Origin: a virus
Lineage: Duplodnaviria; Heunggongvirae; Uroviricota; Caudoviricetes
Strand: one strand, 5' to 3'
Length of the DNA stretch: 64,000 nucleotides
Virus record (IMG/VR): IMGVR_UViG_3300032516_002776
Location: 51,048 to 115,047 of that record
The position numbers and the translations under genes were made by a program. Below are positions 1-64,000 of the stretch, one piece after another. Each line of letters opens with the position of its first letter. Position 1 is the first letter of the stretch. The notes under the pieces are model-generated. The model searched no databases, was not told where the DNA came from, and was given only the letters and a program-made list of their open reading frames with translations.

Positions 1-2
1 TT

Positions 3-1496
3 AGAGAATCAGATATATCATCTTATAAATATAGAATTATAAACTTAACAAATGAAAACACAGATTTGAATGCTCTTCCTGGATTAAAACAGATATGGGA
101 TGTGATTGATTTAAAAAATATACAACGCCTGTCTACAACTCAAGATAGATTTGATATTGCGTGTAAAATTTCTGAAATCATATTAAACAATATTACTAAT
201 AATGCTATAGCATCGCCAACAAAACAAGATGAATCTGGTGGCGACGAATTATTAAAGCCATTCGATGATATCAGTGGAAACACCCCAATTCCAAACACTT
301 CTTCTCCGCTGCCTTCGACCACAGATGATACAAGCAAACCTTCTGATTTAAAACCATTATCTCCAGCAAAACGGGAGAAAGCAATAAAAGCATTAGAAAA
401 ACAAAAAGATTTTTTGAGTGGAAATGTAAAAAAGAAAAAACTTATAAAGAAAGATAAAAGGCTTTTAGATTTAATTGAAAAAAATAATATAACTATATCT
501 ATTGTTGGTAAAGATTACGATACCAGCGAAGCCTCAGATAAAGTTGGTGGAGTGGATTGCATTTTTGTAAAAAATCTTACAAAAGAATTAATTGCAGATG
601 ATACATTTCCATTATCAGACCATAATGTATTTAAGATAAAGACAGAAGAAGATACAGAAAATACTCTTGCGGTTAAGCGTGGCATCACGCTTGGAACATT
701 ATTGGGCAGCAAATTGCAGATACGAAACGAAGAGAATTACACTAAATTTTTACGGCGCACAACAGGAAAATTAGAAAAAAGAACTTTGTTTGAATTGGGG
801 TGGGATTCAGATTCAATCTTTTCTTCACACTATGTTGATAAATACAAGAATATTAACATTCATTTATCGGTAGATGCTAGTTCATCCATGCGCAATAAAA
901 AGTGGACAACTACAATGACTGCAGTTGTTGCTATTTGCAAAGCTGCATCAATGATAAATAATATTAATGTATCGGTGACTTTTAGAACAACGGCTATTGG
1001 TGGGCATTCTTCAAAAAGTCAATTACCATATGTTGTTTTAGCTTATGATTCTCAAAAAGATAAATTTACAAAAATAGTAAATTTATTTCCATGTTTAATA
1101 CCATCCGGATTTACACCAGAAGGTTTAGCCTTTGAAGCAATTATAGATAACATTCAAAATCCCGACCCTGACAGTTTGTATTATTTTATTAATTTTTCTG
1201 ATGGTGAACCATTTATGCATTATAGCGTTGGTGAGTTATATTATACGTACAGAGATGAAAAGGCCGCGGCTCATACTCACCGGCAAGTAACAAAGATTAA
1301 AAATAAAGGGTATGAAATACTTTCTTATTTTATAAAAGAGAAAAATTATGATTATGACCTATCTTCTGACAATGGTGATAAATTGGTAAGACAATTTAAA
1401 AAAATGTATGGAGAAAATGCAAGTTTTATAAATATTGAAAACGTTGTGGAAATCGCTAAATCTTTAAATATAATGTTTTTAAAAAAGGCTTTATAA
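3..1496 (+). CDS. vWA-domain protein, CobT-like; N-terminus probably outside window
   Basis: The frame is open from nt 3 with no upstream stop, so the gene is probably 5'-truncated. The track start at 66 is a TTG. It has a MIDAS motif D-x-S-x-S (VDASSSM) plus a downstream FSDGEP motif, both typical of von Willebrand A domains. The size and architecture resemble phage CobT-like partners of CobS/MoxR ATPases. Confidence 0.5.
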   Translation, partial: RESDISSYKYRIINLTNENTDLNALPGLKQIWDVIDLKNIQRLSTTQDRFDIACKISEIILNNITNNAIASPTKQDESGGDELLKPFDDISGNTPIPNTSSPLPSTTDDTSKPSDLKPLSPAKREKAIKALEKQKDFLSGNVKKKKLIKKDKRLLDLIEKNNITISIVGKDYDTSEASDKVGGVDCIFVKNLTKELIADDTFPLSDHNVFKIKTEEDTENTLAVKRGITLGTLLGSKLQIRNEENYTKFLRRTTGKLEKRTLFELGWDSDSIFSSHYVDKYKNINIHLSVDASSSMRNKKWTTTMTAVVAICKAASMINNINVSVTFRTTAIGGHSSKSQLPYVVLAYDSQKDKFTKIVNLFPCLIPSGFTPEGLAFEAIIDNIQNPDPDSLYYFINFSDGEPFMHYSVGELYYTYRDEKAAAHTHRQVTKIKNKGYEILSYFIKEKNYDYDLSSDNGDKLVRQFKKMYGENASFINIENVVEIAKSLNIMFLKKAL

Positions 1497-1504
1497 GTAT
1501 TGTG

Positions 1505-1533
1505 TTGACAAAAGTATTGTTTCATAGTATCTT
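1505..1533 (+). promoter_or_regulatory. sigma70-like promoter (TTGACA-N17-TATCTT)
   Basis: Perfect -35, weaker -10. It lies upstream of 1558. Confidence 0.35.
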
Positions 1534-1557
1534 ATAAGAAAGGAAGATAGTATATAG

Positions 1558-1941
1558 ATGAATACAAAAAAGACAAATAGAAAAAATAAGACAAACTTGA
1601 CGGTTAAGTGGCCATCAAGCCATTTTACAATTGACGCACTCAGTAAGTTAAATCCTGAGTTTGTTAATATTACACTCCGCGTGAGATTGAATAACGCCAT
1701 TGAAGCAAAACAAGTGACTTCAATTGGTACATTCCACGTTGGTAAAGGCCGGCCAAAGTTGATATTTGCTAACCTGCCAGTAAGTGAAGCCATTATTAAA
1801 GATGCGCGGACTTCTGGAGTAATGCTTAACGAAGCATATAATTCGGTGGATGTTACAACGGTAACAACTCCAACAAATAATGCACCGACAAAGGTAGTAA
1901 CGACAACCGTAACACCGGTTAAAACTGCCGTAAAGGTTTAA
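1558..1941 (+). CDS. hypothetical protein, Thr/Val-rich C-terminus
   Basis: ATG with an AGGAAG RBS about 8 nt upstream and a TTGACA box at 1505-1510. A strong hairpin terminator follows directly. The 127-aa ORF has a TTPTNNAPTKVVTTTVTPVKT tail. Confidence 0.5.
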   Translation: MNTKKTNRKNKTNLTVKWPSSHFTIDALSKLNPEFVNITLRVRLNNAIEAKQVTSIGTFHVGKGRPKLIFANLPVSEAIIKDARTSGVMLNEAYNSVDVTTVTTPTNNAPTKVVTTTVTPVKTAVKV

Positions 1942-1957
1942 TACCACGGGAAATGAT

Positions 1958-1990
1958 GTGTGCTGAGCGCCCCCAGCACACAATATTTTT
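1958..1990 (+). terminator. rho-independent terminator
   Basis: GTGTGCTG-agcgcccc-CAGCACAC forms a perfect 8-bp stem, followed by AATATTTTTAT. Confidence 0.65.
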
Positions 1991-2257
1991 ATGAAAGAAA
2001 TAGCTAAAAAAATAGTTTTGCATTTACAAAAAGGACAGATTCAAACTCCGTCCATATTATACACTTCCTCCGAAGATTTTTTAGATTTTAAAGAACCCGA
2101 AAAAGTCATTGGAGATAATGTTGAACGGCGAGGTAGAACAAAACTTACAAATCAAGCAAATGCGGATATTTACGAAGTGTGGCAGATTTTAAATTCCTCA
2201 AAATCGAAAAATAAATTGATAATGGAATTCAAACTAATTTATCGCTCCACAAAATAA
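1991..2257 (+). CDS. hypothetical protein
   Basis: ATG ORF of 88 aa immediately after the terminator. Its stop sits 2 nt before the next start. Confidence 0.4.
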   Translation: MKEIAKKIVLHLQKGQIQTPSILYTSSEDFLDFKEPEKVIGDNVERRGRTKLTNQANADIYEVWQILNSSKSKNKLIMEFKLIYRSTK

Positions 2258-2259
2258 TC

Positions 2260-3435
2260 ATGAATATATCATCTAATCAATTCTTTGATGTGATTGATTT
2301 TGATTACGAAAAAGAGAAAAAAAAGTTTGTTGAACACATGTCCTACTTGAAAAAGATGGATGTGTTTGAACAAACTTTTTACAAAAAATGGGTAGAGGTA
2401 AGAGCTTATAAAAAATTCATTGGAAAGTTATCTACTGTTAAAGCAAAGATATGGATGCCTTCTGATATTAATGATGAACAGCAAACTATACAAGAAATAC
2501 AAAATTTAAATCCAATTATTAAATTGGTGGATGATTCCGAAGAAGAAGATTGGTTGATATTGAGACTCTTTGGACACACCATGGAATTTTCTCAAACCCC
2601 CGGCCGCTTTCTAAAGTTTCTAATTACTAGTGATGATAAATATTTAGGTGTGGTATCAATTTCCAGCGATGTTATTTGCATTCAAGATAGGGACAAATAT
2701 CTTGGTTGGACATCTGTAAATAAATTAAAAGGGAATAAAAAGATTAACAATAGTGCAATTGGAAGTTGTATTATGAGCACGCAACCATTTGGATATAATT
2801 TTCTCGGGGGCAAATTGATAGCTTGTTTAATAACCACCGATGTTATTCGAGACAAGTGGAAAGAATTATATGGCAATGTATTGGCCGGAATGACTACAAC
2901 TAGCTTATATGGAAGTTATAGTATGTATAATAGTTTAAAGTGGTGGCATAAATGCGGTTCAAGCGCTGGAAAGGTTGCTTTAAAGCCAGATGATAATTAT
3001 TATAAGATATGGCATGACTATATTAAGATACACCACAAAGTAAAATACGATAAGATGATGACACAAAAAGAAGGGGTGTCAGGGCCGGTTACCGCCGCGA
3101 AGCAACGGGCGTTAGGTGTTATTTTTTCAGAATTGGGGATGAAGCAGAAAGATTTTATTCATGGCTTTTTAAGGGGGACATATTATTCTTGTTTTTATGA
3201 GAATACCAAAGATTTTTTATGCGATAAAATCACAGAGGATAAATTGAAGTTAAAGCCTTTATTTGCTGGTGGTAAGAACGAAATATTAAATTGGTGGAAA
3301 CCAAAAGCAATTGAACGCTATATCAATTTAAAGAAGCAAAATCAGTTAAAGTCTGATATTCTATTTTATGATAAAATGATTGACCTTAACTATGAAGATG
3401 CAAAGACAATGTATTTAGGTGATGTTGGACGGTAA
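2260..3435 (+). CDS. hypothetical protein, family A (paralog of 8345..9088)
   Basis: 391 aa. It shares a conserved core with the 8345..9088 product: KYLGVVSISSDVI...DKYLGWTSVNKL..NNSAIGSC versus NLIGAVGISSAVI...DKYIGWDSKTKM..NNSRFCL. This may be a GNAT-like acyltransferase core, but the family is not recognised with certainty. Confidence 0.5.
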   Translation: MNISSNQFFDVIDFDYEKEKKKFVEHMSYLKKMDVFEQTFYKKWVEVRAYKKFIGKLSTVKAKIWMPSDINDEQQTIQEIQNLNPIIKLVDDSEEEDWLILRLFGHTMEFSQTPGRFLKFLITSDDKYLGVVSISSDVICIQDRDKYLGWTSVNKLKGNKKINNSAIGSCIMSTQPFGYNFLGGKLIACLITTDVIRDKWKELYGNVLAGMTTTSLYGSYSMYNSLKWWHKCGSSAGKVALKPDDNYYKIWHDYIKIHHKVKYDKMMTQKEGVSGPVTAAKQRALGVIFSELGMKQKDFIHGFLRGTYYSCFYENTKDFLCDKITEDKLKLKPLFAGGKNEILNWWKPKAIERYINLKKQNQLKSDILFYDKMIDLNYEDAKTMYLGDVGR

Positions 3436-3451
3436 TTAAGAAATTATTCTT

Positions 3452-3467
3452 ATATAAATAGTTGACA
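3452..3467 (+). promoter_or_regulatory. T4 late-promoter-like TATAAATA box overlapping a TTGACA
   Basis: TATAAATA at 3452-3459 and TTGACA at 3462-3467, about 35 nt upstream of the QueC-like ATG. Confidence 0.3.
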
Positions 3468-3498
3468 ATTTCATTCAAGTTTGTTATTTTTATATGAT

Positions 3499-4239
3499 AT
3501 GAATAACAAAGTTTTACTTGTGTGGTCTGGTGGTTGTGATTCAACATTATCCTTATTACGACTGCTCAAAGAAAAAAAGCGTGTTCGAACTATATCAGTT
3601 ATTCATCCACAAATTTATGCCGTCGCTGAAAATGCTGCAGCCCGTCTTGCTATTCATCGAAGATTGTTTGAAATGGGACATATTCTTGACCATGTTGGTG
3701 AAGTTGTAATTACTACGCCAACCAGACGACACATTGATATTGATGGAGCAAATAATGGTGGATTAATACAGCCAAACATTTGGTTGGGCATAGCCGCCTC
3801 TTATTTAGAGCAGGATGAAGATTTAGCATTCGGTTATATGCGCACCGACGATTTCTGGCATTATAAGACAGAATTTAATGTTGCGTTTAAACATTTTACA
3901 AAAATACTTGCAAAAGAATCCAGTGAATTAATATTTCCGCTTGAATGGAAAAATAAAGCAGAAATTATAAAAGAATTACTTGACAATGATTTGTTGAAGT
4001 ATTGTTGGACATGCGAAACTCCAACACTATATGGATTTAGTTGTGGGAATTGTACTCCATGTAAACATATGATAGATGCGTGTAAAGAAATAAATATAGA
4101 ATTTCCTTTTCATTTACAAGAAGTAAAAATTGATAAAATAATAGAAGATTCTAAGTTGGTGGAAATAATGACAATTTCCGAATCCGAAAAGGTGAAAGAG
4201 TCTGTTAATGTTCTACCATGTGTTAATGTGGCTGTGTAA
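3499..4239 (+). CDS. QueC-like PP-loop ATPase (7-cyano-7-deazaguanine synthase family)
   Basis: N-terminal SGGxDS PP-loop (LLVWSGGCDSTLS). The C-terminal block aligns with E. coli QueC: PLEWKNKAEI against PLMWIDKAET, CWTCETP against TLTCYNG, and the Zn motif CGNCTPC against CGHCAAC. The track start 3481 is TTG, so the first ATG at 3499 is used. A TATAAATA late-promoter-like box lies at 3452-3459 and a TTGACA at 3462. Confidence 0.6.
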   Translation: MNNKVLLVWSGGCDSTLSLLRLLKEKKRVRTISVIHPQIYAVAENAAARLAIHRRLFEMGHILDHVGEVVITTPTRRHIDIDGANNGGLIQPNIWLGIAASYLEQDEDLAFGYMRTDDFWHYKTEFNVAFKHFTKILAKESSELIFPLEWKNKAEIIKELLDNDLLKYCWTCETPTLYGFSCGNCTPCKHMIDACKEINIEFPFHLQEVKIDKIIEDSKLVEIMTISESEKVKESVNVLPCVNVAV

Positions 4240-4240
4240 T

Positions 4241-4636
4241 ATGCGGAATGTAAAATTTTTAATAGCAGAAGGTGGGGGTAAGGATAATTTATATACGAAG
4301 TCTGGAACAATTGTATCTAATGGTTATAATAGAATTGTTAAAGGGCAACGGGGAGCATATGTAGAATTTACGGATAGTCAAATACTTCTTAAATCATTTC
4401 ACATTCCAAAAAATCAATTGTATAGACTTACCGATTTAAGAATCTATTATATAGAAATGAGAAGCACCGACGCTTCCAATGCAAAACTTTATTATCAGAA
4501 AAAAACAGTCGCATATGCTGATTATAAGATTGGTATGTTTTATGTTTCCCCAAATGATTTATACTTAGAAGATAAACGATGTATTTTAGAAAAAATTACA
4601 AAAATCAACGAAAAAAACAGCGAATTCTTTGAATAG
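4241..4636 (+). CDS. hypothetical protein
   Basis: ORF in the track from 4208. The in-frame ATG at 4241, immediately after the QueC-like stop, is preferred as the start. Confidence 0.4.
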   Translation: MRNVKFLIAEGGGKDNLYTKSGTIVSNGYNRIVKGQRGAYVEFTDSQILLKSFHIPKNQLYRLTDLRIYYIEMRSTDASNAKLYYQKKTVAYADYKIGMFYVSPNDLYLEDKRCILEKITKINEKNSEFFE

Positions 4637-4755
4637 GGTCTTTCTATATAAACCTAATAAAGACGCATAGAATCGACTCCCAGAATTAATTAAAGGGGTT
4701 TATTTAAACCTTTAAGACCGCAGGAATATATTTAATATATAATAACCAATAAGAT

Positions 4756-4784
4756 ATTGACTAAAGGGTTGAAAACGCCTATAA
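4756..4784 (+). promoter_or_regulatory. sigma70-type promoter, perfect consensus TTGACT-N17-TATAAT
   Basis: TTGACT at 4756-4761, a 17-nt spacer, TATAAT at 4779-4784. It sits in a 200-bp intergenic gap upstream of the small gene 4835..5047, which has a strong RBS. Confidence 0.6.
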
Positions 4785-4834
4785 TACACAATGGATTCAG
4801 TAAAACGCTGGAAACAATAAAGGAAAAATAGTAT

Positions 4835-5047
4835 ATGGTTATTAAAACAAACAAAAACAATAGAACATACTTTGTGTATGATAAGAATGGTGGTATAGAG
4901 ACATTTATTTCTACGCCATTTGCAGGAGCAAAGAAGGCTACACGCTTGACAATTCGTGATGGCTACGAAAGGCTAGAATTGAATGGTCGTCAAGTCCGTT
5001 CACTGCGAGCCGTCTTGGATAAGGCCGAAGAGCTTTCTTGCAGCTAA
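4835..5047 (+). CDS. hypothetical small protein (70 aa)
   Basis: ATG preceded by AAAGGAAAAA. A consensus promoter lies upstream and a hairpin downstream, so this looks like a self-contained transcription unit. Confidence 0.5.
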   Translation: MVIKTNKNNRTYFVYDKNGGIETFISTPFAGAKKATRLTIRDGYERLELNGRQVRSLRAVLDKAEELSCS

Positions 5048-5062
5048 AAAACTTGGAAAAGG

Positions 5063-5100
5063 GAACGGAAGCAATAAAACTTCCGTTCTCTTCCAGATTA
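5063..5100 (+). terminator. putative hairpin terminator (weak U-tract)
   Basis: GAACGGAAG-caataaaa-CTTCCGTTC forms a perfect 9-bp stem just after the 4835..5047 stop. The trailing tract is tcttcc rather than a clean T-run. Confidence 0.35.
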
Positions 5101-5118
5101 TAAAACAAGAGCAAAATT

Positions 5119-5295
5119 TATGGGTAAAACATACAAAAGAAATTCAGACATTAATCATTTCGGCGGCCGAGCGATTAATACATTTAAAAAGTCGAAGAAA
5201 TTCAAGAAATTGAATAAGGTAAAGAAAAAAAATAAAAAGCCGGTAGTAGATATACCGCCGGTTATAACAGAACTAGATAATTATTTTGACTCATA
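5119..5295 (+). CDS. possible small basic protein (58 aa, Lys-rich); not in ORF track
   Basis: ATG at 5119. The product MGKTYKRNSDINHFGGRAINTFKKSKKFKKLNKVKKKNKKPVVDIPPV... is strongly basic. It falls below the 60-aa track cut-off and has only a weak RBS. Confidence 0.25.
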
Positions 5296-5597
5296 AAATT
5301 AAAATTCTATTAAGTCTTTTGTTTTCAATTATAATGACAATTATAGTTGTTATATTTCCAGCTATTCTTGGCTACATAGTTGGAATAATAGTATTTTTAT
5401 TTCTCTCTATGCGAATCGTGGTGAATGAAAACACCTTATACCAAAATAAAAACAATGAAGATACAGGTAAAAATATAAATACTTTAGATCATAACCATCT
5501 TGTGATACTATCTAGGCTAAACACAGTAGAAAAACAGATAAAGAAATTACAAGGTGATGAAAGCAAAGACAAACAACGCCTCAACCACAAAGGTTAA
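5286..5597 (+). CDS. hypothetical membrane protein
   Basis: The track start is TTG, and an in-frame ATG at 5334 is an alternative. The N-terminus has two hydrophobic helices (LLSLLFSIIMTIIVVIFPAILGYIVGIIVFLFL). Confidence 0.35.
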   Translation: MTHKIKILLSLLFSIIMTIIVVIFPAILGYIVGIIVFLFLSMRIVVNENTLYQNKNNEDTGKNINTLDHNHLVILSRLNTVEKQIKKLQGDESKDKQRLNHKG

Positions 5598-6036
5598 GGG
5601 ATTATTCGACCATATTAGCCATATCAGGCAGGGTAAATCACCTGATTACTTCGATAAACTTACCGACGATGAAAAGAAATCATTTAATCATTATATGATT
5701 TGTCGTGTATTAAGCATGGATAAATCTATTATTGAAGAAGTTTCTTTTATTAGCAAATATTTTAGTGTTATTGATAGTAAAAACTTTTATAAATTGTGTT
5801 GTGAAGTTGTTCCGTATAGTAAGGGATTCTTTCCTTATATAAAAAGAAAGGGAGAAAAGCTTAACAAAGAACTGCTTCAATTAATCGTCAAAAAATTCAA
5901 TGTCAGTCTGAATACTGCTACGGAATATTACTACTTATTATCCGACACCAAGCATGGCATGCATGAATTAAATGAAATTTGTAAGGGGTATGGGCATACC
6001 GAAAAAGAAATTAAGAAATTGATGGAATCCAAATGA
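5557..6036 (+). CDS. hypothetical protein
   Basis: The track start 5554 is GTG, so the adjacent ATG at 5557 is used. 159 aa. The 3' end overlaps the next start in an ATGA. Confidence 0.45.
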   Translation: MKAKTNNASTTKVKGLFDHISHIRQGKSPDYFDKLTDDEKKSFNHYMICRVLSMDKSIIEEVSFISKYFSVIDSKNFYKLCCEVVPYSKGFFPYIKRKGEKLNKELLQLIVKKFNVSLNTATEYYYLLSDTKHGMHELNEICKGYGHTEKEIKKLMESK

Positions 6037-6413
6037 ATAAAAATGAAGAAATAACAATTTCTTGTGTAAACAATCTTATTGAAGAATCTTTGAAGTTAAA
6101 GACTCAAGATTATAAGGTTGATTCTAAAATAATGTGGAATAGTTGGTCGCTATGGAAGAAATTGTTATATAGATCAATCCGTAGATTGTATTGTGCTGAA
6201 TTACAAATGTGGAATTTATATACACAAGAACTGGATAATGCTTTATATTGTGGCAATCACACAACAGAATATGTTGGCAACGCAAAAAATGCACACAGAA
6301 AATGGTGGTATCAAAACAATCCTAAATCCATATTGTTGTGCGATATACTTATTAAACCAATTAAGCCATTGGAATATATTAAAATGGATTTTGTAATCAA
6401 AGGTAAAAAATGA
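6033..6413 (+). CDS. hypothetical protein
   Basis: 126-aa ORF joined to both neighbours by ATGA start/stop overlaps. Confidence 0.45.
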   Translation: MNKNEEITISCVNNLIEESLKLKTQDYKVDSKIMWNSWSLWKKLLYRSIRRLYCAELQMWNLYTQELDNALYCGNHTTEYVGNAKNAHRKWWYQNNPKSILLCDILIKPIKPLEYIKMDFVIKGKK

Positions 6414-7039
6414 ATAAAACAATCATTGGCATATCAGGATTGGCTAGAGCTGGGAAGAATTTATTTGCGGATGTTGCGATTGATATTTTAAAGAAGAAAA
6501 ATATAACCGCAAAGACTTTTGCTCTTGCGTATTATCTTAAAGAGGATTGCGCAGATTTCATTAAAACATATTTGGATTTAAGTGTTTATTCAGAAAAGAA
6601 TGAAGAGAAAGAAATATTTAGACCTCTTTTAGTTTGGTATGGCGATGTTAAGAGAAAACAAACGAAAGGCAGATATTGGATTGAAGCGTTACAAAAGGAT
6701 TTAGAGGCTTCTAAAGCTTCTGTGAATATAATAACTGATATTCGTTATACGACATATGAGCGGGATGAATGTTATTGGTTGCAAAAAGAATTGGGTGGGA
6801 AGCTAGTGCATATTGCTAAATATAATATAGATTCGGGCGGTAACAAAATCTTTGATTTACCGCCGAATGAGCATGAAGAATTTAATGACCCTATATTACA
6901 GAAGTCTGGTGATATTAAAATAGAGTGGGAAGCTATCGGTTATAAATGTAATAATAGCTATATCTGTATGTTGAATGATTCAACCATAAAAGCTGCTGTA
7001 AATGATTCTTTGCTTAAATGTGGCATTGAAGGGTTATAA
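6410..7039 (+). CDS. gp1: deoxynucleoside monophosphate kinase (T4 gp1-like P-loop kinase)
   Basis: The N-terminal Walker A IIGISGLARAGKN matches T4 gp1 LIFLSGVKRSGKD. The later ITDIRYTTYERDE block matches gp1 VPDTRQDHEMD. The length of 209 aa is compatible. Confidence 0.6.
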   Translation: MNKTIIGISGLARAGKNLFADVAIDILKKKNITAKTFALAYYLKEDCADFIKTYLDLSVYSEKNEEKEIFRPLLVWYGDVKRKQTKGRYWIEALQKDLEASKASVNIITDIRYTTYERDECYWLQKELGGKLVHIAKYNIDSGGNKIFDLPPNEHEEFNDPILQKSGDIKIEWEAIGYKCNNSYICMLNDSTIKAAVNDSLLKCGIEGL

Positions 7040-7069
7040 AATTATTATTTTAAATAAAGGAATTATAAT

Positions 7070-7345
7070 ATGAAAACAACCTATTTAGATTACTTAAATA
7101 AGCCAAATGGCAATCCAATTACCGAAATTGGCCAGCTATGCCGTAAGTGTAATACACCTGTCATAGAACAGGTGCATAAGCCAAATTGGAAGCCTAAGCC
7201 AAACCAATCATACTACTTTACAAAGTGGTTATATTGTAGTGGCTGCAAAACTGTTTATTATTTAGATAAATTTAGAGTATTTACTGATAGTAAACATGGT
7301 GATGCAGCGATTGAACGGCTTGAAATGATTGGCCATAAAGGTTAA
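7070..7345 (+). CDS. hypothetical Zn-ribbon protein
   Basis: 91 aa with two Cys pairs, CRKC...CSGC. Confidence 0.45.
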   Translation: MKTTYLDYLNKPNGNPITEIGQLCRKCNTPVIEQVHKPNWKPKPNQSYYFTKWLYCSGCKTVYYLDKFRVFTDSKHGDAAIERLEMIGHKG

Positions 7346-7355
7346 AAGGAATAAT

Positions 7356-7652
7356 ATGAAAATACGCACAGGATTTGTAAGCAATAGTAGTAGCTGTAGT
7401 TTTGTCATTAACAAGGATTGTATTACGGGTATGCAGCGTGATAAAATTTATGATTATTACAATTTTGGTGTAGTCATTGGTCATATTATTCCAGATGATA
7501 TTAGGCCTGAGTGGGAATCTTCATATCGTAATTGGAGTATTCATGAAACTCCTGGCGCTATTAAAGGATTCTCTGTCATTGATAATTTTGATATGCCATC
7601 CTATTTAGATAAGATTGGTATTAATCGAAAAAATATTAAATTTGATGAATAA
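7356..7652 (+). CDS. hypothetical protein
   Basis: The track start 7329 is TTG. The ATG at 7356, with an AAAAGGA RBS directly after the upstream stop, is preferred. Confidence 0.4.
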   Translation: MKIRTGFVSNSSSCSFVINKDCITGMQRDKIYDYYNFGVVIGHIIPDDIRPEWESSYRNWSIHETPGAIKGFSVIDNFDMPSYLDKIGINRKNIKFDE

Positions 7653-8352
7653 TCTTTATATACAAAAGGCATCGAATAGTGAAGCTAAAGATTTAATTGT
7701 TAAAAACCACTACACGCATAAGTGGACTATCGCTGAACTTTGCCTTGGATTATATAAAAAGGAGTTTGTTGAAGGATTCTTTGATACCGATAAGTTATTA
7801 GGAGTAATTATTTTTGGTCCCACGGCCGGCGCAAATGTCGCAAAAAGCATTTCGCCCCTGTTAAATGCTAGCAATACATGGGAATTAAAACGACTTTGGG
7901 TTGATGATTGTCTTGGCAAAAATACGGAGTCATGGTTTATAAGTCAAGCTATTGATTACATTAAAAATTTTCATTCAAACATAAAGTGCATCATAAGTTA
8001 TGCTGACCCAGACGCTGGACACATAGGTACAATATATGCCGCTGCTAATTTCATTTATCAGAATATAGAACGGCCAAAAGGCACAAGTGGTTATGTAGTT
8101 AGTTTTGATGGTGGCAAAAAGTGGGTACATGGTCGAACATTATTTAATAAGTATGGGTCATTTGAATTTAATAAACTTGTGGCAGTATTACCGCGGCCAT
8201 TCTGGATAAAAGAATTATCAGTAAAAGAAAGATATGTTTATCCTCTTGGAAATAAGATAGAACGCAAGGAATTATTAAAGAGCATGAATTATAAATCCTT
8301 GCGGTATCCAAAAAAGAAATTAGATAAGGAAAAAATAACTGAATATGTCTAA
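7645..8352 (+). CDS. Mom-like (GNAT-fold) DNA-modification acyltransferase candidate, family B (paralog of 39434..40237)
   Basis: The track start 7615 is TTG, so the ATG at 7645 is used. It shares motifs with the 39434..40237 product: HY(S/T)...P, KLLGVIIFGP against KLVGVLTLGW, W.LKRL, and YAAANFIYQN against YQAANFLYGG. By recollection this resembles the phage Mu Mom family, but that is not verified. Confidence 0.4.
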   Translation: MNNLYIQKASNSEAKDLIVKNHYTHKWTIAELCLGLYKKEFVEGFFDTDKLLGVIIFGPTAGANVAKSISPLLNASNTWELKRLWVDDCLGKNTESWFISQAIDYIKNFHSNIKCIISYADPDAGHIGTIYAAANFIYQNIERPKGTSGYVVSFDGGKKWVHGRTLFNKYGSFEFNKLVAVLPRPFWIKELSVKERYVYPLGNKIERKELLKSMNYKSLRYPKKKLDKEKITEYV

Positions 8353-9088
8353 TTTCTTTGATTTTACTAATAATGATAATTCTCCCGTGGTATTAGAATC
8401 ATGTAATTCTTCTATAAAAAATAAACTTTTCAAAGATACCATAGACACTTATCATAGTTATGTAAAATTCAAATCCATACCATCCCGCCGATTAAGCTAT
8501 CTTGTCTATGAATCCAAGAGTGGAAATTTGATTGGAGCAGTAGGAATTAGCAGTGCGGTTATAGCTGTAGCCTGTATAGACAAATATATCGGCTGGGATT
8601 CTAAAACAAAAATGCGAAACTTGAATAAAGTCGCCAATAACTCTCGATTCTGTCTTATTCAGTCAAATATAACCATAAAGAATACAGGCAGTATGGCATT
8701 AAAACAATTAAGAATCATTGGAGCTAAGGATTGGAAAGCTCGTTATGGTGATGAATTGATTTTATTGGAAACATTTGTTCAGCCCGAAAGAGACTTAGCA
8801 TATAACACACAAATGACTCGAAATGGTTCGGTATACCTTTCCGACAATTGGATTGAGATTGGTATGACAAGCGGCAGTTCCATACAGAAATCTCCACTTA
8901 AATTGTGGGCAAAAGAAGATGGAGAACGTGGGCGGTTAGCGAGAGAAGATAAAGCGGAATGTTTGAAGCGTTATGCTCAATATATGGATGGGCATAATAA
9001 TAGTGGTTACAAAGTCACAAAGAGTAAGAAGAAGATTGTTTTTATTAAACCATTGGTATACAATTGGAAGATTAAGTTGACAACTTAA
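8345..9088 (+). CDS. hypothetical protein, family A (paralog of 2260..3435)
   Basis: 247 aa with conserved DKYIGW...NNSRFCL and a GxG-like RIIGAKDW segment. It overlaps the upstream stop. Confidence 0.5.
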   Translation: MSNFFDFTNNDNSPVVLESCNSSIKNKLFKDTIDTYHSYVKFKSIPSRRLSYLVYESKSGNLIGAVGISSAVIAVACIDKYIGWDSKTKMRNLNKVANNSRFCLIQSNITIKNTGSMALKQLRIIGAKDWKARYGDELILLETFVQPERDLAYNTQMTRNGSVYLSDNWIEIGMTSGSSIQKSPLKLWAKEDGERGRLAREDKAECLKRYAQYMDGHNNSGYKVTKSKKKIVFIKPLVYNWKIKLTT

Positions 9089-9366
9089 TATGTTTTTATT
9101 AAAACGCCTTCGTTATAGAAGGAGATGGAAGACTCTTTGATTTTATTTTTTATGTGTGGCATATAATTTGGCAAATTATCGGTTACTATTCTAACATATG
9201 TATTATTTGCATTTGTTCTTGCGCTTTCTTTTACTGCTGCTCCTTTACAGCCACACAATGTTTTATAATTTTCTACTAATTCAATGAAATTTGAAAATGG
9301 AGAAATTGATTCAAGGTTGGAATTTCTTATAAGACTACTAAACTCTGTAAAATTGTTAATGTTCAT
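9085..9366 (-). CDS. hypothetical protein
   Basis: Last gene of the minus-strand block. It converges on 8345..9088 with a 4-nt overlap. Confidence 0.4.
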   Translation of the reverse strand: MNINNFTEFSSLIRNSNLESISPFSNFIELVENYKTLCGCKGAAVKESARTNANNTYVRIVTDNLPNYMPHIKNKIKESSISFYNEGVLIKTY

Positions 9367-9697
9367 CTTTTAGTGTTTTCAATAAATAGTAAACAACTAA
9401 AGAGCTTATACAAACAATTGGAATATTAATAAAACAGCTAAATATTATACAAAATATTATAGATAACCACACAGATAAACAGACTGGGCACATTATTAGT
9501 CGAACAAAGAAGCAATCGTGGTATCTTTTTATAAAATGATGATAAGTCAATTCAAAGTTCTTTTTATATGCTTCATCAAATAGGTCTATTTTAAATAATT
9601 TTGATAGATGAAATAGACGGCAATATTCAACAAAAGCGTCGGTATCAAACCATATAATTAGAAGTAGGGTTATTAAAAATATTAGGGTTATAATCAT
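9356..9697 (-). CDS. hypothetical membrane protein
   Basis: 113 aa with at least three hydrophobic helices (ITLIFLITLLLIIWF; CPVCLSVWLSIIFCIIF; IVCISSLVVYYLL). Confidence 0.4.
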   Translation of the reverse strand: MIITLIFLITLLLIIWFDTDAFVEYCRLFHLSKLFKIDLFDEAYKKNFELTYHHFIKRYHDCFFVRLIMCPVCLSVWLSIIFCIIFSCFINIPIVCISSLVVYYLLKTLKDEH

Positions 9698-10929
9698 AAT
9701 AATTGTGAAGTAAAATAAATGTCATCCAATGTTATTAATTTCTTTTCGTAACTTTCCAACGAACCGATATAGAATTTAAATATATCATATTCCATATCTC
9801 CGATTACAGCGGATTCTGATAGAATATCAGGTAACATTTCAGTTATGATAAGAAATCTGTCTTGAGTTAAATTTTTCGCGTCAAAATCAATTAATACATA
9901 ATTTTGTTTATCATTATCATATGGTCTGATTTTGTTAGATAAATCGAATTTAGTATTTGGTTGGGTTTGGTTTATGTAATTATCATAATCACAATCAACA
10001 TATAAAGTTGAGAACCATGGCTCTAAATATTGTAATACATTTTCATTGCAATTTTTGACAATTACACCCACATCATATTTTTTCTTTACAATTGGATGTA
10101 AATATTCATCGTGCTTTACTCCAGACCCCCATTTTCTTATAAATTCCAATGTAGAATTATGCATTAAAATTTGCCAATCTTTTGATTTTTGTGAGTGATC
10201 TTTTGTCAAAACACCATGTTCAAACTGTCCACCTCTGCAAGTTAAGTGATAAACAAATGATTCCCAAGATTGGATTAAAGTATAACCATTTAATATCATT
10301 CGGTTAAATACATCGCTATCTTCTCTTGCTGATTTCATAATTGGATCATGCATTCCGATAATTTCAAAATCTTCTTTATACATCATCCACGGAGCAAAAC
10401 ATCCATTAGTAGTCTTACCTTTAAAATCTAATTTACATTGTTCAACAAATGCGTTGAATTCATTTTCTTTAAAGCCATCTTTTACATCAAGTTCCGGCCA
10501 CATACCGAAATCTTTTACTATTTTCTCTAATCCCTCAGGGTGTAAAGGCGGCTCAATTCTCGTGGAGCAAACAACTTTTCTTCTTTCAAGATATTTGTAG
10601 GCCTCTAAGTCGGCACCTTTCGCTAGCATCATATCTGCGTGAAAAATCATAAAAATATCTGTGGCAGAATTTCTAATACAATAATCATAAGCTTTTCCAA
10701 TTCCATATAAAGAATTATTTAAATCAGGATTGATATGGTAAGTTAAATTATACACATCTTTTACATTTTTTAACCAGTCAACTGTACCATCTGTATCTTT
10801 ATCAACAAAAATTGAAATGTCATGGTCATTTCTGTAAGAATTTTTTCGTATGGATTTTACACACGATTCAAGATAACGCTTGTTATTTTTTGATGGTATA
10901 CAAAATGTGATTTTTGGTATGTCTATCAT
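9694..10929 (-). CDS. glycosyltransferase family 2
   Basis: The N-terminal ITFCIPSKNNKRYLESCVKSI...DISIFVDKDTDGT pattern is typical of the GT-A/GT2 nucleotide-binding region. Confidence 0.5.
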   Translation of the reverse strand: MIDIPKITFCIPSKNNKRYLESCVKSIRKNSYRNDHDISIFVDKDTDGTVDWLKNVKDVYNLTYHINPDLNNSLYGIGKAYDYCIRNSATDIFMIFHADMMLAKGADLEAYKYLERRKVVCSTRIEPPLHPEGLEKIVKDFGMWPELDVKDGFKENEFNAFVEQCKLDFKGKTTNGCFAPWMMYKEDFEIIGMHDPIMKSAREDSDVFNRMILNGYTLIQSWESFVYHLTCRGGQFEHGVLTKDHSQKSKDWQILMHNSTLEFIRKWGSGVKHDEYLHPIVKKKYDVGVIVKNCNENVLQYLEPWFSTLYVDCDYDNYINQTQPNTKFDLSNKIRPYDNDKQNYVLIDFDAKNLTQDRFLIITEMLPDILSESAVIGDMEYDIFKFYIGSLESYEKKLITLDDIYFTSQLL

Positions 10930-11546
10930 ATATACGCCTTTAATGTTTTAGGTCTATCTGCTAAGTATTGATTGGCTTTTCCAATTGTAGGAATGTGTAT
11001 TTCCCAAACATTTAATTTTATATTATTATCATCTAAATACTTATAAATTTTTTTAGAAAGCTCTAGCGTGTGCGCATCAGATATTTTGTTGTCATGCCAT
11101 TCACCATGTAATTCTTTGATTAATTTTATAGAGCCGTCATTTATCATTTTATTTAATACTTCATATTCTGCGCCTTCAATGTCTAATTTTAGAATAACAT
11201 AATCTTGTTCAGTGAAAGTTTCTAATAACCATTTTGATAAATCTACACAAGGCACATTAATATATACAGATTCATCCAAGTTATTAATGGATTTTCCTAA
11301 CAAAGAAGAGCCATCGGTTATATCGGTTGATACATAAATTTTTTTGATATCATCGTTAATCCACACCGCGGCGTTTAGGATTTGTACAGTGTTATTGTTT
11401 TCATGAATTTCTTTTAATTGATTTGCTAAATAAGGAATTGGTTCAAAAGAAATTACATGTGTATTAACACCAAACCTTTGTTTTGCGGTAAGAATTGATT
11501 CTCCACAATGCGCACCACAATCTATAAAATATTTTTCATCGCTCAT
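10926..11546 (-). CDS. FkbM-family methyltransferase
   Basis: A YFIDCGAHCGESI glycine-rich SAM motif at the N-terminus, as in the FkbM family. 206 aa. Confidence 0.55.
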   Translation of the reverse strand: MSDEKYFIDCGAHCGESILTAKQRFGVNTHVISFEPIPYLANQLKEIHENNNTVQILNAAVWINDDIKKIYVSTDITDGSSLLGKSINNLDESVYINVPCVDLSKWLLETFTEQDYVILKLDIEGAEYEVLNKMINDGSIKLIKELHGEWHDNKISDAHTLELSKKIYKYLDDNNIKLNVWEIHIPTIGKANQYLADRPKTLKAYI

Positions 11547-12372
11547 AATTATTTATTTCATTTTTTATCCAATTTTCTATAGAATAATTAGGATTCCAAT
11601 TAAAATTTTGAATGCTATCGGTTATATAAAAATTAAATGATGGAGAATACATACCATCTTCGAAACAAAGTGTTGTGTCAGGCAAATACTTACAAATCAT
11701 ATTTGCCAATTCAATATTTGTAATTGATTTTCCTGATGCAGCTAAAACCATTGAATGATTATTGTTTTTAATAGAAATTTTATAACAAAGTTCGGTTAAA
11801 TCATCAATATGAAGATAATCTTGGCATCTATCTTTGTTTCCTATAATAGTAATTTTTTTATCAGTGATAGCAGCCTTTAATAAAATAGGCAGCAATGATT
11901 TTTTATCCATTCCTGTTCCGTAGATGTATGTTGGTCGAATTATTGTGTAATTTTCTTTTAACATTATTAAAAATTCTTGAGCCAATTTTGCCATTCCATA
12001 TTCTCTTGGATTATTATATGAACTATTAACATGTATAGTATCTTTATGCTCACCATATACCGCAGTGCTAGATATGAAAATAAGTTTTTTGTATCTTAGT
12101 TTAATACCAAAGGTTTGTAATAACGAAAGTTGATTAAGAAAATCTCTGTGGGAAGAATAATAATTTCCCATTGAAACAAACAAACAATCTAAATCAGACA
12201 TATGTGACCATTCCATAGAAGGAAATTTTTGTGTCGGACATAAAACACACTCTTTCGGTATGCTTTCATAATTAGTTTTATAAAATGCATATACTTTATG
12301 TCCTAATTGGATATATTTAAGGCATAGGTTTCTTCCTATGAAACCATTTGCGCCAATAACACCTATATTCAT
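11536..12372 (-). CDS. NAD-dependent sugar epimerase/dehydratase/reductase (SDR)
   Basis: Rossmann motif GVIGANGFIGRNL, SSTAVYG, and a catalytic YGMAK (YxxxK). Confidence 0.6.
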   Translation of the reverse strand: MNIGVIGANGFIGRNLCLKYIQLGHKVYAFYKTNYESIPKECVLCPTQKFPSMEWSHMSDLDCLFVSMGNYYSSHRDFLNQLSLLQTFGIKLRYKKLIFISSTAVYGEHKDTIHVNSSYNNPREYGMAKLAQEFLIMLKENYTIIRPTYIYGTGMDKKSLLPILLKAAITDKKITIIGNKDRCQDYLHIDDLTELCYKISIKNNNHSMVLAASGKSITNIELANMICKYLPDTTLCFEDGMYSPSFNFYITDSIQNFNWNPNYSIENWIKNEINNYER

Positions 12373-13370
12373 AATTGTATTGTGCTTCCTTTTAATTCTC
12401 CCTGCCGTTGTAGAGAACTAATAGCAGTATTACTTACGACAAGCTCATTCCAATATCTTAAAATCGTGAGCGGTTTAATATCAAATTCTGGTTCTTTTCC
12501 TTTTAATATAAAATCCGCTATCATCTTTGGTTCATTAAATCCGCAAAGTGTTCGTGCCGCAGTTGTTCCGGAGCACCTTGCATTTATTTCTATGATGAAT
12601 GGAACACCATTTCTTACTCTTAATTGTATGTTACACGCACCAAATGGCTTAATTGTATCAGCTATATTTTTTACGCACTTTTCTATAACAATATTGTGTT
12701 CCGAAAAGCACTTGTATGTGTCGCCATCTCGAAGAATCCTACGCATAACAATAACACCTTTACATTCATTGTTTAAGTTTATTGTTCCACAAGTATATTC
12801 ATCACCCTCAATGTATTCTTGAAGAATGAAATTGTCGATATTATCACCTATTTTAGCTAATATCAGTTTTAATTCGGTTTTATCCTTTACCAAAAATACA
12901 TTTTGTGATCTAGCTCCACCAACCATTTGTTTAATGATAACAGGAAATTCTACATTTTTTGCCTGACTAAGAGGAAAGGTAAATGGAAATTTTCCCGCAA
13001 CATTTCTATCTAAAGAATCATACATATATTGTTTATCATTAGATAATTTAATTACATTTGGATTACTAACTATTACCGTTGTTCCTATTGCTTTAAATGC
13101 ATCTACATTTAGGGATAATGTTTCTAATTCGGCGTCAAGACCAGGAAATAGTAAAGAAATACCTTCTTTCTTACAAATGCCTAATAAAACTGATATGTAA
13201 TCAGGCTTATTAACAAATGGTATTAAATAAGAATTTGGTACTGCATATAATCCTGTTGCAAGAGTTTCACCATCTAATGCAATAATGTCATAGTCGGTAT
13301 TATACAAAGACTTTATGATGCTTTGACCAACACCGCCACCGGCACCAGTAATCGCAATTTTATGTGCCAT
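12369..13370 (-). CDS. ATP-grasp domain protein (sugar-modifying ligase candidate)
   Basis: The glycine-rich loop and the PVIIKQMVGGARSQNVFLV / IEGDEYTCG segments resemble ATP-grasp enzymes. Confidence 0.5.
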   Translation of the reverse strand: MAHKIAITGAGGGVGQSIIKSLYNTDYDIIALDGETLATGLYAVPNSYLIPFVNKPDYISVLLGICKKEGISLLFPGLDAELETLSLNVDAFKAIGTTVIVSNPNVIKLSNDKQYMYDSLDRNVAGKFPFTFPLSQAKNVEFPVIIKQMVGGARSQNVFLVKDKTELKLILAKIGDNIDNFILQEYIEGDEYTCGTINLNNECKGVIVMRRILRDGDTYKCFSEHNIVIEKCVKNIADTIKPFGACNIQLRVRNGVPFIIEINARCSGTTAARTLCGFNEPKMIADFILKGKEPEFDIKPLTILRYWNELVVSNTAISSLQRQGELKGSTIQL

Positions 13371-13372
13371 AA

Positions 13373-13999
13373 TTATTTATAAACCTCAAATTTGCTTAAA
13401 TCGGGGTATGGCAATTCTAAGTCATCATTACATTTTTTACTTCCGTCAATATTGTAAAATTGCTTTATAAGAAGAAGGCCGCGCGCCGATAACTCAGGCA
13501 TCATATAAAAATTCCAACCTAACATATCAAAATAATCTTCGTGGTAAGAACATTCTCTTCTTCCTGAAAATCTTGCTCGTTTAAACCAAAAGTATGCGGT
13601 TTGACTATCTGTTAAAATAGCACCACCTTTTGATAGTTTAAAATGTTTGTAGGGACCAGTAAAAGACAGGCACATGTAACTTTTTGGTATATACATATCT
13701 GCTGTAAATCTAAGTGCGGAATCCCATACATTTGTCGGCTCTAATTGATATGCTCCTTTTAATGTAGTTCCCACGACAGGTTTAAATTTGACCTTGGCAC
13801 CAGCATGAATAATTTCACAGGGAACAGAAGGATAAGTTCGAGAGGGAATTGTAATTTCTTTACCTTTAACATTTTCATATGTTAGTGCTAAAAATAAAGC
13901 GTTGCTAGCATTATCTATAGTTATAACATAAGGCGCGCCGGTATAATCTGCTAGTTCTTTCTCGAATTCTTCGGTTATTTTATGTACATTATTGGCCAT
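13373..13999 (-). CDS. DegT/DnrJ/EryC1-like aminotransferase, unusually short (208 aa)
   Basis: FEKELADYTGAPYVITIDNASNALFLAL matches the DegT N-terminal block. CLSFTGPYKHFKLSKGGAILTD matches the PLP-lysine block FSFHxTKxxTTGEGGxxxTND. The protein is about half the normal length. Confidence 0.45.
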   Translation of the reverse strand: MANNVHKITEEFEKELADYTGAPYVITIDNASNALFLALTYENVKGKEITIPSRTYPSVPCEIIHAGAKVKFKPVVGTTLKGAYQLEPTNVWDSALRFTADMYIPKSYMCLSFTGPYKHFKLSKGGAILTDSQTAYFWFKRARFSGRRECSYHEDYFDMLGWNFYMMPELSARGLLLIKQFYNIDGSKKCNDDLELPYPDLSKFEVYK

Positions 14000-14002
14000 A
14001 GT

Positions 14003-14224
14003 TTATTCTTCATTAAAAACTTCTATGCATAAAACTTTATTGTCGTTTATCATAAGCATAGAGCCATCTTTTCGTTTCATTTTTGTAAATTGACCCTGTT
14101 TAATTCCTTCTGTACAGATTCCTGTATATGTTCTTTTAATACCACCATCAAAATGTATTATTTGCGTAACATATTTTCCCTGTTCATAGACCGACGAATT
14201 TAAATTGACAATTTTTTTAAGCAT
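14003..14224 (-). CDS. hypothetical protein
   Basis: 73-aa ORF inside the operon. Confidence 0.35.
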   Translation of the reverse strand: MLKKIVNLNSSVYEQGKYVTQIIHFDGGIKRTYTGICTEGIKQGQFTKMKRKDGSMLMINDNKVLCIEVFNEE

Positions 14225-14258
14225 ATATTTAATAATATAACATTTATTTGGTTGTTGG

Positions 14259-15152
14259 TCAAGACATTAAACTATTTTTAATATTATGTAATTCTTCGGA
14301 AACCTTTGCAAAAACATCATTTGTTTTTGATTGTGCTTTGAATGTAATATATTTAGTCCAAAATTGATGTGCATGCCAATACTTTCTATCTTCTTGTATA
14401 ATGCAGTTTTTAATTATATATTGTGGTATATTATACTTTCCAGAAGCATTCATCATTTTAAATTTTTCTTGTTGAAATAGGTCTATATGGCGAAAGTCTC
14501 CTATGCTTTCTGGCAATTTCATAAGTTTTGTTAGCTCCTTTGAATGAAAATTAAACCAACCTCCAGCGAATTTGGTGTCATAGTTTTTTAATAAAGAAAT
14601 TTCCTGTAAATTTATTTTTGTTTCTAATTCAAATACATTAATATCATCGAAGCTAACTGGAGAATTTACATATTCTTCTGAACTTATGACATTCCAAGAT
14701 GCGTCCCAAAATTTGGCGATTTGTGGGGTGATCATATATGTCAATGTTTCTTTTTCTATTGTTGGAATAATGTTTTCTAAAACATGCAAAATTTCTACAG
14801 GAAAATATATGTCTGGGTCTAACCAAATTAAATTATATTCTCCGTTGTTATTGTTTAAAATTCTTCGTTGATGTTCTCCAGAACCTTTTATATCATCATT
14901 GATTTCAAAATTTACTTCTTTACAAAAATCACAATGTTTTTCAATGTATCTAAATTTATCAACAAAAAACTCCTTTGGTAATTTACAATTATCCCAATCA
15001 AGTTTATCATCGGCCATATTAAAAACTATGTCCAGACTCAAATACTTTTTGGTGTCGGAATAATTAGCCGCTCTTTTTAATTGATAAATTGTTCTTTCCA
15101 ATAAATCAATGTGAAATGGGAATATAAAATATACTATTTTTGTTTTATCCAT
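14259..15152 (-). CDS. hypothetical protein (glycan cluster)
   Basis: 297 aa, co-oriented in the cluster, with no motif I can name confidently. Confidence 0.4.
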   Translation of the reverse strand: MDKTKIVYFIFPFHIDLLERTIYQLKRAANYSDTKKYLSLDIVFNMADDKLDWDNCKLPKEFFVDKFRYIEKHCDFCKEVNFEINDDIKGSGEHQRRILNNNNGEYNLIWLDPDIYFPVEILHVLENIIPTIEKETLTYMITPQIAKFWDASWNVISSEEYVNSPVSFDDINVFELETKINLQEISLLKNYDTKFAGGWFNFHSKELTKLMKLPESIGDFRHIDLFQQEKFKMMNASGKYNIPQYIIKNCIIQEDRKYWHAHQFWTKYITFKAQSKTNDVFAKVSEELHNIKNSLMS

Positions 15153-15153
15153 G

Positions 15154-16032
15154 TTAAACCTTTCCTATTTGTAACAATTTATTAATCAAGATGTTTTTCT
15201 TTTCTGGAGTACTTTCCAATTCAGTATAGGAAGCGTCTAAAAACGGAGCATAACTTTTACAAATTTCTCCACCATGCAACAATTTTAATTTGTCTTTCCA
15301 CTTTAAATTATGTACAACGATTGCATGTATTTCTTCATCACTCCATGTAAATGGGATGTCCAACCCGAAAGAGCCACCATCGTCGCCATAACCTACAACA
15401 ATGACTTTTTCAAATCCCATATACCACAATAATTGAAATATAATTCCTGATACGTTTCCTCCAGGATGAAATTTTAGTGGATTTGTTCCATATTCATCCA
15501 CAGAGGATTGAATGTAAGTACTTAAAACAGGATAAGATTGCCCACTGTTTATATCTCTGTGCTCTATACAAAGATAAGTATTTGGAACTTGCCTGCAATA
15601 TTCTTCACCGTGAAATTTATATAACTGTCCCGTTGTGAATATCCAATTATAGCAAGGAAGCTCATTGCATGCTATTATTTTTATTAGATTTGGATTTTGT
15701 AATATTATCTCCCGCTTTCCCTCTATCCAAATAGGAGCATCGTCAAATCTAAAACTAGCTTTGTCTCTTAACATAAAATCTCCACCAATGTATTTATGTA
15801 AAAAAAACGATTTATCTTCAAAATATTCCCGAGCAATACTATTATCAGCGGTAAGATATAAATCACAATTTGGATAGATTTTTATGTTACGATTTACGGT
15901 AACAGTAAAATTATTTTTGATAATTTCTTGAAGATTGTTTACATTTTTTGTGGATGGTCCACCTAAAATACAAAACGCAGTATTACTATTGGCAATATCT
16001 TTCCATTGTGAATTTATATAATAATTTTTCAT
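15154..16032 (-). CDS. hypothetical protein (possibly MAF/DUF115-like)
   Basis: 292 aa. The ILGGPS and VIVVGYGDDGG glycine motifs are loosely reminiscent of motility-accessory-factor glycosyltransferase domains. The assignment is weak. Confidence 0.35.
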   Translation of the reverse strand: MKNYYINSQWKDIANSNTAFCILGGPSTKNVNNLQEIIKNNFTVTVNRNIKIYPNCDLYLTADNSIAREYFEDKSFFLHKYIGGDFMLRDKASFRFDDAPIWIEGKREIILQNPNLIKIIACNELPCYNWIFTTGQLYKFHGEEYCRQVPNTYLCIEHRDINSGQSYPVLSTYIQSSVDEYGTNPLKFHPGGNVSGIIFQLLWYMGFEKVIVVGYGDDGGSFGLDIPFTWSDEEIHAIVVHNLKWKDKLKLLHGGEICKSYAPFLDASYTELESTPEKKNILINKLLQIGKV

Positions 16033-16779
16033 TTAGTTTTTTGAAAGTTTGTCGAGCAAAGCAGATATGTTATTGTCTTGTTCGTTTATTTTGGTTATCA
16101 ATTTTTTTGTTTCTGTTGGTGCGTGGGTGACAGCTATGCGCAGAATATCCATCCAATTAACATTATTTTTCGTTCGAGCGGCTTCAATGTCATTTATAAT
16201 TTCTAAATCTGTTTCATTATTTTTCATATTATTTAAGTATTCTTTTATGTTTATATCCCAATTTTTTATGTTGGATGGTAAATCTACCAATTTGTGATAT
16301 GTCCCAATACCCTCTTGTTTTTTTGGGATGATATTACAATGTAATAACGCCTGATAATTTTCTTTGAATAAATTTTCAATTTCATTTCTTAATCTATTAT
16401 ATGTTTTACGGAAAGTGTTTTCGCTTTCTTCGAATATTATTTTCTTTTGAACTAATATGTCTCCTGTATCTATACCCCTGTCTAAAATATGTATAGTAAC
16501 TCCCGCCGGAGTAGATTCGTAAAATGACCAAAAATTAGGATTCGTGCCTCTATTATATGGTAAATAACTTATATGTAAATTAATTATTTTATTTTTAAAT
16601 TGTGAAATTACATCTTCTTTTATAATATGTTTATATCCATAACTTATAATAAAATCAAAGTTTTTAGATTCTTCTGGGGTTATTTTATCTTTTCGCTGAA
16701 CTATATTGTAATCATGGTCTCGCAAAAACTTTATAAGGCAAGTTTCGGATTCATTGTAACCTAAAAATAATATTTTCAC
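16033..16779 (-). CDS. formyltransferase (sugar N-formyltransferase candidate)
   Basis: NLHISYLPYNRGTNP matches the formyl_transf motif HxSLLPxxRG. It uses a GTG start overlapping the upstream stop (GTGA). Confidence 0.6.
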   Translation of the reverse strand: MKILFLGYNESETCLIKFLRDHDYNIVQRKDKITPEESKNFDFIISYGYKHIIKEDVISQFKNKIINLHISYLPYNRGTNPNFWSFYESTPAGVTIHILDRGIDTGDILVQKKIIFEESENTFRKTYNRLRNEIENLFKENYQALLHCNIIPKKQEGIGTYHKLVDLPSNIKNWDINIKEYLNNMKNNETDLEIINDIEAARTKNNVNWMDILRIAVTHAPTETKKLITKINEQDNNISALLDKLSKN

Positions 16780-17429
16780 AATATTTCTCTTAACAATTTA
16801 AATTTTTCACAATATTTAGCGCCGACCTCAGACCCCCACACTTTCATTAAATTTTTTACATTCGTATAACTTCTAGAATGGGGATATTTTCTCATTTCAT
16901 CATCATATACTTTTAAAGCCTTCATTTTAACCTTTACTTCATTTTCTGTAAGTTTAAAATATACTCCGCCATCAAATGTCATCGTTGGATTATAGTCTGT
17001 TGATGATGGAATAAAATATGAATAAATTTTGATATTATTTCCTGTTTGTGGTCTAAATGCTATTAATCCTGCTTTAGTCACAATTTGATGATCAACGTTT
17101 AAATCCGTCATAGAATGGGTAAAAATAATATCAGGAGAATAATCAACATTAGATTCTATAAATTTACAAACATCTAATAATGAAATTCTGTCCATAGCAT
17201 TATCTGGAAAATTTCCAGAATTGACACTGTGAATCTTTAATATACTTGATATTTTTTCAAGTTTATAATTTCTATTTTTTTTGTTATCATTTCTACTTCC
17301 TACTCCATCTGTAAATGTTATAAGTTGTGTTTTATATCCAAGATTAGATAATTTATAAGCAGTCGCTCCACATCCAAGCGTTTCGTCGTCTGGATGGGCA
17401 GCTAATATAAGTAGTCTTTTGTCTTTCAA
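16776..17429 (-). CDS. PIG-L/LmbE-family deacetylase
   Basis: LILAAHPDDETLGCG is the canonical LmbE AHPDDE motif. It uses a TTG start overlapping the upstream stop. Confidence 0.65.
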   Translation of the reverse strand: MKDKRLLILAAHPDDETLGCGATAYKLSNLGYKTQLITFTDGVGSRNDNKKNRNYKLEKISSILKIHSVNSGNFPDNAMDRISLLDVCKFIESNVDYSPDIIFTHSMTDLNVDHQIVTKAGLIAFRPQTGNNIKIYSYFIPSSTDYNPTMTFDGGVYFKLTENEVKVKMKALKVYDDEMRKYPHSRSYTNVKNLMKVWGSEVGAKYCEKFKLLREIL

Positions 17430-18190
17430 CTTTTTATTCCTTGAAATAACATGATATTTTTATCTACATTAAAAGTATTATTGATTTCAAAATGCTTCTG
17501 TAAATTATATTCAACAATTATTTTTTTAGTTTCGTCAAAAAATGTAGAATTTTTCCAGTAAGAAATAACATCTTCTACAGAATTCCATCGTATTGTATTT
17601 ATAATAGTATTAATTTGTATATCCTTAAAATGTGTTATTCCCGGATAAACAACTTTATCATACATAAAATTTGTACATGAATATAAAACAAATTCGTTTA
17701 TTTTTACACCTGACTCCTCAATTAAATTAAATAAAGTTTTGTTACTGTTTCCGTATGAACCCAAAACTATAAATTTTCCATTTGGATTTAAAGATTCTAC
17801 AATCATAGTTATTAATTTGTCTATATTTGTCGAATAATATAAGCCATAAGAAATAAAAACCACATCATATTTTTTTAAATTTGTATCAAAAAATTCATCC
17901 ATACTTATAACTTTTGTTGATATTTTAGAACTGTCAAAAAATGAAGCCGCTTCTATAGAACAAATAGAATCAGATGATATATCAATTGCTGTTATATGTG
18001 AATTAGAAAAGTGCTTACACAAATATTCTGTTTGTTTTCCTGTTCCACAACACATTTCTAATATATTTATAGGTTCTATTGTAGTGAAAATTTTAGAAAA
18101 TGCCCACGTATTCAAATTGAATGTTTGATTATTTTCATTTTGCTTTATTCTTTCTTTTAAAGATGTTGTGTTTTTAGAGGCAGTATTCAT
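17426..18190 (-). CDS. class I SAM-dependent methyltransferase
   Basis: Motif I ILEMCCGTGKQTEYL and motif-II-like DVVFISYGLYY. Confidence 0.55.
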   Translation of the reverse strand: MNTASKNTTSLKERIKQNENNQTFNLNTWAFSKIFTTIEPINILEMCCGTGKQTEYLCKHFSNSHITAIDISSDSICSIEAASFFDSSKISTKVISMDEFFDTNLKKYDVVFISYGLYYSTNIDKLITMIVESLNPNGKFIVLGSYGNSNKTLFNLIEESGVKINEFVLYSCTNFMYDKVVYPGITHFKDIQINTIINTIRWNSVEDVISYWKNSTFFDETKKIIVEYNLQKHFEINNTFNVDKNIMLFQGIKS

Positions 18191-19158
18191 ATAAAAGAAT
18201 CTTCATCGTAATCTTTTTCTGCTATTTCTCCTAAAATATTTTCAAATTTATAAGCAGGTATAGAATTTTCTAAAAATGGTCTTTTTGTGGTTATATTATT
18301 TACGGTGAATATTTCTCCTTTTTTAATAATACACTTTGACACCACCGACCTCATAGCATTAGAAAAGGGCTTTTCTGATTCAGATAAATCGTTAGATTGG
18401 GGAATCATTGATAATTCAGTCTGCACAATCAAATCCACCATCTCTTTTAATTCAGATGGTTCTAAAGCAAATGGGTGGTCGGGACCTGGCAAATGTTTGC
18501 TTAATGTAAAATGTTTCTCTATTGTTGTTGCTCCTAATGCAACAGCAAGAGATGGCGTCAATGTTGATGTTGTATGGTCAGAAAATCCTGTCTTATATCG
18601 AATATCCGCCGCTAAAGTTTTTATTGTAGTCAATCCAATATCTTTCATTGGTGTAGGATAAGCATTATTACAATGTAATAATGTTACATCATTCGTATAT
18701 TTTGACACTAATTTTAATAATTTGTCTAACCATTCATATTTAAATCCTATGCCAAGAGATATAATAAGAGGCAATTTTGCTGAAGCCACCATTTCTACAA
18801 ATCTAAAGTCTGTGGATTCAAATCCTGCTATTTTAAGTTTTTTAACACCCAAATTAACTAATTCTTCTACCGCTTTTTCATCAAACGGAGTGGACATAAA
18901 TTCTATATCAAGAGAATCACAATAATTTTTTAAATCTTTTTGCCATTCTCTTGGCAATTCTATGTTTTTTATTAATTCATTGATGTTTATATATCCAGCA
19001 AAATTTGGTGTATTTTTAACATATAAAGTTTCTGATGAATATGTTTGAAATTTAACAGCAGTAGCACCAGAATTTTTAGCTACATTTATTAATTGTAATG
19101 CTTGATTATAATTTTTATTGTGATTAGCACCCACTTCAGCTATGATAAATGTTTTCAT
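18187..19158 (-). CDS. nonulosonic acid synthase (NeuB/PseI/LegI family) with C-terminal SAF domain
   Basis: FIIAEVGANHNKNYNQALQLINVAKNSGATAVKFQTY matches the E. coli NeuB N-terminus IVAEIGCNHNGSVDIAREMILKAKEAGVNAVKFQTF. Confidence 0.7.
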   Translation of the reverse strand: MKTFIIAEVGANHNKNYNQALQLINVAKNSGATAVKFQTYSSETLYVKNTPNFAGYININELIKNIELPREWQKDLKNYCDSLDIEFMSTPFDEKAVEELVNLGVKKLKIAGFESTDFRFVEMVASAKLPLIISLGIGFKYEWLDKLLKLVSKYTNDVTLLHCNNAYPTPMKDIGLTTIKTLAADIRYKTGFSDHTTSTLTPSLAVALGATTIEKHFTLSKHLPGPDHPFALEPSELKEMVDLIVQTELSMIPQSNDLSESEKPFSNAMRSVVSKCIIKKGEIFTVNNITTKRPFLENSIPAYKFENILGEIAEKDYDEDSFI

Positions 19159-19970
19159 AATATTTTTTCTAACAAGTAATATGCTTCACTAAAGCTATTC
19201 ATACATTGTTTGTTAATTTTAATACAATTTACAAAATACTCAACTTCTTTTATATACATGTCATTGGTTATTATAAAGTCGGTTTTTATGAGTTTATCAT
19301 CAATCAATTGTTCGTAATACCGCGTGTATTTTTCACTTAAATAATTTAAATGTACATGGGCAAGTGTTCCGTTTTCAAATAATATTTCTGAGAGAGACAC
19401 ATCTTCTGTATCAACGGTTTTATCGGATATTTTATAATTTCTAACGGATATGTCTTTGATTTTTCCAAATTTATAATAAAGATAATCAAGTTCATGTATG
19501 GCATCGAGTAATATTCCTCCACCAAGACTTTTATTTGCGCTATATGATGTCAAATAATTAGTATTAGGATGCCATTGGGCCAAGTCATAACCAAAATATA
19601 CATTGATATATTTTGTAGATGGGTTTATGTTTTCTACTTCTGTTGTAAATCTCATATTACAACCAACCATATTGATTATAGAGTTTCGTTCCGCTGACCA
19701 TATTAAGTGGTCTATATTAACTGATTTTTTATTGCAAAATGGTTTTTCACAAAATGTATGTAGACCATTAGAAATGGATAGTATTGTGTGTTCATAATGA
19801 AGACTCGTCGGACTACACACAAAGCAACCATCAAATTTATTACTATCAATAATTGTTTGTATGTTATCAATTTGATCAATATCAACATTTATTGTTGCAT
19901 GCCCAAGAGATAGCAGATTTTTTTCATGCCTTTTGCCTATTGAACCATAACCTATTATTAGAAACTTCAT
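19155..19970 (-). CDS. Gfo/Idh/MocA-family oxidoreductase
   Basis: N-terminal MKFLIIGYGSIGKRH Rossmann fold plus an EKP motif (FCEKPF). Confidence 0.55.
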   Translation of the reverse strand: MKFLIIGYGSIGKRHEKNLLSLGHATINVDIDQIDNIQTIIDSNKFDGCFVCSPTSLHYEHTILSISNGLHTFCEKPFCNKKSVNIDHLIWSAERNSIINMVGCNMRFTTEVENINPSTKYINVYFGYDLAQWHPNTNYLTSYSANKSLGGGILLDAIHELDYLYYKFGKIKDISVRNYKISDKTVDTEDVSLSEILFENGTLAHVHLNYLSEKYTRYYEQLIDDKLIKTDFIITNDMYIKEVEYFVNCIKINKQCMNSFSEAYYLLEKIL

Positions 19971-20665
19971 GGTGTGTTAAAATGATTATATAAGTGTTCT
20001 GCGACTTCAAATTGCCATAACCAATCTATATCAAAGCATTCAATTTCATTCATAATAAAAAACTCTGGATCATTTTTTTCTTTAAATGAACCCATATGTA
20101 TTCCACTATAAAGATCTTCCATTGTGCCAGCATATAAAGAATGCGCGGCTTCATAGCAGATTTCTGTGAATTTAGTTTCTAATGTTGCTAGATATTTATC
20201 TGCGCCAAAAAATTTATTTAGCATTCTTCCATCATTGCCAAACAAAAATGTTTTCTTTTCAAATACACCAAACATTCCACGAGAATCTGATGCACAAAAT
20301 GTATTTGTAAAATTATTTATAGTATTTGGCTTCAACAAAGGATTACAAGCATTAATGATAACATAATATTTAAATGGAAGAGTCTTGTGCCATTCAAATA
20401 CAGATTGTACTGTTACTGGCTCTTGTGTAGATTCTTCACTGCGTATATACCGATTTAATTTATATTTATTTGCTACATCTACTAATTCTTTGTCCATTAT
20501 TGACAAATAGAAATTATCATGTGGTATTATAGTTTTGTTTATTATTTTATTAATAGCAATTTCAAATAGATTTGAATCACAAAATGGACGCAGCATTTTA
20601 TTTGGAACTCTTGTAGATTGAGTCCGTGCTTGAATAATAAATGCTATATCTTTTATATTTTTCAT
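19967..20665 (-). CDS. acylneuraminate cytidylyltransferase-like (CMP-nonulosonic acid synthetase)
   Basis: IAFIIQARTQSTRVPNKML resembles the NeuA/CMP-Kdo synthetase N-terminus IIPARxGSKRxPxKN. Confidence 0.5.
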   Translation of the reverse strand: MKNIKDIAFIIQARTQSTRVPNKMLRPFCDSNLFEIAINKIINKTIIPHDNFYLSIMDKELVDVANKYKLNRYIRSEESTQEPVTVQSVFEWHKTLPFKYYVIINACNPLLKPNTINNFTNTFCASDSRGMFGVFEKKTFLFGNDGRMLNKFFGADKYLATLETKFTEICYEAAHSLYAGTMEDLYSGIHMGSFKEKNDPEFFIMNEIECFDIDWLWQFEVAEHLYNHFNTP

Positions 20666-21282
20666 TGTAGTGCAGTGTTATCACACTTAAAATTTAATAT
20701 TTCTGTTTTTGTTTTTTCATTAACATCTAAATTTATATGTGCGATTAGTTGAGTTCCAGTTATTTGTCTATAATCCTTTATGATAAACTCATCTTTACAT
20801 TTAACCAACCAAAAACATTCTCCACCATAGTCTCCAGTTAAATATTCATGAAATATAAAATTCTTACAACCAAGAGATTTGCAGTGGTCATAAAATAGTT
20901 CTTGATTTCTTTGGTTTTCATACATCATTGTTCCTTGAGTATAAATTAAAAATGAATGTAAATTTTTAAAGTTTTCGTTAGACTTTGAAAGTTCAATAAA
21001 ATCTATAATGCTAGTTTCTGTATATTTTAGACGTTTAAATTGCCGACACCATTTGATAGTTTCATATGGTGTAATATCACACCCCCACAAATCAAACTTA
21101 TCTTTTTCATCAAATGGTATAAAATCTCTGCCGTTAGCGCAACCAAATATCAAAATATTATTAATATAAGGTGGCAGATAATCTACAAGATGATTTACGC
21201 ATTTTTCGCTTTTTTGCAACCAATCTTCTAAGTTACGGCCGGTATAATAACCAATCCATCGTGGACTTTGTGGGTATTTCAT
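20662..21282 (-). CDS. hypothetical protein (possible methyltransferase)
   Basis: A Gly-rich ILIFGCANGRDF segment. The assignment is weak. Confidence 0.3.
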   Translation of the reverse strand: MKYPQSPRWIGYYTGRNLEDWLQKSEKCVNHLVDYLPPYINNILIFGCANGRDFIPFDEKDKFDLWGCDITPYETIKWCRQFKRLKYTETSIIDFIELSKSNENFKNLHSFLIYTQGTMMYENQRNQELFYDHCKSLGCKNFIFHEYLTGDYGGECFWLVKCKDEFIIKDYRQITGTQLIAHINLDVNEKTKTEILNFKCDNTALQ

Positions 21283-22544
21283 ATATTTTTCCTAAAAATT
21301 GCGATGCTTCTTTTTCCTTGTAATACTTTATCAACATTGTTTTGGTTTTCTTCGACAATTTTAAATGCTTCATCCGCCGCATCAATGGTTTTTTGTATAT
21401 CTTTTGTTGTGTGGGAAAATTGAATATATATCACATTTGGAAATAATATGTTTTTCTTAACCATTTCTTGATAGAACAAATCTTTCATCCCCGCCGCGTC
21501 GGAGTGCGTGGTTTCATCAAAGGTTAAATTGTGGCGGGGAGCACTGCCAGCGAAATTAATGTTTAAATTGTGTTTTTTTGCCATTTCTTTAATGCCTACA
21601 TCCAACATATTTCCAAGCTTCCATATTTTGCTATAATCTTTATCATTTTTTAATATTTTGATTGTTTCTATCGCTGCGGCTAGAGAAAGACATTCGCCAC
21701 CAAATGTCATAGAATAAAATACGACATTTAATTCATTCATATATTCTTTTTTGCCGGCAATAGCACTAATTGGCATACCATTTGCCATTGCTTTACCTAA
21801 ACACGCTAAGTCAGGAATAACATTGAAGTGCCCCTGTGCTCCACCCAATGCCCAACGAAATCCTGTTACAACTTCATCAAATATTAACAAAGCTTTATAA
21901 TCAGTACACAATTTTCTTACACCTTCAAGAAATCCTGGGGTTGGTGCTGTTAAACATTGCGGTTCTAAAATAACTCCTGCTACATCACCTTTTTTAAGAA
22001 TGATTTCTAAACTTTCTAGATTATTATATTCAAATGTATCAATAATATCCTTGAGACAAGATGGGATTCCATATGGCCTAAGTGTTATGCCATGCCAATC
22101 GCCCCAACCATGATATCCACACTTTGCTATTCTTTCTTTTTTTGTATAAGACCGAGCAATTCGAACTGCAGCAAGGGTAGAATCAGAACCATTTTTTGCA
22201 AATCTCACTTGTTCTGCACATGGAACTACCTCAGTTATTAATTGTGCTAATTCTTGCTCTAATAGTGTTGGAAGAGAAAAAATTATACCACTTTTAATTT
22301 GTTTTTTTATTGCAGAATTTACTTTGGGGTTATTATAACCTAATATTATAGGCCCAAGTCCGCACATGTAATCTAAAAATTTATTTCCGTTTAAATCAAA
22401 TAAATATGCTCCTTTCCCACGACTAACAAATTTTGGATATACACCATCTACAAATTGGTCGGGACACTTACTCATGGTTTGAGTTCCCCGAGGCATAAGT
22501 CGAACGGCATTTTCCCACAATTGATTTTCGTCTATGGTTTTCAT
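21279..22544 (-). CDS. class III aminotransferase (glutamate-1-semialdehyde aminomutase-like)
   Basis: GKGAYLFDLNGNKFLDYMCGLGPIILGY and DEVVTGFR are hallmarks of the HemL-like family. The ATG at 22544 (MKT...) with a GGAG 7 nt upstream is preferred over the track start at 22559. Confidence 0.6.
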   Translation of the reverse strand: MKTIDENQLWENAVRLMPRGTQTMSKCPDQFVDGVYPKFVSRGKGAYLFDLNGNKFLDYMCGLGPIILGYNNPKVNSAIKKQIKSGIIFSLPTLLEQELAQLITEVVPCAEQVRFAKNGSDSTLAAVRIARSYTKKERIAKCGYHGWGDWHGITLRPYGIPSCLKDIIDTFEYNNLESLEIILKKGDVAGVILEPQCLTAPTPGFLEGVRKLCTDYKALLIFDEVVTGFRWALGGAQGHFNVIPDLACLGKAMANGMPISAIAGKKEYMNELNVVFYSMTFGGECLSLAAAIETIKILKNDKDYSKIWKLGNMLDVGIKEMAKKHNLNINFAGSAPRHNLTFDETTHSDAAGMKDLFYQEMVKKNILFPNVIYIQFSHTTKDIQKTIDAADEAFKIVEENQNNVDKVLQGKRSIAIFRKNI

Positions 22545-22548
22545 ATTA

Positions 22549-23571
22549 TTACTCCGCATCCTTCAATCCCCGAATTATGAGTTCATTCAAGAATTTTTGG
22601 TCGGTATTTAACAACAATTGAGAATTTAATTCAATTCCTGTGTATTTTTTGAATGCATATGATTTTTGTGTATATTGTGGAAGAATGCACAACAATTCTT
22701 CACAATAAAACGATTTGGCTTCTTCATCAAAAGGAATTGTATATGTAAATGGTAATTCTGAATTTGCTAACATATCTTCGTGGAATTTTTCTCCTGGACG
22801 CATACCTATTTCTATATATTTCAATGGTTTCTTTGTAATAAATTCAATTGAATTCATCACATTTTGCATTGTAAATGAATTTAATTTTGGTACAAATACT
22901 TCACCGCCAACTCCCCACATTAAAGAATTTAAAACAGTATTAACAGAATCTTCTAATGTGAATAAGAATCTTGTGCAATCTAAAGATGTAACTTTTATTG
23001 GTTCATTGTTTTCTAAAGCATCTATCCAGATTGGTATAAATGACCCCCGGCTGGCTATTACATTACCATATCGAACAGAAGTAAAAATTGTGGAATGACC
23101 TGCTTTGGAAGAATAATAATCTTGATTTAAAAACATTCTCTCGGCAATAAATTTTGTCGCCCCATATACATTTATTGGCTGACAAGCTTTATCAGTTGAT
23201 ATTAATATACATTTATCTATTTTGTTTAATAAGCAGGCATTTGTAACATTTATGCTACCAAGAATGTTTGTTTTGACCGCTTCATCAGGATAATATTCCA
23301 CATCATCAATTCTTTTTAAAGCGGCAGTGTGAATTACATAGTTTGGCTTATATATGGATAAAGCGTAATTTAGTTTTTCAAAATCTCTAATGTCGCCAAT
23401 AATTCTGATTATATCTTTGTCTTTTCCAAAATAAAGAGATTGTTTGCCCTCATCTCGGCTGTATATTATAATTTCACATTGGAATTTTTTCAGCTTTTTT
23501 ATTAAAGCTCTGCCCAATGAACCTGTTCCACCTGTTATCAATACCTTTTTGTTTTTAAAGAAATTAATCAT
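22549..23571 (-). CDS. UDP-GlcNAc 4,6-dehydratase, PseB/CapD/FlaA1-like
   Basis: KKVLITGGTGSLGRAL Rossmann fold and VRYGNVIASRGS, matching the CapD/PseB signature RYGNVxGSRGSV. Confidence 0.65.
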   Translation of the reverse strand: MINFFKNKKVLITGGTGSLGRALIKKLKKFQCEIIIYSRDEGKQSLYFGKDKDIIRIIGDIRDFEKLNYALSIYKPNYVIHTAALKRIDDVEYYPDEAVKTNILGSINVTNACLLNKIDKCILISTDKACQPINVYGATKFIAERMFLNQDYYSSKAGHSTIFTSVRYGNVIASRGSFIPIWIDALENNEPIKVTSLDCTRFLFTLEDSVNTVLNSLMWGVGGEVFVPKLNSFTMQNVMNSIEFITKKPLKYIEIGMRPGEKFHEDMLANSELPFTYTIPFDEEAKSFYCEELLCILPQYTQKSYAFKKYTGIELNSQLLLNTDQKFLNELIIRGLKDAE

Positions 23572-24703
23572 ATAAATTTTCTATTTCATCCACAATTCTA
23601 TTTGATGCTTTGCCGTCATTAAATTCATCAAATAATGCCAAAACATTCTTTTGATTTTCATTAAATTTTGAATCTAACCAATATAGTGTATCATCGAAAG
23701 CAATCATATTCAACTTAATATAATCATATAATTTATTTATATTATTATAAAATGCTTTAATTTTATTTGGATCTATTTTTTCACAAAATTCATCCCAAGT
23801 TTTTATCTTTAATATTTTTGACCAAAAATCAAAACGGCCAGCCGTGTTCCACGACTCAAGTGCGAAGTCAGTCATTAATCCAGATTCTTTTGAATCTATA
23901 ATAACTACATTTTTATTCATTATTAATGGGTAGTAAATGACAGAACTAAATATGGAGACATGGAAATCACATTCTTTTATCTTTTTTATCAAATCTTCTT
24001 CTAATAATATCAATTCAACATTTGGAAAATCCTTAAATTTAGCAAACTCACTTGGATGCGGGCGGTAATATATTTTCACATCCGTTTTGCTGTTTACCAG
24101 ATTTAATTTTTCTATTATTTTTGGACGCATATTCGTTTCACATGACCCATAAAAAATTACACTTTTATTTCCCACTGCTGAAGTAATTGGAGAATTTATA
24201 ATGTTGTCATATTTTGGATTTCCGGTGATTTTAGTTTTGTGTTTTATAAACCCACCATCTACTTTTGTTTTAAATGTGTGTTGGCTATGGTCAAAATATG
24301 CATCTATTAAATTTTTAGGAAATTGAAATCTACTTAAAATTTCAAGTCGAGTAGAAATGTTGTTGTAAAGCCAAGATGAGTTCTCCACACAGCATACAAT
24401 ACAATCCTTAATTTTTAATTCTTGGATAATAGATGTTTCTGGTTCCCAGGCATCTCTAGTTGTCAAAAAAATGTCAGGTTTAAATGGTAAATTAAAATTG
24501 AATGTTTTTAGTAAAAATTCTTGTTTGTATTCTACATTTGAATCAAAGTTATAGTTAGAAACATCAAAGCATGGCGAAACAGTATTACTATATAAATAAA
24601 AATAATTAAAAGTGTCTCTTTTTTTTATTTCGAAGACAACATTTACTATCTCTCTATGACTCCGCTCATCGGAGGCAAATATGAATATATTTTTTTTGCT
24701 CAT
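23564..24703 (-). CDS. hypothetical protein (glycan cluster)
   Basis: 379 aa, no secure motif. The size is compatible with a GT-B-fold sugar-processing enzyme. Confidence 0.35.
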   Translation of the reverse strand: MSKKNIFIFASDERSHREIVNVVFEIKKRDTFNYFYLYSNTVSPCFDVSNYNFDSNVEYKQEFLLKTFNFNLPFKPDIFLTTRDAWEPETSIIQELKIKDCIVCCVENSSWLYNNISTRLEILSRFQFPKNLIDAYFDHSQHTFKTKVDGGFIKHKTKITGNPKYDNIINSPITSAVGNKSVIFYGSCETNMRPKIIEKLNLVNSKTDVKIYYRPHPSEFAKFKDFPNVELILLEEDLIKKIKECDFHVSIFSSVIYYPLIMNKNVVIIDSKESGLMTDFALESWNTAGRFDFWSKILKIKTWDEFCEKIDPNKIKAFYNNINKLYDYIKLNMIAFDDTLYWLDSKFNENQKNVLALFDEFNDGKASNRIVDEIENLYD

Positions 24704-25581
24704 TTTAATTTATTTTGAAAATCTATTTGTAAATTTTTTCTGAATATATTATACCATATTTGGATATCATACATTAATTTGTTAAGTATATCAACATTAT
24801 TACAAAGGTCCATCATAATTTTGGGACATTCATTCCATTCGTTTACAACTATAAATGGAATATTATCTCCATAAACATGTTTATAATAGTTAATGCCATC
24901 AAAATTGGGGTATTTTTTTACTATAGGAACACACCCCCATTCCAATGCTTCATTAATTCTAAAACTATCAGGATTAAGCCAACCCATTGGACATGGAACA
25001 AAAAATGTTTTTTTATAGATTTCAATACTTTTCTCTACTGATAATGATGTTGGGCAATCCCATTGTGATGTTGAATGTACAAAATGTGGGCCAATTGTTT
25101 TTAAATGGTCATACATAAATACTCTATCACTTTTTCCAACTTGTCCTATAAATGCCCAAAGGTATTCTTTATTATTTGCATGAAACAATCCTTCTCTATC
25201 TTCATTTAAGAAACCTGTTTTATATCCCAACGGAATTGTTGTGACATTATCAAATGCATCGGTTTTTGGATCATAATATTCTCTAAATACATGTTTTGCA
25301 TTTTTATAATGAGTAAAATCATGCTCATTTCTAGCTTCATTTGAAGTGTGAATTATATAATACTTATACTTTAATTCATCATATTTTTTAAAGTATTCTT
25401 CTAATTTTTTAGGCAAATCATTACAACATGAATATACTATAATAGAATCGTCTAAAAATACTTTACATTCTCCGCCGTCAAAAATTTCTTTGTAATCTAT
25501 TCCTTTTAATAAAAAATCTTTGATATATTGTAATGAAAATTGTTCATCACCAATTTTAGTTTGCCAAATTAAATTTTTCAT
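24700..25581 (-). CDS. hypothetical protein (glycan cluster)
   Basis: 293 aa, overlapping both neighbours. Confidence 0.4.
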   Translation of the reverse strand: MKNLIWQTKIGDEQFSLQYIKDFLLKGIDYKEIFDGGECKVFLDDSIIVYSCCNDLPKKLEEYFKKYDELKYKYYIIHTSNEARNEHDFTHYKNAKHVFREYYDPKTDAFDNVTTIPLGYKTGFLNEDREGLFHANNKEYLWAFIGQVGKSDRVFMYDHLKTIGPHFVHSTSQWDCPTSLSVEKSIEIYKKTFFVPCPMGWLNPDSFRINEALEWGCVPIVKKYPNFDGINYYKHVYGDNIPFIVVNEWNECPKIMMDLCNNVDILNKLMYDIQIWYNIFRKNLQIDFQNKLK

Positions 25582-26450
25582 AAAATATTCCTTTTTGGGG
25601 GGATAACAAAGCCCACTTCATCTCGAATATCTATCTGTCCCCATTTTTGTATAAATCTCTTTCGATTTCTTTGTTCATAGTACATTTGTTTTTTAGATTG
25701 TTCATTTACTGTTTCTTCTGGAAAATGTCCATTTGCAGAGCGACTTCCAAAATGATACACAATAGATTTGGTAGTTAATACAAATTTGTAATCTTTAAGT
25801 TGCATTCTTATGAATAAATCCAAATCGTCAAAGGATAATGGATTAAAAATTGGATCGTTTCCACCAATAAAATCCCAATCTTTTTTGCGTATTAAACCAG
25901 ACACACCTTGTCCAATACGAATTTCTATATCATTTAATTTTTTAAATTCATTAGCATATTCAATAAAATATGATTCATTAAAATTATGATAAAATTCTCC
26001 AAAGGTATCGTTTGGAACAATCAATGTGTCAGGCCTGCTATTTTCTTTAAATACATTTGGTTGTATTCTATAACTTGACACCCACATCGGTATATTTGGG
26101 TATTTTTTAAATATTTTCAGTGCTTCTAAATCCCAATCCGTAGATACAAAAAAGTCTGCATGTAAAAACATAATGAATTCAGTAAGAACCTTTTCTGCGC
26201 AAAAATTCATCCCACCACCAATACCTTTTGTGGTATCTTCAGAATTATCTTCAGTAAATATAGTTAAATTGTACTTGTCTTTATTTTCCTGTAACCATTT
26301 GTAAGTTTCGTCTTTATTACAATTTTCAGCAAATACAATAAAAGGCGCATCCTTGAAATGAGAATAAGTTCGTACAGAGTGAACGGCTAACTTTAGATAG
26401 TTCAAATTATTACTACACCCAATACAAAATGTTAATGGACTATTTTTCAT
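25578..26450 (-). CDS. glycosyltransferase family 2
   Basis: N-terminal LTFCIGCSNNLNYLKLAVHSV GT-A pattern and an acidic FLHADFFV segment. Confidence 0.5.
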   Translation of the reverse strand: MKNSPLTFCIGCSNNLNYLKLAVHSVRTYSHFKDAPFIVFAENCNKDETYKWLQENKDKYNLTIFTEDNSEDTTKGIGGGMNFCAEKVLTEFIMFLHADFFVSTDWDLEALKIFKKYPNIPMWVSSYRIQPNVFKENSRPDTLIVPNDTFGEFYHNFNESYFIEYANEFKKLNDIEIRIGQGVSGLIRKKDWDFIGGNDPIFNPLSFDDLDLFIRMQLKDYKFVLTTKSIVYHFGSRSANGHFPEETVNEQSKKQMYYEQRNRKRFIQKWGQIDIRDEVGFVIPPKRNIL

Positions 26451-27154
26451 ATGTTACTTTTTATTGGCACTAAATCACAACCATAGTTCGGAGTCTGATA
26501 GCTAATCATATCATTTCTTATCCACAAAGAATCACACTGCCATCCCCAATCTACAAAATTTAATAAAGTAAATCCGTTTTGTGATAAAAATATACATGTA
26601 TCTTGAAATACATCTTTTTGACCTTCAAATGATAAGCCTCTTTCATTCTCTACTTGAACACTTTTTATTATAGATATTTTGTTACCAAACCCCTTTAATA
26701 CTTCTAATGTAAATCCCTCTACATCAATTTTACACAAATCAATTGATTCAATTTGATAATGATTTATAAAACTATCCATTCTCATCGTATCTGCTTCAAC
26801 TTCTATAAAATCGGTTGGTGATAAGTTAACTTTCTTTTTGAAAGATGAAGAACCTGGCTCTGTTCGCGAACAATTAAATGTTTGTTTTCCTGTTTTATCA
26901 GATATAGCTATATTAAAATTATTAAATCCACTGTGATTCTTTTCTAAAATAGGAAATATATATGGATTTGGTTCAAAACAGAATACATTTGCGGGATCTA
27001 TATCAAAACATTCTCTTAAATATTCTGCATCATTTCCATTGTTAGCACCAATTTCAAATACATTTTTGGGTTGTATTTTTGTTCTTTGTGTAATGAAATT
27101 TGGATATAAGTCTATTTCAAATCTCATAGGTCCCTTATATTTAAATTCTCCCAT
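26447..27154 (-). CDS. FkbM-family methyltransferase
   Basis: The VFEIGANNGNDAEYL motif. It is a paralog-type repeat of the 10926..11546 product. Confidence 0.5.
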   Translation of the reverse strand: MGEFKYKGPMRFEIDLYPNFITQRTKIQPKNVFEIGANNGNDAEYLRECFDIDPANVFCFEPNPYIFPILEKNHSGFNNFNIAISDKTGKQTFNCSRTEPGSSSFKKKVNLSPTDFIEVEADTMRMDSFINHYQIESIDLCKIDVEGFTLEVLKGFGNKISIIKSVQVENERGLSFEGQKDVFQDTCIFLSQNGFTLLNFVDWGWQCDSLWIRNDMISYQTPNYGCDLVPIKSNI

Positions 27155-27156
27155 GA

Positions 27157-28032
27157 TTATATCTCCTCCATTTTGTTTCTTACTATATCAGCCACATCTA
27201 TTGCTCTTATAGATTCCGCTACGCTTTTGTTGTAACTGGTTTTATAATAGTGTTTATGTAGCAATGGTGATATAACTTTAGTTACGATGCCATAATCTTC
27301 TATTTCCCATGGAGATGTGCAAGTAAACATTGTTATACATGGTATTTTATGTGCGATGCATACATGCATCGGTAAACTATCGCTGCATATTACAAGTTTG
27401 TGGCCTGTTAAATCCGCTATATATTGTTTAATGGTTTTTCTTCGTTTTAAATAGTTGATTTTATATCCATAAACTTCTAATATACTTTCCAATTCTTTCA
27501 TATGTGCCCAATTTTTAGTTGGCCAAACAGAACTATCTGATATTACCATTCCTATATCTCCTGCAAATTTTCTATCAGATACATTATATGTTGGTTTATA
27601 ATACTTTTCACCATTAAATTTCTTTCCAACCATCGTTGCAACAATCTCTTGATAAGATCTTCTATTGGAAAATTTTATTGCATCCGATGTTTCTTTTCCT
27701 AACACGCTAATTCGGCTCATATTAAACCATTCTGATGAATCTAAAGTATATGTCAAAACCTTTTGATTTAATAGATATGGACCTATATAAGAATCGGCTT
27801 TAATACCACTTGTTGCCGATACAAATATATTTTTATCTTCTTCTAAATTAATAACCAAATCATAATGTTTGGAATCATATTGCTTAGGATTAGTATATAC
27901 AATTCCATCAACCAAACAAGCATTTTCTTTAGTGGTAAACCAATGAATTTCATCCTTGCTAAGCAATTTTGATAAAAATGTGGTTCTTAGAACATCCCCT
28001 GATGCTCCCGTCTTTATTATCAATATTTTCAT
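27157..28032 (-). CDS. glycosyltransferase family 9 (heptosyltransferase-like)
   Basis: MKILIIKTGASGDVLRTTFLSKLL matches the GT9 N-terminus MKILVIRxxxLGDVLxTTP. Confidence 0.55.
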   Translation of the reverse strand: MKILIIKTGASGDVLRTTFLSKLLSKDEIHWFTTKENACLVDGIVYTNPKQYDSKHYDLVINLEEDKNIFVSATSGIKADSYIGPYLLNQKVLTYTLDSSEWFNMSRISVLGKETSDAIKFSNRRSYQEIVATMVGKKFNGEKYYKPTYNVSDRKFAGDIGMVISDSSVWPTKNWAHMKELESILEVYGYKINYLKRRKTIKQYIADLTGHKLVICSDSLPMHVCIAHKIPCITMFTCTSPWEIEDYGIVTKVISPLLHKHYYKTSYNKSVAESIRAIDVADIVRNKMEEI

Positions 28033-28724
28033 TATCTTGTAACTTTATAACCCTTGTTCTCTTCAACTGTGAACAATTTATTATAACGCAAATTTGTTTC
28101 CATTTGCTTTTCCATCGTCTTTCGATGATACAACGCAAGTTCTTCTTCTTTCGGAAGATGTGCGAATGTTTTATGCCCAATGATTTTTTCATGTAAGCGC
28201 CCTTCCCATTTTATATTAGGCAAGTTTTTGAAAATTCGTGTTTGATAATCGCCTCCATTCCAATTTACCCATTTACCAGGATTATTTATATCCCACCCCC
28301 ACATTTTTGCATGCTGTTCTGTAACGCCCTCATACATATTTATTCGTGGAATCCAAAACAATTCTGTTGCTGGATTTTCTTTTAATATATCCGGCAAGTC
28401 TTCTAAAAGCGATTCTGCTGGTAATTCATCAGCATCAATTTGAAAGATATATTCTCCCTTACAAAGTGATTTGCCATAATTCTTGTGTTCTCCGTAATTA
28501 TTGTTTAGAGCGTGTTGATGGACTGTAAAATTTGGTTTTAATGTCATTGGATGTACAACAGAACATTTGCTTAATACTTCCTTCGTATTTATATCATCAC
28601 TAAAGTCATCCAATACAATGATTTCACCATCTGTATTATATTTGCATAACAAAGATAGTAAATCTTTTAATTGTTTACTTTCATTGTGACATGTGACCAA
28701 ATAACTTATAAATGGATTATTCAT
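28032..28724 (-). CDS. glycosyltransferase family 2
   Basis: YLVTCHNESKQLKDLLSLL and the DxD-like VLDDFSDD. Its first 29 nt are duplicated 661 bp upstream. Confidence 0.55.
   Translation of the reverse strand: MNNPFISYLVTCHNESKQLKDLLSLLCKYNTDGEIIVLDDFSDDINTKEVLSKCSVVHPMTLKPNFTVHQHALNNNYGEHKNYGKSLCKGEYIFQIDADELPAESLLEDLPDILKENPATELFWIPRINMYEGVTEQHAKMWGWDINNPGKWVNWNGGDYQTRIFKNLPNIKWEGRLHEKIIGHKTFAHLPKEEELALYHRKTMEKQMETNLRYNKLFTVEENKGYKVTR
28696..28724. repeat. 29-bp perfect direct repeat, copy A (ACCAAATAACTTATAAATGGATTATTCAT)
   Basis: Identical to 29359..29387. Copy A is the start codon plus the first 9 codons of the GT2 gene (minus strand). Confidence 0.8.
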
Positions 28725-28726
28725 GA

Positions 28727-29332
28727 TTATTTCTTAAATATAATAAATTTATACATTCCTTTTCCTGCTCCCCAATAAGATTCTAAATTTGTATTGTTGT
28801 TTATTTCAATATACTCTTTAGTTTTTGTGTTATAAACAAATGGTTTGAATTTTTTGTCTAATACATCTGATATCAATTTTTTCCAAAATAATTTTCCCAT
28901 GGGTGTATGAGATTCGTCGGATGATATGAATTCATAATTTTTTAATATATATTCTAATATCCAATATCTAGCCAATCCAAATGTATGTTTTTCTTGCCAT
29001 ATGTTTTTTGAAGATATACCAATTTTATTATCTATTTTTATTTCTTCAAATTCATGAATTAAAGCAATGTGGGATTGTTTTTCAACTAATAAATTCATAA
29101 AAATCATACCATCTTCAATTGTTTTGTATATTCTAAAATTTTGCTCTCCGTTTTTAAATATCCCAATTAATTTATCTCGTTTTTCTATTTTTTCTGCTTC
29201 TCTTCTGTTTAAAACAGGATCTGAATCGAATCGGTTTAAAAATTGTGGGACATCGCTTGGGGATTCTATCATAAGATTTGATATACCATATATTTCTTTT
29301 ATGTATTTTTTATAATTTAATTTATTTTTCAT
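28727..29332 (-). CDS. hypothetical protein (201 aa), flanked by 29-bp direct repeats
   Basis: The whole ORF lies between the two repeat copies, so it looks like an inserted cassette. No recognisable catalytic motif. Confidence 0.45.
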   Translation of the reverse strand: MKNKLNYKKYIKEIYGISNLMIESPSDVPQFLNRFDSDPVLNRREAEKIEKRDKLIGIFKNGEQNFRIYKTIEDGMIFMNLLVEKQSHIALIHEFEEIKIDNKIGISSKNIWQEKHTFGLARYWILEYILKNYEFISSDESHTPMGKLFWKKLISDVLDKKFKPFVYNTKTKEYIEINNNTNLESYWGAGKGMYKFIIFKK

Positions 29333-29358
29333 TTCTTTATTTTATATTTCCAGATATA

Positions 29359-29387
29359 ACCAAATAACTTATAAATGGATTATTCAT
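29359..29387. repeat. 29-bp perfect direct repeat, copy B
   Basis: Identical to 28696..28724. On the minus strand it encodes MNNPFISYLV followed by 6 divergent codons and a stop, which is a gene-start fragment. Confidence 0.8.
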
Positions 29388-29388
29388 A

Positions 29389-29622
29389 TTACTCTTTAAT
29401 CTTTACAAAATGATGCTCGACGGTTAATGGCGCAACACAACTAAACTTTTCTGTGTAGAGATATTCACCGTCGATGGTGACACCATCCCCATATAGACTA
29501 CCCTCACCGGTATCAAGAGCATCTGCTATATGTTTTACAATTCTTTCTTGCTCTTGATTAGTTGGCTGTCTATCCAATTCTATTGTAACAATTATATCTA
29601 ATTTCATGCTCATATTATACAC
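29389..29622 (-). CDS. hypothetical protein
   Basis: 77 aa. It overlaps the upstream gene by 8 nt. Confidence 0.4.
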   Translation of the reverse strand: MYNMSMKLDIIVTIELDRQPTNQEQERIVKHIADALDTGEGSLYGDGVTIDGEYLYTEKFSCVAPLTVEHHFVKIKE

Positions 29623-30937
29623 TGCTACTTATTGGTAACACAATTTGTGGGTTAACTATTTTCTTTAGTTTTGGTAATATGATTTTTTGCTCCGTGGGAA
29701 ATTCTGGTATATATTTGTCCAAGAGAGCATGAAATGCTTTGTCCATTTGTAACAAACTAAACTTTTCCATGTTTTCTACACGAAGATTTTCAGCCTTTTC
29801 GAGCAATTTTTCATAATTATCAATCAAACCCTTCATCTTTCTTCCGGCTTGTTCGTAATTTACATTAAACCATCCGGCTTCTCTTATAAGCCACTCATTT
29901 GCTGATTCTGGTGGAATCTGCTTTATTTCTCCAGTTAATAAATTTGTATATTGTGGATTTAAAAAGTCAAGGTGGCCACTCCAATTTGATGCTAAGATAG
30001 GCTTTCCACTTAATGATGCTAATAGTAATGGATGACCATAACCTTCTCCGTGAGTAAAATTGACATGTGCTTTAATTTTTTTATGATTATACAGATAATT
30101 CATCTCAGCGTCGGTTAGATCGCCATGTAAAAGATATATTTGTGGTAAATTGTCTCCACCCACTTCTTTTTTGATTCTGTCAATCTTATCTAGTATTTCA
30201 TATTTGTCTATTTTAGAAAATGATACACCGCTTGTCTTTAAGACTAGAGCGGGTTTCTTCTTTTCATCTCTAAATGTAGTTAGGAAAGTTTTTATCAGAT
30301 TTCCTATGTCTTTTCTGTCGTTATAAAGACCGGCGTTATGTGTCCATTGACCAACAAAAAGAAAACAAAAATCTTCTTTTATTGCATCTAACACGACATC
30401 AACACTATTAATTTTTTCGTCTACTTTTTTATAAACCTCTGTATTTGCTCCCCAAAATAAAACTTCCATTGGTTTTGTTGATTTTAAATCTTCTGATTGT
30501 CCTGTCTGATTAAATGTTTTCTTATATGATGTCTTTAAAAAAACATCCTTGACAAAATTACTTAACACAAAATTGACATCCATTTTATTAAGTCCTTCAA
30601 TCCATTCTGGCTTAGGAACAGTGGTTTCAATACCTGCCGTCATTCCTATGTTTACTTTACCAACGCCATTAAATTCGTTTGGTATGCTTATTTGTATATA
30701 AACTTCTGGTTGCTTAGGTAATGGTCCCCTTAATATTTGATTAAATAAAAGTTTTTCTTGCTCATCTTCTAAATCATCAATAGAATGCTTTGTTGGACAG
30801 CCACCCCATCGTGTTGGCACTATTTTTAAATCAAATTTATCATAACGCAATAAAGATTTAGCAATAGCCATACTCCAATCACCATAACCACTTCTTGTAA
30901 ACAACGCGGATTGTAAAATGCAAACAGGTTTATTCAT
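29615..30937 (-). CDS. GT-B fold glycosyltransferase (GT4-like)
   Basis: The C-terminal HGEGYGHPLLLASLSGKPILASNWSG matches the GT4 nucleotide-sugar-binding block EGFGxxxlEAMAxGxPVIASxxGG. Confidence 0.5.
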   Translation of the reverse strand: MNKPVCILQSALFTRSGYGDWSMAIAKSLLRYDKFDLKIVPTRWGGCPTKHSIDDLEDEQEKLLFNQILRGPLPKQPEVYIQISIPNEFNGVGKVNIGMTAGIETTVPKPEWIEGLNKMDVNFVLSNFVKDVFLKTSYKKTFNQTGQSEDLKSTKPMEVLFWGANTEVYKKVDEKINSVDVVLDAIKEDFCFLFVGQWTHNAGLYNDRKDIGNLIKTFLTTFRDEKKKPALVLKTSGVSFSKIDKYEILDKIDRIKKEVGGDNLPQIYLLHGDLTDAEMNYLYNHKKIKAHVNFTHGEGYGHPLLLASLSGKPILASNWSGHLDFLNPQYTNLLTGEIKQIPPESANEWLIREAGWFNVNYEQAGRKMKGLIDNYEKLLEKAENLRVENMEKFSLLQMDKAFHALLDKYIPEFPTEQKIILPKLKKIVNPQIVLPISSSV

Positions 30938-30939
30938 AT

Positions 30940-31233
30940 TTATTTTCCAATTTTTTCATCCATAACTCTAACATAAGAGGACTCGACTTTTAAATTTATA
31001 TCTGCTTTATGCTCTGTTATAGGTTCTTTATCAACCATCATATAGAATATCATTCCAATCTTGTGTGGAGATTTAAATTCGTCAAGTTGGTTACTAATTC
31101 CCGCTTTAGAAAAAAGAGAACCTGTAGAATTTGTTGTATCATTTCGAATACTTTCCACTTCTTTTGTTATATTGTAAAAATATTCCACTAATTCTTCTTT
31201 TGTGCCTTCAATTATTTTTTTCTCATTAATCAT
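30940..31233 (-). CDS. hypothetical protein
   Basis: 97 aa, operon-internal. Confidence 0.35.
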   Translation of the reverse strand: MINEKKIIEGTKEELVEYFYNITKEVESIRNDTTNSTGSLFSKAGISNQLDEFKSPHKIGMIFYMMVDKEPITEHKADINLKVESSYVRVMDEKIGK

Positions 31234-32207
31234 ATCTTTATTTCCTTTATTTGTTTTTCTATTTCTTCTGTGTTAATTTTTGGTATATCAAATCCCATAC
31301 TATCAAATGGCATTTTATGACCCACATGTTCAGCGTTAGTATGTAAACTAAAGCGTGTGGTTGGTTCAAAATTCTCAAGAGTATAATCCATGCCCTTTAT
31401 AAATTCTTCACACATATGCGGTGCATTAATATTGCCCTCATTCAATGCCCAGCGTCTGCCTTCTAAACCACATTTTTCTCTCTGTTCCTTAGGCATCAGA
31501 TACCAATACATAATTGCTTCCGCGACATCTTCCCACTTACACACATCATCAAAAATATATGGTGTTGGCGGCGAACCTTGAATATAACGGGTTGAAGGCC
31601 ACACCGGTTTTGCCCAAACTCCACATTTCTTATATTTTCCTACATTATTAGTTCCAAAATTATAATCAAATTCAACGGGCTTACCATCATCATCTATTTG
31701 ACCAATTTGGTCTTGTAAACCGCCAGTAACATTAACAATGACGGGAACGCCAGCCATTATAGATTCTCCGCAGGACAACCCAAATCCTTCATTGGAAGAA
31801 ATATTTGCGGTAACATCGGCTAAATTATACAAAAGATTCATTGCTTCTGGTAAAAACTTATCTTCAGTTACGACAATAGTATAATCGGGTGATAATGCTG
31901 AATGAACAACTGGCAAATCTGTGCCTGCATCCAATATTTTTTCTGTGTGTAATACTAATGCACACTTAGACGCTTGCTCTTTTGTAAGATTATCACAGAA
32001 TGCACGAAATGCTAACATTAATTGGGCCGTTCGTTTTCTGTTAATGTTTCGGCTGTTATAAAATACAACAAAATCATAACTTTTATTCCCAAACATTTTC
32101 TTTTTCATTTCAATAAGTTTTGGGTCGGTTTTATGTATTGGTTTAAAAACCTTCGGATTAATTCCGTGGGGCAAATATTGTAATAAGTGTTTTCCTTTTA
32201 TTGGCAT
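31230..32207 (-). CDS. GT4-like glycosyltransferase, C-terminal domain only
   Basis: It starts with a GT4 inter-domain linker (LPHGINPKVFKP) and contains SNEGFGLSCGESIMAGVPVIVNVTGG. No N-terminal Rossmann domain is present. Confidence 0.5.
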   Translation of the reverse strand: MPIKGKHLLQYLPHGINPKVFKPIHKTDPKLIEMKKKMFGNKSYDFVVFYNSRNINRKRTAQLMLAFRAFCDNLTKEQASKCALVLHTEKILDAGTDLPVVHSALSPDYTIVVTEDKFLPEAMNLLYNLADVTANISSNEGFGLSCGESIMAGVPVIVNVTGGLQDQIGQIDDDGKPVEFDYNFGTNNVGKYKKCGVWAKPVWPSTRYIQGSPPTPYIFDDVCKWEDVAEAIMYWYLMPKEQREKCGLEGRRWALNEGNINAPHMCEEFIKGMDYTLENFEPTTRFSLHTNAEHVGHKMPFDSMGFDIPKINTEEIEKQIKEIKI

Positions 32208-32218
32208 ATATAATTCCT

Positions 32219-32722
32219 TTAATCTAACGGCGCTTGTTCATTTTCAAGCTCTTCTACAAAAAACTCATTGATTGAACTTCTTTCTTCTTTTGTCAATGGA
32301 GTTTGTTTTGGAAATTTATCCAAGACATCTTTGAAATCCTTAGAAATTTCAATAAATGTGGTCTTATCTGTCTCACAAAACATTTTTTCAATTTTTATGT
32401 ATAATTTATCTGGAAACTCCTTCAAATAATAATCGAATGCTGGACAAAACCAAGCAACTAAATTTGTTTTTTCACATACATAATATGCACCAATCTTTAA
32501 TCCTTCAGGATTAACCTTTGTAAAGATAGTATCATAAGCAGGAATTTCTTCGGCTGAAAATAGAAAATTTACAATTGTTATTTTTTGGTCATTAATCATT
32601 TTATCAATTATGACAGGAAATCCAAAAGGCAATGCTTCTTCTTTGACACCCATGTACATGTCATCAAAAGACCAACCTTTATTGTGTCGGTATAACTGAA
32701 TTTTATGTGTGTTGTTATTCAT
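32219..32722 (-). CDS. hypothetical protein
   Basis: 167 aa. It lies between the two halves of the split GT-B. Confidence 0.4.
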   Translation of the reverse strand: MNNNTHKIQLYRHNKGWSFDDMYMGVKEEALPFGFPVIIDKMINDQKITIVNFLFSAEEIPAYDTIFTKVNPEGLKIGAYYVCEKTNLVAWFCPAFDYYLKEFPDKLYIKIEKMFCETDKTTFIEISKDFKDVLDKFPKQTPLTKEERSSINEFFVEELENEQAPLD

Positions 32723-32957
32723 GAATTTTTTTAGGATAAACTTCCCATGTTTTTAGTGTTTTATCTCCTAAAATTATACTTGCTTGTATTTTATTATTGA
32801 TGTCGTCTGTCTCCATAACAAGTTTTAAATCAGGAAGCAGTCGTTCATATTTTTCTTCTTCATATACAATATTAATATCCTTTATATCTACAACTGTATT
32901 TCCACACCGTACAAACGAACCTGCTGCTGGTCCCCATTTATCTATTTTCTTTTTCAT
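32715..32957 (-). CDS. hypothetical protein
   Basis: 80 aa. Confidence 0.35.
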   Translation of the reverse strand: MKKKIDKWGPAAGSFVRCGNTVVDIKDINIVYEEEKYERLLPDLKLVMETDDINNKIQASIILGDKTLKTWEVYPKKIHE

Positions 32958-33493
32958 TTTATAATCTTTCCATGCTCATCGTATTCGCCTTCAATAGTCC
33001 GACAATTTTCAGGTCGCAGAACCCATTTATTAATATTATAAGTTTGCTTACTAATACTAAACAATGTGTCACAGCTCTCATAAAATGGCCGATTCCACAT
33101 CGGATAGGGAATGTCATCCCAAATATTTAAATAAGTAATCGGTATTTTCGTTCTGATTTTTCTCTCTAAAATATATAACCAATGCCAATAACGCGGGTCG
33201 GTAAAATGTAACAAAGCATTCGGCTTTTCAATATTCATTACTGCCATCAATATATCTTCATTGCCATAACCATCCGTAGGATATAGTTTCAAATATGCAT
33301 CACTTACACCGGTTTCCGCTTCAACTGCTTTTGACATATCTATAACTTTGCCTGTTTCTGGATGCTTAACACTTCCGGCAATTTGTACCCAATCATAATG
33401 ATGGATTGTTCCAAATACAAGTTCCTTGCTTTGTGCTGCTATTCCAGAAAAAAAGCGTATGTCATCTGCTAGTAATAGTATTTTCTTTTTCAT
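32954..33493 (-). CDS. GT4-like glycosyltransferase, N-terminal domain only
   Basis: MKKKILLLADDIRFFSGIAAQSKEL... resembles the Glyco_trans_4-like N-terminal domain. 179 aa, with no nucleotide-binding C-domain. Confidence 0.4.
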   Translation of the reverse strand: MKKKILLLADDIRFFSGIAAQSKELVFGTIHHYDWVQIAGSVKHPETGKVIDMSKAVEAETGVSDAYLKLYPTDGYGNEDILMAVMNIEKPNALLHFTDPRYWHWLYILERKIRTKIPITYLNIWDDIPYPMWNRPFYESCDTLFSISKQTYNINKWVLRPENCRTIEGEYDEHGKIIK

Positions 33494-33499
33494 AATTTA

Positions 33500-33694
33500 T
33501 CAGTCCAATAAAAGTTTTTTTGTTTCTTGTTTTTCTTCGACTTTCTTGCTGCCAGAAATGAATTCATTAATACTTTTTTCAACAACCCAAGTCAGTTTTT
33601 GCCCAGATTGCCCACAAAAAGCTTTTAATATTTCATGTAAATCCAATGATATTTGAACGGATGTTTTTGGTGTTTCTTTTTTGTTATTATTCAT
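33500..33694 (-). CDS. hypothetical protein (first gene of the minus-strand block)
   Basis: 64 aa with an AGGAA RBS. A divergent regulatory region lies upstream. Confidence 0.35.
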   Translation of the reverse strand: MNNNKKETPKTSVQISLDLHEILKAFCGQSGQKLTWVVEKSINEFISGSKKVEEKQETKKLLLD

Positions 33695-33708
33695 TTCCTA
33701 ACATATAT

Positions 33709-33738
33709 ATTAGAAAAAATTAGAAAAGATTAGAAAAA
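33709..33738. repeat. 3 tandem 10-bp repeats ATTAGAAAAN in divergent promoter region
   Basis: attagaaaaa / attagaaaag / attagaaaaa, lying between the divergent start codons at 33694 (-) and 33774 (+). Confidence 0.7.
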
Positions 33739-33773
33739 TAATATTTATAAAATTTGATTTTGTATATATTATT

Positions 33774-34076
33774 GTGAAATCTGGGTATCTGTATATAATA
33801 ACCAACGAATCGTGGCCTAATTGGGTTAAAATTGGAACGACATTGGACCTAAAGAAGCGTTTACATACTTATCAAACGGGCTCTCCATTCCGAGATTACA
33901 AGATTATTTATTCAATCCATCATCCTGATTATTTGGAAGCGGAAAAAAAGATTAAAGCTATTATGAAGCCATTTGCTTCTAAAATAAAGAACGAATGGTA
34001 TTGTGTAGATTTAAATATGGCAAAGTCTAAATTAGATGAAATTCTTGAGCATTACGGAGAATATAAAGATAAATAA
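33774..34076 (+). CDS. T5orf172/GIY-YIG-like domain protein
   Basis: GYLYIITNESWPNWVKIGTT...RLHTYQTGSPF matches the T5orf172 (MUG113-like) motif GxVYIlxN....YKIGxT....Rl..l.tg.P. It has a GTG start. Confidence 0.5.
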   Translation: MKSGYLYIITNESWPNWVKIGTTLDLKKRLHTYQTGSPFRDYKIIYSIHHPDYLEAEKKIKAIMKPFASKIKNEWYCVDLNMAKSKLDEILEHYGEYKDK

Positions 34077-34093
34077 TACTATTTATATTCAAT

Positions 34094-34294
34094 ATGAATA
34101 AAATACAATTGGCACAGCTAATTAATGAGCAAAATATAAATCCCCTTGTGACAATAGACCAAATAGTAAGCGCAATAGTAAAATATGCCGGTCAAGTCAG
34201 AGACAGGGAAAACATATCATATAAAAAAGCCCGTAGTATGGTCATTAAATGGATTGTAGAAGATTTAAAGATTGCTTCTGAGCCAACCGAGTAA
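34094..34294 (+). CDS. hypothetical protein
   Basis: 66 aa. It converges on the nuclease gene. Confidence 0.35.
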   Translation: MNKIQLAQLINEQNINPLVTIDQIVSAIVKYAGQVRDRENISYKKARSMVIKWIVEDLKIASEPTE

Positions 34295-35203
34295 TTAATC
34301 TTCTTTTCCGTCGCAACGCACTTTATAGTGTGAGCAATATTTGCAATTCTTTCGATTCTTGCCAGGATTCTTATGATAAGTTTCATCAAGTTTATATGTC
34401 CCATCAAGATTAAAGCACTTATCTAAGAAACCAACAAAATTATTTATAGTCTTACTTATAAATTTTTTGTTTTGAATAGGTATAATTCTTTGAATTCTAC
34501 TTTGTGGGAATGCTACATTCTCATACAACTTGCGTTTTAGAATGAAAAACTCAACATCTATTTTTTCAAGAGGCACATTAAATGCTTTGGAGTAAAAGGC
34601 TTTATATAGCAATAATTGTGAAAGTTTGGTTTCATCTTCACGCTCGTATTTATTCCAGCCCATCGTTGAAGTTTTAAAATCAAAAATTTTGTATATGCCT
34701 GTGGTTTTTTCTCTTAAAATCAAATCAATATATGCTATAAATGAAACATTATTTTTGATATCCATTTCCACGGGTATTTCAATTCCAACCAATTCATACT
34801 TTTGGCGTGGGAAGTGTTTCAATCGGTTTGTGGAATTTAAAAATGCTTTGAGAATGTCATCGCCATCATACGAAAATTCTTTGTAGTCATCCTCGGTGTA
34901 AGTTGGTTTACCATCCTGTGTCATCTTTTGAAGCTCAACATCAAACGCTTTTTTGAATATGGCATTTACATCAATGCTATCAGATACTTCAAGACCATCA
35001 GTATATAAACTTTTAAGATATGTTTGTATTGCTTTATGTATTGCTGTTCCAAAGCAAGTATTAAGGCTGTCTTCAAATTGTCGCAGGCCTTTCGCATAAT
35101 CCAAAAACCATTTGTATTCACATTTGTCCCAATTAGAATATTGAGAAAAGCTTACTCTATTTTTTCGTTTTATATCATTCATTCCAATACTTTTACCACA
35201 CAA
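34295..35203 (-). CDS. PD-(D/E)xK nuclease, RecB/Cas4-like with C-terminal Cys cluster
   Basis: Motifs IAYIDLILREK and IFDFKTS (the D...E.K / DYK triad), plus the C-terminal CKYCSHYKVRC. Confidence 0.55.
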   Translation of the reverse strand: MCGKSIGMNDIKRKNRVSFSQYSNWDKCEYKWFLDYAKGLRQFEDSLNTCFGTAIHKAIQTYLKSLYTDGLEVSDSIDVNAIFKKAFDVELQKMTQDGKPTYTEDDYKEFSYDGDDILKAFLNSTNRLKHFPRQKYELVGIEIPVEMDIKNNVSFIAYIDLILREKTTGIYKIFDFKTSTMGWNKYEREDETKLSQLLLYKAFYSKAFNVPLEKIDVEFFILKRKLYENVAFPQSRIQRIIPIQNKKFISKTINNFVGFLDKCFNLDGTYKLDETYHKNPGKNRKNCKYCSHYKVRCDGKED

Positions 35204-35252
35204 CTAAGAATATATCAATTTTTTTCAATACAAATTTTCTATTTATATTCAT

Positions 35253-36008
35253 ATGAAAATTCCCATGAAAATTATTGCTATTATTATACTATTTTTGTTG
35301 GCATCATGCATGTTATTTGGAGCTGAACGGCTAACAAGTTTTTATATCCAAGATTACACGAATGTATTAAAAACGATTGCGGTGCAAAGTTTAGTTGCAG
35401 GAAAAACTTACAAGTTAGCTCCAGAGCAAGTAAATTTTTGGACAGAAACAAATTCAACAGGAATTATTGCTTATCCAAATAAAGCATTGGTGAAGCTGTA
35501 TGAAAATACTAAATTTTCAATGCATAATTGCCTTATTGAATTTGTACCGGTTAAAACACCATCGCTATTAAAATTAACAAAGAGTAATTATACATTTTCA
35601 TTAATGGATGGTATTATAGATATTCTTAATGATAACACAGAGTCTTTAAATAGTGTGTTGGCAATTCACACCCCGCGTGTAAATTTGTTATTAAAACCGG
35701 GAATGTTTAGAATAATTGTACAGGATAAAACGACTGTGGTTATAGTTAATAAAGGTTCGCTTTATGCATTAAATTTATACGATGATAGGAGACATGAAGT
35801 AAAGCAAAATACCATTGGTATAATAACAACATACATACCGATAGACGGAAATGCATATTATATTAACAAAGCAGCTATAACAGAAAATATTATGCCTGAA
35901 ACAGATATTGCAAAAATGGACTTAGTTTATCAGAGCTTGACAAATGCCAATAATGGTGTATCATTTGCAGTGGTAGATGATGAAATTATTGGTATCAAGA
36001 CAAAATGA
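35253..36008 (+). CDS. putative lipoprotein
   Basis: Signal peptide with a lipobox: MKIPMKIIAIIILFLLASC. Confidence 0.5.
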   Translation: MKIPMKIIAIIILFLLASCMLFGAERLTSFYIQDYTNVLKTIAVQSLVAGKTYKLAPEQVNFWTETNSTGIIAYPNKALVKLYENTKFSMHNCLIEFVPVKTPSLLKLTKSNYTFSLMDGIIDILNDNTESLNSVLAIHTPRVNLLLKPGMFRIIVQDKTTVVIVNKGSLYALNLYDDRRHEVKQNTIGIITTYIPIDGNAYYINKAAITENIMPETDIAKMDLVYQSLTNANNGVSFAVVDDEIIGIKTK

Positions 36009-36232
36009 AAAAAATAGATTTTTCAGAATTAAAAGATGATGAAATAGAGTTGTTGCTTGGAATTGTAAATGTACTATATCCGACTCCAGAAATAGAATAC
36101 ACCTCTGACAACTTGCATTGGTTAAAAGAAGAAGCCTTTGTTAAAAAAATTGTGACTGCACAGGAAAGCGTTATTGAAGAGCACAAACCCATTTATATTT
36201 CGCTCAAAGAAAAACTTCAAATAAAATCTTGA
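36005..36232 (+). CDS. hypothetical acidic protein
   Basis: 75 aa with an ATGA overlap. Confidence 0.35.
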   Translation: MKKIDFSELKDDEIELLLGIVNVLYPTPEIEYTSDNLHWLKEEAFVKKIVTAQESVIEEHKPIYISLKEKLQIKS

Positions 36233-36256
36233 TGTTAACTTTATTTTCGGTATAAT
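36229..36256 (+). promoter_or_regulatory. sigma70-type promoter TTGATG-N16-TATAAT
   Basis: It lies 10 nt upstream of the DNA polymerase ATG. Confidence 0.45.
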
Positions 36257-36266
36257 AGGTTATACA

Positions 36267-38789
36267 ATGTATCAAAATGTATTTCATGACAAAAGAAATG
36301 AAGTTGTCCATATCTTTGATGATGTAGCTGGCCATGTTAAAATACCAACATCACAATTAAACTTTGCTTATAAAAGAAAAAGCGGTGGTAAGTATCGTTC
36401 AATCTATGGTGACGAACTTGAAAGAGTTACCAATTTTAATCCCAGTGACCAAAGCTTATTTGAAGCAGATGTACCTATAACAACCCGAGCGTTAATTGAG
36501 GGTTATTATGATTGTGATGAAATTTCTATTGGCCATACCGTTCTTATATTAGACATTGAAACAAATAGTGAAGGTGGTTTTCCTGATTTAGAAACCGCTG
36601 ACCAAGCCATTACCGCCATTTCATTCTATGATAAAACTACACAAAAATATTCTTGCTTTGTCATAGATGCAGAAAACAAAGTCAAAGATAGAACCGATAT
36701 TGAATTGCGAACATTTTCCGACGAAGAATCTCTATTAGAAGCATTTTTGAATGCATGGGAAAGCATAAGACCTTCAATAGTAACAGGTTGGAACTCTTCT
36801 GGCTTTGATATGGTTTATCTTTATACAAGAATTAAAAGAGTATTAGGTAATCAATGTGCAAGATTGTCACCAATAGGAATTGCGTATGTTAATCCCCATT
36901 ATAAAGAATTGACTTGTGCTGGAGTTTGTATAGCGTTAGATTATATTGATTTATACAAAAGATATAGTGGTGTTAGAAAAGCATCATATACACTTGGAAA
37001 TGTTGGAAAAGAAGAAGTAAAGATAAACAAAGTCCAATATGAAGGAAATTTGAGTACTCTGTATAAACTAGACATTAATAAATTTATTGAATACAACTTA
37101 ACCGATGTTGAAATTGTTGTTGAGTTAGACAAGAAATTCAATTACATTGACCAAGCCCGTGAAATTTGTCATTTCTGTCATGTCCCTTATGAATACTATG
37201 CGGTCCCATCGCGATTCTTAGAAGGTGCGGTATTAACCTATCTCAAGAGGAATAAATTGGTTGCTTCAAATAAGCCAATTAACGGCAGAGAAGAATATGA
37301 GACTAGAATAAAAGAAAACGAAGAGGGTTTTACGGGTGCTTATGTAAAAGACCCTATTCCGGGAAAATACAATTGGGTTTATGATTTAGATATGCAATCT
37401 CTATATCCAAGTATTATTCAAAGCTTGAATATTTCGCCGGAAACGCTTGTTGGTACAATTGAAAATTGGGATGGCAATGCGTATGTTAAAAATGAAATCA
37501 GAACGATAAAGTTAAACAAAGTAGAATTTTCCGTTGATGAATTTAAAAAGATGTTAGAAGAAAAAAATTGTTCGGTTGGTTCTAACGGGTCGGTTTATAC
37601 GCTTAGTAAGCGGGGGATAATGCCTATTATCATTGAAAAGTGGATTAAAGAACGAATTGAGACAAGAAAAGAAGCAAAGCGTGAATCAGATAGTGGTAAT
37701 AAAGACAGATATGAAGTATTAAATCGAAAGCAAGTTACTCTTAAAATTTTAGCTAATTCAATATACGGCTGTTTGGGTTTGCCTATCTGGCGATGGTATA
37801 ATAAGGATAATGCGGAAGCGACAACGATTACTGGTCAAGTATTGATTCAATCCGCTGGTAAAATTGTCAATCAATATTATAGAAATATAACAAAAGATGA
37901 TAAAGATTATGTCATCTATTGTGATACCGACTCATTATTTGCTTCAGTATTACCCATTATAGATTTATTAAGACCCCATATTAATAAAGCTGACACAACG
38001 GAAATGATAAAAGCTACATCAGAAATTGCGGGGGATGTCCAAAATTATATTAATGGGATATTAAATGTACTCTCAAAGAAAATGTTTAATGTAACCGAGC
38101 ATACATTCTTCATAAAGAAAGAAATGATTGCGGAGACGGCAATATGGCTTGCTAAAAAACGATATGTCCAATGGATTGTTAATAGGGGTGGAATTACCTG
38201 TGATGAAATGGCAGTCACGGGAATTGATACAGTCCGGACAAGCTTTCCACCGAAATTTAGTTCATTTATGATTGGTGTTATGGAACAAATATTGAAAAAT
38301 AAAACAGAACATGATATCAATGAAATGATTTTGAATTTTGAAGAGAATTTGAATTCGCTTTCGATTTTCGATGGTGCAAAATCAACTTCGGTAAAATTTA
38401 CATCCATGGACCAATTAAAAGAATATACATCGAAAAATAGAAAACCATTTGAAATTATAAAAGGCTCTCCCGCTCAAGTTAAAGCTGCTCTATATTATAA
38501 CGATTTGCTTAAACATTGGAAATTAGATAAGATGGTTGAACCGATTTATAATGGACAGAAAATAAGATACATTTATTTGAAAGACAATGAATTTGGAGTG
38601 GATAATATTGCACTTAAAGCGGATGGAACAGACCCAAAGCAAATGTTGGATTTCTGTAACAAATATATTGACCGCCGCAAAATGTATGAAGCAGAATTAA
38701 AAAGTAAATTAAAGGATTTTTATAGTGTTCTTTCTTGGAGTTATCCAAGTTTAGAAACAAGAAAAGCAGAGGAGTTTTTTGAACTCTAA
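36267..38789 (+). CDS. gp43: DNA polymerase, family B, T4 gp43-like
   Basis: Exo I LILDIETNS. Pol motif A DLDMQSLYPSIIQSLNISPETL is nearly identical to T4 gp43 DLTSLYPSIIRQVNISPETI. Motif B KILANSIYGCLG. Motif C YCDTDS. Confidence 0.85.
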   Translation: MYQNVFHDKRNEVVHIFDDVAGHVKIPTSQLNFAYKRKSGGKYRSIYGDELERVTNFNPSDQSLFEADVPITTRALIEGYYDCDEISIGHTVLILDIETNSEGGFPDLETADQAITAISFYDKTTQKYSCFVIDAENKVKDRTDIELRTFSDEESLLEAFLNAWESIRPSIVTGWNSSGFDMVYLYTRIKRVLGNQCARLSPIGIAYVNPHYKELTCAGVCIALDYIDLYKRYSGVRKASYTLGNVGKEEVKINKVQYEGNLSTLYKLDINKFIEYNLTDVEIVVELDKKFNYIDQAREICHFCHVPYEYYAVPSRFLEGAVLTYLKRNKLVASNKPINGREEYETRIKENEEGFTGAYVKDPIPGKYNWVYDLDMQSLYPSIIQSLNISPETLVGTIENWDGNAYVKNEIRTIKLNKVEFSVDEFKKMLEEKNCSVGSNGSVYTLSKRGIMPIIIEKWIKERIETRKEAKRESDSGNKDRYEVLNRKQVTLKILANSIYGCLGLPIWRWYNKDNAEATTITGQVLIQSAGKIVNQYYRNITKDDKDYVIYCDTDSLFASVLPIIDLLRPHINKADTTEMIKATSEIAGDVQNYINGILNVLSKKMFNVTEHTFFIKKEMIAETAIWLAKKRYVQWIVNRGGITCDEMAVTGIDTVRTSFPPKFSSFMIGVMEQILKNKTEHDINEMILNFEENLNSLSIFDGAKSTSVKFTSMDQLKEYTSKNRKPFEIIKGSPAQVKAALYYNDLLKHWKLDKMVEPIYNGQKIRYIYLKDNEFGVDNIALKADGTDPKQMLDFCNKYIDRRKMYEAELKSKLKDFYSVLSWSYPSLETRKAEEFFEL

Positions 38790-38796
38790 AAAAGAC

Positions 38797-38824
38797 TTGA
38801 CAAATATAAAAAAGTAAGTATAAT
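38797..38824 (+). promoter_or_regulatory. sigma70-type promoter TTGACA-N16-TATAAT
   Basis: Consensus boxes upstream of the 38843 gene, which has an AAAAGGAAAAA RBS. Confidence 0.5.
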
Positions 38825-38842
38825 AATAAAAAGGAAAAATAT

Positions 38843-39037
38843 ATGTCAAACGAAAATAGAAAATTGGGAAATTCCAGTGCAATTAAGAAGATGGCGTTAG
38901 GTTTAAGTGAAGCAACAAGAAACGGAAAGTTTACTAGAGTTGGTAATAGCTTCTTGGATAGAATTGCAGATAGACTAGCAGCAGTTATTCGAGAGGAAGT
39001 TGCAGCGCACCCATCAGTGGGAAAGACATTGAAATAA
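38843..39037 (+). CDS. hypothetical protein
   Basis: 64 aa with its own promoter and RBS. Confidence 0.4.
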   Translation: MSNENRKLGNSSAIKKMALGLSEATRNGKFTRVGNSFLDRIADRLAAVIREEVAAHPSVGKTLK

Positions 39038-39038
39038 T

Positions 39039-39431
39039 ATGCCTATAATAGATTCAGTTGCAGTGATGATTACACGAGATGATGATGTATCTTTATCATG
39101 CAGATTAGATACAAAGACATTTCCTTATGTGTGGGCTTTCGCTGGTGGTTCTATTGAAGCAAACGAAACTCATAGAGATGCAGCTAAACGAGAAGTTTTA
39201 GAAGAAACTGGATTAAATATTGCCATTGAGCGTTTTAATTTTATTTCTTATGCTTTTGAAGGCGGTCAACATTGTGCAGTATATAATGTCCAATTGTATA
39301 ATAGAGAAGAGCCGCAACATATAGAAACAGAGAAACACACACAATGGGTGTGGGTAAACAAGAATAATGTCCACTCTTTGATTATGATGCCTGGCGTTGA
39401 AAGAATAATCAATGGTATTTACATCGAATAA
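39039..39431 (+). CDS. Nudix hydrolase
   Basis: Nudix box GGSIEANETHRDAAKREVLEETGL (Gx5Ex7REUxEExGU). Confidence 0.65.
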   Translation: MPIIDSVAVMITRDDDVSLSCRLDTKTFPYVWAFAGGSIEANETHRDAAKREVLEETGLNIAIERFNFISYAFEGGQHCAVYNVQLYNREEPQHIETEKHTQWVWVNKNNVHSLIMMPGVERIINGIYIE

Positions 39432-39433
39432 AT

Positions 39434-40237
39434 ATGATTGTCAAATCCACCGACAATTTATTGGGACTTGAGTTAATCTTTAATACTCATTATAGCAAAA
39501 TAATGCCAAGATTGACTAAGTATTATCTTGGTGCTTATGAAAACAATAAATTAGTGGGGGTTTTAACTTTGGGGTGGGGTACTCGACCAATTCATACGAT
39601 TAAAAAGCTATTTCCATCACTGCGGACAAAAGATTATCTGGAAATTGGCAAGATGTGTATGTTAGAGGAAATGCCTAAAAATTCTGAATCCCAATTTCTT
39701 TCTTCTGCGATAGAATGGCTAAAGAAAAATGACCCCGCCCCAAAAATACTTTTCACTTGGGCCGATGGAATATTAGGAAAGCCTGGTTATGTATATCAAG
39801 CAGCAAATTTTCTATATGGCGGATTTATATGGACAGACCTGTATATTACTGACAAGGGCGAAAAAGTACACCCTCGAACAAGTCAAGGTTTAACGGATAA
39901 GGGCGATAAAATTTGTGGCCACAGACCTACAAAGTCCTATTTAATTAAAAACGGATGGAGTCATTACAAAGGAAAGCAATTTCGGTATATTTATTTTTTG
40001 TGCAATAAGATAGAAAAGAAAAAATTATTAAAAGAATCAGTAGAAATATGGGGCAATAATTATCCAAAAAATAAAGATATAGAGTGGCAAAAGCAAGATT
40101 TGACAACGGGCGACTGGGTATCAGTGCCGAAGATGTTTTATGACCCAGCAATAACTACAATGGCTAATAAGAAAGCAATGTCTAATAAAAATAAAATGGT
40201 AGGATTGAAAACCTCCAGACAATTCTTCGACATATGA
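39434..40237 (+). CDS. Mom-like (GNAT-fold) DNA-modification acyltransferase candidate, family B paralog 2
   Basis: It shares HYS...P, YYLGAYENNKLVGVLTLGWGTRP, W.L...E.S.F.S and YVYQAANFLYGG with the 7645..8352 product. Confidence 0.4.
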   Translation: MIVKSTDNLLGLELIFNTHYSKIMPRLTKYYLGAYENNKLVGVLTLGWGTRPIHTIKKLFPSLRTKDYLEIGKMCMLEEMPKNSESQFLSSAIEWLKKNDPAPKILFTWADGILGKPGYVYQAANFLYGGFIWTDLYITDKGEKVHPRTSQGLTDKGDKICGHRPTKSYLIKNGWSHYKGKQFRYIYFLCNKIEKKKLLKESVEIWGNNYPKNKDIEWQKQDLTTGDWVSVPKMFYDPAITTMANKKAMSNKNKMVGLKTSRQFFDI

Positions 40238-40239
40238 CC

Positions 40240-40268
40240 TTGACAAAGTTTTATTGATTGTGTATAAT
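40240..40268 (+). promoter_or_regulatory. sigma70-type promoter, perfect TTGACA-N17-TATAAT
   Basis: TTGACA at 40240-40245, TATAAT at 40263-40268. The ATG of the YopX gene is only 7 nt downstream, implying a leaderless or very short leader. Confidence 0.55.
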
Positions 40269-40274
40269 CATTAT

Positions 40275-40685
40275 ATGAAGAGAGATATTAAATTTAGAGT
40301 GTGGGATAAGGTAACTGAAAAATTTGTAAAAAGTGCCGTAGGCGGTTTTGGTTGGCCGGATTACTGCGAAATCCGATTAACTCTTGAAGGTAACTTGAAA
40401 ATTGAAGCGGAATATGGTGAAGCGACATTAGACCCAGACCGATATATCATTCAACAATACATAGGCATCGAAGATGATACCGGCAAAGAAATTTATGAAG
40501 GCGATATTGTTGAATTGGAAACGGGTAATTCTGCCCAAAGTTGGATAGAAAAAATATTACCTTCTTATAATGATTTAATGACAATTTTTAAAATATATTC
40601 ACAGCGTAATCCTCATCAACATCAAATGATTCAAAGTATTAAAGTCGTCGGTAATATATTTGAAAAGAGGGGGACATTGAAATGA
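40275..40685 (+). CDS. YopX-family protein
   Basis: MKRDIKFRVWDK... is the YopX N-terminal signature. The track start 40254 is TTG, so the ATG at 40275 is used, consistent with paralog 40974. Confidence 0.55.
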   Translation: MKRDIKFRVWDKVTEKFVKSAVGGFGWPDYCEIRLTLEGNLKIEAEYGEATLDPDRYIIQQYIGIEDDTGKEIYEGDIVELETGNSAQSWIEKILPSYNDLMTIFKIYSQRNPHQHQMIQSIKVVGNIFEKRGTLK

Positions 40686-40972
40686 AAAAACTTTCAAAAA
40701 ATCAAGAGCAATTAGGAATTTTATTGGGATGGCTAGATGGTGCTCCAAAATTTGTCCGATTAGTACACGCATCTTATTGTCGAGAATTTTGTTTGGAGAA
40801 TGACGAAACAAATTTCTGTTATAATTTTGATATAACCGACACTAAAAGAATTAAAGGATTAAATAAGTTACTTTGTTTATGGGCAAATAAAGGTTGGAAA
40901 AGCAAGACGGATTATAACGATAAAGATATTCTGGATTTTGATGATTATTTTACGGGATTAGCAGAAGCTTAA
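40682..40972 (+). CDS. hypothetical protein
   Basis: 96 aa between the two YopX genes, with an ATGA overlap. Confidence 0.4.
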   Translation: MKKLSKNQEQLGILLGWLDGAPKFVRLVHASYCREFCLENDETNFCYNFDITDTKRIKGLNKLLCLWANKGWKSKTDYNDKDILDFDDYFTGLAEA

Positions 40973-40973
40973 T

Positions 40974-41480
40974 ATGAATAGAGAATTTAAATTTAGAGTG
41001 TGGTATCCAAAAGAGAAAAAATTTTATTATACATCTTTTGAGCAAGCATACGGAATATTAGGGAAAGATGCCTGGAAAGAAGAATATATCATTCAACAAT
41101 ATACAGGTCTTATAGATAAAAATGCTAAAGATATATATGAAGGTGACCTTATAACAATTACAGGTGATGTTGAAGGTCGTGAGCCATGTTCACCGACACA
41201 CAAAGAAACAAGCTGTCCTCTAGAAGTATTTTGGGATGAAAATTGGAATGGCTGGCGTGCTCGCTTCATTCCTAGTTATAACACAGACATTTATGAAAGG
41301 CATGATTTACCACGAAGTTATGAATCACATCATTTAGAAGTGGTTGGTAATATGTTTGAAAATTTGGAGACACTAAAATGGGCAAAATATATAAAGACAA
41401 AAGAGGCTCTTCCTGCAAAATGTGCAAACCGCATAAAAACAAGTGGGCAGACAAGAAAAAAGTCAAAGAAAGAGATTTAA
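40974..41480 (+). CDS. YopX-family protein (paralog)
   Basis: MNREFKFRVWYPKEKKFYY... plus shared YEGD(I/L) and VVGN(I/M)FE motifs with the 40275..40685 product. Confidence 0.55.
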   Translation: MNREFKFRVWYPKEKKFYYTSFEQAYGILGKDAWKEEYIIQQYTGLIDKNAKDIYEGDLITITGDVEGREPCSPTHKETSCPLEVFWDENWNGWRARFIPSYNTDIYERHDLPRSYESHHLEVVGNMFENLETLKWAKYIKTKEALPAKCANRIKTSGQTRKKSKKEI

Positions 41481-41526
41481 TCACAAGAACCGACAAAGAA
41501 ATGAAGGAATATAAGAAGAATTGCTC

Positions 41527-41554
41527 TTGACTTTATTCTTATAAAAGATATAAT
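41527..41554 (+). promoter_or_regulatory. sigma70-type promoter TTGACT-N16-TATAAT
   Basis: Upstream of 41564. Confidence 0.45.
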
Positions 41555-41563
41555 AGATAAAGT

Positions 41564-41827
41564 ATGAAAACTAAAACAAGAGTAGTATCGTCTGTGGTGA
41601 TAGCCTTTTTATATGTTGCTTTAAATCAACTATATAAGTTTGTCTATTCACCAATAACAGCAAAAGCAACGGCTAATTCTCTAAGTGATAATCCGCCAGA
41701 TTATTTTTTGGCAAAATTCATTCGAGATGGTGGCGTTGAACATGCATTATCCTATGTTGCCCTATTTTTATTGATTGTAATATGGACGGGATATTTCTGT
41801 AAGTGTGACAGCCAAACAAAGAAGTAA
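41564..41827 (+). CDS. hypothetical membrane protein
   Basis: 87 aa with two hydrophobic segments. Confidence 0.4.
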   Translation: MKTKTRVVSSVVIAFLYVALNQLYKFVYSPITAKATANSLSDNPPDYFLAKFIRDGGVEHALSYVALFLLIVIWTGYFCKCDSQTKK

Positions 41828-41848
41828 AACAACCAAAAGAAAGAAAAT

Positions 41849-42835
41849 ATGAAAACAAAACAAGTTATACTTAGTATGTTAGTATTAGCCGCAGTCGGCT
41901 GTGGACCTGTAAAGGTTCTAGACCCAAAAGAAATCAAGCCAAATGAAACCGCGTGGGTAATTCCGCTTGATACATCGTCACAATCCGGACAAGCGAAGTT
42001 TAATAGCGTTGATTTTCTTAATCAAAGAAAGGTAGCTGCAAAGCGAATCATGATTGATAAGGTGGTTCGTAAAACAGGTCGTTATTGGTGTGATTATGAA
42101 TGGATTAATGCTGTGCGCGTTGTTACCGTTGACCGCTCTCTAGTAACACGAGAGTGGACAGACACAGAGAATAAAGGTACATCAATGAAGGATGAAGGCA
42201 TTCAAGTTAATACAAAGGATAATATTGGACTTACGGTTGGCCTGACCATTACCGTTAATATTGATGAAGAAGATGCCTCAACATATCTTTATTATCATGG
42301 TGAGAAAAGTTTAGCCGCTGTTACCGACGAAAATATTCGTAGTTATGCCGTCGCAGAGCTTAATAGAAAAATCAGTTCGTTGACTCTAATTGAATTCCAA
42401 CAACAACAAGCTCAAATCTATGTCGATTTGTTTAAGGATGCTGCGGAATACTATAAAACGAAGGGTGTAACAATTCAATACTTGGGTAATGCAGAAGGTT
42501 GGAAGTTTACTAACGCAAGTATTCAAGATAGTATCAATAAGAGTTTTATTGCTCAACAAGATAATAAAACAGCGAAGATGGAGCAAGATGCACAAAGAAC
42601 GCGTAATGCAACATTGATTTTGAACGCGGAAACACAAAAGGAAGCCGCTCAAACTCTATTTGCTGCTAAGGAAGCATCGGAGTTTCAAAATGAATTGGCC
42701 ATTAACAAAATGAAGGCTCAAGCCTCTCTGGAAATGGCACAGAAATGGAATGGTGCGTTGCCTGCCAATATTTTGCCAAGCAATTCTCCATTGTTATTGA
42801 ATCTTGGTCAGCAAGAAGCAGCCAAAACTAAGTAA
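41849..42835 (+). CDS. putative lipoprotein with Gln-rich coiled-coil (SPFH-like?)
   Basis: Signal peptide MKTKQVILSMLVLAAVGC. The C-terminal half is helical and Q/A/K-rich. A strong terminator follows. Confidence 0.45.
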   Translation: MKTKQVILSMLVLAAVGCGPVKVLDPKEIKPNETAWVIPLDTSSQSGQAKFNSVDFLNQRKVAAKRIMIDKVVRKTGRYWCDYEWINAVRVVTVDRSLVTREWTDTENKGTSMKDEGIQVNTKDNIGLTVGLTITVNIDEEDASTYLYYHGEKSLAAVTDENIRSYAVAELNRKISSLTLIEFQQQQAQIYVDLFKDAAEYYKTKGVTIQYLGNAEGWKFTNASIQDSINKSFIAQQDNKTAKMEQDAQRTRNATLILNAETQKEAAQTLFAAKEASEFQNELAINKMKAQASLEMAQKWNGALPANILPSNSPLLLNLGQQEAAKTK

Positions 42836-42850
42836 GAATTAATACTAAGG

Positions 42851-42896
42851 ATGGCCGCTTCACCAAAATGGAGCGGCCATTTTTTATGAATAAAAA
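42851..42896 (+). terminator. rho-independent terminator
   Basis: ATGGCCGCT...AGCGGCCAT forms a 9-bp GC-rich stem, followed by TTTTTT. Confidence 0.65.
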
Positions 42897-43014
42897 TATG
42901 AAATTGTCAAAAGAAAAAGAAAAGATACTCCACAAACAATTCTCTGCTCTTAAAGAGAGAGTAAAAAAACAAGACCGCTTGATTTATGATGTTAGACAAG
43001 GATATATGTAACAA

Positions 43015-43251
43015 ATGATATTTCATCCAACATTTCCTGTAGAAGAAAGATTTGCAAAACAACTTGAAAATGGAGAAAATTTTTCATGGATGTTTGAGGA
43101 TTTGAGAATAAACGAACACTGCTCTGTGTGTAAAGAATATTGTTTTGTTTCCAATTCACTTACATTTGATAACGCAATAAAATGTAAAAATGGACATATA
43201 TGTTTCCACTCTGTTCCTTATGCTTACAAATATAGAAGGTTAAAAGAATGA
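43015..43251 (+). CDS. hypothetical Cys/His-rich protein
   Basis: 78 aa with CSVC...C...H...C. Confidence 0.35.
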   Translation: MIFHPTFPVEERFAKQLENGENFSWMFEDLRINEHCSVCKEYCFVSNSLTFDNAIKCKNGHICFHSVPYAYKYRRLKE

Positions 43252-43267
43252 AAACAATTACATTAGA

Positions 43268-43585
43268 ATGAATATAAAATATAAAAGTCTTTTTTTAGGC
43301 GGCCCACTCCACAGAAAAAAGAGAGTAGCTAATGGAGCTATTCATGTTGAATATTCTAGAAAAAAGTGTTTTGAATTTCCACCGAATGAAAACTTCTATA
43401 TTCCAGATAAATATGAGTATAGATTGATGAATATTTGTGATGCATGTACTGGCAAATCCGAAAGTGTTTATGTATATACGAATTCCAGATTAAAACCGGA
43501 AGTGTTGTGGTATAATTATAATCGAAGGCGTATGAGATTTAAAATGTCATATAAATTGCCAGAGTGGGAGCTGGGGGCTATATAA
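43268..43585 (+). CDS. hypothetical protein
   Basis: 105 aa. Confidence 0.35.
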   Translation: MNIKYKSLFLGGPLHRKKRVANGAIHVEYSRKKCFEFPPNENFYIPDKYEYRLMNICDACTGKSESVYVYTNSRLKPEVLWYNYNRRRMRFKMSYKLPEWELGAI

Positions 43586-43851
43586 TGGATACGGAAGAAA
43601 CAACAGATAAAAAAATTATAAACTGTGATCATCAAAAGGTAATGTTTATTGGTGAGAATAGTTTGATTGGATATTATCGTTGTCAGGCTTGTGGGGAAAA
43701 AATAGATCCCGTCGAGCAAGCAAAAAATGAAGGTCATTTGAATGTTAAATTAATAGATTACTATACACAATATCCCAACAGATTAAATATGATGTGGAGA
43801 GCACACGCTTTTGTAAGACATTTGTATAATGAAAATTTAGAGCCTATATGA
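43585..43851 (+). CDS. hypothetical Zn-ribbon protein
   Basis: The track start 43564 is GTG, so the ATG at 43585 (TAATG overlap) is used. It carries CDHQ...CQACGEK. Confidence 0.35.
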   Translation: MDTEETTDKKIINCDHQKVMFIGENSLIGYYRCQACGEKIDPVEQAKNEGHLNVKLIDYYTQYPNRLNMMWRAHAFVRHLYNENLEPI

Positions 43852-44129
43852 ATTGCGTATTTTGTAAAATAGACCCAAATACACGGGAACATCATATTGT
43901 TCCGAAAGCAAAGGGCGGTAAAGAAACTGTATCGGCCTGTGCAACATGTGAAAATTTCTTACATAAGTCTTGGAGTCACAATGAGTTACGGGATATCTAT
44001 AATAATGTCGATACGATTTTAAATGACGAAAAATTCCAAAAGTTTTTGAAGTGGAGATTAAAACAACCGATTGGTGTTGTTTTTAAAAGTAAAAGTGGTA
44101 GATTTAGAGACAAGAGGAAGTATAGTTAA
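43848..44129 (+). CDS. HNH endonuclease
   Basis: CVFCKIDPNTREHHIVPKAKGGKETVSACATCENFLHKSW contains the complete HNH motif. Confidence 0.55.
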   Translation: MNCVFCKIDPNTREHHIVPKAKGGKETVSACATCENFLHKSWSHNELRDIYNNVDTILNDEKFQKFLKWRLKQPIGVVFKSKSGRFRDKRKYS

Positions 44130-44130
44130 A

Positions 44131-44253
44131 ATGAAATCACCGATTAGAATTTGTTTAGCAGGATTTATATTTGCTGTTATTCTTTCTTTTTTTATTGGAA
44201 ACGCAGTAGGATTTGCCTGTGGTTATCATATTTGTAAACAGGAGCAACACTAA
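44131..44253 (+). CDS. possible small membrane protein (40 aa)
   Basis: ATG directly after the HNH stop. A single TM helix, ICLAGFIFAVILSFFIGNAVGFA. Confidence 0.3.
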   Translation: MKSPIRICLAGFIFAVILSFFIGNAVGFACGYHICKQEQH

Positions 44254-44264
44254 ATAAAGGAATT

Positions 44265-44459
44265 ATGAATTTAACTTTTAAAAATATAAAGCATGAGTTT
44301 AACCTGAAAGGCTTTAAGGTTGGAGACACTTTTGTTGGGTGTACTAAATGCTGGTATCAATTTGCTCCAGAGCCGCAGTCTTTATATTGTAATCAATGTA
44401 ATTGTGGCGAAACATTTAAAATACTGACGGTAACAATAGATGATATAAAGGATTTATGA
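44265..44459 (+). CDS. hypothetical Cys-rich protein
   Basis: 64 aa with CTKC...CNQCNC. Confidence 0.3.
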   Translation: MNLTFKNIKHEFNLKGFKVGDTFVGCTKCWYQFAPEPQSLYCNQCNCGETFKILTVTIDDIKDL

Positions 44460-44830
44460 AAAATGTATTTAAACCAGATAAACCATTAAGGCGTATTAAG
44501 GATGTTGCGTGGCGTGTATGTAGATGGCATTTTACAGAAGAAAGATTCAATGAAAAATTTGATTTACAAAAATCATTTCCGTGTTATAAGTGCGCAGGAA
44601 AAGGACATTTGAGGGATTATTCAGGCGTCGGAAATGACTATTCTGAAGAAACATGTACATTTTGTTTAGATGGAAGAATTTCAAAAGAAGAATTTCAAAA
44701 ATATCATAATGAATTGATAAAATCCTATGAATCTAGTCTTAAAGAATATAACGATGTAAAGGATAGATTGAGTGCTATCTTAAAAAAGATTACAAAAAAA
44801 GAAGCAGAGTTTATTAGTAGGTATTATTAA
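44456..44830 (+). CDS. hypothetical Zn-finger protein
   Basis: CYKCAGKGH...CTFC. Confidence 0.4.
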   Translation: MKNVFKPDKPLRRIKDVAWRVCRWHFTEERFNEKFDLQKSFPCYKCAGKGHLRDYSGVGNDYSEETCTFCLDGRISKEEFQKYHNELIKSYESSLKEYNDVKDRLSAILKKITKKEAEFISRYY

Positions 44831-44842
44831 TGGAGAAATGAT

Positions 44843-45130
44843 ATGAAAATAGAAGTCACAGCAAACCTAGATTTGGATGAAATTGGTTATCAATTGGTAG
44901 AACAACTATCAGAAAAACAATTTGTCGATTGGATATTTGAAACCATTGATAGAATGACAGAGCAAGAAGAAGTAATTGCTAGAATGAGAAAAACTTTAAA
45001 GCAATATGATGAACCAGAATCAAGCAAACAAGAATATAGCAAACCAGAGACAAAAAAGGAAAGAATGAAAAAGTGTCCGGGCAAAAGTGAATCATTTTGT
45101 GATGAAATGTTGAGGATAAGTGGACGCTAA
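44843..45130 (+). CDS. hypothetical protein
   Basis: 95 aa with an acidic N-terminus. Confidence 0.4.
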   Translation: MKIEVTANLDLDEIGYQLVEQLSEKQFVDWIFETIDRMTEQEEVIARMRKTLKQYDEPESSKQEYSKPETKKERMKKCPGKSESFCDEMLRISGR

Positions 45131-45326
45131 ATTCTATAAAATACTTGTAAATTTTTTAACTAATGACTTACAAGGATTGTGTAAAAAGCATAAAATTAAA
45201 ATGGAAGATTGTTTTACACCCGAAGAATTTGGTTCATTAATTTGGTTATTTCATAAAGAGTGGTATAACCGAAATGAAGTAAGAGACATAATAAAGAAAA
45301 GAGTTGAGGAAAGAGCAAAAATATGA
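45120..45326 (+). CDS. hypothetical protein (start uncertain: GTG 45120 or ATG 45201)
   Basis: Small ORF. Confidence 0.3.
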   Translation: MDAKFYKILVNFLTNDLQGLCKKHKIKMEDCFTPEEFGSLIWLFHKEWYNRNEVRDIIKKRVEERAKI

Positions 45327-45679
45327 ATTTTAATAATTTAGCAGGTTTAATTATTCAAGGAGAATTGGCCAACAGTTCGTTAGACTACGAATTAACAAAA
45401 TATTTTTGGGGGGAAGAATATGAATTTATAAAGATTGGCGACCCGCTTATTCTGAGAATTTTTTGTGATAGTTATGATAATTCCATTGAAATAGATGTTT
45501 CTAACATATTGGACATAGAAGAATTTGTAGAAGATAAAATTACAAAAGAATTCATTGATAGTATACTTCAAAGCGGTTGTAGTCGTTTTTGGGTTAACTT
45601 CTATGACTCATACCGCGAAGAAAAAATAGCAGAAGTTTATTGTAATGCAGATGGGAAATCGTTTAAATACAAAGATTAA
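45323..45679 (+). CDS. hypothetical protein
   Basis: 118 aa. Confidence 0.4.
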   Translation: MNFNNLAGLIIQGELANSSLDYELTKYFWGEEYEFIKIGDPLILRIFCDSYDNSIEIDVSNILDIEEFVEDKITKEFIDSILQSGCSRFWVNFYDSYREEKIAEVYCNADGKSFKYKD

Positions 45680-45716
45680 ATAGAGTTGAAGCAAATATCG
45701 CTTACTATATAAAAAG

Positions 45717-45744
45717 TAGACAATCACAATAAAAGAGGTATACT
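45717..45744 (+). promoter_or_regulatory. sigma70-like promoter TAGACA-N16-TATACT
   Basis: Upstream of the clamp gene. It is followed by an AAAAGAGG-type RBS. Confidence 0.35.
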
Positions 45745-45754
45745 ATAAGAATAT

Positions 45755-46495
45755 ATGAAAAAAGAAATCCTAGAAAAATTCATCCGAAAATACTCAATGA
45801 ACGGCTTGATAGATTCCGTTAAATTTGTAATCAAAGCGGCCGATAAGAAATTATCCACCAATACGATTACAGGAGAAAAGAATGTATTGGTTAATGTAGC
45901 ATTAGCAGAATTTGACGCAATAACAGAAGATTGTGAATTTGGTGTTTATGAAACAGCAAAGTTAAATAAAATGTTAAGCGTTCTTGGTGAGGAAGTGTCA
46001 CTTTCTTTAAATAAAGTTGACGATAGAATTACTTCATTAAGCGTTGAAGATGGAAAGACTGAAATACAATTTATAACTGCAGATTTAAGTGTTATTCCAA
46101 CCGCTCCAAATCTAAAGAAAATGCCGGAGTTTAATGTAGAAATTGAATTGGATGATGATTTTATTACACGCTTCATCAAAGCAAAAAATGCCCTTCCTGA
46201 TGTAGATATATTCACACTATTAATGAATAAAAAGAAGAAACTAGATATGGTTATCGGTTATTCTATGTTAAATAGCAATCGAATTACTCTTGGGGTAACG
46301 GCAAAGGCTGGTAAAGACGCGGTTACTAAGAATATTAACTTTAGCGCTAAGTATTTGAAAGAAATATTAACGGCTAATGGTGAGTGTGATAGTGCTATCT
46401 TAAAGGTTAGTGATGCAGGATTGGCAACGATAGCATTTAGTAAAGATAATTTTACTTCAAACTATTATATGGTTGAAGTTAAGACAGCAGAGTAA
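45755..46495 (+). CDS. gp45: sliding clamp, T4 gp45-like
   Basis: VDDRITSLSVEDGKTEIQFITADLSVIPTAP aligns with T4 gp45 NDDAEISQSEDGNIKIADARSTIFWPAADPSTVVAP. The size (246 aa) and the position upstream of the clamp loader fit T4 gene order. Confidence 0.55.
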   Translation: MKKEILEKFIRKYSMNGLIDSVKFVIKAADKKLSTNTITGEKNVLVNVALAEFDAITEDCEFGVYETAKLNKMLSVLGEEVSLSLNKVDDRITSLSVEDGKTEIQFITADLSVIPTAPNLKKMPEFNVEIELDDDFITRFIKAKNALPDVDIFTLLMNKKKKLDMVIGYSMLNSNRITLGVTAKAGKDAVTKNINFSAKYLKEILTANGECDSAILKVSDAGLATIAFSKDNFTSNYYMVEVKTAE

Positions 46496-46610
46496 ATATG
46501 GATTATACACCTTGGAAATGGTATCAAAAACCATTCAATAAATACTATTGGAAAATGTGGTGGTGGGATTTTAAAGTAAAAATCGGATTAGAATCTGATA
46601 TGGACTAACT

Positions 46611-47030
46611 ATGATATACTATTCAAATGAAATGTTACCGAATAAATTAAGTAGCGATGGGAATATAATTCCTTATACAGGATTATATCAAATCTGTGGA
46701 TTCATTGATAGTAAAATACTTATAACGACAAGAGATAAACAAATGGCAGATAGAATAGTTTATCTTTTATCAGAGGATGATAGAGTTAAAGAGGAGAGTT
46801 GGAAAAAGGAACGAGAGCGTGAGGAAAAGAAAAAATACAATTTAATCATAGACCAACATTACGATGAATATGGCGTTGGCTGGCAAATATCAGATAAACT
46901 TAAACATTGGAAGAAATATTATACCGACATGTTTTATTATACATTGCAATGTAAAACTGACGAAGACTTTGTAAAAGCATATGAATCTATTTGGTGGGAT
47001 GAAAATAAAGACAAAAATGAAAGAGACTGA
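46611..47030 (+). CDS. hypothetical protein
   Basis: 139 aa. Confidence 0.4.
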   Translation: MIYYSNEMLPNKLSSDGNIIPYTGLYQICGFIDSKILITTRDKQMADRIVYLLSEDDRVKEESWKKEREREEKKKYNLIIDQHYDEYGVGWQISDKLKHWKKYYTDMFYYTLQCKTDEDFVKAYESIWWDENKDKNERD

Positions 47031-47166
47031 TTATAAAGGGTTTTGTGAACATTACGATGCAATGGTTGAAGTGGGTTGTCCAATGGACAGAAAAGAATTA
47101 GTAAGACTTGCTAAAATATATAATACACCAATTCCCGAAGAATGGAATTATGTAGGGTATAGATAA
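47017..47166 (+). CDS. hypothetical small protein
   Basis: The track ORF is 46981..47166. The ATG at 47017, overlapping the upstream stop, is preferred. Confidence 0.3.
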   Translation: MKETDYKGFCEHYDAMVEVGCPMDRKELVRLAKIYNTPIPEEWNYVGYR

Positions 47167-47167
47167 T

Positions 47168-47464
47168 ATGGATACAAGAACAGGAGAAATTTATACGCCC
47201 GAACAGATGAAACTGATAGAAGAACTTGCTGAGAAAAAAGCTTTATATAAGACTCTCACGGAAAAGTTGGAAGCAATGGGCGCTAAAGACCTTCTTTCAC
47301 ATTTAAAACAAGTAAATATACCTCTTACAGAAACTCAAATAAAAAATATGAAGATTGAACCATATGATCCATGTCCGTGTGGAAGTGGAAATAAATTTAA
47401 ATTTTGTTGTAATGGAAAAGAAAACGATTATAATAAAGCTATGGCAAAGTTAATAAAAAATTAA
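47168..47464 (+). CDS. SEC-C motif protein
   Basis: The C-terminal CPCGSGNKFKFCC is the SecA-C-terminal metal-binding motif. Confidence 0.45.
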   Translation: MDTRTGEIYTPEQMKLIEELAEKKALYKTLTEKLEAMGAKDLLSHLKQVNIPLTETQIKNMKIEPYDPCPCGSGNKFKFCCNGKENDYNKAMAKLIKN

Positions 47465-47466
47465 TT

Positions 47467-47712
47467 ATGTTATCAAAAAAATTAAACACAAACTATACTT
47501 TTTTCAACAAAAATGTGGATAATTCGTGGGATGGATATGTTTTGGTATTTGTTGGACAAGAAAAAATGGGGCCGATGATGTCAACTAACATTAAAAAGAT
47601 GAGTGCAACATTAGTATTTTTAACACCCGCAGAAGCAGAATTATCCAAGAAAAATTATAGTAAAGTACTTCGAGAATTTTTAAAAGTAGTTAAATGTAAG
47701 GTAAGTATATAA
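47467..47712 (+). CDS. hypothetical protein
   Basis: 81 aa. Confidence 0.35.
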   Translation: MLSKKLNTNYTFFNKNVDNSWDGYVLVFVGQEKMGPMMSTNIKKMSATLVFLTPAEAELSKKNYSKVLREFLKVVKCKVSI

Positions 47713-47713
47713 T

Positions 47714-47902
47714 ATGCCATATGGTCCATGTATTCTGTGCGGAGCAACTAATTACCCATCCTCCTTTGGCGGCCCGCTGATTTGTCCTTCTTGTGATTGT
47801 GGAAATCCTCCACAGCAAAAACAAGAATATTTTTCCTTGTTTCCTGAAGCGAAATCAGATAGAATAATAGAGTTATTAGAGCAAATTAAAGATAAACTAT
47901 GA
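47714..47902 (+). CDS. hypothetical Zn-ribbon protein
   Basis: CILCG...CPSCDCG. Confidence 0.35.
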   Translation: MPYGPCILCGATNYPSSFGGPLICPSCDCGNPPQQKQEYFSLFPEAKSDRIIELLEQIKDKL

Positions 47903-48858
47903 ATCATTTTGAGATAGAAGAACATGCAGAGGCAGAAAGTCAACACACTATATTTGTAGAAAAATATCGTCCATCTAAATTGGAAGATTATGTTGGAGAC
48001 AAGGTATTTAAAGCAACATTACAATCTTTTATTGATAAGAAAGACATACCACACTTATTGTTTTATAATTCAAGTCCGGGCACAGGTAAGACTGCTGCTG
48101 CAAAGATACTTGTAAAGAATATTCCTTGTGATTATTTGTATCTTAATGCATCCGATGAAAATGGAATTGAAACAGTACGAACAAAAATTAAAGGTTTTGC
48201 TTCATCTGCTGGTTTTTATCCTCTTAAAATTGTTATATTAGACGAATGTGACCAGATTACGCCAGAAGGGCAGGGGGCACTTCGTAATTTGATTGAAACA
48301 TTCTCTTTACATACAAGATTTATTTTAACTTGTAATTATATGGAGAAAATGATACCGCCGATTGTTTCAAGGTGTCAGACGCATAAAGTTGAATCACCAA
48401 CAAAGAAAGAAGTAGCATTATTAGTTAAAAGTATATTGGATAAGGAAAGTATTAAGTATACCGCAGAAGATTTAGCATACATTGTAAACACTTATTATCC
48501 TGATATGCGAAAGGTTATTAATTTTGCTCAACAAAGTGTTGTTGAAAGTCAATTGATTATTAATCGACATAATATTGTTGAAACCGACACCAAATTGAAA
48601 GTCTTGGAATTGTTAAAGACAGCAATTAGCAATCCAACAACATTTAATACAATTCGACAATTGATTGCTGATGCTGATATAAGGTTTTATGATGAATATT
48701 ATAAATTCTTATACGATAAGGTTGGAGAATTTGCGAAAGGTAAAGATGTCTTAGCAATTTTGACTATTGCTGAATATTTGTATCAATCATCGTTGGTAGT
48801 TGATAAAGAGATTACATTTATGGCTTGCATAGCAAGACTTATTAAGGAATTAAAATGA
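47899..48858 (+). CDS. gp44: clamp loader ATPase subunit, T4 gp44/RFC-like
   Basis: Walker A SPGTGKT, Walker B ILDECD, and an SRC motif (VSRCQT). Confidence 0.75.
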   Translation: MNHFEIEEHAEAESQHTIFVEKYRPSKLEDYVGDKVFKATLQSFIDKKDIPHLLFYNSSPGTGKTAAAKILVKNIPCDYLYLNASDENGIETVRTKIKGFASSAGFYPLKIVILDECDQITPEGQGALRNLIETFSLHTRFILTCNYMEKMIPPIVSRCQTHKVESPTKKEVALLVKSILDKESIKYTAEDLAYIVNTYYPDMRKVINFAQQSVVESQLIINRHNIVETDTKLKVLELLKTAISNPTTFNTIRQLIADADIRFYDEYYKFLYDKVGEFAKGKDVLAILTIAEYLYQSSLVVDKEITFMACIARLIKELK

Positions 48859-49004
48859 ATTGGAAAGAAATACAACGATTATTAGAAATTGACAACGACA
48901 AACAAACTCTATTAATAGAATTAATGACATTTGTAAAAGCAAAAGGCCTTTGGGAAGAATTTGAAAAATGCTCGACCATTAAAATTGTGAAGGAATTAAA
49001 ATGA
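48855..49004 (+). CDS. tiny ORF 1 of a 4-member array (49 aa, ends ...VKELK)
   Basis: ATGA overlap with the gp44 stop. The 15-nt motif AAGGAATTAAAATGA sits at its start and again at its end. Confidence 0.35.
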   Translation: MNWKEIQRLLEIDNDKQTLLIELMTFVKAKGLWEEFEKCSTIKIVKELK

Positions 49005-49138
49005 TAACCCGTGAAGAATTAAAAAATGTAATAGAAATTTTAACACGCCGATGCAATTTGATATGTACTGAAGACAATGCTACAGATATCATGACATATG
49101 ATGAATGGATTGATAACATATTAGGGGAATTAAAATGA
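49001..49138 (+). CDS. tiny ORF 2 (45 aa, ends ...LGELK)
   Basis: Same junction motif at both ends. It contains CNLIC. Confidence 0.35.
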   Translation: MITREELKNVIEILTRRCNLICTEDNATDIMTYDEWIDNILGELK

Positions 49139-49308
49139 TTTTTTGTTTTCATAACTGGGATTATTTTCTATATGGAAATCGGAAATGTATTAAATGCAAT
49201 AAAAACCAATATTGGAAAGCAACAGCAAACCTGTCCGGCGGATTTGTTAATGGAAAGAGAAATCCCCGACCGGCCGTTCAGAAACTTATCATGAAGGAAT
49301 TAAAATGA
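49135..49308 (+). CDS. tiny ORF 3 (57 aa, ends ...MKELK)
   Basis: A CIKCNK Zn-ribbon-like pair. Same junction motif. Confidence 0.35.
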   Translation: MIFCFHNWDYFLYGNRKCIKCNKNQYWKATANLSGGFVNGKRNPRPAVQKLIMKELK

Positions 49309-49409
49309 TTAAAGGCATTGAAAAAATAACAAAGAAAGATTTGTTCGATTTGACATTGCAATACAAGCAGTCGAAGATTATTTACGGCGGAAATAAATTA
49401 TGGCATTAA
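49305..49409 (+). CDS. tiny ORF 4 (34 aa)
   Basis: It starts in the junction motif and ends overlapping the next gene's start. Confidence 0.3.
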   Translation: MIKGIEKITKKDLFDLTLQYKQSKIIYGGNKLWH

Positions 49410-49726
49410 GCAATGTAGATCCAAATACTGGTATGGAATATGATTTCAGAGATTATTCTTCTATATCTAGTCCATATTCTTGTAATTCATGTTATTCTAC
49501 ACAATTTCATTGTGCAACGATGCCTGTAAATTATACATGTTATCCGATACCACCGAAGAAAGAAGAATTAAGTAAATTTCTTGGTAGAATGGTAATGTAT
49601 AAAAATAAGACTTGGAAATGTATTGCAACAGCAAATGGTCGAATCTCTTTAGAAAGGAAAACTTTCTTTCTCCGACGAATGAAATATGATACTGCTTCGG
49701 TCTATGAATTGAGGATATTAATATGA
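49400..49726 (+). CDS. hypothetical Cys-rich protein
   Basis: 108 aa. Confidence 0.4.
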   Translation: MALSNVDPNTGMEYDFRDYSSISSPYSCNSCYSTQFHCATMPVNYTCYPIPPKKEELSKFLGRMVMYKNKTWKCIATANGRISLERKTFFLRRMKYDTASVYELRILI

Positions 49727-50265
49727 AATTAAATCTTAAGCAATTAATAAATGAATTGAATATAGATCGGTCTATTGATCGAACGGCCAAATTTAAAAAA
49801 ACCACACAAAAAGTTACAAAATATAATTTTGACATATCGGGAATAAACTATGTTATAGACTTTGTAGAGGCAGAAATGCCAAGTGGGCAATCCGTATTAG
49901 AGGTAAGTTTTAAAAATTTAACAGCCATAGAAAAATTAAAAAGTAAAAAACAACGAAACACAGAAAAGTTTTATCAAGACTTGGATAGGGCTAAATATGG
50001 ACTGACGAATACAGGCAAATCAATGTTAATATTCAATGAAATTTACAATGCCGTTATAAGTTATATCGAAAAATACAAACCAGCATATTTTAAATACGAA
50101 GCGATTGAAGACAACAGAAAAAAATTGTATAATACTCTCTTGAAGCGTGCCGAAAAACAAACAGCATTGAAATTTAAAAGACTATATGTTGACCCCGAAA
50201 CGGATTACAGACTTCCTTTTTCCCTGCTTGAAAGCCAACGATTTATCTATAAAATAGAATATTAA
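49723..50265 (+). CDS. hypothetical protein
   Basis: 180 aa, joined by ATGA overlaps. Confidence 0.4.
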   Translation: MKLNLKQLINELNIDRSIDRTAKFKKTTQKVTKYNFDISGINYVIDFVEAEMPSGQSVLEVSFKNLTAIEKLKSKKQRNTEKFYQDLDRAKYGLTNTGKSMLIFNEIYNAVISYIEKYKPAYFKYEAIEDNRKKLYNTLLKRAEKQTALKFKRLYVDPETDYRLPFSLLESQRFIYKIEY

Positions 50266-50266
50266 A

Positions 50267-50500
50267 ATGAAACCTATAGACTTTAAAGATAGCAATCATA
50301 AATTTGCAGAGAAGCAAAAGGAATATATAACTTTACCCGGTTATATGGATGAAAATGGGATATTTATTTCTTGTTGGAAATTAACATTTTTTGAAAGAAT
50401 AATAGTATTACTAAAAGGTAAAATATTTTTGTCCACGATGACATTTTTTAAACCACTACAACCACAAAGAATGTCTGTAAAATTTGAGGAGGAAATATGA
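50267..50500 (+). CDS. hypothetical protein
   Basis: 77 aa. Confidence 0.35.
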   Translation: MKPIDFKDSNHKFAEKQKEYITLPGYMDENGIFISCWKLTFFERIIVLLKGKIFLSTMTFFKPLQPQRMSVKFEEEI

Positions 50501-51486
50501 ATTTTAACCAAGGATTAAATTATAATAATATTGTTTTGACGCCAAATTTTTCGACATTACCGAGCAGAAGTCTTGCGGGTACATCTTTAATTTTTGGTAA
50601 TAAAGTATTTGAATTACCTATTTGTCCGGCCAATATGGTTTGTTGTATCAGCACAGAACTTGCCTATTGGTTGAGCGAGCATAATTATTTTTATGTAATG
50701 CACCGTTTTGATGGTGAAACTAATAAGAAAGATTTGCGTTGGTTCATTGAAAAGGCTAATACGGAAATGTGGCATTGTATTAGTATTAGTATTGGAGTTC
50801 AAGAAGAAGATTATGAATTATTGTGGTGGATTAATGTACGAAACCTTCGAGTGGATTTTATTACGATAGATATTTCTCATGGCCACTGTTTAAAAATGAA
50901 GGAAATGTTAGAGTTTCTTAATAAAGAAATTAAATTTAAAAATAAAACATTTGTTATAGCTGGCAATATTGGCACGCGAGAAGCGGTTAGTGATTTAGAA
51001 ATTTGGGGCGCAGACGCAACTAAAGTAGGATTAGCCTTTGGAAAAGCTTGTATAACTAAGAACAAAACGGGATTTGCTTCTCCAATGTTTTCTACTATTT
51101 TATTATGCTCTCAAAATTCTAAAAAACCCATTATCGCTGATGGTTCAATTAGTGAAAATGGGGATATAACAAAGGCATTAGTGGCTGGGGCAACAATGGT
51201 TATGGCGGGGAATATATTTGCGGCTTGTGTTGATAGTCCCGCCGAAAGTATTTATTCTGAAAATGGCAAACACATTGTTTCTAAAAAATATTTTGGTTCG
51301 GCATCTAAACGCAGTGGAAAAACTAAAAATATTGAAGGAACAGAAGTTATAATTGAATGTAATGATATGACTTACAATGAAAAATTAGAAGAAATTAAGC
51401 AAGATTTACAATCAAGCTTATCGTTTACTGGCCATAGTAATAAACTTGAAGACTTAAAAAGAGTGGAATGGAAAATTTTACAATGA
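50497..51486 (+). CDS. guaC: GMP reductase (IMPDH/GuaC family)
   Basis: It aligns along its length with E. coli GuaC: LNYNNIVLTPNFSTLPSRS against FKDVLIRPKRSTLKSRS, IDISHGH against IDVANGY, and the catalytic-Cys block GLAFGKACITKNKTGFASP against GIGPGSVCTTRVKTGVGYP. Confidence 0.7.
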   Translation: MNFNQGLNYNNIVLTPNFSTLPSRSLAGTSLIFGNKVFELPICPANMVCCISTELAYWLSEHNYFYVMHRFDGETNKKDLRWFIEKANTEMWHCISISIGVQEEDYELLWWINVRNLRVDFITIDISHGHCLKMKEMLEFLNKEIKFKNKTFVIAGNIGTREAVSDLEIWGADATKVGLAFGKACITKNKTGFASPMFSTILLCSQNSKKPIIADGSISENGDITKALVAGATMVMAGNIFAACVDSPAESIYSENGKHIVSKKYFGSASKRSGKTKNIEGTEVIIECNDMTYNEKLEEIKQDLQSSLSFTGHSNKLEDLKRVEWKILQ

Positions 51487-52025
51487 AAAACATTTTAAAC
51501 AGAAATAGAGTATACCTTGTCGGTCAAATGCAATACATCAAAGATGGTTCTGTTTGGCGTGATTATGTCGAAGCAGAATTAAAAAAGATGGGTGTAATTG
51601 TATTTAATCCATATAATCATCCATTTATCAATTCCGTGACGGAGGATAACAATGCAACGGCAACATTAAAGAGTCTTATCGCTGAAGGGAAATATGATGA
51701 ATGTGCTGAAATTATGCGAAAGATTCGTGGCGAAGATTTACGTGTCGTTGACATTGCTGATTTTATATTTTGCTATATAGACCCGCTTAAACCGACCTGT
51801 GGGGCGTGGGAAGAAGTTTTCACGGCGAATCGCGCTAAAAAGCCTATATTTTTTGTAGCCGAAGGCGGAAAGGATGTTTGTCCTCTCTGGCTTTATGGTA
51901 CAATTCCCCATAAATATATGTATAATTCCATAGATGATGCTTTGCAAATGCTTTGGGATATTAACAGCGGTGCAAAGCCTATTGATTCTTCCCGTTGGCG
52001 CATTCTCCGACCAGAATTCCTATAA
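51483..52025 (+). CDS. nucleoside 2-deoxyribosyltransferase/DNPH1-like protein
   Basis: VYLVGQM and the DIADFIFCYID...CGAWEEVFTANRAKKPIF block resemble the NDT/Rcl family (GxAWExG). The track start is 51468, and the ATG at 51483 (ATGA overlap) is preferred. Confidence 0.4.
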   Translation: MKNILNRNRVYLVGQMQYIKDGSVWRDYVEAELKKMGVIVFNPYNHPFINSVTEDNNATATLKSLIAEGKYDECAEIMRKIRGEDLRVVDIADFIFCYIDPLKPTCGAWEEVFTANRAKKPIFFVAEGGKDVCPLWLYGTIPHKYMYNSIDDALQMLWDINSGAKPIDSSRWRILRPEFL

Positions 52026-52242
52026 ATTAACCTACATAATCAATTTATTTCTGATATATATAGCTATAAAATATTAGCTGAACAAATTATTAAAGAATAT
52101 GAATCCATATTCTGATGACATCATGCTATAGGCCTATTTGGCAGCAATTTTATATGTTATAATAATAATTTTCCAAATGATATACAAAGGCCTGTTGGAA
52201 TAAAAGGAGAATTTTTAAAATAGTATCATAGAAGAATGTAGA

Positions 52243-52368
52243 ACAATTCCACACAAATATATGTATGATTCCATTGATGATGTTTTGAATGTGCTTTGTG
52301 ATATTAATAACGGAACGCGTGAAATAGATTCTTCTAGATGGCGCCTTCTCCGAGAAGAATTTAGATAA
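52243..52368 (+). pseudogene. diverged duplicate of the 3' end of 51483..52025 (gene fragment)
   Basis: It translates to TIPHKYMYDSIDDVLNVLCDINNGTREIDSSRWRLLREEFR*. The gene tail reads TIPHKYMYNSIDDALQMLWDINSGAKPIDSSRWRILRPEFL*. The frame is closed upstream by TAA at 52216, and there is no start codon. Confidence 0.6.
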
Positions 52369-52411
52369 AATAAGTCATTATAATCATAAAATTTGTGATA
52401 TTTATGATTAT

Positions 52412-53050
52412 ATGGCAAAACATGACTATAAAAAAATAGCTAAAAGACAATTTTTAAAAGAATATGGTGATATTGGTGGCGGAATGTATGGCGGTGGTGC
52501 TGCCGTTTCTGCTGGTTTTGTAAATCCTGGAATGGGTACTTTTAGCTCTCCTGATGCACGACAAAATCTGTCGGCTTTTGCAAATAACCATCCAACCATG
52601 CAATATCCTGTTGGACAACATAAAGTTGATTGGTTTAATAGTGATAAAGCTACAGGTCCATCCGAAGAAGATGTCCAAGAATTAAAAAACAAAGTTACTC
52701 CCGATGAGATTCTTTTAGGGATAGAATACGAACTTAAAAGACAATTTCATAAGAATAAAAGTAACGCAAAAGAAATCGTTGTACAGAATTTAAAAAAAGA
52801 TCCGAAATATTATTCTAGTTTACATATGATGCAGATGAGCGATGAAAGAGTTAATGAGGAGAAAAAAATTGAAGATATGAAAGATAAAGCAAATATTAAC
52901 GATAAAGGTGTAAATGTTGATGAGGTTAAGAAAATTGTAGAAGAAATGCTTTCAAAAAGAAAGAAAACACAAGTACCAATTGATGTAAAAATCGTAACTG
53001 CTTATAATGATAGCATTGATAGAAAAACCAAAAAGCGTTGGACAGTTTAA
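52412..53050 (+). CDS. hypothetical protein with Gly-rich N-terminus
   Basis: 212 aa. It carries the motif ILLGIEYELK...AKEIVVQNLKKDPKYY, which recurs in the next gene. Confidence 0.4.
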   Translation: MAKHDYKKIAKRQFLKEYGDIGGGMYGGGAAVSAGFVNPGMGTFSSPDARQNLSAFANNHPTMQYPVGQHKVDWFNSDKATGPSEEDVQELKNKVTPDEILLGIEYELKRQFHKNKSNAKEIVVQNLKKDPKYYSSLHMMQMSDERVNEEKKIEDMKDKANINDKGVNVDEVKKIVEEMLSKRKKTQVPIDVKIVTAYNDSIDRKTKKRWTV

Positions 53051-53063
53051 TAAACAGATTAAT

Positions 53064-54773
53064 ATGAATAAGTCGAAATATCATGTTGAGCTTTTACCAG
53101 CAGAAGAATATTATAAAAATAAAGAAAAGGTAGGTGCTCATGCTATTGGTTGGGTTGTTTTAGTCAATGGTCAACCTCATCATGAAACTACGGACGGATT
53201 AAGGGGGAAAAAATTAGCAATGGATTTTGCTGAACAATTCGGATGGTCGGAAAAATTAAATGAATCAGACTGGAAACAAGTTGGAATTGGTGAACCAAGT
53301 GATCCCATTATTGGTAATCCTGCTATGAAAGGCCGCCGTTGGCAAATAGACCCATACGGCAGTGGTAAATCTTTTCCAAAGATAAATAAATCCGCGAAAG
53401 CGTCCAAATCACTTACTTATGACAAATTTTATAGTAAACTTAAAGAAGTTATAGGGTCTGACACCGAAGATGTATTTTCTAGTCAAAGCAAAGCGGCAGG
53501 TATAGAAGAATTTACTACATTTTTTCAGGTTGCTAATAAAACTGACATCGAAAAATTTAATTTGTTGTGGGATAATGGTCACACAAGAAAAGCGTGGAGA
53601 TTTATTTTATCTATTTTAAAAGCAGCTGGCAAATTAAACCTTCATGAAATTGTAGAGCCAGCAAAAGAAGAAGATGTGGATCCAAAAGAATTGAAAATGG
53701 GAATCGAATCGGAAATGGAGCATACTAATAGTGAAGGAGAAGCTAAAAACATCGCATTAACACATTTGGCTGAGCATCCTGATTATTATTCTAGAATAAA
53801 ATCCGTTGGAATTCTTGAACTTATAACAGAAGATGTAAAAAGTGAGGACAATATGAAATTTAAAGACTATTACAGAGAAGAACTCAAGGAAGCCATTGAA
53901 AATGATAAGATTAAAAATCAATGCCCCTGTGGTTGTACACCAGAAGACATGTGTGATAACGCAGATGAATGTTTGTGTGAATGCTCAACATGTGGTTGTG
54001 GAAAGCGCAATACCGAACATAGTCTTGATGAAAAGAAGTGGATTCAAGCCGCTGTCCATCCTTCCCGAAAAGGTATGCTCTCGGGAAAATCAGTCGCTGA
54101 CCTTGAAAAGATGAAAGGAAATTTAAAAAAGAGAAATACTCCGAAGAAAGAAAAGGGCGAAAAAGTTCCTCACAAGAATAAAGTAGCAATGTCGCAGATT
54201 AATTTTGCTTTGCGCGCTAAAAAGCACAAACTAACTGAAGCGGATAATTCCAACCTCTTTATGAAAAAAGGTCAAAAACTTTTTGCTTACTTTACAAGAG
54301 TCAAGAAGTTTCTTGAAGTAACATTACTCAGGGACAGTGATAAAGAAGGTTGGGCATTAGCTGAATTTATAAATCATAGGTCTGTTGTGGTAAATGTTCG
54401 AACTAAAATAGGCTATGTAGAAGATCCAGGCCGTGATACATTGCCATATGGTGTCGCAGAAGCTCTTGCTGAAGCGAATCGTGATAGTAAATTTGGCGCA
54501 CCAGCAAAAAAGGGTTCAACAATAAAGGGTAAATCGGGGCCTGGTCAAGTTGCTGAAGATAGACAAGAAACGCCTGATGAAAAGGAGATTTGTCCAGAAT
54601 GTGGGAAAAAGGAAGTCACAGTGACCTTTGAACAGGGTTATCAGGAATATCCAGGCGCATCACCTCAGGCACCTACTACGTTCCGTGAATGTGGCGCGTG
54701 TGGTTGGGATGAACTCACTAAGGGAAAATTCGATATGGACAACGCAATCGGCTTGGACGGTCAGCGGGCATAA
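53064..54773 (+). CDS. hypothetical large protein with Cys cluster
   Basis: ATG 53064 is preferred over the track start 53007. It carries LKMGIESEMEHT...ALTHLAEHPDYY, the same motif as the upstream gene, plus CPCGCTPEDMCDNADECLCECSTCGCG and a C-terminal Zn ribbon. Confidence 0.45.
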   Translation: MNKSKYHVELLPAEEYYKNKEKVGAHAIGWVVLVNGQPHHETTDGLRGKKLAMDFAEQFGWSEKLNESDWKQVGIGEPSDPIIGNPAMKGRRWQIDPYGSGKSFPKINKSAKASKSLTYDKFYSKLKEVIGSDTEDVFSSQSKAAGIEEFTTFFQVANKTDIEKFNLLWDNGHTRKAWRFILSILKAAGKLNLHEIVEPAKEEDVDPKELKMGIESEMEHTNSEGEAKNIALTHLAEHPDYYSRIKSVGILELITEDVKSEDNMKFKDYYREELKEAIENDKIKNQCPCGCTPEDMCDNADECLCECSTCGCGKRNTEHSLDEKKWIQAAVHPSRKGMLSGKSVADLEKMKGNLKKRNTPKKEKGEKVPHKNKVAMSQINFALRAKKHKLTEADNSNLFMKKGQKLFAYFTRVKKFLEVTLLRDSDKEGWALAEFINHRSVVVNVRTKIGYVEDPGRDTLPYGVAEALAEANRDSKFGAPAKKGSTIKGKSGPGQVAEDRQETPDEKEICPECGKKEVTVTFEQGYQEYPGASPQAPTTFRECGACGWDELTKGKFDMDNAIGLDGQRA

Positions 54774-54776
54774 TAA

Positions 54777-57023
54777 ATGAAATATTCAGATTTTTACAAT
54801 TTAAAAGAAGCGCCGATTGATGATAATTCCGATGACTTACGGAAGCCTACTGGTGCTCCTCTAGCCATTGGTGAGCATGAGTCTGGAGGTCCCATAAGTT
54901 TAGATGTAAACGATCCAATTCCATGTGAATCTACCTATGATGAAAAAGTTCCTGGAAAAGTTCTTTGGCCTGACGATCCAACTCTTGATGAATCTGAATT
55001 TCCTGCTAGAAGTTTATATCCAAATGCTAAAGGCGACGAAAAAATTCGCGTTAATAATTTAAAACTAGCAAAAGAGTTAATTACTATTCTTGATCAATTT
55101 AAAGGTATTCGTGGCGCAAAGACAAAATTATATCAGTTGAAATTAAATGGTATGCCAATAACATCCACTGTAATTAAATCTATATATTTTGGTCTTAGAC
55201 AATTTTCCGATGCAGAAACCATTGCAGTAAAGAAACAACTATTATCTAATCTTAAAAAGATATATAATAAATCAATAAGTGATTGTTATTCTAAGGATGA
55301 TCTTTTAGAAACTTTAACATTAAAGAAATATGAGAATGATTTGGTTGTAGTATCTGATTTAGAAGGCAGAAAAGAACAATCTGCAGAAACATTTAGACAT
55401 AAGAATGAATTAAAGAAGGCGGGGTTTAGATGGGATGGAAAACTAAATTCGTGGGTTGTATCGACAGAAAGATTTCAAGATGCACAAAAAACCATTGCCA
55501 AAATAAACAAAAAGCCTCTTGAAGTAATTATAAGCACTCTTGATGATCTTCCAGAATTTGTATTAAATGCTGATAATATATCAAAAAAACAAGAATTGGC
55601 TGGACAAATTGAATCATTTGTGACCGATTTAAGTAATGAAGTAGATGAAGCTGCCGCCTCTGAGAAAGTTCGAGCATTTTTTGAGTTTAATCGAAGATTT
55701 AGAAATTATAGTATAGTTAATACCTTTTTAATTTATTTACAAAAGAATAATGCTACAAGAGTTGCTGGTTTTCATGCCTGGCGCGTAAAATTTCATAGAA
55801 ATGTAAAGAAGGGTGCAAAAGCAATATCAATTTTTGCTCCACAAACATATAAAGAGCGTGATGATAAAGTTGAAGATGGCGATCTTGACGCAGAAGTTAG
55901 ACAACGCCGTGTCACGCGCTTTATAGCAGTAAATGTTTTTGATGTATCCGACACAGAACCGATTGATGCAAGCGGTGAGCTTCCCGTAGAACCACAATGG
56001 TATGGAGAAAACACTCCGAGTGACATTGCGGAAAAAATATACACTTATAGTGAAGAATTATCAAAGGTATTGGGTATTAATATAACAAGAGATGTATCGC
56101 ATCGAGGAGAACGAGGATTTTCAGCTGGTGACCATATTAATATAACAAGTGGTGTTGAGGGGGTTGGTAAAGCTGCAACGATGGTTCATGAAATCGCACA
56201 CGAATTGATGCATAAGAGTGAAACTTCATTATTTTATGTGGGAACAGATACAACACGGGAACAAAAAGAATTACAAGCAGAATCTATATCTTATGTAGTA
56301 TTAAGGCATTACAATTTACCTGTACAACACCAATCTACTTATTTGGCATTATGGAAGGCTGATAAAAGTGCGGTGCAATCCAATCTCGAATTGATTAAAA
56401 AGGTATCCAATTTTATTATTGATGAAATTGACAAAATAGCTGAAAAGGATGAAAAGGCTGCTATTAATAAACCAATTGGCACTAAACCGATTGATGTTGA
56501 TAAGCAGACTTTAACGGAAGGAGCAAGGGGAATGGCTCTTGCTGGATTAGTTGGTGCTAGTTCTATGATTTCTTATCCACAAACAATGTTTGCTAGTGGA
56601 AATGTTCCAACTTCCATGGCATCTAATGAAACGCGTGGTATACGAAATAACAATCCTGGAAATATAAAAACATCAAAAGATAAATGGCAAGGCCAGACTG
56701 GAAACGATGCGGTATTTGTTAAATTTGATTCTCCTGAGAGTGGTATAAGAGCTATTGCAAAGATTTTAAAAACATATCAAGCAAAATATAATATTCATAG
56801 TATTGTTGATATAATTGCTCGATGGGCACCACAAAAAGAAAATAGAACAGATAAATATACTAATTTTGTGGCTCATAAAGTAGGTTTAGATAAAAATGTA
56901 GGAATTGATATTCTTAAAGACAAAGATATGCTAAAAAAGATTGTAAAAGCAATCATTGAATTTGAAAATGGTAAAAACCCTTATTCAGATTCTATTATTA
57001 CCTCTGGAATCAATAAATCTTAA
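54777..57023 (+). CDS. polyvalent-like protein: ArdC-N-like ssDNA-binding domain + HExxH metallopeptidase + C-terminal NNPGN-motif domain
   Basis: YSIVNTFLIYLQKNNATRVAGFHAWRV...KGAKAISIFAP resembles the ArdC N-terminal domain. MVHEIAHELMH is an HExxH metallopeptidase motif. The C-terminal GIRNNNPGNIK...W.GQ block is unidentified. Confidence 0.4.
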   Translation: MKYSDFYNLKEAPIDDNSDDLRKPTGAPLAIGEHESGGPISLDVNDPIPCESTYDEKVPGKVLWPDDPTLDESEFPARSLYPNAKGDEKIRVNNLKLAKELITILDQFKGIRGAKTKLYQLKLNGMPITSTVIKSIYFGLRQFSDAETIAVKKQLLSNLKKIYNKSISDCYSKDDLLETLTLKKYENDLVVVSDLEGRKEQSAETFRHKNELKKAGFRWDGKLNSWVVSTERFQDAQKTIAKINKKPLEVIISTLDDLPEFVLNADNISKKQELAGQIESFVTDLSNEVDEAAASEKVRAFFEFNRRFRNYSIVNTFLIYLQKNNATRVAGFHAWRVKFHRNVKKGAKAISIFAPQTYKERDDKVEDGDLDAEVRQRRVTRFIAVNVFDVSDTEPIDASGELPVEPQWYGENTPSDIAEKIYTYSEELSKVLGINITRDVSHRGERGFSAGDHINITSGVEGVGKAATMVHEIAHELMHKSETSLFYVGTDTTREQKELQAESISYVVLRHYNLPVQHQSTYLALWKADKSAVQSNLELIKKVSNFIIDEIDKIAEKDEKAAINKPIGTKPIDVDKQTLTEGARGMALAGLVGASSMISYPQTMFASGNVPTSMASNETRGIRNNNPGNIKTSKDKWQGQTGNDAVFVKFDSPESGIRAIAKILKTYQAKYNIHSIVDIIARWAPQKENRTDKYTNFVAHKVGLDKNVGIDILKDKDMLKKIVKAIIEFENGKNPYSDSIITSGINKS

Positions 57024-57098
57024 AAAAATCCTTCTTAAAGGATAAATAATGATTATAATAAGTTGTTAATGTTGTGTAAGTGTTATATATTACTACAT

Positions 57099-57398
57099 AT
57101 GAAATATTATTTAGTAGATACAACACAATCAACAGACCCACAGTTTTTTAATAATGTGGCAGACCTCGTTAAACATCTCGAAGGTACAGTTCAACGAAAG
57201 TTTAGACTAACACGAAAACAATACATGCAAAATCTAATTGATTTAGGTTATGGCTATGATGATCCCGAAGGCGCTACATTTGCTTCAAGCATGGGTGAAA
57301 CTTTCTCTATGGGTTCTTATCAAGACGGAAGATTAATCCGTTCAAACATACATGAAACCAGTAGAAACACCAAGTATCAGAATGAATATGGAAATTAA
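57099..57398 (+). CDS. hypothetical protein
   Basis: The track start 57063 is TTG, so the ATG at 57099 (MKYYLVD...) is used. TTGTTA-N17-TATATA boxes lie just upstream. Confidence 0.35.
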   Translation: MKYYLVDTTQSTDPQFFNNVADLVKHLEGTVQRKFRLTRKQYMQNLIDLGYGYDDPEGATFASSMGETFSMGSYQDGRLIRSNIHETSRNTKYQNEYGN

Positions 57399-57414
57399 TT
57401 AATTAGTTGTTAAT

Positions 57415-59019
57415 ATGATTAATTTAAATGTTAAATGGAGCGAGCCATGCAAAATAAAAACAAAGTATGGTGAGCAATATCGAAGAGAATGGTTAATACC
57501 TGCGGGGTATCGTTCTATTTTTTTTGATTATTGGCGTTTCAATTCTTTTAAATTAAAAGATAAGGGTTATGGGGTTTATAAGAAAGATAAAGATTGGTTT
57601 TTGACAGAAAGCAAAGTTGCACTGCATCATTTTGAAGAATATAAAGATACGGCACCATCCTTAGAAGAATCTGATTTTATCTTGTTACCAAAAGATGTTA
57701 AAGATGTAACGGGATTAAGACCTTGGCAAATTAATTCAGTTGGTAAAATATGTGCTGCATTAGAAAAGTGGGATTGTGCTATAGATGGTTCTGATTTAGG
57801 AATTGGCAAGACATATATTGCTTGTGCAGTTGCGCGTGAGCTAAATATGGATATTCTTGTGGTTTGTCCCAAAGCGGTAATGGAAACATGGCGCAGAGTA
57901 GTTTGTAATCATTTTAAAATGAAGAGTAAGTTGAAAGGAATTATTAACTATGAAATGCTTCGAATAGGCAAAGCAGAATCGGATATTGCCTCTTACATTA
58001 AAAACAAAAAGACCCATAAAGAAGAATTTATTTGGAAAATACCCAAAGAGACATTAATTATTTGGGATGAAAGCCAAAAATTAAAAGGTAGTAATACTCA
58101 GAATAGTAAAACTTGTTTGCATGCTTTAAAACAAGAATATAAAATGTTATTTTGTAGTGCAACTAATGCCACAAATCCTTTGGAACTAAGAACGGTGGGA
58201 ATGTGTTTACAATTGTTTAAAAATGGAAAGCAATACTATCAATGGTTATATTCTCATGGAGTTGATCGGGGTAGATTTGGATTACAATTTAACAATAGCA
58301 AAGATGTATTGAAAAAATTACATAAAGATATATTTATTGATAGGGGTGTTCGACTTACAAGAGATACCATTCCTAATTTTCCCGAAAGTGAAATTATTGC
58401 CGAATGTTATAATATGGAAGAAGAATCCACCAAACAAATTAATGCTCACTATGATGAAATGTATAAAGAGCTTGCGAAGCTTAAAAGAAAAGAAAAATCC
58501 GATAAGGCAAGTGAATTAACTGCAATTTTGCGGGCACGACAGAAGATAGAATTGGTTAAAGTACCATTATTTATAGATATGATAGAAGAAGGTTTAGAAA
58601 ATGGTATGAGTGTAGTAGTATTTGTTAATTTTACAGAAACCATCAATGCACTTGCAAAAAGATTGAATACAAATTGTATAGTTAATGGTTTAGTGTCAGA
58701 TGTTAAACGCATACAAAATGTTGATAATTTTCAAGATGACAAAGAACGCGTTATTCTTGTAAATATACAGGCCGGCGGTTCTGGACTTAGTTTACATGAT
58801 ATTAATGGAAAATATCCACGCCTTAGTTTGTTATCACCCAGCTATAGTGCAATATGTATGCGGCAAGCAACAGGTAGAGTTTGGCGTGACAGTGCAAAAA
58901 GTAAAAGTGTTCAAAAAATTGTATTTGTTGCTGATACTGTTGAGGAAAAAGTTTGTGAATCTGTAAATGCTAAATTAAAAAATTTAGATTTGTTAAATGA
59001 CGGAGATTTATCTTTATGA
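57415..59019 (+). CDS. SF2 helicase (UvsW/SNF2-like)
   Basis: LRPWQ, Walker A GIGKT, DExx box IIWDESQ, and motif VI QATGRVWR. Confidence 0.6.
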   Translation: MINLNVKWSEPCKIKTKYGEQYRREWLIPAGYRSIFFDYWRFNSFKLKDKGYGVYKKDKDWFLTESKVALHHFEEYKDTAPSLEESDFILLPKDVKDVTGLRPWQINSVGKICAALEKWDCAIDGSDLGIGKTYIACAVARELNMDILVVCPKAVMETWRRVVCNHFKMKSKLKGIINYEMLRIGKAESDIASYIKNKKTHKEEFIWKIPKETLIIWDESQKLKGSNTQNSKTCLHALKQEYKMLFCSATNATNPLELRTVGMCLQLFKNGKQYYQWLYSHGVDRGRFGLQFNNSKDVLKKLHKDIFIDRGVRLTRDTIPNFPESEIIAECYNMEEESTKQINAHYDEMYKELAKLKRKEKSDKASELTAILRARQKIELVKVPLFIDMIEEGLENGMSVVVFVNFTETINALAKRLNTNCIVNGLVSDVKRIQNVDNFQDDKERVILVNIQAGGSGLSLHDINGKYPRLSLLSPSYSAICMRQATGRVWRDSAKSKSVQKIVFVADTVEEKVCESVNAKLKNLDLLNDGDLSL

Positions 59020-59393
59020 AGAAAAACCCAATAAAAAAGATTGATAAAGTAGCCACTAACATAGCGGTTATTAAATTAATGAATGATACATATGAAGTAG
59101 AATTGAATGTATTGCAGCCAGATGATGATATTCTATTAGAAGCGTGTACTAGACTATTAGAAAACCATATAAAAAATAATAATTTAAATGTATCTCCGTT
59201 TATGGAAGCTAAATTAAAAAACGAAGAAGAAACGCATTTATACAATACATATAAAGTATTAATAAATGGCGCATTCCACAAATATGCTGAAAATTTGCGT
59301 ACGTCATTTTTGCATGTATGGAATGTTGATTTAAGTCAAGAACCAATTAGATCAAAAGAAATATGGAAAACGAAAACCAAGACGCTTTATTAA
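59016..59393 (+). CDS. hypothetical protein
   Basis: 125 aa with an ATGA overlap. Confidence 0.4.
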   Translation: MKKNPIKKIDKVATNIAVIKLMNDTYEVELNVLQPDDDILLEACTRLLENHIKNNNLNVSPFMEAKLKNEEETHLYNTYKVLINGAFHKYAENLRTSFLHVWNVDLSQEPIRSKEIWKTKTKTLY

Positions 59394-60082
59394 AACAATT
59401 ATTAAAGCAGGTATCAGAATTATCAGGAAAAGTGCAAGAATTGGAAACTCTGAAAAGAGATTTACCAACATCTGCCCAACTGTACCAACAACTTAATCCT
59501 CAATCTGGTTCTTTATTTAACATTTCACCATTTCCAGAAAAGCTAAAACGGGGAAGAGGTTCAAGGCCGCCATTAGAATCGGATATTTTAGCTGCTCAAG
59601 ATAAATCCCGAAGTGCTTCGGAAACTGCTAGAACTTTAAATATTTGTTATACAACATATAAAAAGTATGCGAAACTATATGGGGTCTTTGAGAAGAAAAT
59701 CAACAAAACAGCTAAAGGAATACCAAAGACACCAAATCCAAATAAAGGAAAATATCCTTTAAATGACATACTTGCTGGAAAATACCCAGATTATCCCATT
59801 TTTCGTCTAAAAGATAAATTAATAAGAGCAAAAACAAAACCAATGGCTTGTGAGCAATGTGGATTCTGTGAACGAAGAATAACCGATGGGAAAATACCAT
59901 TATTATTAGTATTTGAGGATGGAAACAGCAAAAACCACAAATTAGAGAATATGAAATTGTTTTGTTATAATTGTTCATTTACTTCGGGTAAAATTTGGTC
60001 TAGATTTACTGATAGAAGCAAATGGTTGAACAATCCTGATAGAATTTTAGGAGCATCAAGAGACACGAAACAGATTTGTTAA
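59363..60082 (+). CDS. putative HNH-like Zn-finger DNA-binding protein / homing-endonuclease-like
   Basis: An HTH-like central region, then a C-terminal CEQCGFC...DGNSKNHKLENMKLFCYNC. Confidence 0.35.
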   Translation: MENENQDALLKQLLKQVSELSGKVQELETLKRDLPTSAQLYQQLNPQSGSLFNISPFPEKLKRGRGSRPPLESDILAAQDKSRSASETARTLNICYTTYKKYAKLYGVFEKKINKTAKGIPKTPNPNKGKYPLNDILAGKYPDYPIFRLKDKLIRAKTKPMACEQCGFCERRITDGKIPLLLVFEDGNSKNHKLENMKLFCYNCSFTSGKIWSRFTDRSKWLNNPDRILGASRDTKQIC

Positions 60083-60098
60083 TGATATTTATTGCATC

Positions 60099-60608
60099 AT
60101 GAATAACAAAATAACACATTTATTAAATTCAATGGAAATCTTGGATACATTCAATATTTCAAAAAAGGTTTCCAATACGGACATAACCAAATTGAAAAAT
60201 AAAATGATTGGTGATTGTTCTACACGATTTGAGTTGCAAGAATTATTAAAAGAAGAATTGATTAATGAAACAGATAAATATCTGCAAACGCATTACATTC
60301 CTGGTTTATTAACACCTAATAAAGGTCCAAATCGACCAAATAATCAGCCATCAAGGCCTACACAAAAGCCAAAGAAGCGGATTAATGTAAAAAGTGAAAA
60401 ATTTGTAAGAGTTAAATTCAATGCTGAAAACTTAGCAAAAACATTAAATGAAAATAAATTAGATAAAGAAGAAATGTTGTTTTTTGTTATATCTTTGGTG
60501 AATATGTTAGAATTAAGTGAGGATGATTTTGATGCGTTTCATAAAAAAATGGAGAGCGACGACGACTTTGAAGAAATGGACGACGACGACTCTCAACAAA
60601 TTAAATAA
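60099..60608 (+). CDS. hypothetical protein with acidic C-terminus
   Basis: 169 aa. Confidence 0.4.
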   Translation: MNNKITHLLNSMEILDTFNISKKVSNTDITKLKNKMIGDCSTRFELQELLKEELINETDKYLQTHYIPGLLTPNKGPNRPNNQPSRPTQKPKKRINVKSEKFVRVKFNAENLAKTLNENKLDKEEMLFFVISLVNMLELSEDDFDAFHKKMESDDDFEEMDDDDSQQIK

Positions 60609-60624
60609 AAACAAAAGAGGTTAT

Positions 60625-61788
60625 ATGAAAAATGTGTTACTTACACAGCAAATTATTTCTGTGTGCAAAAAACAAAATAAACCTGTTGTATTCATAACAG
60701 GCGTAACAGGTCAGGATGGTAGTTATATGGTAGATTACTTATTAAAGAATTATCCAGACAGATTCTTAATAGTTTGTGGAGTAAGGCGTAATAGTTCTTT
60801 AAATGATATAAACATAAAGCATGTTTCTGATAAAGATTATTTTTTGACATATTTTGACCTAACTGATTCTGGTAATATAAATTCGCTAATAGAAAATATT
60901 AAACCTGCTTATTTTATAAATTTTGGCGGCCAAAGTTTTGTCGGAACCAGTTGGGATTTAGCAAAGCAAACATTTGAAACAAACGCAATTTCAATGATTT
61001 CCATATTGGATGCAATAAGAAAATATTCACCGACTACAAAATTTTATCAGGCGGGAAGTTCAGAAGAATTTGGAAATGTAGAATATAGTCCACAAGATGA
61101 AAAACACCCATTAAAACCACGCAGTCCTTATGGAGCAAGTAAAGCCGCAGCACGATTATTGCTAAAAACTTACAGAGAAAGTTACAATTTATATGCGGTT
61201 GCTGGTTGGTTGTTTAATCACGAATCGGAACGGCGTGGACCTGAATTTGTTACTAGAAAAATAACAATAGGTGTAGCAAAAATTGATAAAGATATAAAAG
61301 CGGGCAATACCATCACCACCATTAAACTTGGAAATATAAACACCCAAAGAGACTGGTCACACGCTGAAGATATGGTAGATGGTGTCTGGAGAATGTTAAA
61401 TCAAGAAGTATATAATAAAGAACTGGGTTGGATTGGAGAATTTGATGGAATTGAAACTTTAATTTATGATGCATCTAAACACATCAAAGATTATGTTCTT
61501 GGTAGTGGTGAAACACATACAATTAAAGAATTTGTAAAATTAGCATTTCAAGCAGCAGGTTATCTTGGAAATTGGCATGAATTTACAGAGGGAGAAGAAG
61601 TATTTGTGTTAGCAAGTAATGATATGATTGTAGTGGAAGTTGATAAAAAATTATATCGTCCTGCCGAAGTAAATCATCTAATTGCTGATAACACTTTAGC
61701 AAAAGAAGAATTGAGATGGAAGCCACAAGTTTCATTTAAAGAATTAGTAAGTAGAATGGTTATTAACGATATAAACCTTATAAAATAA
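60625..61788 (+). CDS. gmd: GDP-mannose 4,6-dehydratase
   Basis: ITGVTGQDGSYMVDYLL and NHESERRGPEFVTRKIT are near-identical to the bacterial GMD signatures. The ATG at 60625 with an AAGAGG RBS is preferred over the track start 60517. Confidence 0.75.
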   Translation: MKNVLLTQQIISVCKKQNKPVVFITGVTGQDGSYMVDYLLKNYPDRFLIVCGVRRNSSLNDINIKHVSDKDYFLTYFDLTDSGNINSLIENIKPAYFINFGGQSFVGTSWDLAKQTFETNAISMISILDAIRKYSPTTKFYQAGSSEEFGNVEYSPQDEKHPLKPRSPYGASKAAARLLLKTYRESYNLYAVAGWLFNHESERRGPEFVTRKITIGVAKIDKDIKAGNTITTIKLGNINTQRDWSHAEDMVDGVWRMLNQEVYNKELGWIGEFDGIETLIYDASKHIKDYVLGSGETHTIKEFVKLAFQAAGYLGNWHEFTEGEEVFVLASNDMIVVEVDKKLYRPAEVNHLIADNTLAKEELRWKPQVSFKELVSRMVINDINLIK

Positions 61789-61841
61789 GGAAAATTTACC
61801 ACAACCATAATATATATTTGTAGAAAGATAAGGAAAAAATT

Positions 61842-62420
61842 ATGAAAAAAATGATGTTACTAGTTGCAATTTGTATAATAATGTTTTCAAGTGTTATTAT
61901 GGCCGATACAAATTCTCCAGAAGTTGTTGCAAGTACCAATACCACCGATACTGCCAAAATAGCTGTGCCAGGCCTTGGTGATTTATTTAAGATATATTTT
62001 GATTTGGCTTTAGACTACATCGCAACAAATGGAGTTATGAGCGTTGGTTATGGTATAAGTGCGGATTCACACATACACGGTACATTAGTATCTACATCTT
62101 TAAAGCTTGATCAACTATCATTTAATATACATAAAACATTAGTAACGCCTGGAATAGAAAACGGTGTATTATTTAATAGTAAGCCGGGTGGAGTTGATTA
62201 TCATTTAGTGGGTGTTAATGTGTTAATACATTGGTTTCGAGCACCACCATGGGTTGAAACTCTTCAAAGTAAACCGGTTCTTAAATCTGTAATATTTCCT
62301 AAATTTAGTGAATGGTATTTTCAACCAAGTGCTGACTATCCTTCCGATAAATTTGTAAATGGACAATTTTATTCTAAATATATTATTATTGGTATAAAAG
62401 GCGGGTGGAAATTTAACTAA
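61842..62420 (+). CDS. secreted protein (signal peptide)
   Basis: MKKMMLLVAICIIMFSSVIMA with a probable cleavage site before DTN. Confidence 0.45.
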   Translation: MKKMMLLVAICIIMFSSVIMADTNSPEVVASTNTTDTAKIAVPGLGDLFKIYFDLALDYIATNGVMSVGYGISADSHIHGTLVSTSLKLDQLSFNIHKTLVTPGIENGVLFNSKPGGVDYHLVGVNVLIHWFRAPPWVETLQSKPVLKSVIFPKFSEWYFQPSADYPSDKFVNGQFYSKYIIIGIKGGWKFN

Positions 62421-62421
62421 A

Positions 62422-62916
62422 ATGTTATTATCTGAAATACATCCGAGACAATGCGATATAGTGTTTGTGCATTCTTACCACATACCAAGCGCGACAGTTC
62501 GGTGGTGGACAAATAGTTTATTTGACCATGTTGAGATTGTCGTGGATGATGCTACATCAATTGGTTCAAGGCCAAGGGGAGGCGTACAAATACATCCTTT
62601 TTCTGTTTTTGATAATAGAAAAATATGCGATTGGACTTTAATGCGTTATAGTGGAAATTTGAGTAAAAATACAAAGAATGGTATTATTAATTTTGCAAAA
62701 TCTCAGATTGGTAAACCCTATGATTGGTATGGAATTTTAGGCATTGCTATTAAGAAAAACATAGAAAAAGAAAGCGAATGGTTTTGTAGTGAATTTGTAA
62801 ATACTGCATTTTTCAAGAATAATGTAACTCTAATACCAAGAAAATCATCAGGCTTTGTTGTACCAGAATTATTATATCAATCCCTTGCTTTAGACCTAAT
62901 ATACACTACATTTTAA
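62422..62916 (+). CDS. putative permuted papain-fold (YiiX/NlpC-like) peptidase
   Basis: His (HVEIVVDD) precedes Cys (EWFCSEFV), with PYDWYGILGIA between. The assignment is weak. Confidence 0.3.
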   Translation: MLLSEIHPRQCDIVFVHSYHIPSATVRWWTNSLFDHVEIVVDDATSIGSRPRGGVQIHPFSVFDNRKICDWTLMRYSGNLSKNTKNGIINFAKSQIGKPYDWYGILGIAIKKNIEKESEWFCSEFVNTAFFKNNVTLIPRKSSGFVVPELLYQSLALDLIYTTF

Positions 62917-62976
62917 TAGGCATCTTACAAATAAAATGTTATATTCAAAAATATTAACTATTTATATGTATAACAT

Positions 62977-64000
62977 ATGTCATTAAAAATAAGCGAGTTT
63001 ACCGACCAAGATATTTCAGGAAGTTCCGACTATATTCCATTTGTGCGTTACGATAGTGGTTCTTCTTGCTTTCAAAGTTCAAACTACAGAACATTAGTAT
63101 CAAAAATTACTGCTTCTTATGCTTTAACTAGTTCGTTTTCGATAAGCGGAGGCGATATAGATGTAATAATAGATGGACAAGGCATCTGCTCAACTCTGCG
63201 TACTGGTAGCGGAAATTCTTCTATAGGCGATTATTCAGCAGTACTCGCCGGACAAGGAAATACCAGTGATGGAATGAATTCATCAGTATTAGGCGGCCGA
63301 GACAATCATGCTGATGGTTGTTATTCTACATTAGGTGGTGGATGGAATAATAGTGTTGTTGGTTGTTTTTCAACAGTAAGCGGTGGTTATCAAAACACAG
63401 GTAGTTCCGATTTTTCAACAATAAGTGGTGGTTATTGTAATCGCATTTGTGCTGGTGCAAATCTATCAACATTGGGCGGCGGCTATAATAATGTTATTAA
63501 TGGTCAATATTCAACGATAGCTGGTGGGCGCCAAAATGTTATTTCAAATCAGGATGGAACAATTGGCGGCGGTAAAAGTAATACTGTCAGCAATTTTTAT
63601 GGAACGATAGGTGGTGGAACGGGTAATACAGTTTCCAATCGTTATTCTGTAATTGCTGGAGGTTGTAATAATAATACCGATGGGCAATTAAACTTTATTG
63701 GTGGAGGATTTAATAATCTCATACTAACTTCTAGTCTTTCCGTTATCGGCACAGGATGTAATAATGTTATAGATGCGGATACTGGTTGTTATAATGGAAT
63801 TTTGGGTGGTTTTAATAATTGTATTCTTAATAGTTGCAATACATTCATTATTGGAAGTGGTATAACCGCAAATGCTATCAGTGATTTTACTCTCTTCAAT
63901 AATATATGTGTTTGTGGTATAGCATGTGGCTCAGGTTTTAATGCGGTAACTGTAAATTGTGGTAGTAACAGTATTATGATGCCCGGTTCAGGCACCAATT
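62977..64000 (+). CDS. tail-fibre-like protein with Gly/Asn-rich 14-residue repeats (3' partial)
   Basis: ATG at 62977 with an open frame to the window end. It has at least 15 repeats of the form S-T-(I/L)-(A/G/S)-G-G-x-x-N-x-(V/I)-x-x-x, like the left-handed beta-roll repeats of phage fibres and trimeric adhesin heads. Confidence 0.5.
   Translation, partial: MSLKISEFTDQDISGSSDYIPFVRYDSGSSCFQSSNYRTLVSKITASYALTSSFSISGGDIDVIIDGQGICSTLRTGSGNSSIGDYSAVLAGQGNTSDGMNSSVLGGRDNHADGCYSTLGGGWNNSVVGCFSTVSGGYQNTGSSDFSTISGGYCNRICAGANLSTLGGGYNNVINGQYSTIAGGRQNVISNQDGTIGGGKSNTVSNFYGTIGGGTGNTVSNRYSVIAGGCNNNTDGQLNFIGGGFNNLILTSSLSVIGTGCNNVIDADTGCYNGILGGFNNCILNSCNTFIIGSGITANAISDFTLFNNICVCGIACGSGFNAVTVNCGSNSIMMPGSGTN
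63229..63880 (+). repeat. 42-bp periodic coding repeats within tail-fibre gene
   Basis: Periodic ggtggtgg / aataat codon pattern underlying the 14-aa protein repeat. Confidence 0.5.

Follow-up and report, generated by a model that had tools for sequence, protein, structure and literature searches.

Phage mosaicism is commonly attributed to illegitimate and homeologous joints, the scars of which are usually erased by selection. In T4-like phages, free-standing homing endonucleases (e.g., SegF, SegG, and MobE) are mobile by 'intronless homing', in which flanking markers are co-converted. A described route to phage mosaicism combines one homeologous joint with one illegitimate joint (PMC2327257). 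A bacterial case that bears on displaced gene ends is that of icd and icdC, which flank e14 in Escherichia coli K-12 (Hill et al. 1989; summarised in PMC13626634). The element e14 spans 15 kb, encodes a site-specific recombinase of its own, and uses a defined attachment core (PMC13626634). Here, we describe a locus in a large uncultivated phage, contained in a stretch of 64,000 nt that was analysed as a whole (the window), in which the 3' end of a nucleoside 2-deoxyribosyltransferase (NDT)/DNPH1-like gene, a gene of nucleotide salvage, occurs twice. The end of the intact gene is referred to as copy 1 and the orphaned end downstream of it as copy 2. Copy 2 is the resident gene end and was probably displaced by an out-of-register, partly illegitimate recombination with a phage that resembled the lineage of metagenome contig L102.

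The gene that carries copy 1 follows a gene whose source annotation is 'GMP reductase' and whose product matches Pfam PF00478 (E 7.8e-41) and PHROG 9582 'dehydrogenase' (1.1e-67). The stop of this upstream gene overlaps the start of the NDT/DNPH1-like gene in ATGA, and the start is probably at 51483, which gives a product of 180 aa, rather than at 51468, from which the longest ORF runs. Both Pfam matches of the product are sub-threshold (PF15891, 27.6 bits with a cut-off of 30; PF05014, 22.2 bits with a cut-off of 28.8), and a profile search against PDB sequences returned an NDT at E = 0.15. An AlphaFold model of the product (pLDDT 87.3, pTM 0.85) gave 42 matches at E ≤ 1e-3 in a Foldseek search of the PDB; those listed are all NDT, DNPH1, or the rat orthologue Rcl, with target-normalised TM scores of 0.6-0.73. 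The best match is the NDT 9emx (E 2.5e-6), and human DNPH1 is also among the top matches with a probability of 1.00. Based on this model, the gene is predicted to belong to the NDT/DNPH1 fold family. Metagenomes yielded more than 520 homologues, and none in the searched collections has an identity between 73% and 100%.

Table 1. Features of the NDT/DNPH1-like locus, with positions given in the numbering of the window.
Feature	Coordinates	Strand	Basis
GMP reductase/IMP dehydrogenase-like gene	50497..51486	+	Pfam PF00478, PHROG 9582
Intact NDT/DNPH1-like gene (predicted)	51483..52025	+	Predicted fold, sub-threshold Pfam
Copy 1, working 3' end of the intact gene, 41 codons and stop	51900..52025	+	Alignment, family profile
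IG', degraded copy of the intergenic region; hairpin and start-codon context lost	52026..52063	+	Alignment to L005 and L102
g212', dead 5' fragment of a g212 allele, codons ~7-19	52064..52101	+	Match to P0036 and L102
X, orphan sequence, filler or decayed DNA, 141 nt	52102..52242	.	Without ORF, RNA family, or fold
Copy 2, resident 3' end, probably displaced, 41 codons and stop	52243..52368	+	Family profile, collinearity with L005
Functional intergenic region before g212	52369..52411	+	Conservation with L005, inverted repeat
g212, downstream gene, function unassigned; first ~19 codons within the duplicated unit	52412..53050	+	Homologues in relatives

The alignment of copy 1 with copy 2 is gapless, with 96 of 126 nt (76%) and 29 of 41 residues identical, and agrees with the DNA identity of roughly 75% given in the first-pass annotation. 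Its local score of 79 compares with 14.1 ± 1.9 and a maximum of 21 in 300 shuffles, and the pair is the top direct repeat of the entire window. The copies start 343 nt apart, and TAA is the stop of both. Their longest exact run is 12 nt (AAATATATGTAT), and the left edge of the repeat has 8 identical nt (ACAATTCC); both runs are short and are explained equally well by conserved codons. A gradient of identity inside the repeat, from 85% over the first 20 codons to 67% over the remaining 21, is, by our estimate, not significant over such a short length. The duplication is not limited to the gene tail, as had first been proposed, because the similarity passes both stops and runs ~75 nt further with indels, such that 51900-52101 matches 52243-52466 (p = 0.008 in a collinear test of the post-stop similarity). 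The repeated unit consists of the NDT 3' end, the intergenic region, and g212 up to codon ~19. Six contigs (L090-L095) from different samples and assemblers are 99.98-100% identical over the region, and all show a gap of 386 nt from the stop of the intact gene to the start of g212. Since these independent assemblies share the structure, an assembly artefact is ruled out and the repeat is confirmed as real. A strain 97.4% identical to the window is present in samples ERR12814456 and ERR12814457. Two tail matches occur in the window alone among the 88 loci that have a homologue, and a distant blastn search of GenBank phages with 50400-53200 gave no match.

The arrangement in related phages identifies which of the two gene ends is in its original place. 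An undisturbed order of NDT gene, 41-43-nt intergenic region, and g212 is present in L005/L010, L011, and L012, and g212 homologues, which form 48 homologous protein clusters, also lie downstream of the NDT gene in L001-3, L013, L014, and L016. L005 is the closest relative, and copy 2, its intergenic region, and g212 are collinear with it; the distance from the copy 2 stop to the g212 ATG is 43 nt, as compared to 42 nt in L005 and 41 nt in L011 and L012. The functional intergenic region is identical to that of L005 at 40 of 42 positions despite saturated synonymous sites between both phages. It contains a perfect 12-nt inverted repeat (52379-52390 and 52401-52412), the last base of which is the A of the g212 start codon. 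The corresponding hairpin has a predicted energy of -13.1 kcal/mol (z = -3.05; z = -2.1 for the L005 counterpart), and the palindrome occurs a single time in the window. Copy 2, its intergenic region, and g212 are the resident, ancestral arrangement.

Copy 1, in turn, is an atypical allele. It has I179 and a C-terminal L185, each found in 1% of the family, where L (97%) and R (99%) occupy these positions, and it ends in RILRPEFL, as compared to the consensus-type RLLREEFR of copy 2. Against a family profile from which the window was left out, copy 1 scores 56.0 bits and 96% of family tails score higher, while copy 2 scores 60.5 bits versus 60.0 for the functional tail of L005. With L005 as the outgroup, 17 derived differences fall in copy 1 and 10 in copy 2. 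Across relatives, identity in the gene body follows that of the copy 2 tail (rho 0.56) more closely than that of the copy 1 tail (rho 0.33). The comparison of alleles that the first-pass annotation had in view therefore comes out in favor of copy 2, which is the better fit to both L005 and the family consensus. The sole other family member ending in RILRPEFL (P0022/L096-98) was rejected as a donor based on its different codons and on downstream DNA unlike the spacer, and an IMG/VR scan with a back-translated pattern for RWRILRPEFL and stop found no relatives.

Copy 2 has a sharp left edge, an open frame, and family-consensus residues up to its terminal RWRLLREEFR and stop, and no homology was found upstream of 52243. 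As first noted, its frame is closed upstream by a TAA, located at 52216-52218. The accompanying statement that copy 2 lacks a start holds for a gene start; the sole start codon in the frame is an internal ATG at 52261, which gives an ORF of 35 aa and has no apparent Shine-Dalgarno-like motif just upstream when the sequence is read by eye. A protein search with the 41-aa peptide found no candidate in the word index. In simulations of decay, copy 2 sequences with at least eight random substitutions never kept the 60.5-bit score (0 of 1000), and a stop was gained in 34-64% of them; each random substitution costs ~1.5 bits and carries a 6-7% risk of a stop. Copy 2 is still a canonical family tail and was therefore orphaned recently, having evolved within a working gene. 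Between the copies, dN/dS is 0.32 and synonymous divergence is 0.45, as compared to a synonymous divergence of 0.60-0.75 to L005. The two copies diverged as functional alleles and not by decay in place.

The spacer between the copies (52026-52242) is 217 nt long rather than 215 bp as first reported. It had been described as non-coding, which is correct to the extent that it has no sizeable ORF (none of ≥60 aa); it does, however, hold a copy of the intergenic region and a pseudogene fragment of g212. The degraded intergenic copy, IG', is identical to the L005 intergenic region at 28 of 43 positions, well below the functional copy, and its RNA fold is not significant (z = -1.05); 52037-52063 aligns to L102 659-685. 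The g212' fragment reads ..YKILAEQIIKEY.., and its ATG and first codons are gone via a 20-nt deletion. Twelve consecutive residues of g212' equal the N-terminus of P0036 (MKRKITYKILAEQIIKEYGD), with a score of 60 versus 25 for the 99th percentile of the null, and stop codons are present in the P0036-matching frame. Over both features, 52037-52099 matches L102 659-741 at 57 of 63 positions (90%) plus the 20-nt deletion, a short patch of 63 aligned nt, while the identity of the window and L102 backbones is 66-74% (binomial p = 3e-4 to 1e-3) and that of g212' to the window's own g212 start is ~70%. The L102-like sequence begins just 11 nt after the copy 1 stop. These matches indicate that 52037-52099 is of foreign origin and comes from an L102-like lineage, in support of one of the two origins considered at first, namely exchange with a related phage that had a variant allele. 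For annotation, 52243-52368 and 52037-52101 should each be marked as a pseudogene fragment.

The remainder of the spacer, X, had no match in more than 100 related loci, L102, or the rest of the window. Rfam searches of the whole window at gathering scores and of 51800-52500 at E ≤ 5 found nothing close to any family threshold, and the fold of X is not significant (z = +0.29). X contains one sigma-70-like site (TTGGCA-17-AATAAT, 52138-52166), which is below chance expectation. Neither a decayed continuation of g212 (p = 0.066) nor NDT gene body (p = 0.29) was accepted as its source. A 21-mer from X occurs in two Herpetosiphon genomes, where the match ends by 22 nt and ~0.3 chance matches are expected by our estimate; an IMG/VR scan with a 29-mer from X found no relatives. 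An AAGGAG at 52204 was given no weight as an orphan Shine-Dalgarno motif because only 13 of the 58 window genes have even a loose motif.

Based on these observations, our current hypothesis is that copy 2 was displaced by recombination with an L102-like phage. The ancestor would have had the order NDT, 43-nt intergenic region, and g212 that is still seen in relatives. During a mixed infection, DNA of a lineage resembling L102 may have been joined to it out of register, bringing in at least the donor NDT 3' end, the intergenic region, and the first ~19 codons of g212. The donor DNA would now end at ~52101 and be followed by 141 nt of filler and then by resident NDT codon 144 at 52243. The resulting order would be NDT with a donor-type tail (copy 1), dead donor intergenic region and g212 start, filler, copy 2, resident intergenic region, and working g212. 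One out-of-register crossover between two genomes would suffice; alternatively, a break in the resident gene could have been mended with the donor as the template and then sealed by end joining. In either case one joint would be out of register, because a clean homologous exchange leaves no duplication. The foreign-lineage patch and the undisturbed order in relatives both point to a recombination (mosaic) joint, the type of which is inferred. The same event may have brought in copy 1 together with, perhaps, the gene body and the upstream island. Divergence from L005 has no resolving power for locating the left end of the imported segment (pS 0.63-0.73), because synonymous sites are saturated: the gene body is 70% identical to L005 in nucleotides with a pS of 0.73, equal to the divergence of copy 1, and the value for copy 2 (75.6%) does not differ significantly from that of the gene body (p = 0.14). 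IMG/VR scans with g212 and P0036 found no relatives, and a scan with the GMP-reductase-like protein returned two loci, 51% and 32% identical, that are uninformative on the duplication. The NDT homologues P0003 and P0007 were set aside as candidates for the NDT of the L102 lineage, as they come from other samples and are uninformative.

A double-strand break made by a nuclease, near the conserved stretch coding for TIPHKYMY, is a plausible trigger because L102 has an HNH gene next to g212 and the relatives are rich in such insertions; a homing endonuclease may have played this role. ORF 3-665 of L102, directly upstream of its g212, matches PHROG 374 'HNH endonuclease' (4.6e-26), and Pfam did not recognise an HNH domain in it. 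The L102 contig ends inside this gene, and no HNH endonuclease gene is present at this place in L005, L011, or L012. In L011, the clamp loader, g212, an ArdC-like gene, and the helicase are all in pieces; one interrupting ORF matches PHROG 15427 'endonuclease', and no significant family match was obtained for the ORFs that interrupt g212. LAGLIDADG ORFs are located nearby in L096/L098. Within 52026-52242, no endonuclease ORF or recognisable remnant was found. Since the window site has no endonuclease gene and only 11 nt separate the copy 1 stop from the L102-like sequence, the donor would have been without that gene or the gene would have been lost cleanly.

A variation on this origin is that copy 2 arose by the same recombination and was then kept for a function, either as part of the g212 5' leader or promoter region or as a standby cassette for the C-terminus. 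It is fully open, canonical, and fixed in all six assemblies, and it adjoins a strongly conserved regulatory hairpin; the fixation, however, is uninformative on selection because all available genomes are >99.9% identical. No promoter-like site was found within copy 2, the comparison with L005 revealed no conservation beyond codon constraint (synonymous difference 0.48-0.70), and translation could start only at the internal ATG. Recent orphaning accounts for the preservation of copy 2, and we regard retention for a function as unlikely. In solved NDT enzymes, the C-terminus extends into the active site of the neighboring subunit. Copy 1 ends in L, and copy 2 ends in the R that is conserved in 99% of the family. 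If copy 2 were maintained as a second canonical cassette for the enzyme, homeologous recombination between the copies would delete 343 nt and convert the RILRPEFL end to RLLREEFR, giving a phage population with two enzyme states. Maintenance in this capacity, or as the leader of the g212 transcript, is decidedly improbable.

Site-specific integration into the 3' end of the gene, the other origin considered in the first-pass annotation, would require that a small element brought a replacement 3' end at codon 144 and was later reduced to the 217-nt spacer. The geometry of the locus fits, with a variant-tail gene, intervening DNA, and a displaced tail that has a sharp left edge and no upstream homology, and the site is empty in relatives; the textbook example of such a scar is icd/icdC, which surround e14 (PMC13626634). 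However, the copies enclose no recombinase or sizeable ORF, and no integrase, recombinase, or reverse transcriptase was found among the neighboring ORFs scanned. Comparison of the two copies for an att-like core yielded the 8-nt edge and the 12-nt run, which do not amount to a long identical core. In addition, ~65 nt of the spacer consist of an intergenic region and g212 start that derive from a related phage and are dead, which an att-type element has no reason to carry, and the host molecule is a large phage replication module rather than a chromosome. An integration scar is thus very unlikely.

There is only a slight chance that ~343 nt, from NDT codon 144 to early g212, were duplicated in tandem in situ by slippage or unequal sister exchange and then diverged. 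The spacing and the collinear order of tail, intergenic region, and g212 start in both copies are as this would predict, and synonymous divergence is lower between the copies than to L005. In-situ duplication does not account for g212' being closer to L102 than to the window's own g212 start, nor for copy 2 remaining undecayed while an equally old g212' lost its start and gained stops, and the match of X to a g212 continuation falls short of significance. A diversity-generating retroelement acting on the C-terminus of the gene has next to no chance of being correct: a TR/VR pair would likewise place diverged ~126-nt copies (here at ~76%) at the 3' end of a gene and just downstream, yet the 30 mismatches comprise eleven substitution types and are not adenine-specific (the base is A in copy 2 for 12 of them and in copy 1 for 8), which rejects this reading, no reverse transcriptase is present in the scanned ORFs, and the homology carries on into the next gene.

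Recombination with an L102-like phage would make the locus an ordinary recombination scar, neither a new kind of element nor a new mechanism. Its value is that both partners of one event are still legible, each with a gene end, an intergenic region, and a gene start, and that a sampled relative from the donor lineage carries a homing endonuclease gene immediately upstream of g212. The locus would thereby provide a concrete, datable case of module exchange among large phages that are uncultivated, and it would link homing endonucleases to out-of-register repair in a way that can be tested.

Each of the described systems shares part of this structure. As in icd/icdC, an intact gene has a variant 3' end, the original 3' end persists downstream as a pseudogene, and recombination between both ends would restore the original tail (PMC13626634); unlike e14, the intervening DNA is 217 nt, has no recombinase, and is in part a copy of the start of a neighboring phage gene. 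The HNH gene of L102 lies between two conserved genes, is absent from relatives, and is one of many such insertions in this group, and sequence beside its site moved between lineages, all of which resembles T4-like intronless homing. The window site, in contrast, is without an endonuclease gene, and normal homing results in clean conversion, whereas the partial duplication seen here requires that aberrant end joining be assumed. A further likeness is to the mosaic joints of lambdoid phages (Martinsohn, Radman and Petit 2008, PMC2327257). The illegitimate joint here is out of register and left a 126-nt orphan gene end and a dead gene start, and the phage is a large uncultivated one from a metagenome rather than a lambdoid. 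In common with the lambdoid joints (PMC2327257), the exchange would be between related, diverged phages, with one side of the import in moderately diverged homology and the other joint without homology, and the imported patch is 90% identical to another lineage in a backbone of 66-74%.

The 3' end of the gene for a nucleoside 2-deoxyribosyltransferase (NDT)/DNPH1-like protein occurs twice in the window. This duplicated gene tail had been reported in the first-pass annotation and is borne out: copy 1, the end of the intact gene, and copy 2, a second tail that lacks a start codon, align without gaps and are identical at 96 of 126 nt and 29 of 41 amino acids. A formal alignment of the two segments gave a local score of 79, as compared to 14.1 ± 1.9 in shuffles, and the pair ranks top among the direct repeats of the 64-kb window. 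The TAA that closes the copy 2 frame upstream and the terminal TAA of each copy are also as annotated. Copy 2 begins abruptly: 5' of its first base, no similarity was found. Homology extends beyond each stop codon, and the post-stop part by itself is significant (p = 0.008, collinear test). The duplicated unit therefore consists of the gene tail, a 43-nt intergenic region, and the first ∼19 codons of g212, the gene that follows NDT. Translated in frame 1, the spacer gives SYKILAEQIIKEYESIF and then two stop codons; the N-terminus of g212 is MAKHDYKKIAKRQFLKEYGD.

Positions of the repeat and of neighboring and related features
Sequence	Feature	Position	Remarks
Window	Intact NDT/DNPH1-like gene	51483-52025	likely start; ATGA overlap with stop of GMP-reductase-like gene
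Window	Copy 1	51900-52025	TIPHKYMYNSIDDALQMLWDINSGAKPIDSSRWRILRPEFL, stop
Window	End of copy 1	52005-52025	RILRPEFL, stop
Window	Copy 2	52243-52368	TIPHKYMYDSIDDVLNVLCDINNGTREIDSSRWRLLREEFR, stop
Window	TAA closing copy 2 frame	52216-52218
Window	Extended homology	51900-52101 and 52243-52466	several indels
Window	Spacer between copies	52026-52242
Window	Piece similar to L102	52037-52099	L102 nt 659-741
Window	Segment X	52102-52242	141 nt
Window	Region after copy 2	52369-52412	43 nt; L005 6541-6585
Window	Inverted repeat before g212	52379-52390 and 52401-52412	perfect, 12 nt; ends on A of start codon
Window	g212	52412-53050
Window	Clamp loader-to-NDT island	48858-51483	g108, g180, g77, GMP-reductase-like gene
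Window	Stretch matched by L100 and L101	49509-51627	∼97.4% DNA identity
Window	Mom-family protein	39434-40237	PF25680, 3.9e-48; close to DNA polymerase gene
Window	Tandem paralogous gene pair	40254-40685 and 40974-41480	diverged direct repeats (75% over 59-63 nt); related to YopX-domain genes of L005
Window	Minus-strand block	9694-35203
Window	Plus-strand block	35253-64000
Window	GDP-mannose 4,6-dehydratase and enoyl-CoA hydratase-like genes	60517-61788 and 62422-62916	PF16363, 8e-98; PHROG 1128, 8.8e-29
L102 (Ga0393283_0017955)	HNH endonuclease ORF	3-665	PHROG 374, 4.6e-26
L011 (TBL_comb47_HYPODRAFT_10001087)	Stretch with interrupted genes	700-13540
L011	ORFs splitting g212	6321-7049 and 7042-7335
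L011	Interrupting ORF, TnsA-like endonuclease	2857-3867	PHROG 15427, 4.9e-20

Six contigs (L090-L095) from differing samples and assemblers are 99.98 to 100% identical across 3 to 11.6 kb. Since all six carry the same 386-nt interval from the stop of the intact gene to the next gene, an assembly artefact is ruled out. Among 88 loci with an NDT homologue, two tails are found in the window only.

Copy 2 is the resident tail. The distance from its stop to the ATG of g212 is 43 nt, as compared to 42 nt in L005, the closest relative (73% amino acid identity), and 41 nt in the related loci L011 and L012. The region after copy 2 is identical to L005 at 40 of 42 positions, with synonymous sites between the window and L005 saturated (pS 0.63-0.73); the intergenic counterpart after copy 1 is identical at just 28 of 43. 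The inverted repeat before g212 forms a hairpin of −13.1 kcal/mol (z = −3.05). Its L005 equivalent also folds (z = −2.1), and the intergenic copy after copy 1 has no such fold (z = −1.05). The hairpin probably controls the translation or transcription of g212. The palindrome occurs nowhere else in the window.

Copy 2 is also not decayed: since being orphaned, it can have acquired only a few hits at most. The dN/dS between the copies is 0.32. Against a family profile of 76 members, with the window left out, the scores were 60.5 bits for copy 2, 56.0 bits for copy 1, and 60.0 bits for the L005 tail. Copy 2 ends on the family consensus, RWRLLREEFR. The working gene (a 185-residue ORF) deviates at I179 and at its C-terminal residue, L185; at these positions the 76 members have Leu in 97% and Arg in 99%, respectively. 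The ending of copy 1 was otherwise found only in P0022, a homologue from L096/L098 (56% identical overall), with different codons. When 8 to 20 random substitutions were simulated, the copy 2 score was kept in 0 of 1000 runs each and a stop was gained in 34 to 64%; a single random hit costs ∼1.5 bits and carries a 6 to 7% stop risk. Hence, nearly all of the 24% by which the copies differ arose while both were in working genes. Across relatives, gene-body identity correlates with tail identity at rho 0.56 for copy 2 and 0.33 for copy 1; the better fit to the copy 2 tail is suggestive only. Retention of copy 2 for a function is conceivable though improbable, and found no positive support.

A search with g212 returned P0036, a 62% identical protein encoded on L102, a related contig. 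The N-terminus of P0036 is MKRKITYKILAEQIIKEYGD, in which 12 consecutive residues are the same as in the spacer reading. The piece after copy 1 is identical to L102 at 57 of 63 nt (90%), and this excess similarity is significant (p = 3e-4 to 1e-3). The remaining window is 66 to 74% identical to L102 (g212 68.8%, ArdC-like gene 72%, helicase 73.6%), and the functional g212 start is only ∼70% identical over the same stretch. This difference, 90% versus ∼70%, indicates that the piece came from an L102-like phage and is not an in-place duplicate of window sequence. Relative to L102, the piece after copy 1 carries a 20-nt deletion, GTAATGAAAAGAAAAATTAC, with which its ATG and initial five codons are lost. 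Thus, the exchange with a related phage carrying a variant allele that the first-pass annotation had also considered is supported. In situ tandem duplication fails, as the g212 fragment resembles L102 more than it does the functional copy in the window, and the two dead parts, supposedly of equal age, differ sharply in decay.

The arrangement is explained most economically by recombination, out of register, of the resident genome with a co-infecting L102-like phage. The donor sequence would take in the NDT tail (copy 1), cross the intergenic region, and reach ∼19 codons into g212, and its end would be joined through 141 nt of filler (segment X) to codon 144 of the resident NDT. This could have occurred by one unequal crossover between the two genomes. 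Alternatively, a double-strand break in the resident gene could have been repaired by copying the donor and closed by end joining. Copy 1, possibly with the gene body and the upstream island, may have arrived in the same event. The left joint cannot be placed because L005 is too distant. No match was found for segment X: it showed no significant similarity to g212 (p = 0.066) or the NDT gene body (p = 0.29), none of the >100 related loci or L102 matched it, Rfam gave no family, and its RNA fold was not significant (z = +0.29).

We infer the kind of joint and, as a trigger, an endonuclease. Copy 2 begins at the most conserved stretch of the NDT gene, encoding TIPHKYMY, and sequence of this kind tends to be targeted by homing endonucleases. 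The g212 genes of relatives are directly preceded by NDT, with a short intergenic region between the two. In L102, an HNH endonuclease ORF, not called by Pfam, is immediately upstream of g212; the contig ends within this gene, and the stretch covered excludes L102's own NDT. The clamp loader, g212, ArdC-like, and helicase genes of L011 are all interrupted, with the clamp loader in three pieces and g212 in two. The ORFs that split g212 had no PHROG match and only sub-threshold Pfam matches. LAGLIDADG ORFs adjoin the NDT gene in L096 and L098. No homing endonuclease gene was found at the repeat site in the window.

The window represents a large phage's module for replication and nucleotide metabolism. 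Its G+C content is ∼31%, and the contigs that carry its proteins reach 204,840 bp in length. Recognized genes include those for a family B DNA polymerase, a Mom-like protein, a clamp loader, an ArdC-like protein, and a helicase. The duplicated gene's product is predicted to have the NDT/DNPH1 fold: Pfam matches are slightly under threshold, and a confident protein model (pLDDT 87.3) matches NDT and DNPH1 structures (best E 2.5e-6, probability 1.00). The gene order in relatives is clamp loader, variable island, NDT, g212, g588, ArdC-like gene, and helicase. The island ranges from ∼0.2 kb to 2.6 kb, the largest being that of the window, where the GMP-reductase-like gene is translationally coupled to NDT. 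Its g180 and g77 are without homologues in about 100 loci. L067, L086, and L098 have GMP-reductase-like genes close to NDT as well, but in other positions and orientations. The strain represented by L100 and L101 (ERR12814456, ERR12814457) shares the g108-g180-g77-GMP reductase-NDT arrangement. Its contigs end before the duplicated region, and it is the best material at hand for dating the recombination event. Together, the Mom-family, NDT/DNPH1-like, and GMP-reductase-like genes hint at DNA base modification or nucleotide-pool remodeling. Gene orientation switches at ∼35.2 kb, where the GC skew also changes sign; the cumulative skew is lowest near 32-36 kb. Transcription diverges from this point, which may also be a replication origin. 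The dehydratase and hydratase-like genes, located at the window's right end, are auxiliary metabolic genes.

The first-pass annotation had proposed a scar of site-specific integration as one reading, and the geometry of the repeat is indeed common to e14/icd (PMC13626634). This explanation fails, however, as no element or recombinase lies between the copies, the intervening DNA is of the wrong nature, and there is no long identical core. A diversity-generating retroelement pair is excluded by the mismatch spectrum. The repeat is instead a scar left by mosaic recombination between phages. For lambdoid phages, a pairing of one joint in diverged homology with one illegitimate joint has been proposed (PMC2327257), and the scar in the window would be alike in having one of each. 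The scar is unusually legible because gene ends and gene starts, both displaced and incoming, are still present and the donor has a sampled relative. It adds a further case to a known kind of feature and is not a new kind of element.

Follow-up and report, generated by a model that had tools for sequence, protein, structure and literature searches.

A phage ArdC-type protein fused to a peptidoglycan hydrolase in a modular locus with a putative counter-defence role

Introduction

ArdC of the conjugative IncW plasmid R388 (PDB 6I89/6SNA) consists of an N-terminal ArdC-N domain followed by a gluzincin metalloprotease with HExxH and ExxA motifs. Its metal ligands are H201, H205 and E229, the glutamate-helix motif takes the form (E,H)xx(A,F,T,S,G), and the protease domain is structurally nearest to Spartan and IrrE. 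R388 ArdC acts when expressed in the recipient and is not needed in the donor; its transfer is dispensable, as is the protease for anti-restriction (PMC7213743). Neither co-injection nor proteolysis is thus required for ArdC function.

Polyvalent proteins (Iyer et al. 2017, PMC5512222) join unrelated activities in one polypeptide, among them DNA binding, zincin proteases and lysozyme-type hydrolases. They are built by extensive shuffling of small accessory domains around hub domains that include ArdC-N, MPTase and SNF2. Those of phages are encoded in late-gene or virion-gene regions, ArdC-N has been reported to be rare in them, and their lysozyme fusions have been taken as a sign of injection (PMC5512222). 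A further relevant system is the endolysin of Hafnia phage Enc34 (7Q47), an experimentally characterised muralytic enzyme in which the catalytic domain, with an RNNNPGN motif and proposed catalytic residues Trp79, Tyr95 and Glu131, comes first and a two-helix transmembrane domain is C-terminal; its gene belongs to a lysis cassette (PMC8943055). Finally, unrelated internal proteins of phage T4, such as IPII and IPIII, share an N-terminal capsid targeting sequence of about 10 residues, in which Tyr4 and Phe7 direct targeting and residues 8 and 10 form the processing site, (I/L)xE (PMC9026906).

Here we describe a phage locus that combines elements of these systems. One of its proteins, P3, has the two-domain ArdC arrangement of R388 but is encoded by a phage rather than a plasmid, carries about 290 additional residues at its N-terminus, including a conserved 'FRWD' domain, and adds a hydrophobic linker and a peptidoglycan hydrolase at its C-terminus. 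The hydrolase domain is homologous to that of Enc34, but lies C-terminally: 580 aa of ArdC protein and a weakly hydrophobic segment come before it, and its gene has no lysis genes as neighbours. The locus resembles polyvalent proteins in its mixture of activities, in the presence of all three hub domains, and in its shuffled accessory modules. It differs in that its proteins are short (212-748 aa), in that adjacent genes share out the ensemble and have fused or split in different lineages, and in its position in a replication-gene region. Its accessory modules are DUF5661 and a second module, termed P1. The cassette is a variant of the known polyvalent-protein theme.

Results and Discussion

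Organization of the locus

The window analysed is the whole 64,000-nt stretch (positions 51,048 to 115,047) of the Caudoviricetes record IMGVR_UViG_3300032516_002776. It contains three consecutive plus-strand genes encoding P1 (52412..53050, 212 aa), P2 (53064..54773, 569 aa, or 588 aa from the alternative upstream ATG at 53007 chosen by the gene caller) and P3 (54777..57023, 748 aa), the ArdC-type protein fused to a peptidoglycan hydrolase. These are followed on the same strand by a gene for a 99-aa protein, small99 (57099..57398), which stands directly upstream of the SNF2 helicase wherever it is found, and by the helicase gene itself (57415..59019, 534 aa), which is syntenic in relatives. 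All features that a first-pass annotation of this DNA had described were present at these coordinates and their open reading frames were confirmed. This includes the SF2 helicase, which matched Helicase_C (E = 2.8e-7, 31.2 bits against a Pfam cut-off of 23.5) and the phrog_62 DNA helicase family (E = 9e-47). SNF2-rel_dom matched with E = 8e-5 and 22.3 bits, under its cut-off of 24.9, and by these domain matches the gene is predicted to encode an SNF2 helicase with an SNF2-related N-terminal ATPase domain and Helicase_C. The genes around P1-P2-P3 encode a clamp loader (at 47899), GMP reductase-like and deoxyribosyltransferase-like proteins, the SNF2 helicase, an HNH protein and a GDP-mannose dehydratase, and across the window as a whole the genes are those of replication and DNA modification (PolB, clamp loader, Mom, QueC). 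The window has no virion genes, nor the late-gene context expected of phage polyvalent proteins.

We considered whether the shared motifs could be coincidental, or the fusion in P3 the product of mis-assembly or a sequencing frameshift. The one point in favour of this is that the Pfam model misses the P1 copy of the motif shared by P1 and P2. However, identical locus DNA is present in two public assemblies and the fusion of ArdC to the hydrolase (NNPGN) domain is kept in three relatives (P0001, P0002 and P0005) at just 37-59% identity, which argues that it is not an assembly artefact. Together with the significance of the sequence similarities and a P1 family of 133 representative clusters, these data refute an artefactual or chance origin, the probability of which we regard as negligible. 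Support for a phage origin comes from 52 IMG/VR viral contigs.

P3 contains an ArdC core

P3 contains a small alpha/beta domain (55314..55460), supported by invariant columns and an AlphaFold2 (AF2) model and marked by the motif 'ETFRxKNxLKxAGFRWD...W'. This 'FRWD' domain stands before ArdC-N in all homologues and has a weak Pfam match to DUF5710 (E = 0.1). The ArdC-N-like segment proposed in the first-pass annotation was borne out: aa 294-381 (55656..55919) matched the ssDNA-binding ArdC-N domain PF08401 with E = 4.6e-8 and 33.7 bits, above the gathering score of 22.6; this domain was present in 112 of 120 homologues among the matches listed, and aa 300-559 matched the 'anti-restriction protein' family phrog_7245 (E = 9e-17, over 42-314 of its 324 positions). 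The HExxH motif was likewise confirmed at aa 471-475. It forms, with the glutamate-helix motif E498-x-x-A501, a predicted gluzincin active site (56187..56282), and in 64 homologues H471, E472, H475 and E498xxA501 show no variation.

The AF2 model of the P3 core (pLDDT 87) was compared with known structures using Foldseek. The top three PDB matches were all R388 ArdC, with E-values from 2e-7 to 2e-5 (2e-7 and 1e-5 for the best matches, 6I89 and 6SNA) over about 299 aligned columns; the TM-scores were low (0.26/0.37) because P3 and R388 ArdC orient their two domains differently. The matches also list Spartan (6mdx) and PprI. Neither a single-sequence (phmmer) nor a profile search from P3 reached the ArdC PDB entries. 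Judged from these domain matches and the modelled fold, the P3 core is a genuine, if predicted, ArdC, with ArdC-N, a gluzincin HExxH...ExxA protease and an R388 ArdC-like two-domain fold. Large phages that lack the rest of the cassette very commonly encode a stand-alone ArdC-like protein of about 415-440 aa.

In a different explanation, the ArdC-like core has no anti-restriction role. As a DNA-dependent protease of the Spartan/SprT kind it would work during replication with the SNF2 helicase, clamp loader and polymerase, either removing protein-DNA adducts or remodelling the DNA, and the accessory DUF5661 and P1 modules would be structural adaptors without a defence role. The position of the cassette among replication and nucleotide-metabolism genes is in keeping with this, as are the stand-alone proteins just mentioned and the kinship of the ArdC protease to Spartan and IrrE (PMC7213743), echoed by 6mdx and PprI in Foldseek. 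Yet the best structural match is ArdC itself rather than Spartan, and a role in DNA metabolism leaves unexplained both the recurrent fusion or adjacency to peptidoglycan hydrolases and the fusions of P1 to counter-defence enzymes described below; we consider it very unlikely.

P1 and P2 are mosaics around DUF5661-type modules

The first-pass annotation had noted a sequence block common to P1 and P2 that it could not name. The block is real, aligning P1 aa 95-137 with P2 aa 205-246 (BLASTP E = 4e-6), and it does have a name: the P2 copy (nt 53676-53801) is Pfam DUF5661 (PF18905; E = 1.8e-9, 38.2 bits against a cut-off of 27). The P1 copy (nt 52694-52822) is a divergent helical variant that lacks the conserved E-x-E-H-T and the His/Glu residues of DUF5661. 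It gave no match to the Pfam model even at E <= 10, and was linked to a stand-alone DUF5661 protein by phmmer (E = 2.2e-5). Structure prediction modelled DUF5661 as a three-helix bundle, for which no structural relatives with known function were found; the fold matches include giant-virus proteins. The typical family member is a stand-alone phage protein of 60-97 aa for which no role has been described so far, whereas in P2 the domain forms part of a mosaic of 569 aa.

Both proteins are mosaics built around such three-helix modules. P1 also carries a Gly-rich segment with the motif 'GTFSSPxxxQN' (aa 19-56, nt 52466-52579). Along P2 we delineated an N-terminal module, P2_N, with the motif 'GEPSDPIIG..KGRRWxIDP' (nt 53265-53390), a module c (nt 53493-53642), DUF5661, an internal 'MKFKDYY...LKEAIE' tag (nt 53853-53900), a Cys-rich segment (nt 53922-54002), a 'KKWIQ...KKHKL' module (nt 54033-54233) and a C-terminal CxxC...CxxC ribbon (nt 54591-54704), all on the plus strand. 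Just 11 homologues of P2 were found, each with a different subset of these modules, and the sister clade encodes P2_N and DUF5661 as small genes of their own.

Analysis of the fusion partners revealed a recurrent association with counter-defence functions. The P1 module lies upstream of or is fused to ArdC (L003, L020-22, L031, L033, L035, L044 and L047-49), and is fused to Mom (P0256, P0258, P0269 and L004) or to an Acb1-like 2H phosphoesterase (P0285, P0311, P0361 and P0376); DUF5661 is fused to ArdC in P0006. Mom, Acb1-like enzymes and ArdC are known counter-defence functions, and all are partners of P1 or DUF5661 modules. These fusions lead to a testable hypothesis, namely that the modules are adaptors or regulators of counter-defence effectors. 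Both are widespread in phages, with no role described.

The C-terminal domain of P3 is an Enc34-type hydrolase

The C-terminal GIRNNNPGN domain of P3 (from aa 621; 56631..57020) had been regarded as unnameable and as a possible new anti-defence module. It instead belongs to the Enc34-type (PHA02564) muralytic domains, with matches to PDB 7q47 (single-sequence E = 1.6e-15, profile E = 2.4e-19), to PDB 9vvp_L (phmmer E = 9e-26) and to phrog_873 (E = 7e-51). P3 residues W683, Y694 and E730 align to W80, Y96 and E132 of the 7q47 chain (W79, Y95 and E131 in the numbering of the paper). The domain is thus a predicted peptidoglycan glucosaminidase of the Enc34 type with the putative catalytic Trp/Tyr/Glu intact. 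It is preceded by a weakly hydrophobic linker rich in Gly, Ala, Ser and Thr (GARGMALAGLVGASSMISYPQTMFAS; aa 582-607, 56520..56597), in which 18 of 37 residues are G/A/S/T and the maximum Kyte-Doolittle 19-residue mean is 0.95, a value too low for a canonical transmembrane helix.

The cassette (P1 module, P2_N, DUF5661, ArdC, peptidoglycan hydrolase, 99-aa protein and SNF2 helicase) recurs in related phage contigs at L003, L004, L020-22, L031, L033, L035, L044 and L047-49, where its parts are split or fused differently by relative, as separate genes or as P1-ArdC, DUF5661-ArdC, Mom-P1 or Acb1-P1 proteins. The small99 gene is kept with the helicase in L003, L004, L020-22, L031, L033, L035, L044, L047 and L048. 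Three unrelated families supply the hydrolase: the window has the Enc34 type, L003, L031 and L044 have GH24, and L004, L020, L035 and L047 have the SleB type. Whatever the family, every cassette hydrolase is preceded by a (weakly) hydrophobic stretch analogous to the P3 linker, and carries extra N-terminal sequence of 80-450 aa in most relatives and 580 aa in the window. An ArdC tied to a wall-cutting enzyme is unusual in a phage, and the partnership has outlasted swaps of the catalytic domain among these three families.

These features also accommodate a role in lysis. According to this explanation the linker and hydrolase constitute a signal-anchored, SAR-like endolysin that is usually encoded beside the ArdC gene and became fused to it in the lineage of the window. 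Nothing would be injected; the ArdC part would be cytoplasmic after early expression and the C-terminal domain would be exported, possibly after release by the adjoining protease. The Enc34 domain is a proven endolysin catalytic domain (PMC8943055), and transfer of R388 ArdC is not needed for its function (PMC7213743). In its Gly/Ala/Ser/Thr-rich composition the linker is like a SAR domain, a T-x-F-A motif at its end resembles a signal-peptidase site, and an AAGGAG (56518-56523) stands 8 nt before an in-frame ATG (56532) that opens the hydrophobic segment. In L004 the homologous linker and the SleB-type hydrolase that follows it make up a separate 192-aa gene. Sister-clade cassettes encode, just downstream of the hydrolase and two to three genes away, a conserved 316-aa protein resembling a unimolecular spanin, which has a lipobox, a coiled-coil region and transmembrane helices at its C-terminus; this neighbourhood suggests a lysis role, although it fits lysis as well as entry.

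On the other side, no holin or spanin candidate was found around P3 in the window, so that P3 does not lie in a lysis cassette, and neither the window nor L003 or L004 has the spanin-like gene. The P3 linker is 580 aa from the N-terminus, unlike that of SAR endolysins, and only in L004 is the homologous segment near-N-terminal. The internal Met is not kept in P0001 or P0005, and Shine-Dalgarno sites are seldom used by this phage. Long N-terminal extensions are atypical for endolysins of phages infecting Gram-negative hosts and typical for virion-associated hydrolases, and the fusion has been kept over 37-59% identity. We regard lysis as a serious candidate but, on balance, an unlikely one.

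A proposed modular counter-defence cassette

As judged from sequence, a polyvalent-type, counter-defence reading of the locus is supported because of its domain content and fusion partners. The earlier proposal that these are polyvalent proteins is supported by the mix of domains, the module shuffling and the counter-defence partners. The genes do not lie among late or virion genes. The fuller interpretation is that a large phage with replication genes of the T4 type here encodes a modular counter-defence cassette whose function includes a delivery step; it is the one we favour, tentatively and with somewhat less than even confidence. Points against it are the replication-gene setting, the action of R388 ArdC in the recipient, the spanin-like neighbour in sister-clade cassettes, the weak hydrophobicity of the P3 linker, the low TM-scores, and the failure of sequence profiles to reach the ArdC structures. 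The ArdC part would bind incoming or replicating phage DNA and blunt type I restriction as R388 ArdC does, the P3 protease may cut fused modules apart or attack proteins of the host, and the P1 and DUF5661 modules could be adaptors shared by different anti-defence enzymes. Together, the hydrophobic segment and hydrolase would place a wall-cutting domain across the inner membrane. Most likely, if unproven, P3 and its partners would be loaded in the capsid and ejected with the DNA, coupling wall breach with DNA protection, and polyvalent-protein logic would here be distributed over several genes. If the proteins are packaged, environmental large phages would possess an injected anti-restriction system of the T4 IPI kind, IPI being an injected anti-restriction protein. 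If they are not, the locus still shows polyvalent proteins arising and falling apart by fusion and fission of neighbouring genes.

An N-terminal tag and hints of virion association

P3 starts with MKYSDFYNLKE (54777..54809), a tag of the form MKYxDF[FY]...LxE that resembles the T4 capsid targeting sequence MKTYQEFIAE. For this comparison, the N-termini of T4 IPII and IPIII were taken from NC_000866; like them, the tag has an aromatic residue, x-[D/E]-F and then an (L/I)-x-E site, and is common to non-homologous proteins, but the likeness extends over about 10 residues and the spacing is off by one or two. Among 436 Met-initiated candidates in the window, the motif was matched only by the P3 start and the internal Met of P2. 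In relatives the tag is nearly confined to positions where cassette genes start (MKYKDFFILE in P0004), and it is also kept at internal fusion junctions, always after a Met. T4-type gp20, gp21 and gp23 genes are present in the nearest cultured relative by polymerase. With similarity over some 10 residues, the tag is an intriguing but weak lead. It is quite unlikely, in our estimate, that M-[KT]-Y-x-[DE]-F-[FY]...(L/I/F)-x-E is a T4-like capsid targeting and processing signal and that P1 and DUF5661 are adaptors loading ArdC, Mom, Acb1-like enzymes and hydrolases into capsids. If that were so, the cassette would be a swappable, injected counter-defence arsenal of large T4-like phages, and packaging of its products would make the N-terminal tag usable for mining and cargo loading.

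Further hints of virion association come from similarity searches and add to those from the tag and the lysozyme-fusion precedent. A tblastn search matched 748 phage records, and among the matches listed those to the C-terminal domain were mostly annotated as structural, head, virion or endolysin proteins. The NNPGN domain is also part of a 1295-aa protein whose structure has been solved in a multi-chain PDB entry. The 'tape measure' family phrog_2276 aligns over P3 aa 551-746, covering the hydrophobic segment and the NNPGN domain, and P1 matches phrog_1047, 'tail associated lysin'. In Vibrio phage VPs20, DUF5661 is found between a DUF2213 domain, which we take to be prohead-protease-like, and a coiled-coil tail, and the gene lies in the head module.

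Domain content of P3

The open reading frames of P1 (52412-53050), P2 (53064-54773) and P3 (54777-57023) were recovered at the coordinates first described, and the large gene after P3 encodes a helicase, of the SNF2 type. The ArdC-N-like segment and HExxH motif of P3 in the first-pass annotation held up: ArdC-N scored above the Pfam cut-off, the PHROG family 'anti-restriction protein' matched aa 300-559, and HExxH was present at 471-475. A Foldseek search with the modelled core (aa 165-585, predicted with a pLDDT of 87) returned R388 ArdC structures as the three best PDB matches (E = 2e-7 to 2e-5). The ArdC entry 6I89 was reached by fold search only, and by neither phmmer nor a nine-sequence profile. 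HExxH and the downstream ExxA 'glutamate helix' were invariant in an alignment of 64 homologues and agree with the published metal ligands of R388 ArdC (PMC7213743). Viral contigs commonly encoded the ArdC-like core (293 proteins at E <= 1e-5; 52 IMG/VR loci), mostly as stand-alone proteins of approximately 415-440 aa. Iyer et al. described ArdC-N as rare among phage-type polyvalent proteins (PMC5512222), and their jumbo-phage survey mentions ArdC-like MPTases just briefly.

The C-terminal NNPGN domain of P3, which had been proposed as a new module, matched the catalytic domain (PDB 7Q47) of the endolysin encoded by Hafnia phage Enc34. The Enc34 domain is muralytic, and a GH73/GH23-like glucosaminidase mechanism via Trp79, Tyr95 and Glu131 has been proposed for it (PMC8943055). 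W683, Y694 and E730 of P3 align with these three residues, and the catalytic motifs of both protease and hydrolase are intact. The domain also matched the 1295-aa 'Gp29' in PDB entry 9vvp, on which a literature search found nothing.

The linker ahead of the hydrolase domain is homologous to that of L004, a contig of a related phage. In P3, AAGGAG lies 8 nt before an in-frame ATG at 56532 (site 56518-56534, + strand; Met586), which opens a signal-peptide-like segment. SD-like motifs occurred at just ~12 of the 62 gene starts in the window, and the perfect hexamer in this setting made a nested internal start for the hydrolase possible. This candidate start was down-weighted because the Met is absent from the homologues P0001 and P0005, the hexamer is explained by E-G-A codons, and SD-like motifs are few.

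P1 and DUF5661 modules

P1 and P2 share an EI/LxxGIExE...A.xI...L...DPxYY block (BLASTP E = 4e-6), as the first-pass annotation had noted. The motif, then regarded as one that could not be named, proved to be already catalogued: the P2 copy is Pfam DUF5661 (E = 1.8e-9, above cut-off). The P1 copy was undetected by the Pfam DUF5661 model and was tied by phmmer to a stand-alone DUF5661 protein; it is a divergent variant that lacks the E-H-T and His residues. DUF5661 is typically a stand-alone phage protein of 60-97 aa, and was modelled confidently as a three-helix bundle (pLDDT 96). A fold search with this model gave no significant structural relative of known function, and a literature search on DUF5661 found no paper. 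The stand-alone DUF5661 proteins P0171 and P0204 start with a clear N-terminal transmembrane helix, which suggests that part of the family is membrane-anchored.

Searches of 50,697 phage records by tblastn identified no cultured-phage relatives of P1 or P2. In the Vibrio phage vB_VpaM_VPs20 (OP056089; locus L064, 5341-6609), DUF5661 itself is inserted between an N-terminal DUF2213 domain and a coiled-coil C-terminal part, and this phage would allow the domain to be studied in culture.

Homologues of P2 were rare, and the subset of modules shared with P2 differed in each. An exhaustive search for the P1 module yielded 133 representative clusters, mostly stand-alone. Giant HYR/T9SS adhesins were rejected as relatives, their matches being low-complexity ones to the Gly/Thr/Ser-rich part of P1. 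Fusions joined the P1 module to Mom (P0256, P0258, P0269), to Acb1-like 2H phosphoesterases (P0285, P0311, P0361, P0376), to ArdC and to DUF5661. Since Mom, Acb1 and ArdC all have counter-defence functions, these partners make the strongest case for placing P1/DUF5661 modules in the counter-defence toolkit. One N-terminal module plus leucine-rich-type repeats recurred in P0003, joined to ArdC, and in P0361, joined to Acb1-like plus P1, a further case of modules exchanged between different effectors.

Polyvalent proteins as described by Iyer et al. have MPTase, ArdC-N, SNF2 and lysozyme as hubs, with many accessory domains (PMC5512222), and the cassette and its fusions follow the same pattern. 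The original polyvalent, counter-defence reading thus has partial support, from the domain content and fusion partners; what fell away was the novelty of the two 'unknown' modules, which are catalogued families, one of them a characterised wall hydrolase. The most useful outcome is a testable role for DUF5661/P1 modules as partners of counter-defence enzymes.

The cassette in related phages

The cassette is conserved in related phages, and some contigs have the entire window neighbourhood, in differing fusion states. In L044 the order is P1, P2_N (the small N-terminal module of P2), DUF5661, ArdC, hydrolase, the 99-aa gene and helicase. Contigs of the L020 type have a P1-ArdC fusion, a small P2_N-like gene, a DUF5661 gene, the hydrolase protein, the 99-aa gene and the SNF2 helicase; L003 has P1, a DUF5661-ArdC fusion (P0006) and a lysozyme; and L004 has a Mom-P1 fusion, P2_N, ArdC, hydrolase and an intein-bearing helicase. 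The hydrolase domain of the window is of the Enc34 type; L003, L031 and L044 have GH24, and L004, L020, L035 and L047 have SleB-type Hydrolase_2. That three non-homologous enzymes occupy one position argues that the functional association of the hydrolase module with the ArdC gene is conserved. A hydrophobic stretch rich in Ala/Gly/Leu/Thr directly precedes every cassette hydrolase domain.

At L004 9856-16278, mobile elements have invaded the cassette: two are genes, one of the DUF723 homing-endonuclease-like kind and the other for IS605 OrfB/TnpB, and the third is an intein (Hint plus LAGLIDADG) within the SNF2 helicase. Sister-clade cassettes also contain a conserved 360-aa gene (L020 9181-10263; also L031, L033, L035 and L047-49) with no counterpart in the window, the product of which has an 'HGDIDIVVV' motif resembling nucleotidyltransferase-fold enzymes.

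Proposed delivery from the virion, or a possible role in lysis

The ArdC part of P3 would guard phage DNA against restriction, the protease might process the fusions, and the hydrophobic segment would place the hydrolase on the periplasmic side. We consider delivery of these proteins from the virion a tentative reading, with a probability a little short of even. The NNPGN domain was present in 748 phage records; among the matches listed, its annotation is mostly structural, head, virion or endolysin, the virion-type annotations favouring delivery. Consistent with this reading, a PHROG tape-measure family aligned over the hydrophobic segment plus NNPGN domain, P1 matched a tail-lysin PHROG, and the DUF2213/DUF5661 gene of VPs20 sits in the head module, between the terminase and DUF2184 genes. 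A literature search on ArdC in virion proteomes found nothing.

In the main rival account, which we regard as rather unlikely, the hydrolase module would serve the phage as its endolysin and ArdC would act inside the cell. R388 ArdC acts if the recipient produces it and can do without its protease (PMC7213743), and the linker composition is similar to that of SAR domains. Downstream of the hydrolase and ahead of the 99-aa/SNF2 pair, sister-clade cassettes further encode a conserved 316-aa protein (L020 12823-13773; also L021, L022, L031, L033, L035, L044 and L047-49). It combines a lipobox (LLLTSC) and a coiled coil with transmembrane helices at its C-terminus, a predicted layout resembling that of a unimolecular spanin. 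However, the window, L003 and L004 lack this gene, and the unusually long N-terminal parts of the hydrolase proteins, which are consistent with delivery, are unusual for endolysins.

With regard to delivery from the virion, several unrelated cassette proteins open with M-[KT]-Y-x-D-F-[FY], followed by (L/I/F)-x-E, and this tag also marks internal fusion junctions, each time behind a Met. Among 436 candidates in the window, the pattern was found at the P3 start and at an internal Met of P2 only. The tag is similar to the capsid targeting sequence of T4, MKTYQEFIAE, in which residues 4 and 7 serve targeting and residues 8 and 10 cleavage (PMC9026906); as a lead for virion delivery, this likeness between peptides is suggestive only. 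A scan with the gp21-type protease of Microcystis phage Mel-JY01 gave 12 loci, none of them on cassette-bearing contigs. The tag was rejected as part of DUF5661, as the strict pattern occurred in just 3 of 120 stand-alone DUF5661 proteins. A looser pattern was enriched in DUF5661 proteins (28/115 vs 146/1855) owing to one subfamily, 'MRNQYKILSEKY'.

Genomic setting

The window has a G+C content of ~31%. Among its genes are one for a DNA polymerase of family B (36267-38789) and one for a gp44-like clamp loader (47899-48858). Both are T4-type, with Mel-JY01 as the top cultured match (polymerase 40.5% identity), followed by T4-like cyanophages and jumbo phages. The Mel-JY01 genome contains T4-type portal, gp21-type protease and gp23 capsid genes, and window DNA recurs in JGI metagenome 3300035701 and the Logan assembly of SRR11719878. 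Together, the T4-type genes, the Mel-JY01 match and the metagenome occurrence indicate that the window comes from a large environmental phage related to T4.

The cassette lies in the replication/DNA-modification region of the window, not in a virion-gene region. Scans of the window found sigma-70-like promoter sites in numbers no higher than in shuffles, one terminator-like site (4.1 expected), and 18 T4 late-promoter boxes (TATAAATA; 18 expected), none upstream of the cassette. The window has a stand-alone gene of the Mom family (39434-40237, + strand; Pfam E = 3.9e-48); in relatives, Mom is joined to the P1 module (L004 5961-7607 and the three Mom fusion proteins). A DruA-domain protein gene adjoining a QueC-like gene (2260-4239, + strand) may form a 7-deazaguanine-type DNA modification module. 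Back-to-back minus-strand genes over ~25 kb (9694-35203), including glycosyltransferases and a class-III aminotransferase, together with a GDP-mannose dehydratase gene (60517-61788), constitute a large sugar-modification block for a phage.

The 386-nt gap preceding P1 contains a pseudogene fragment (52243-52362, + strand), which copies the C-terminal 40 aa encoded by the nucleoside deoxyribosyltransferase-like gene upstream, at 51468-52025 (72.5% identity, E = 2.6e-19). Further downstream, a 192-aa protein that begins with a signal-like sequence (61842-62420, + strand) precedes a predicted YiiX/YaeF-type permuted papain-like enzyme (62422-62916, + strand; NCBIfam E = 6.5e-7), which may have the envelope as a target.
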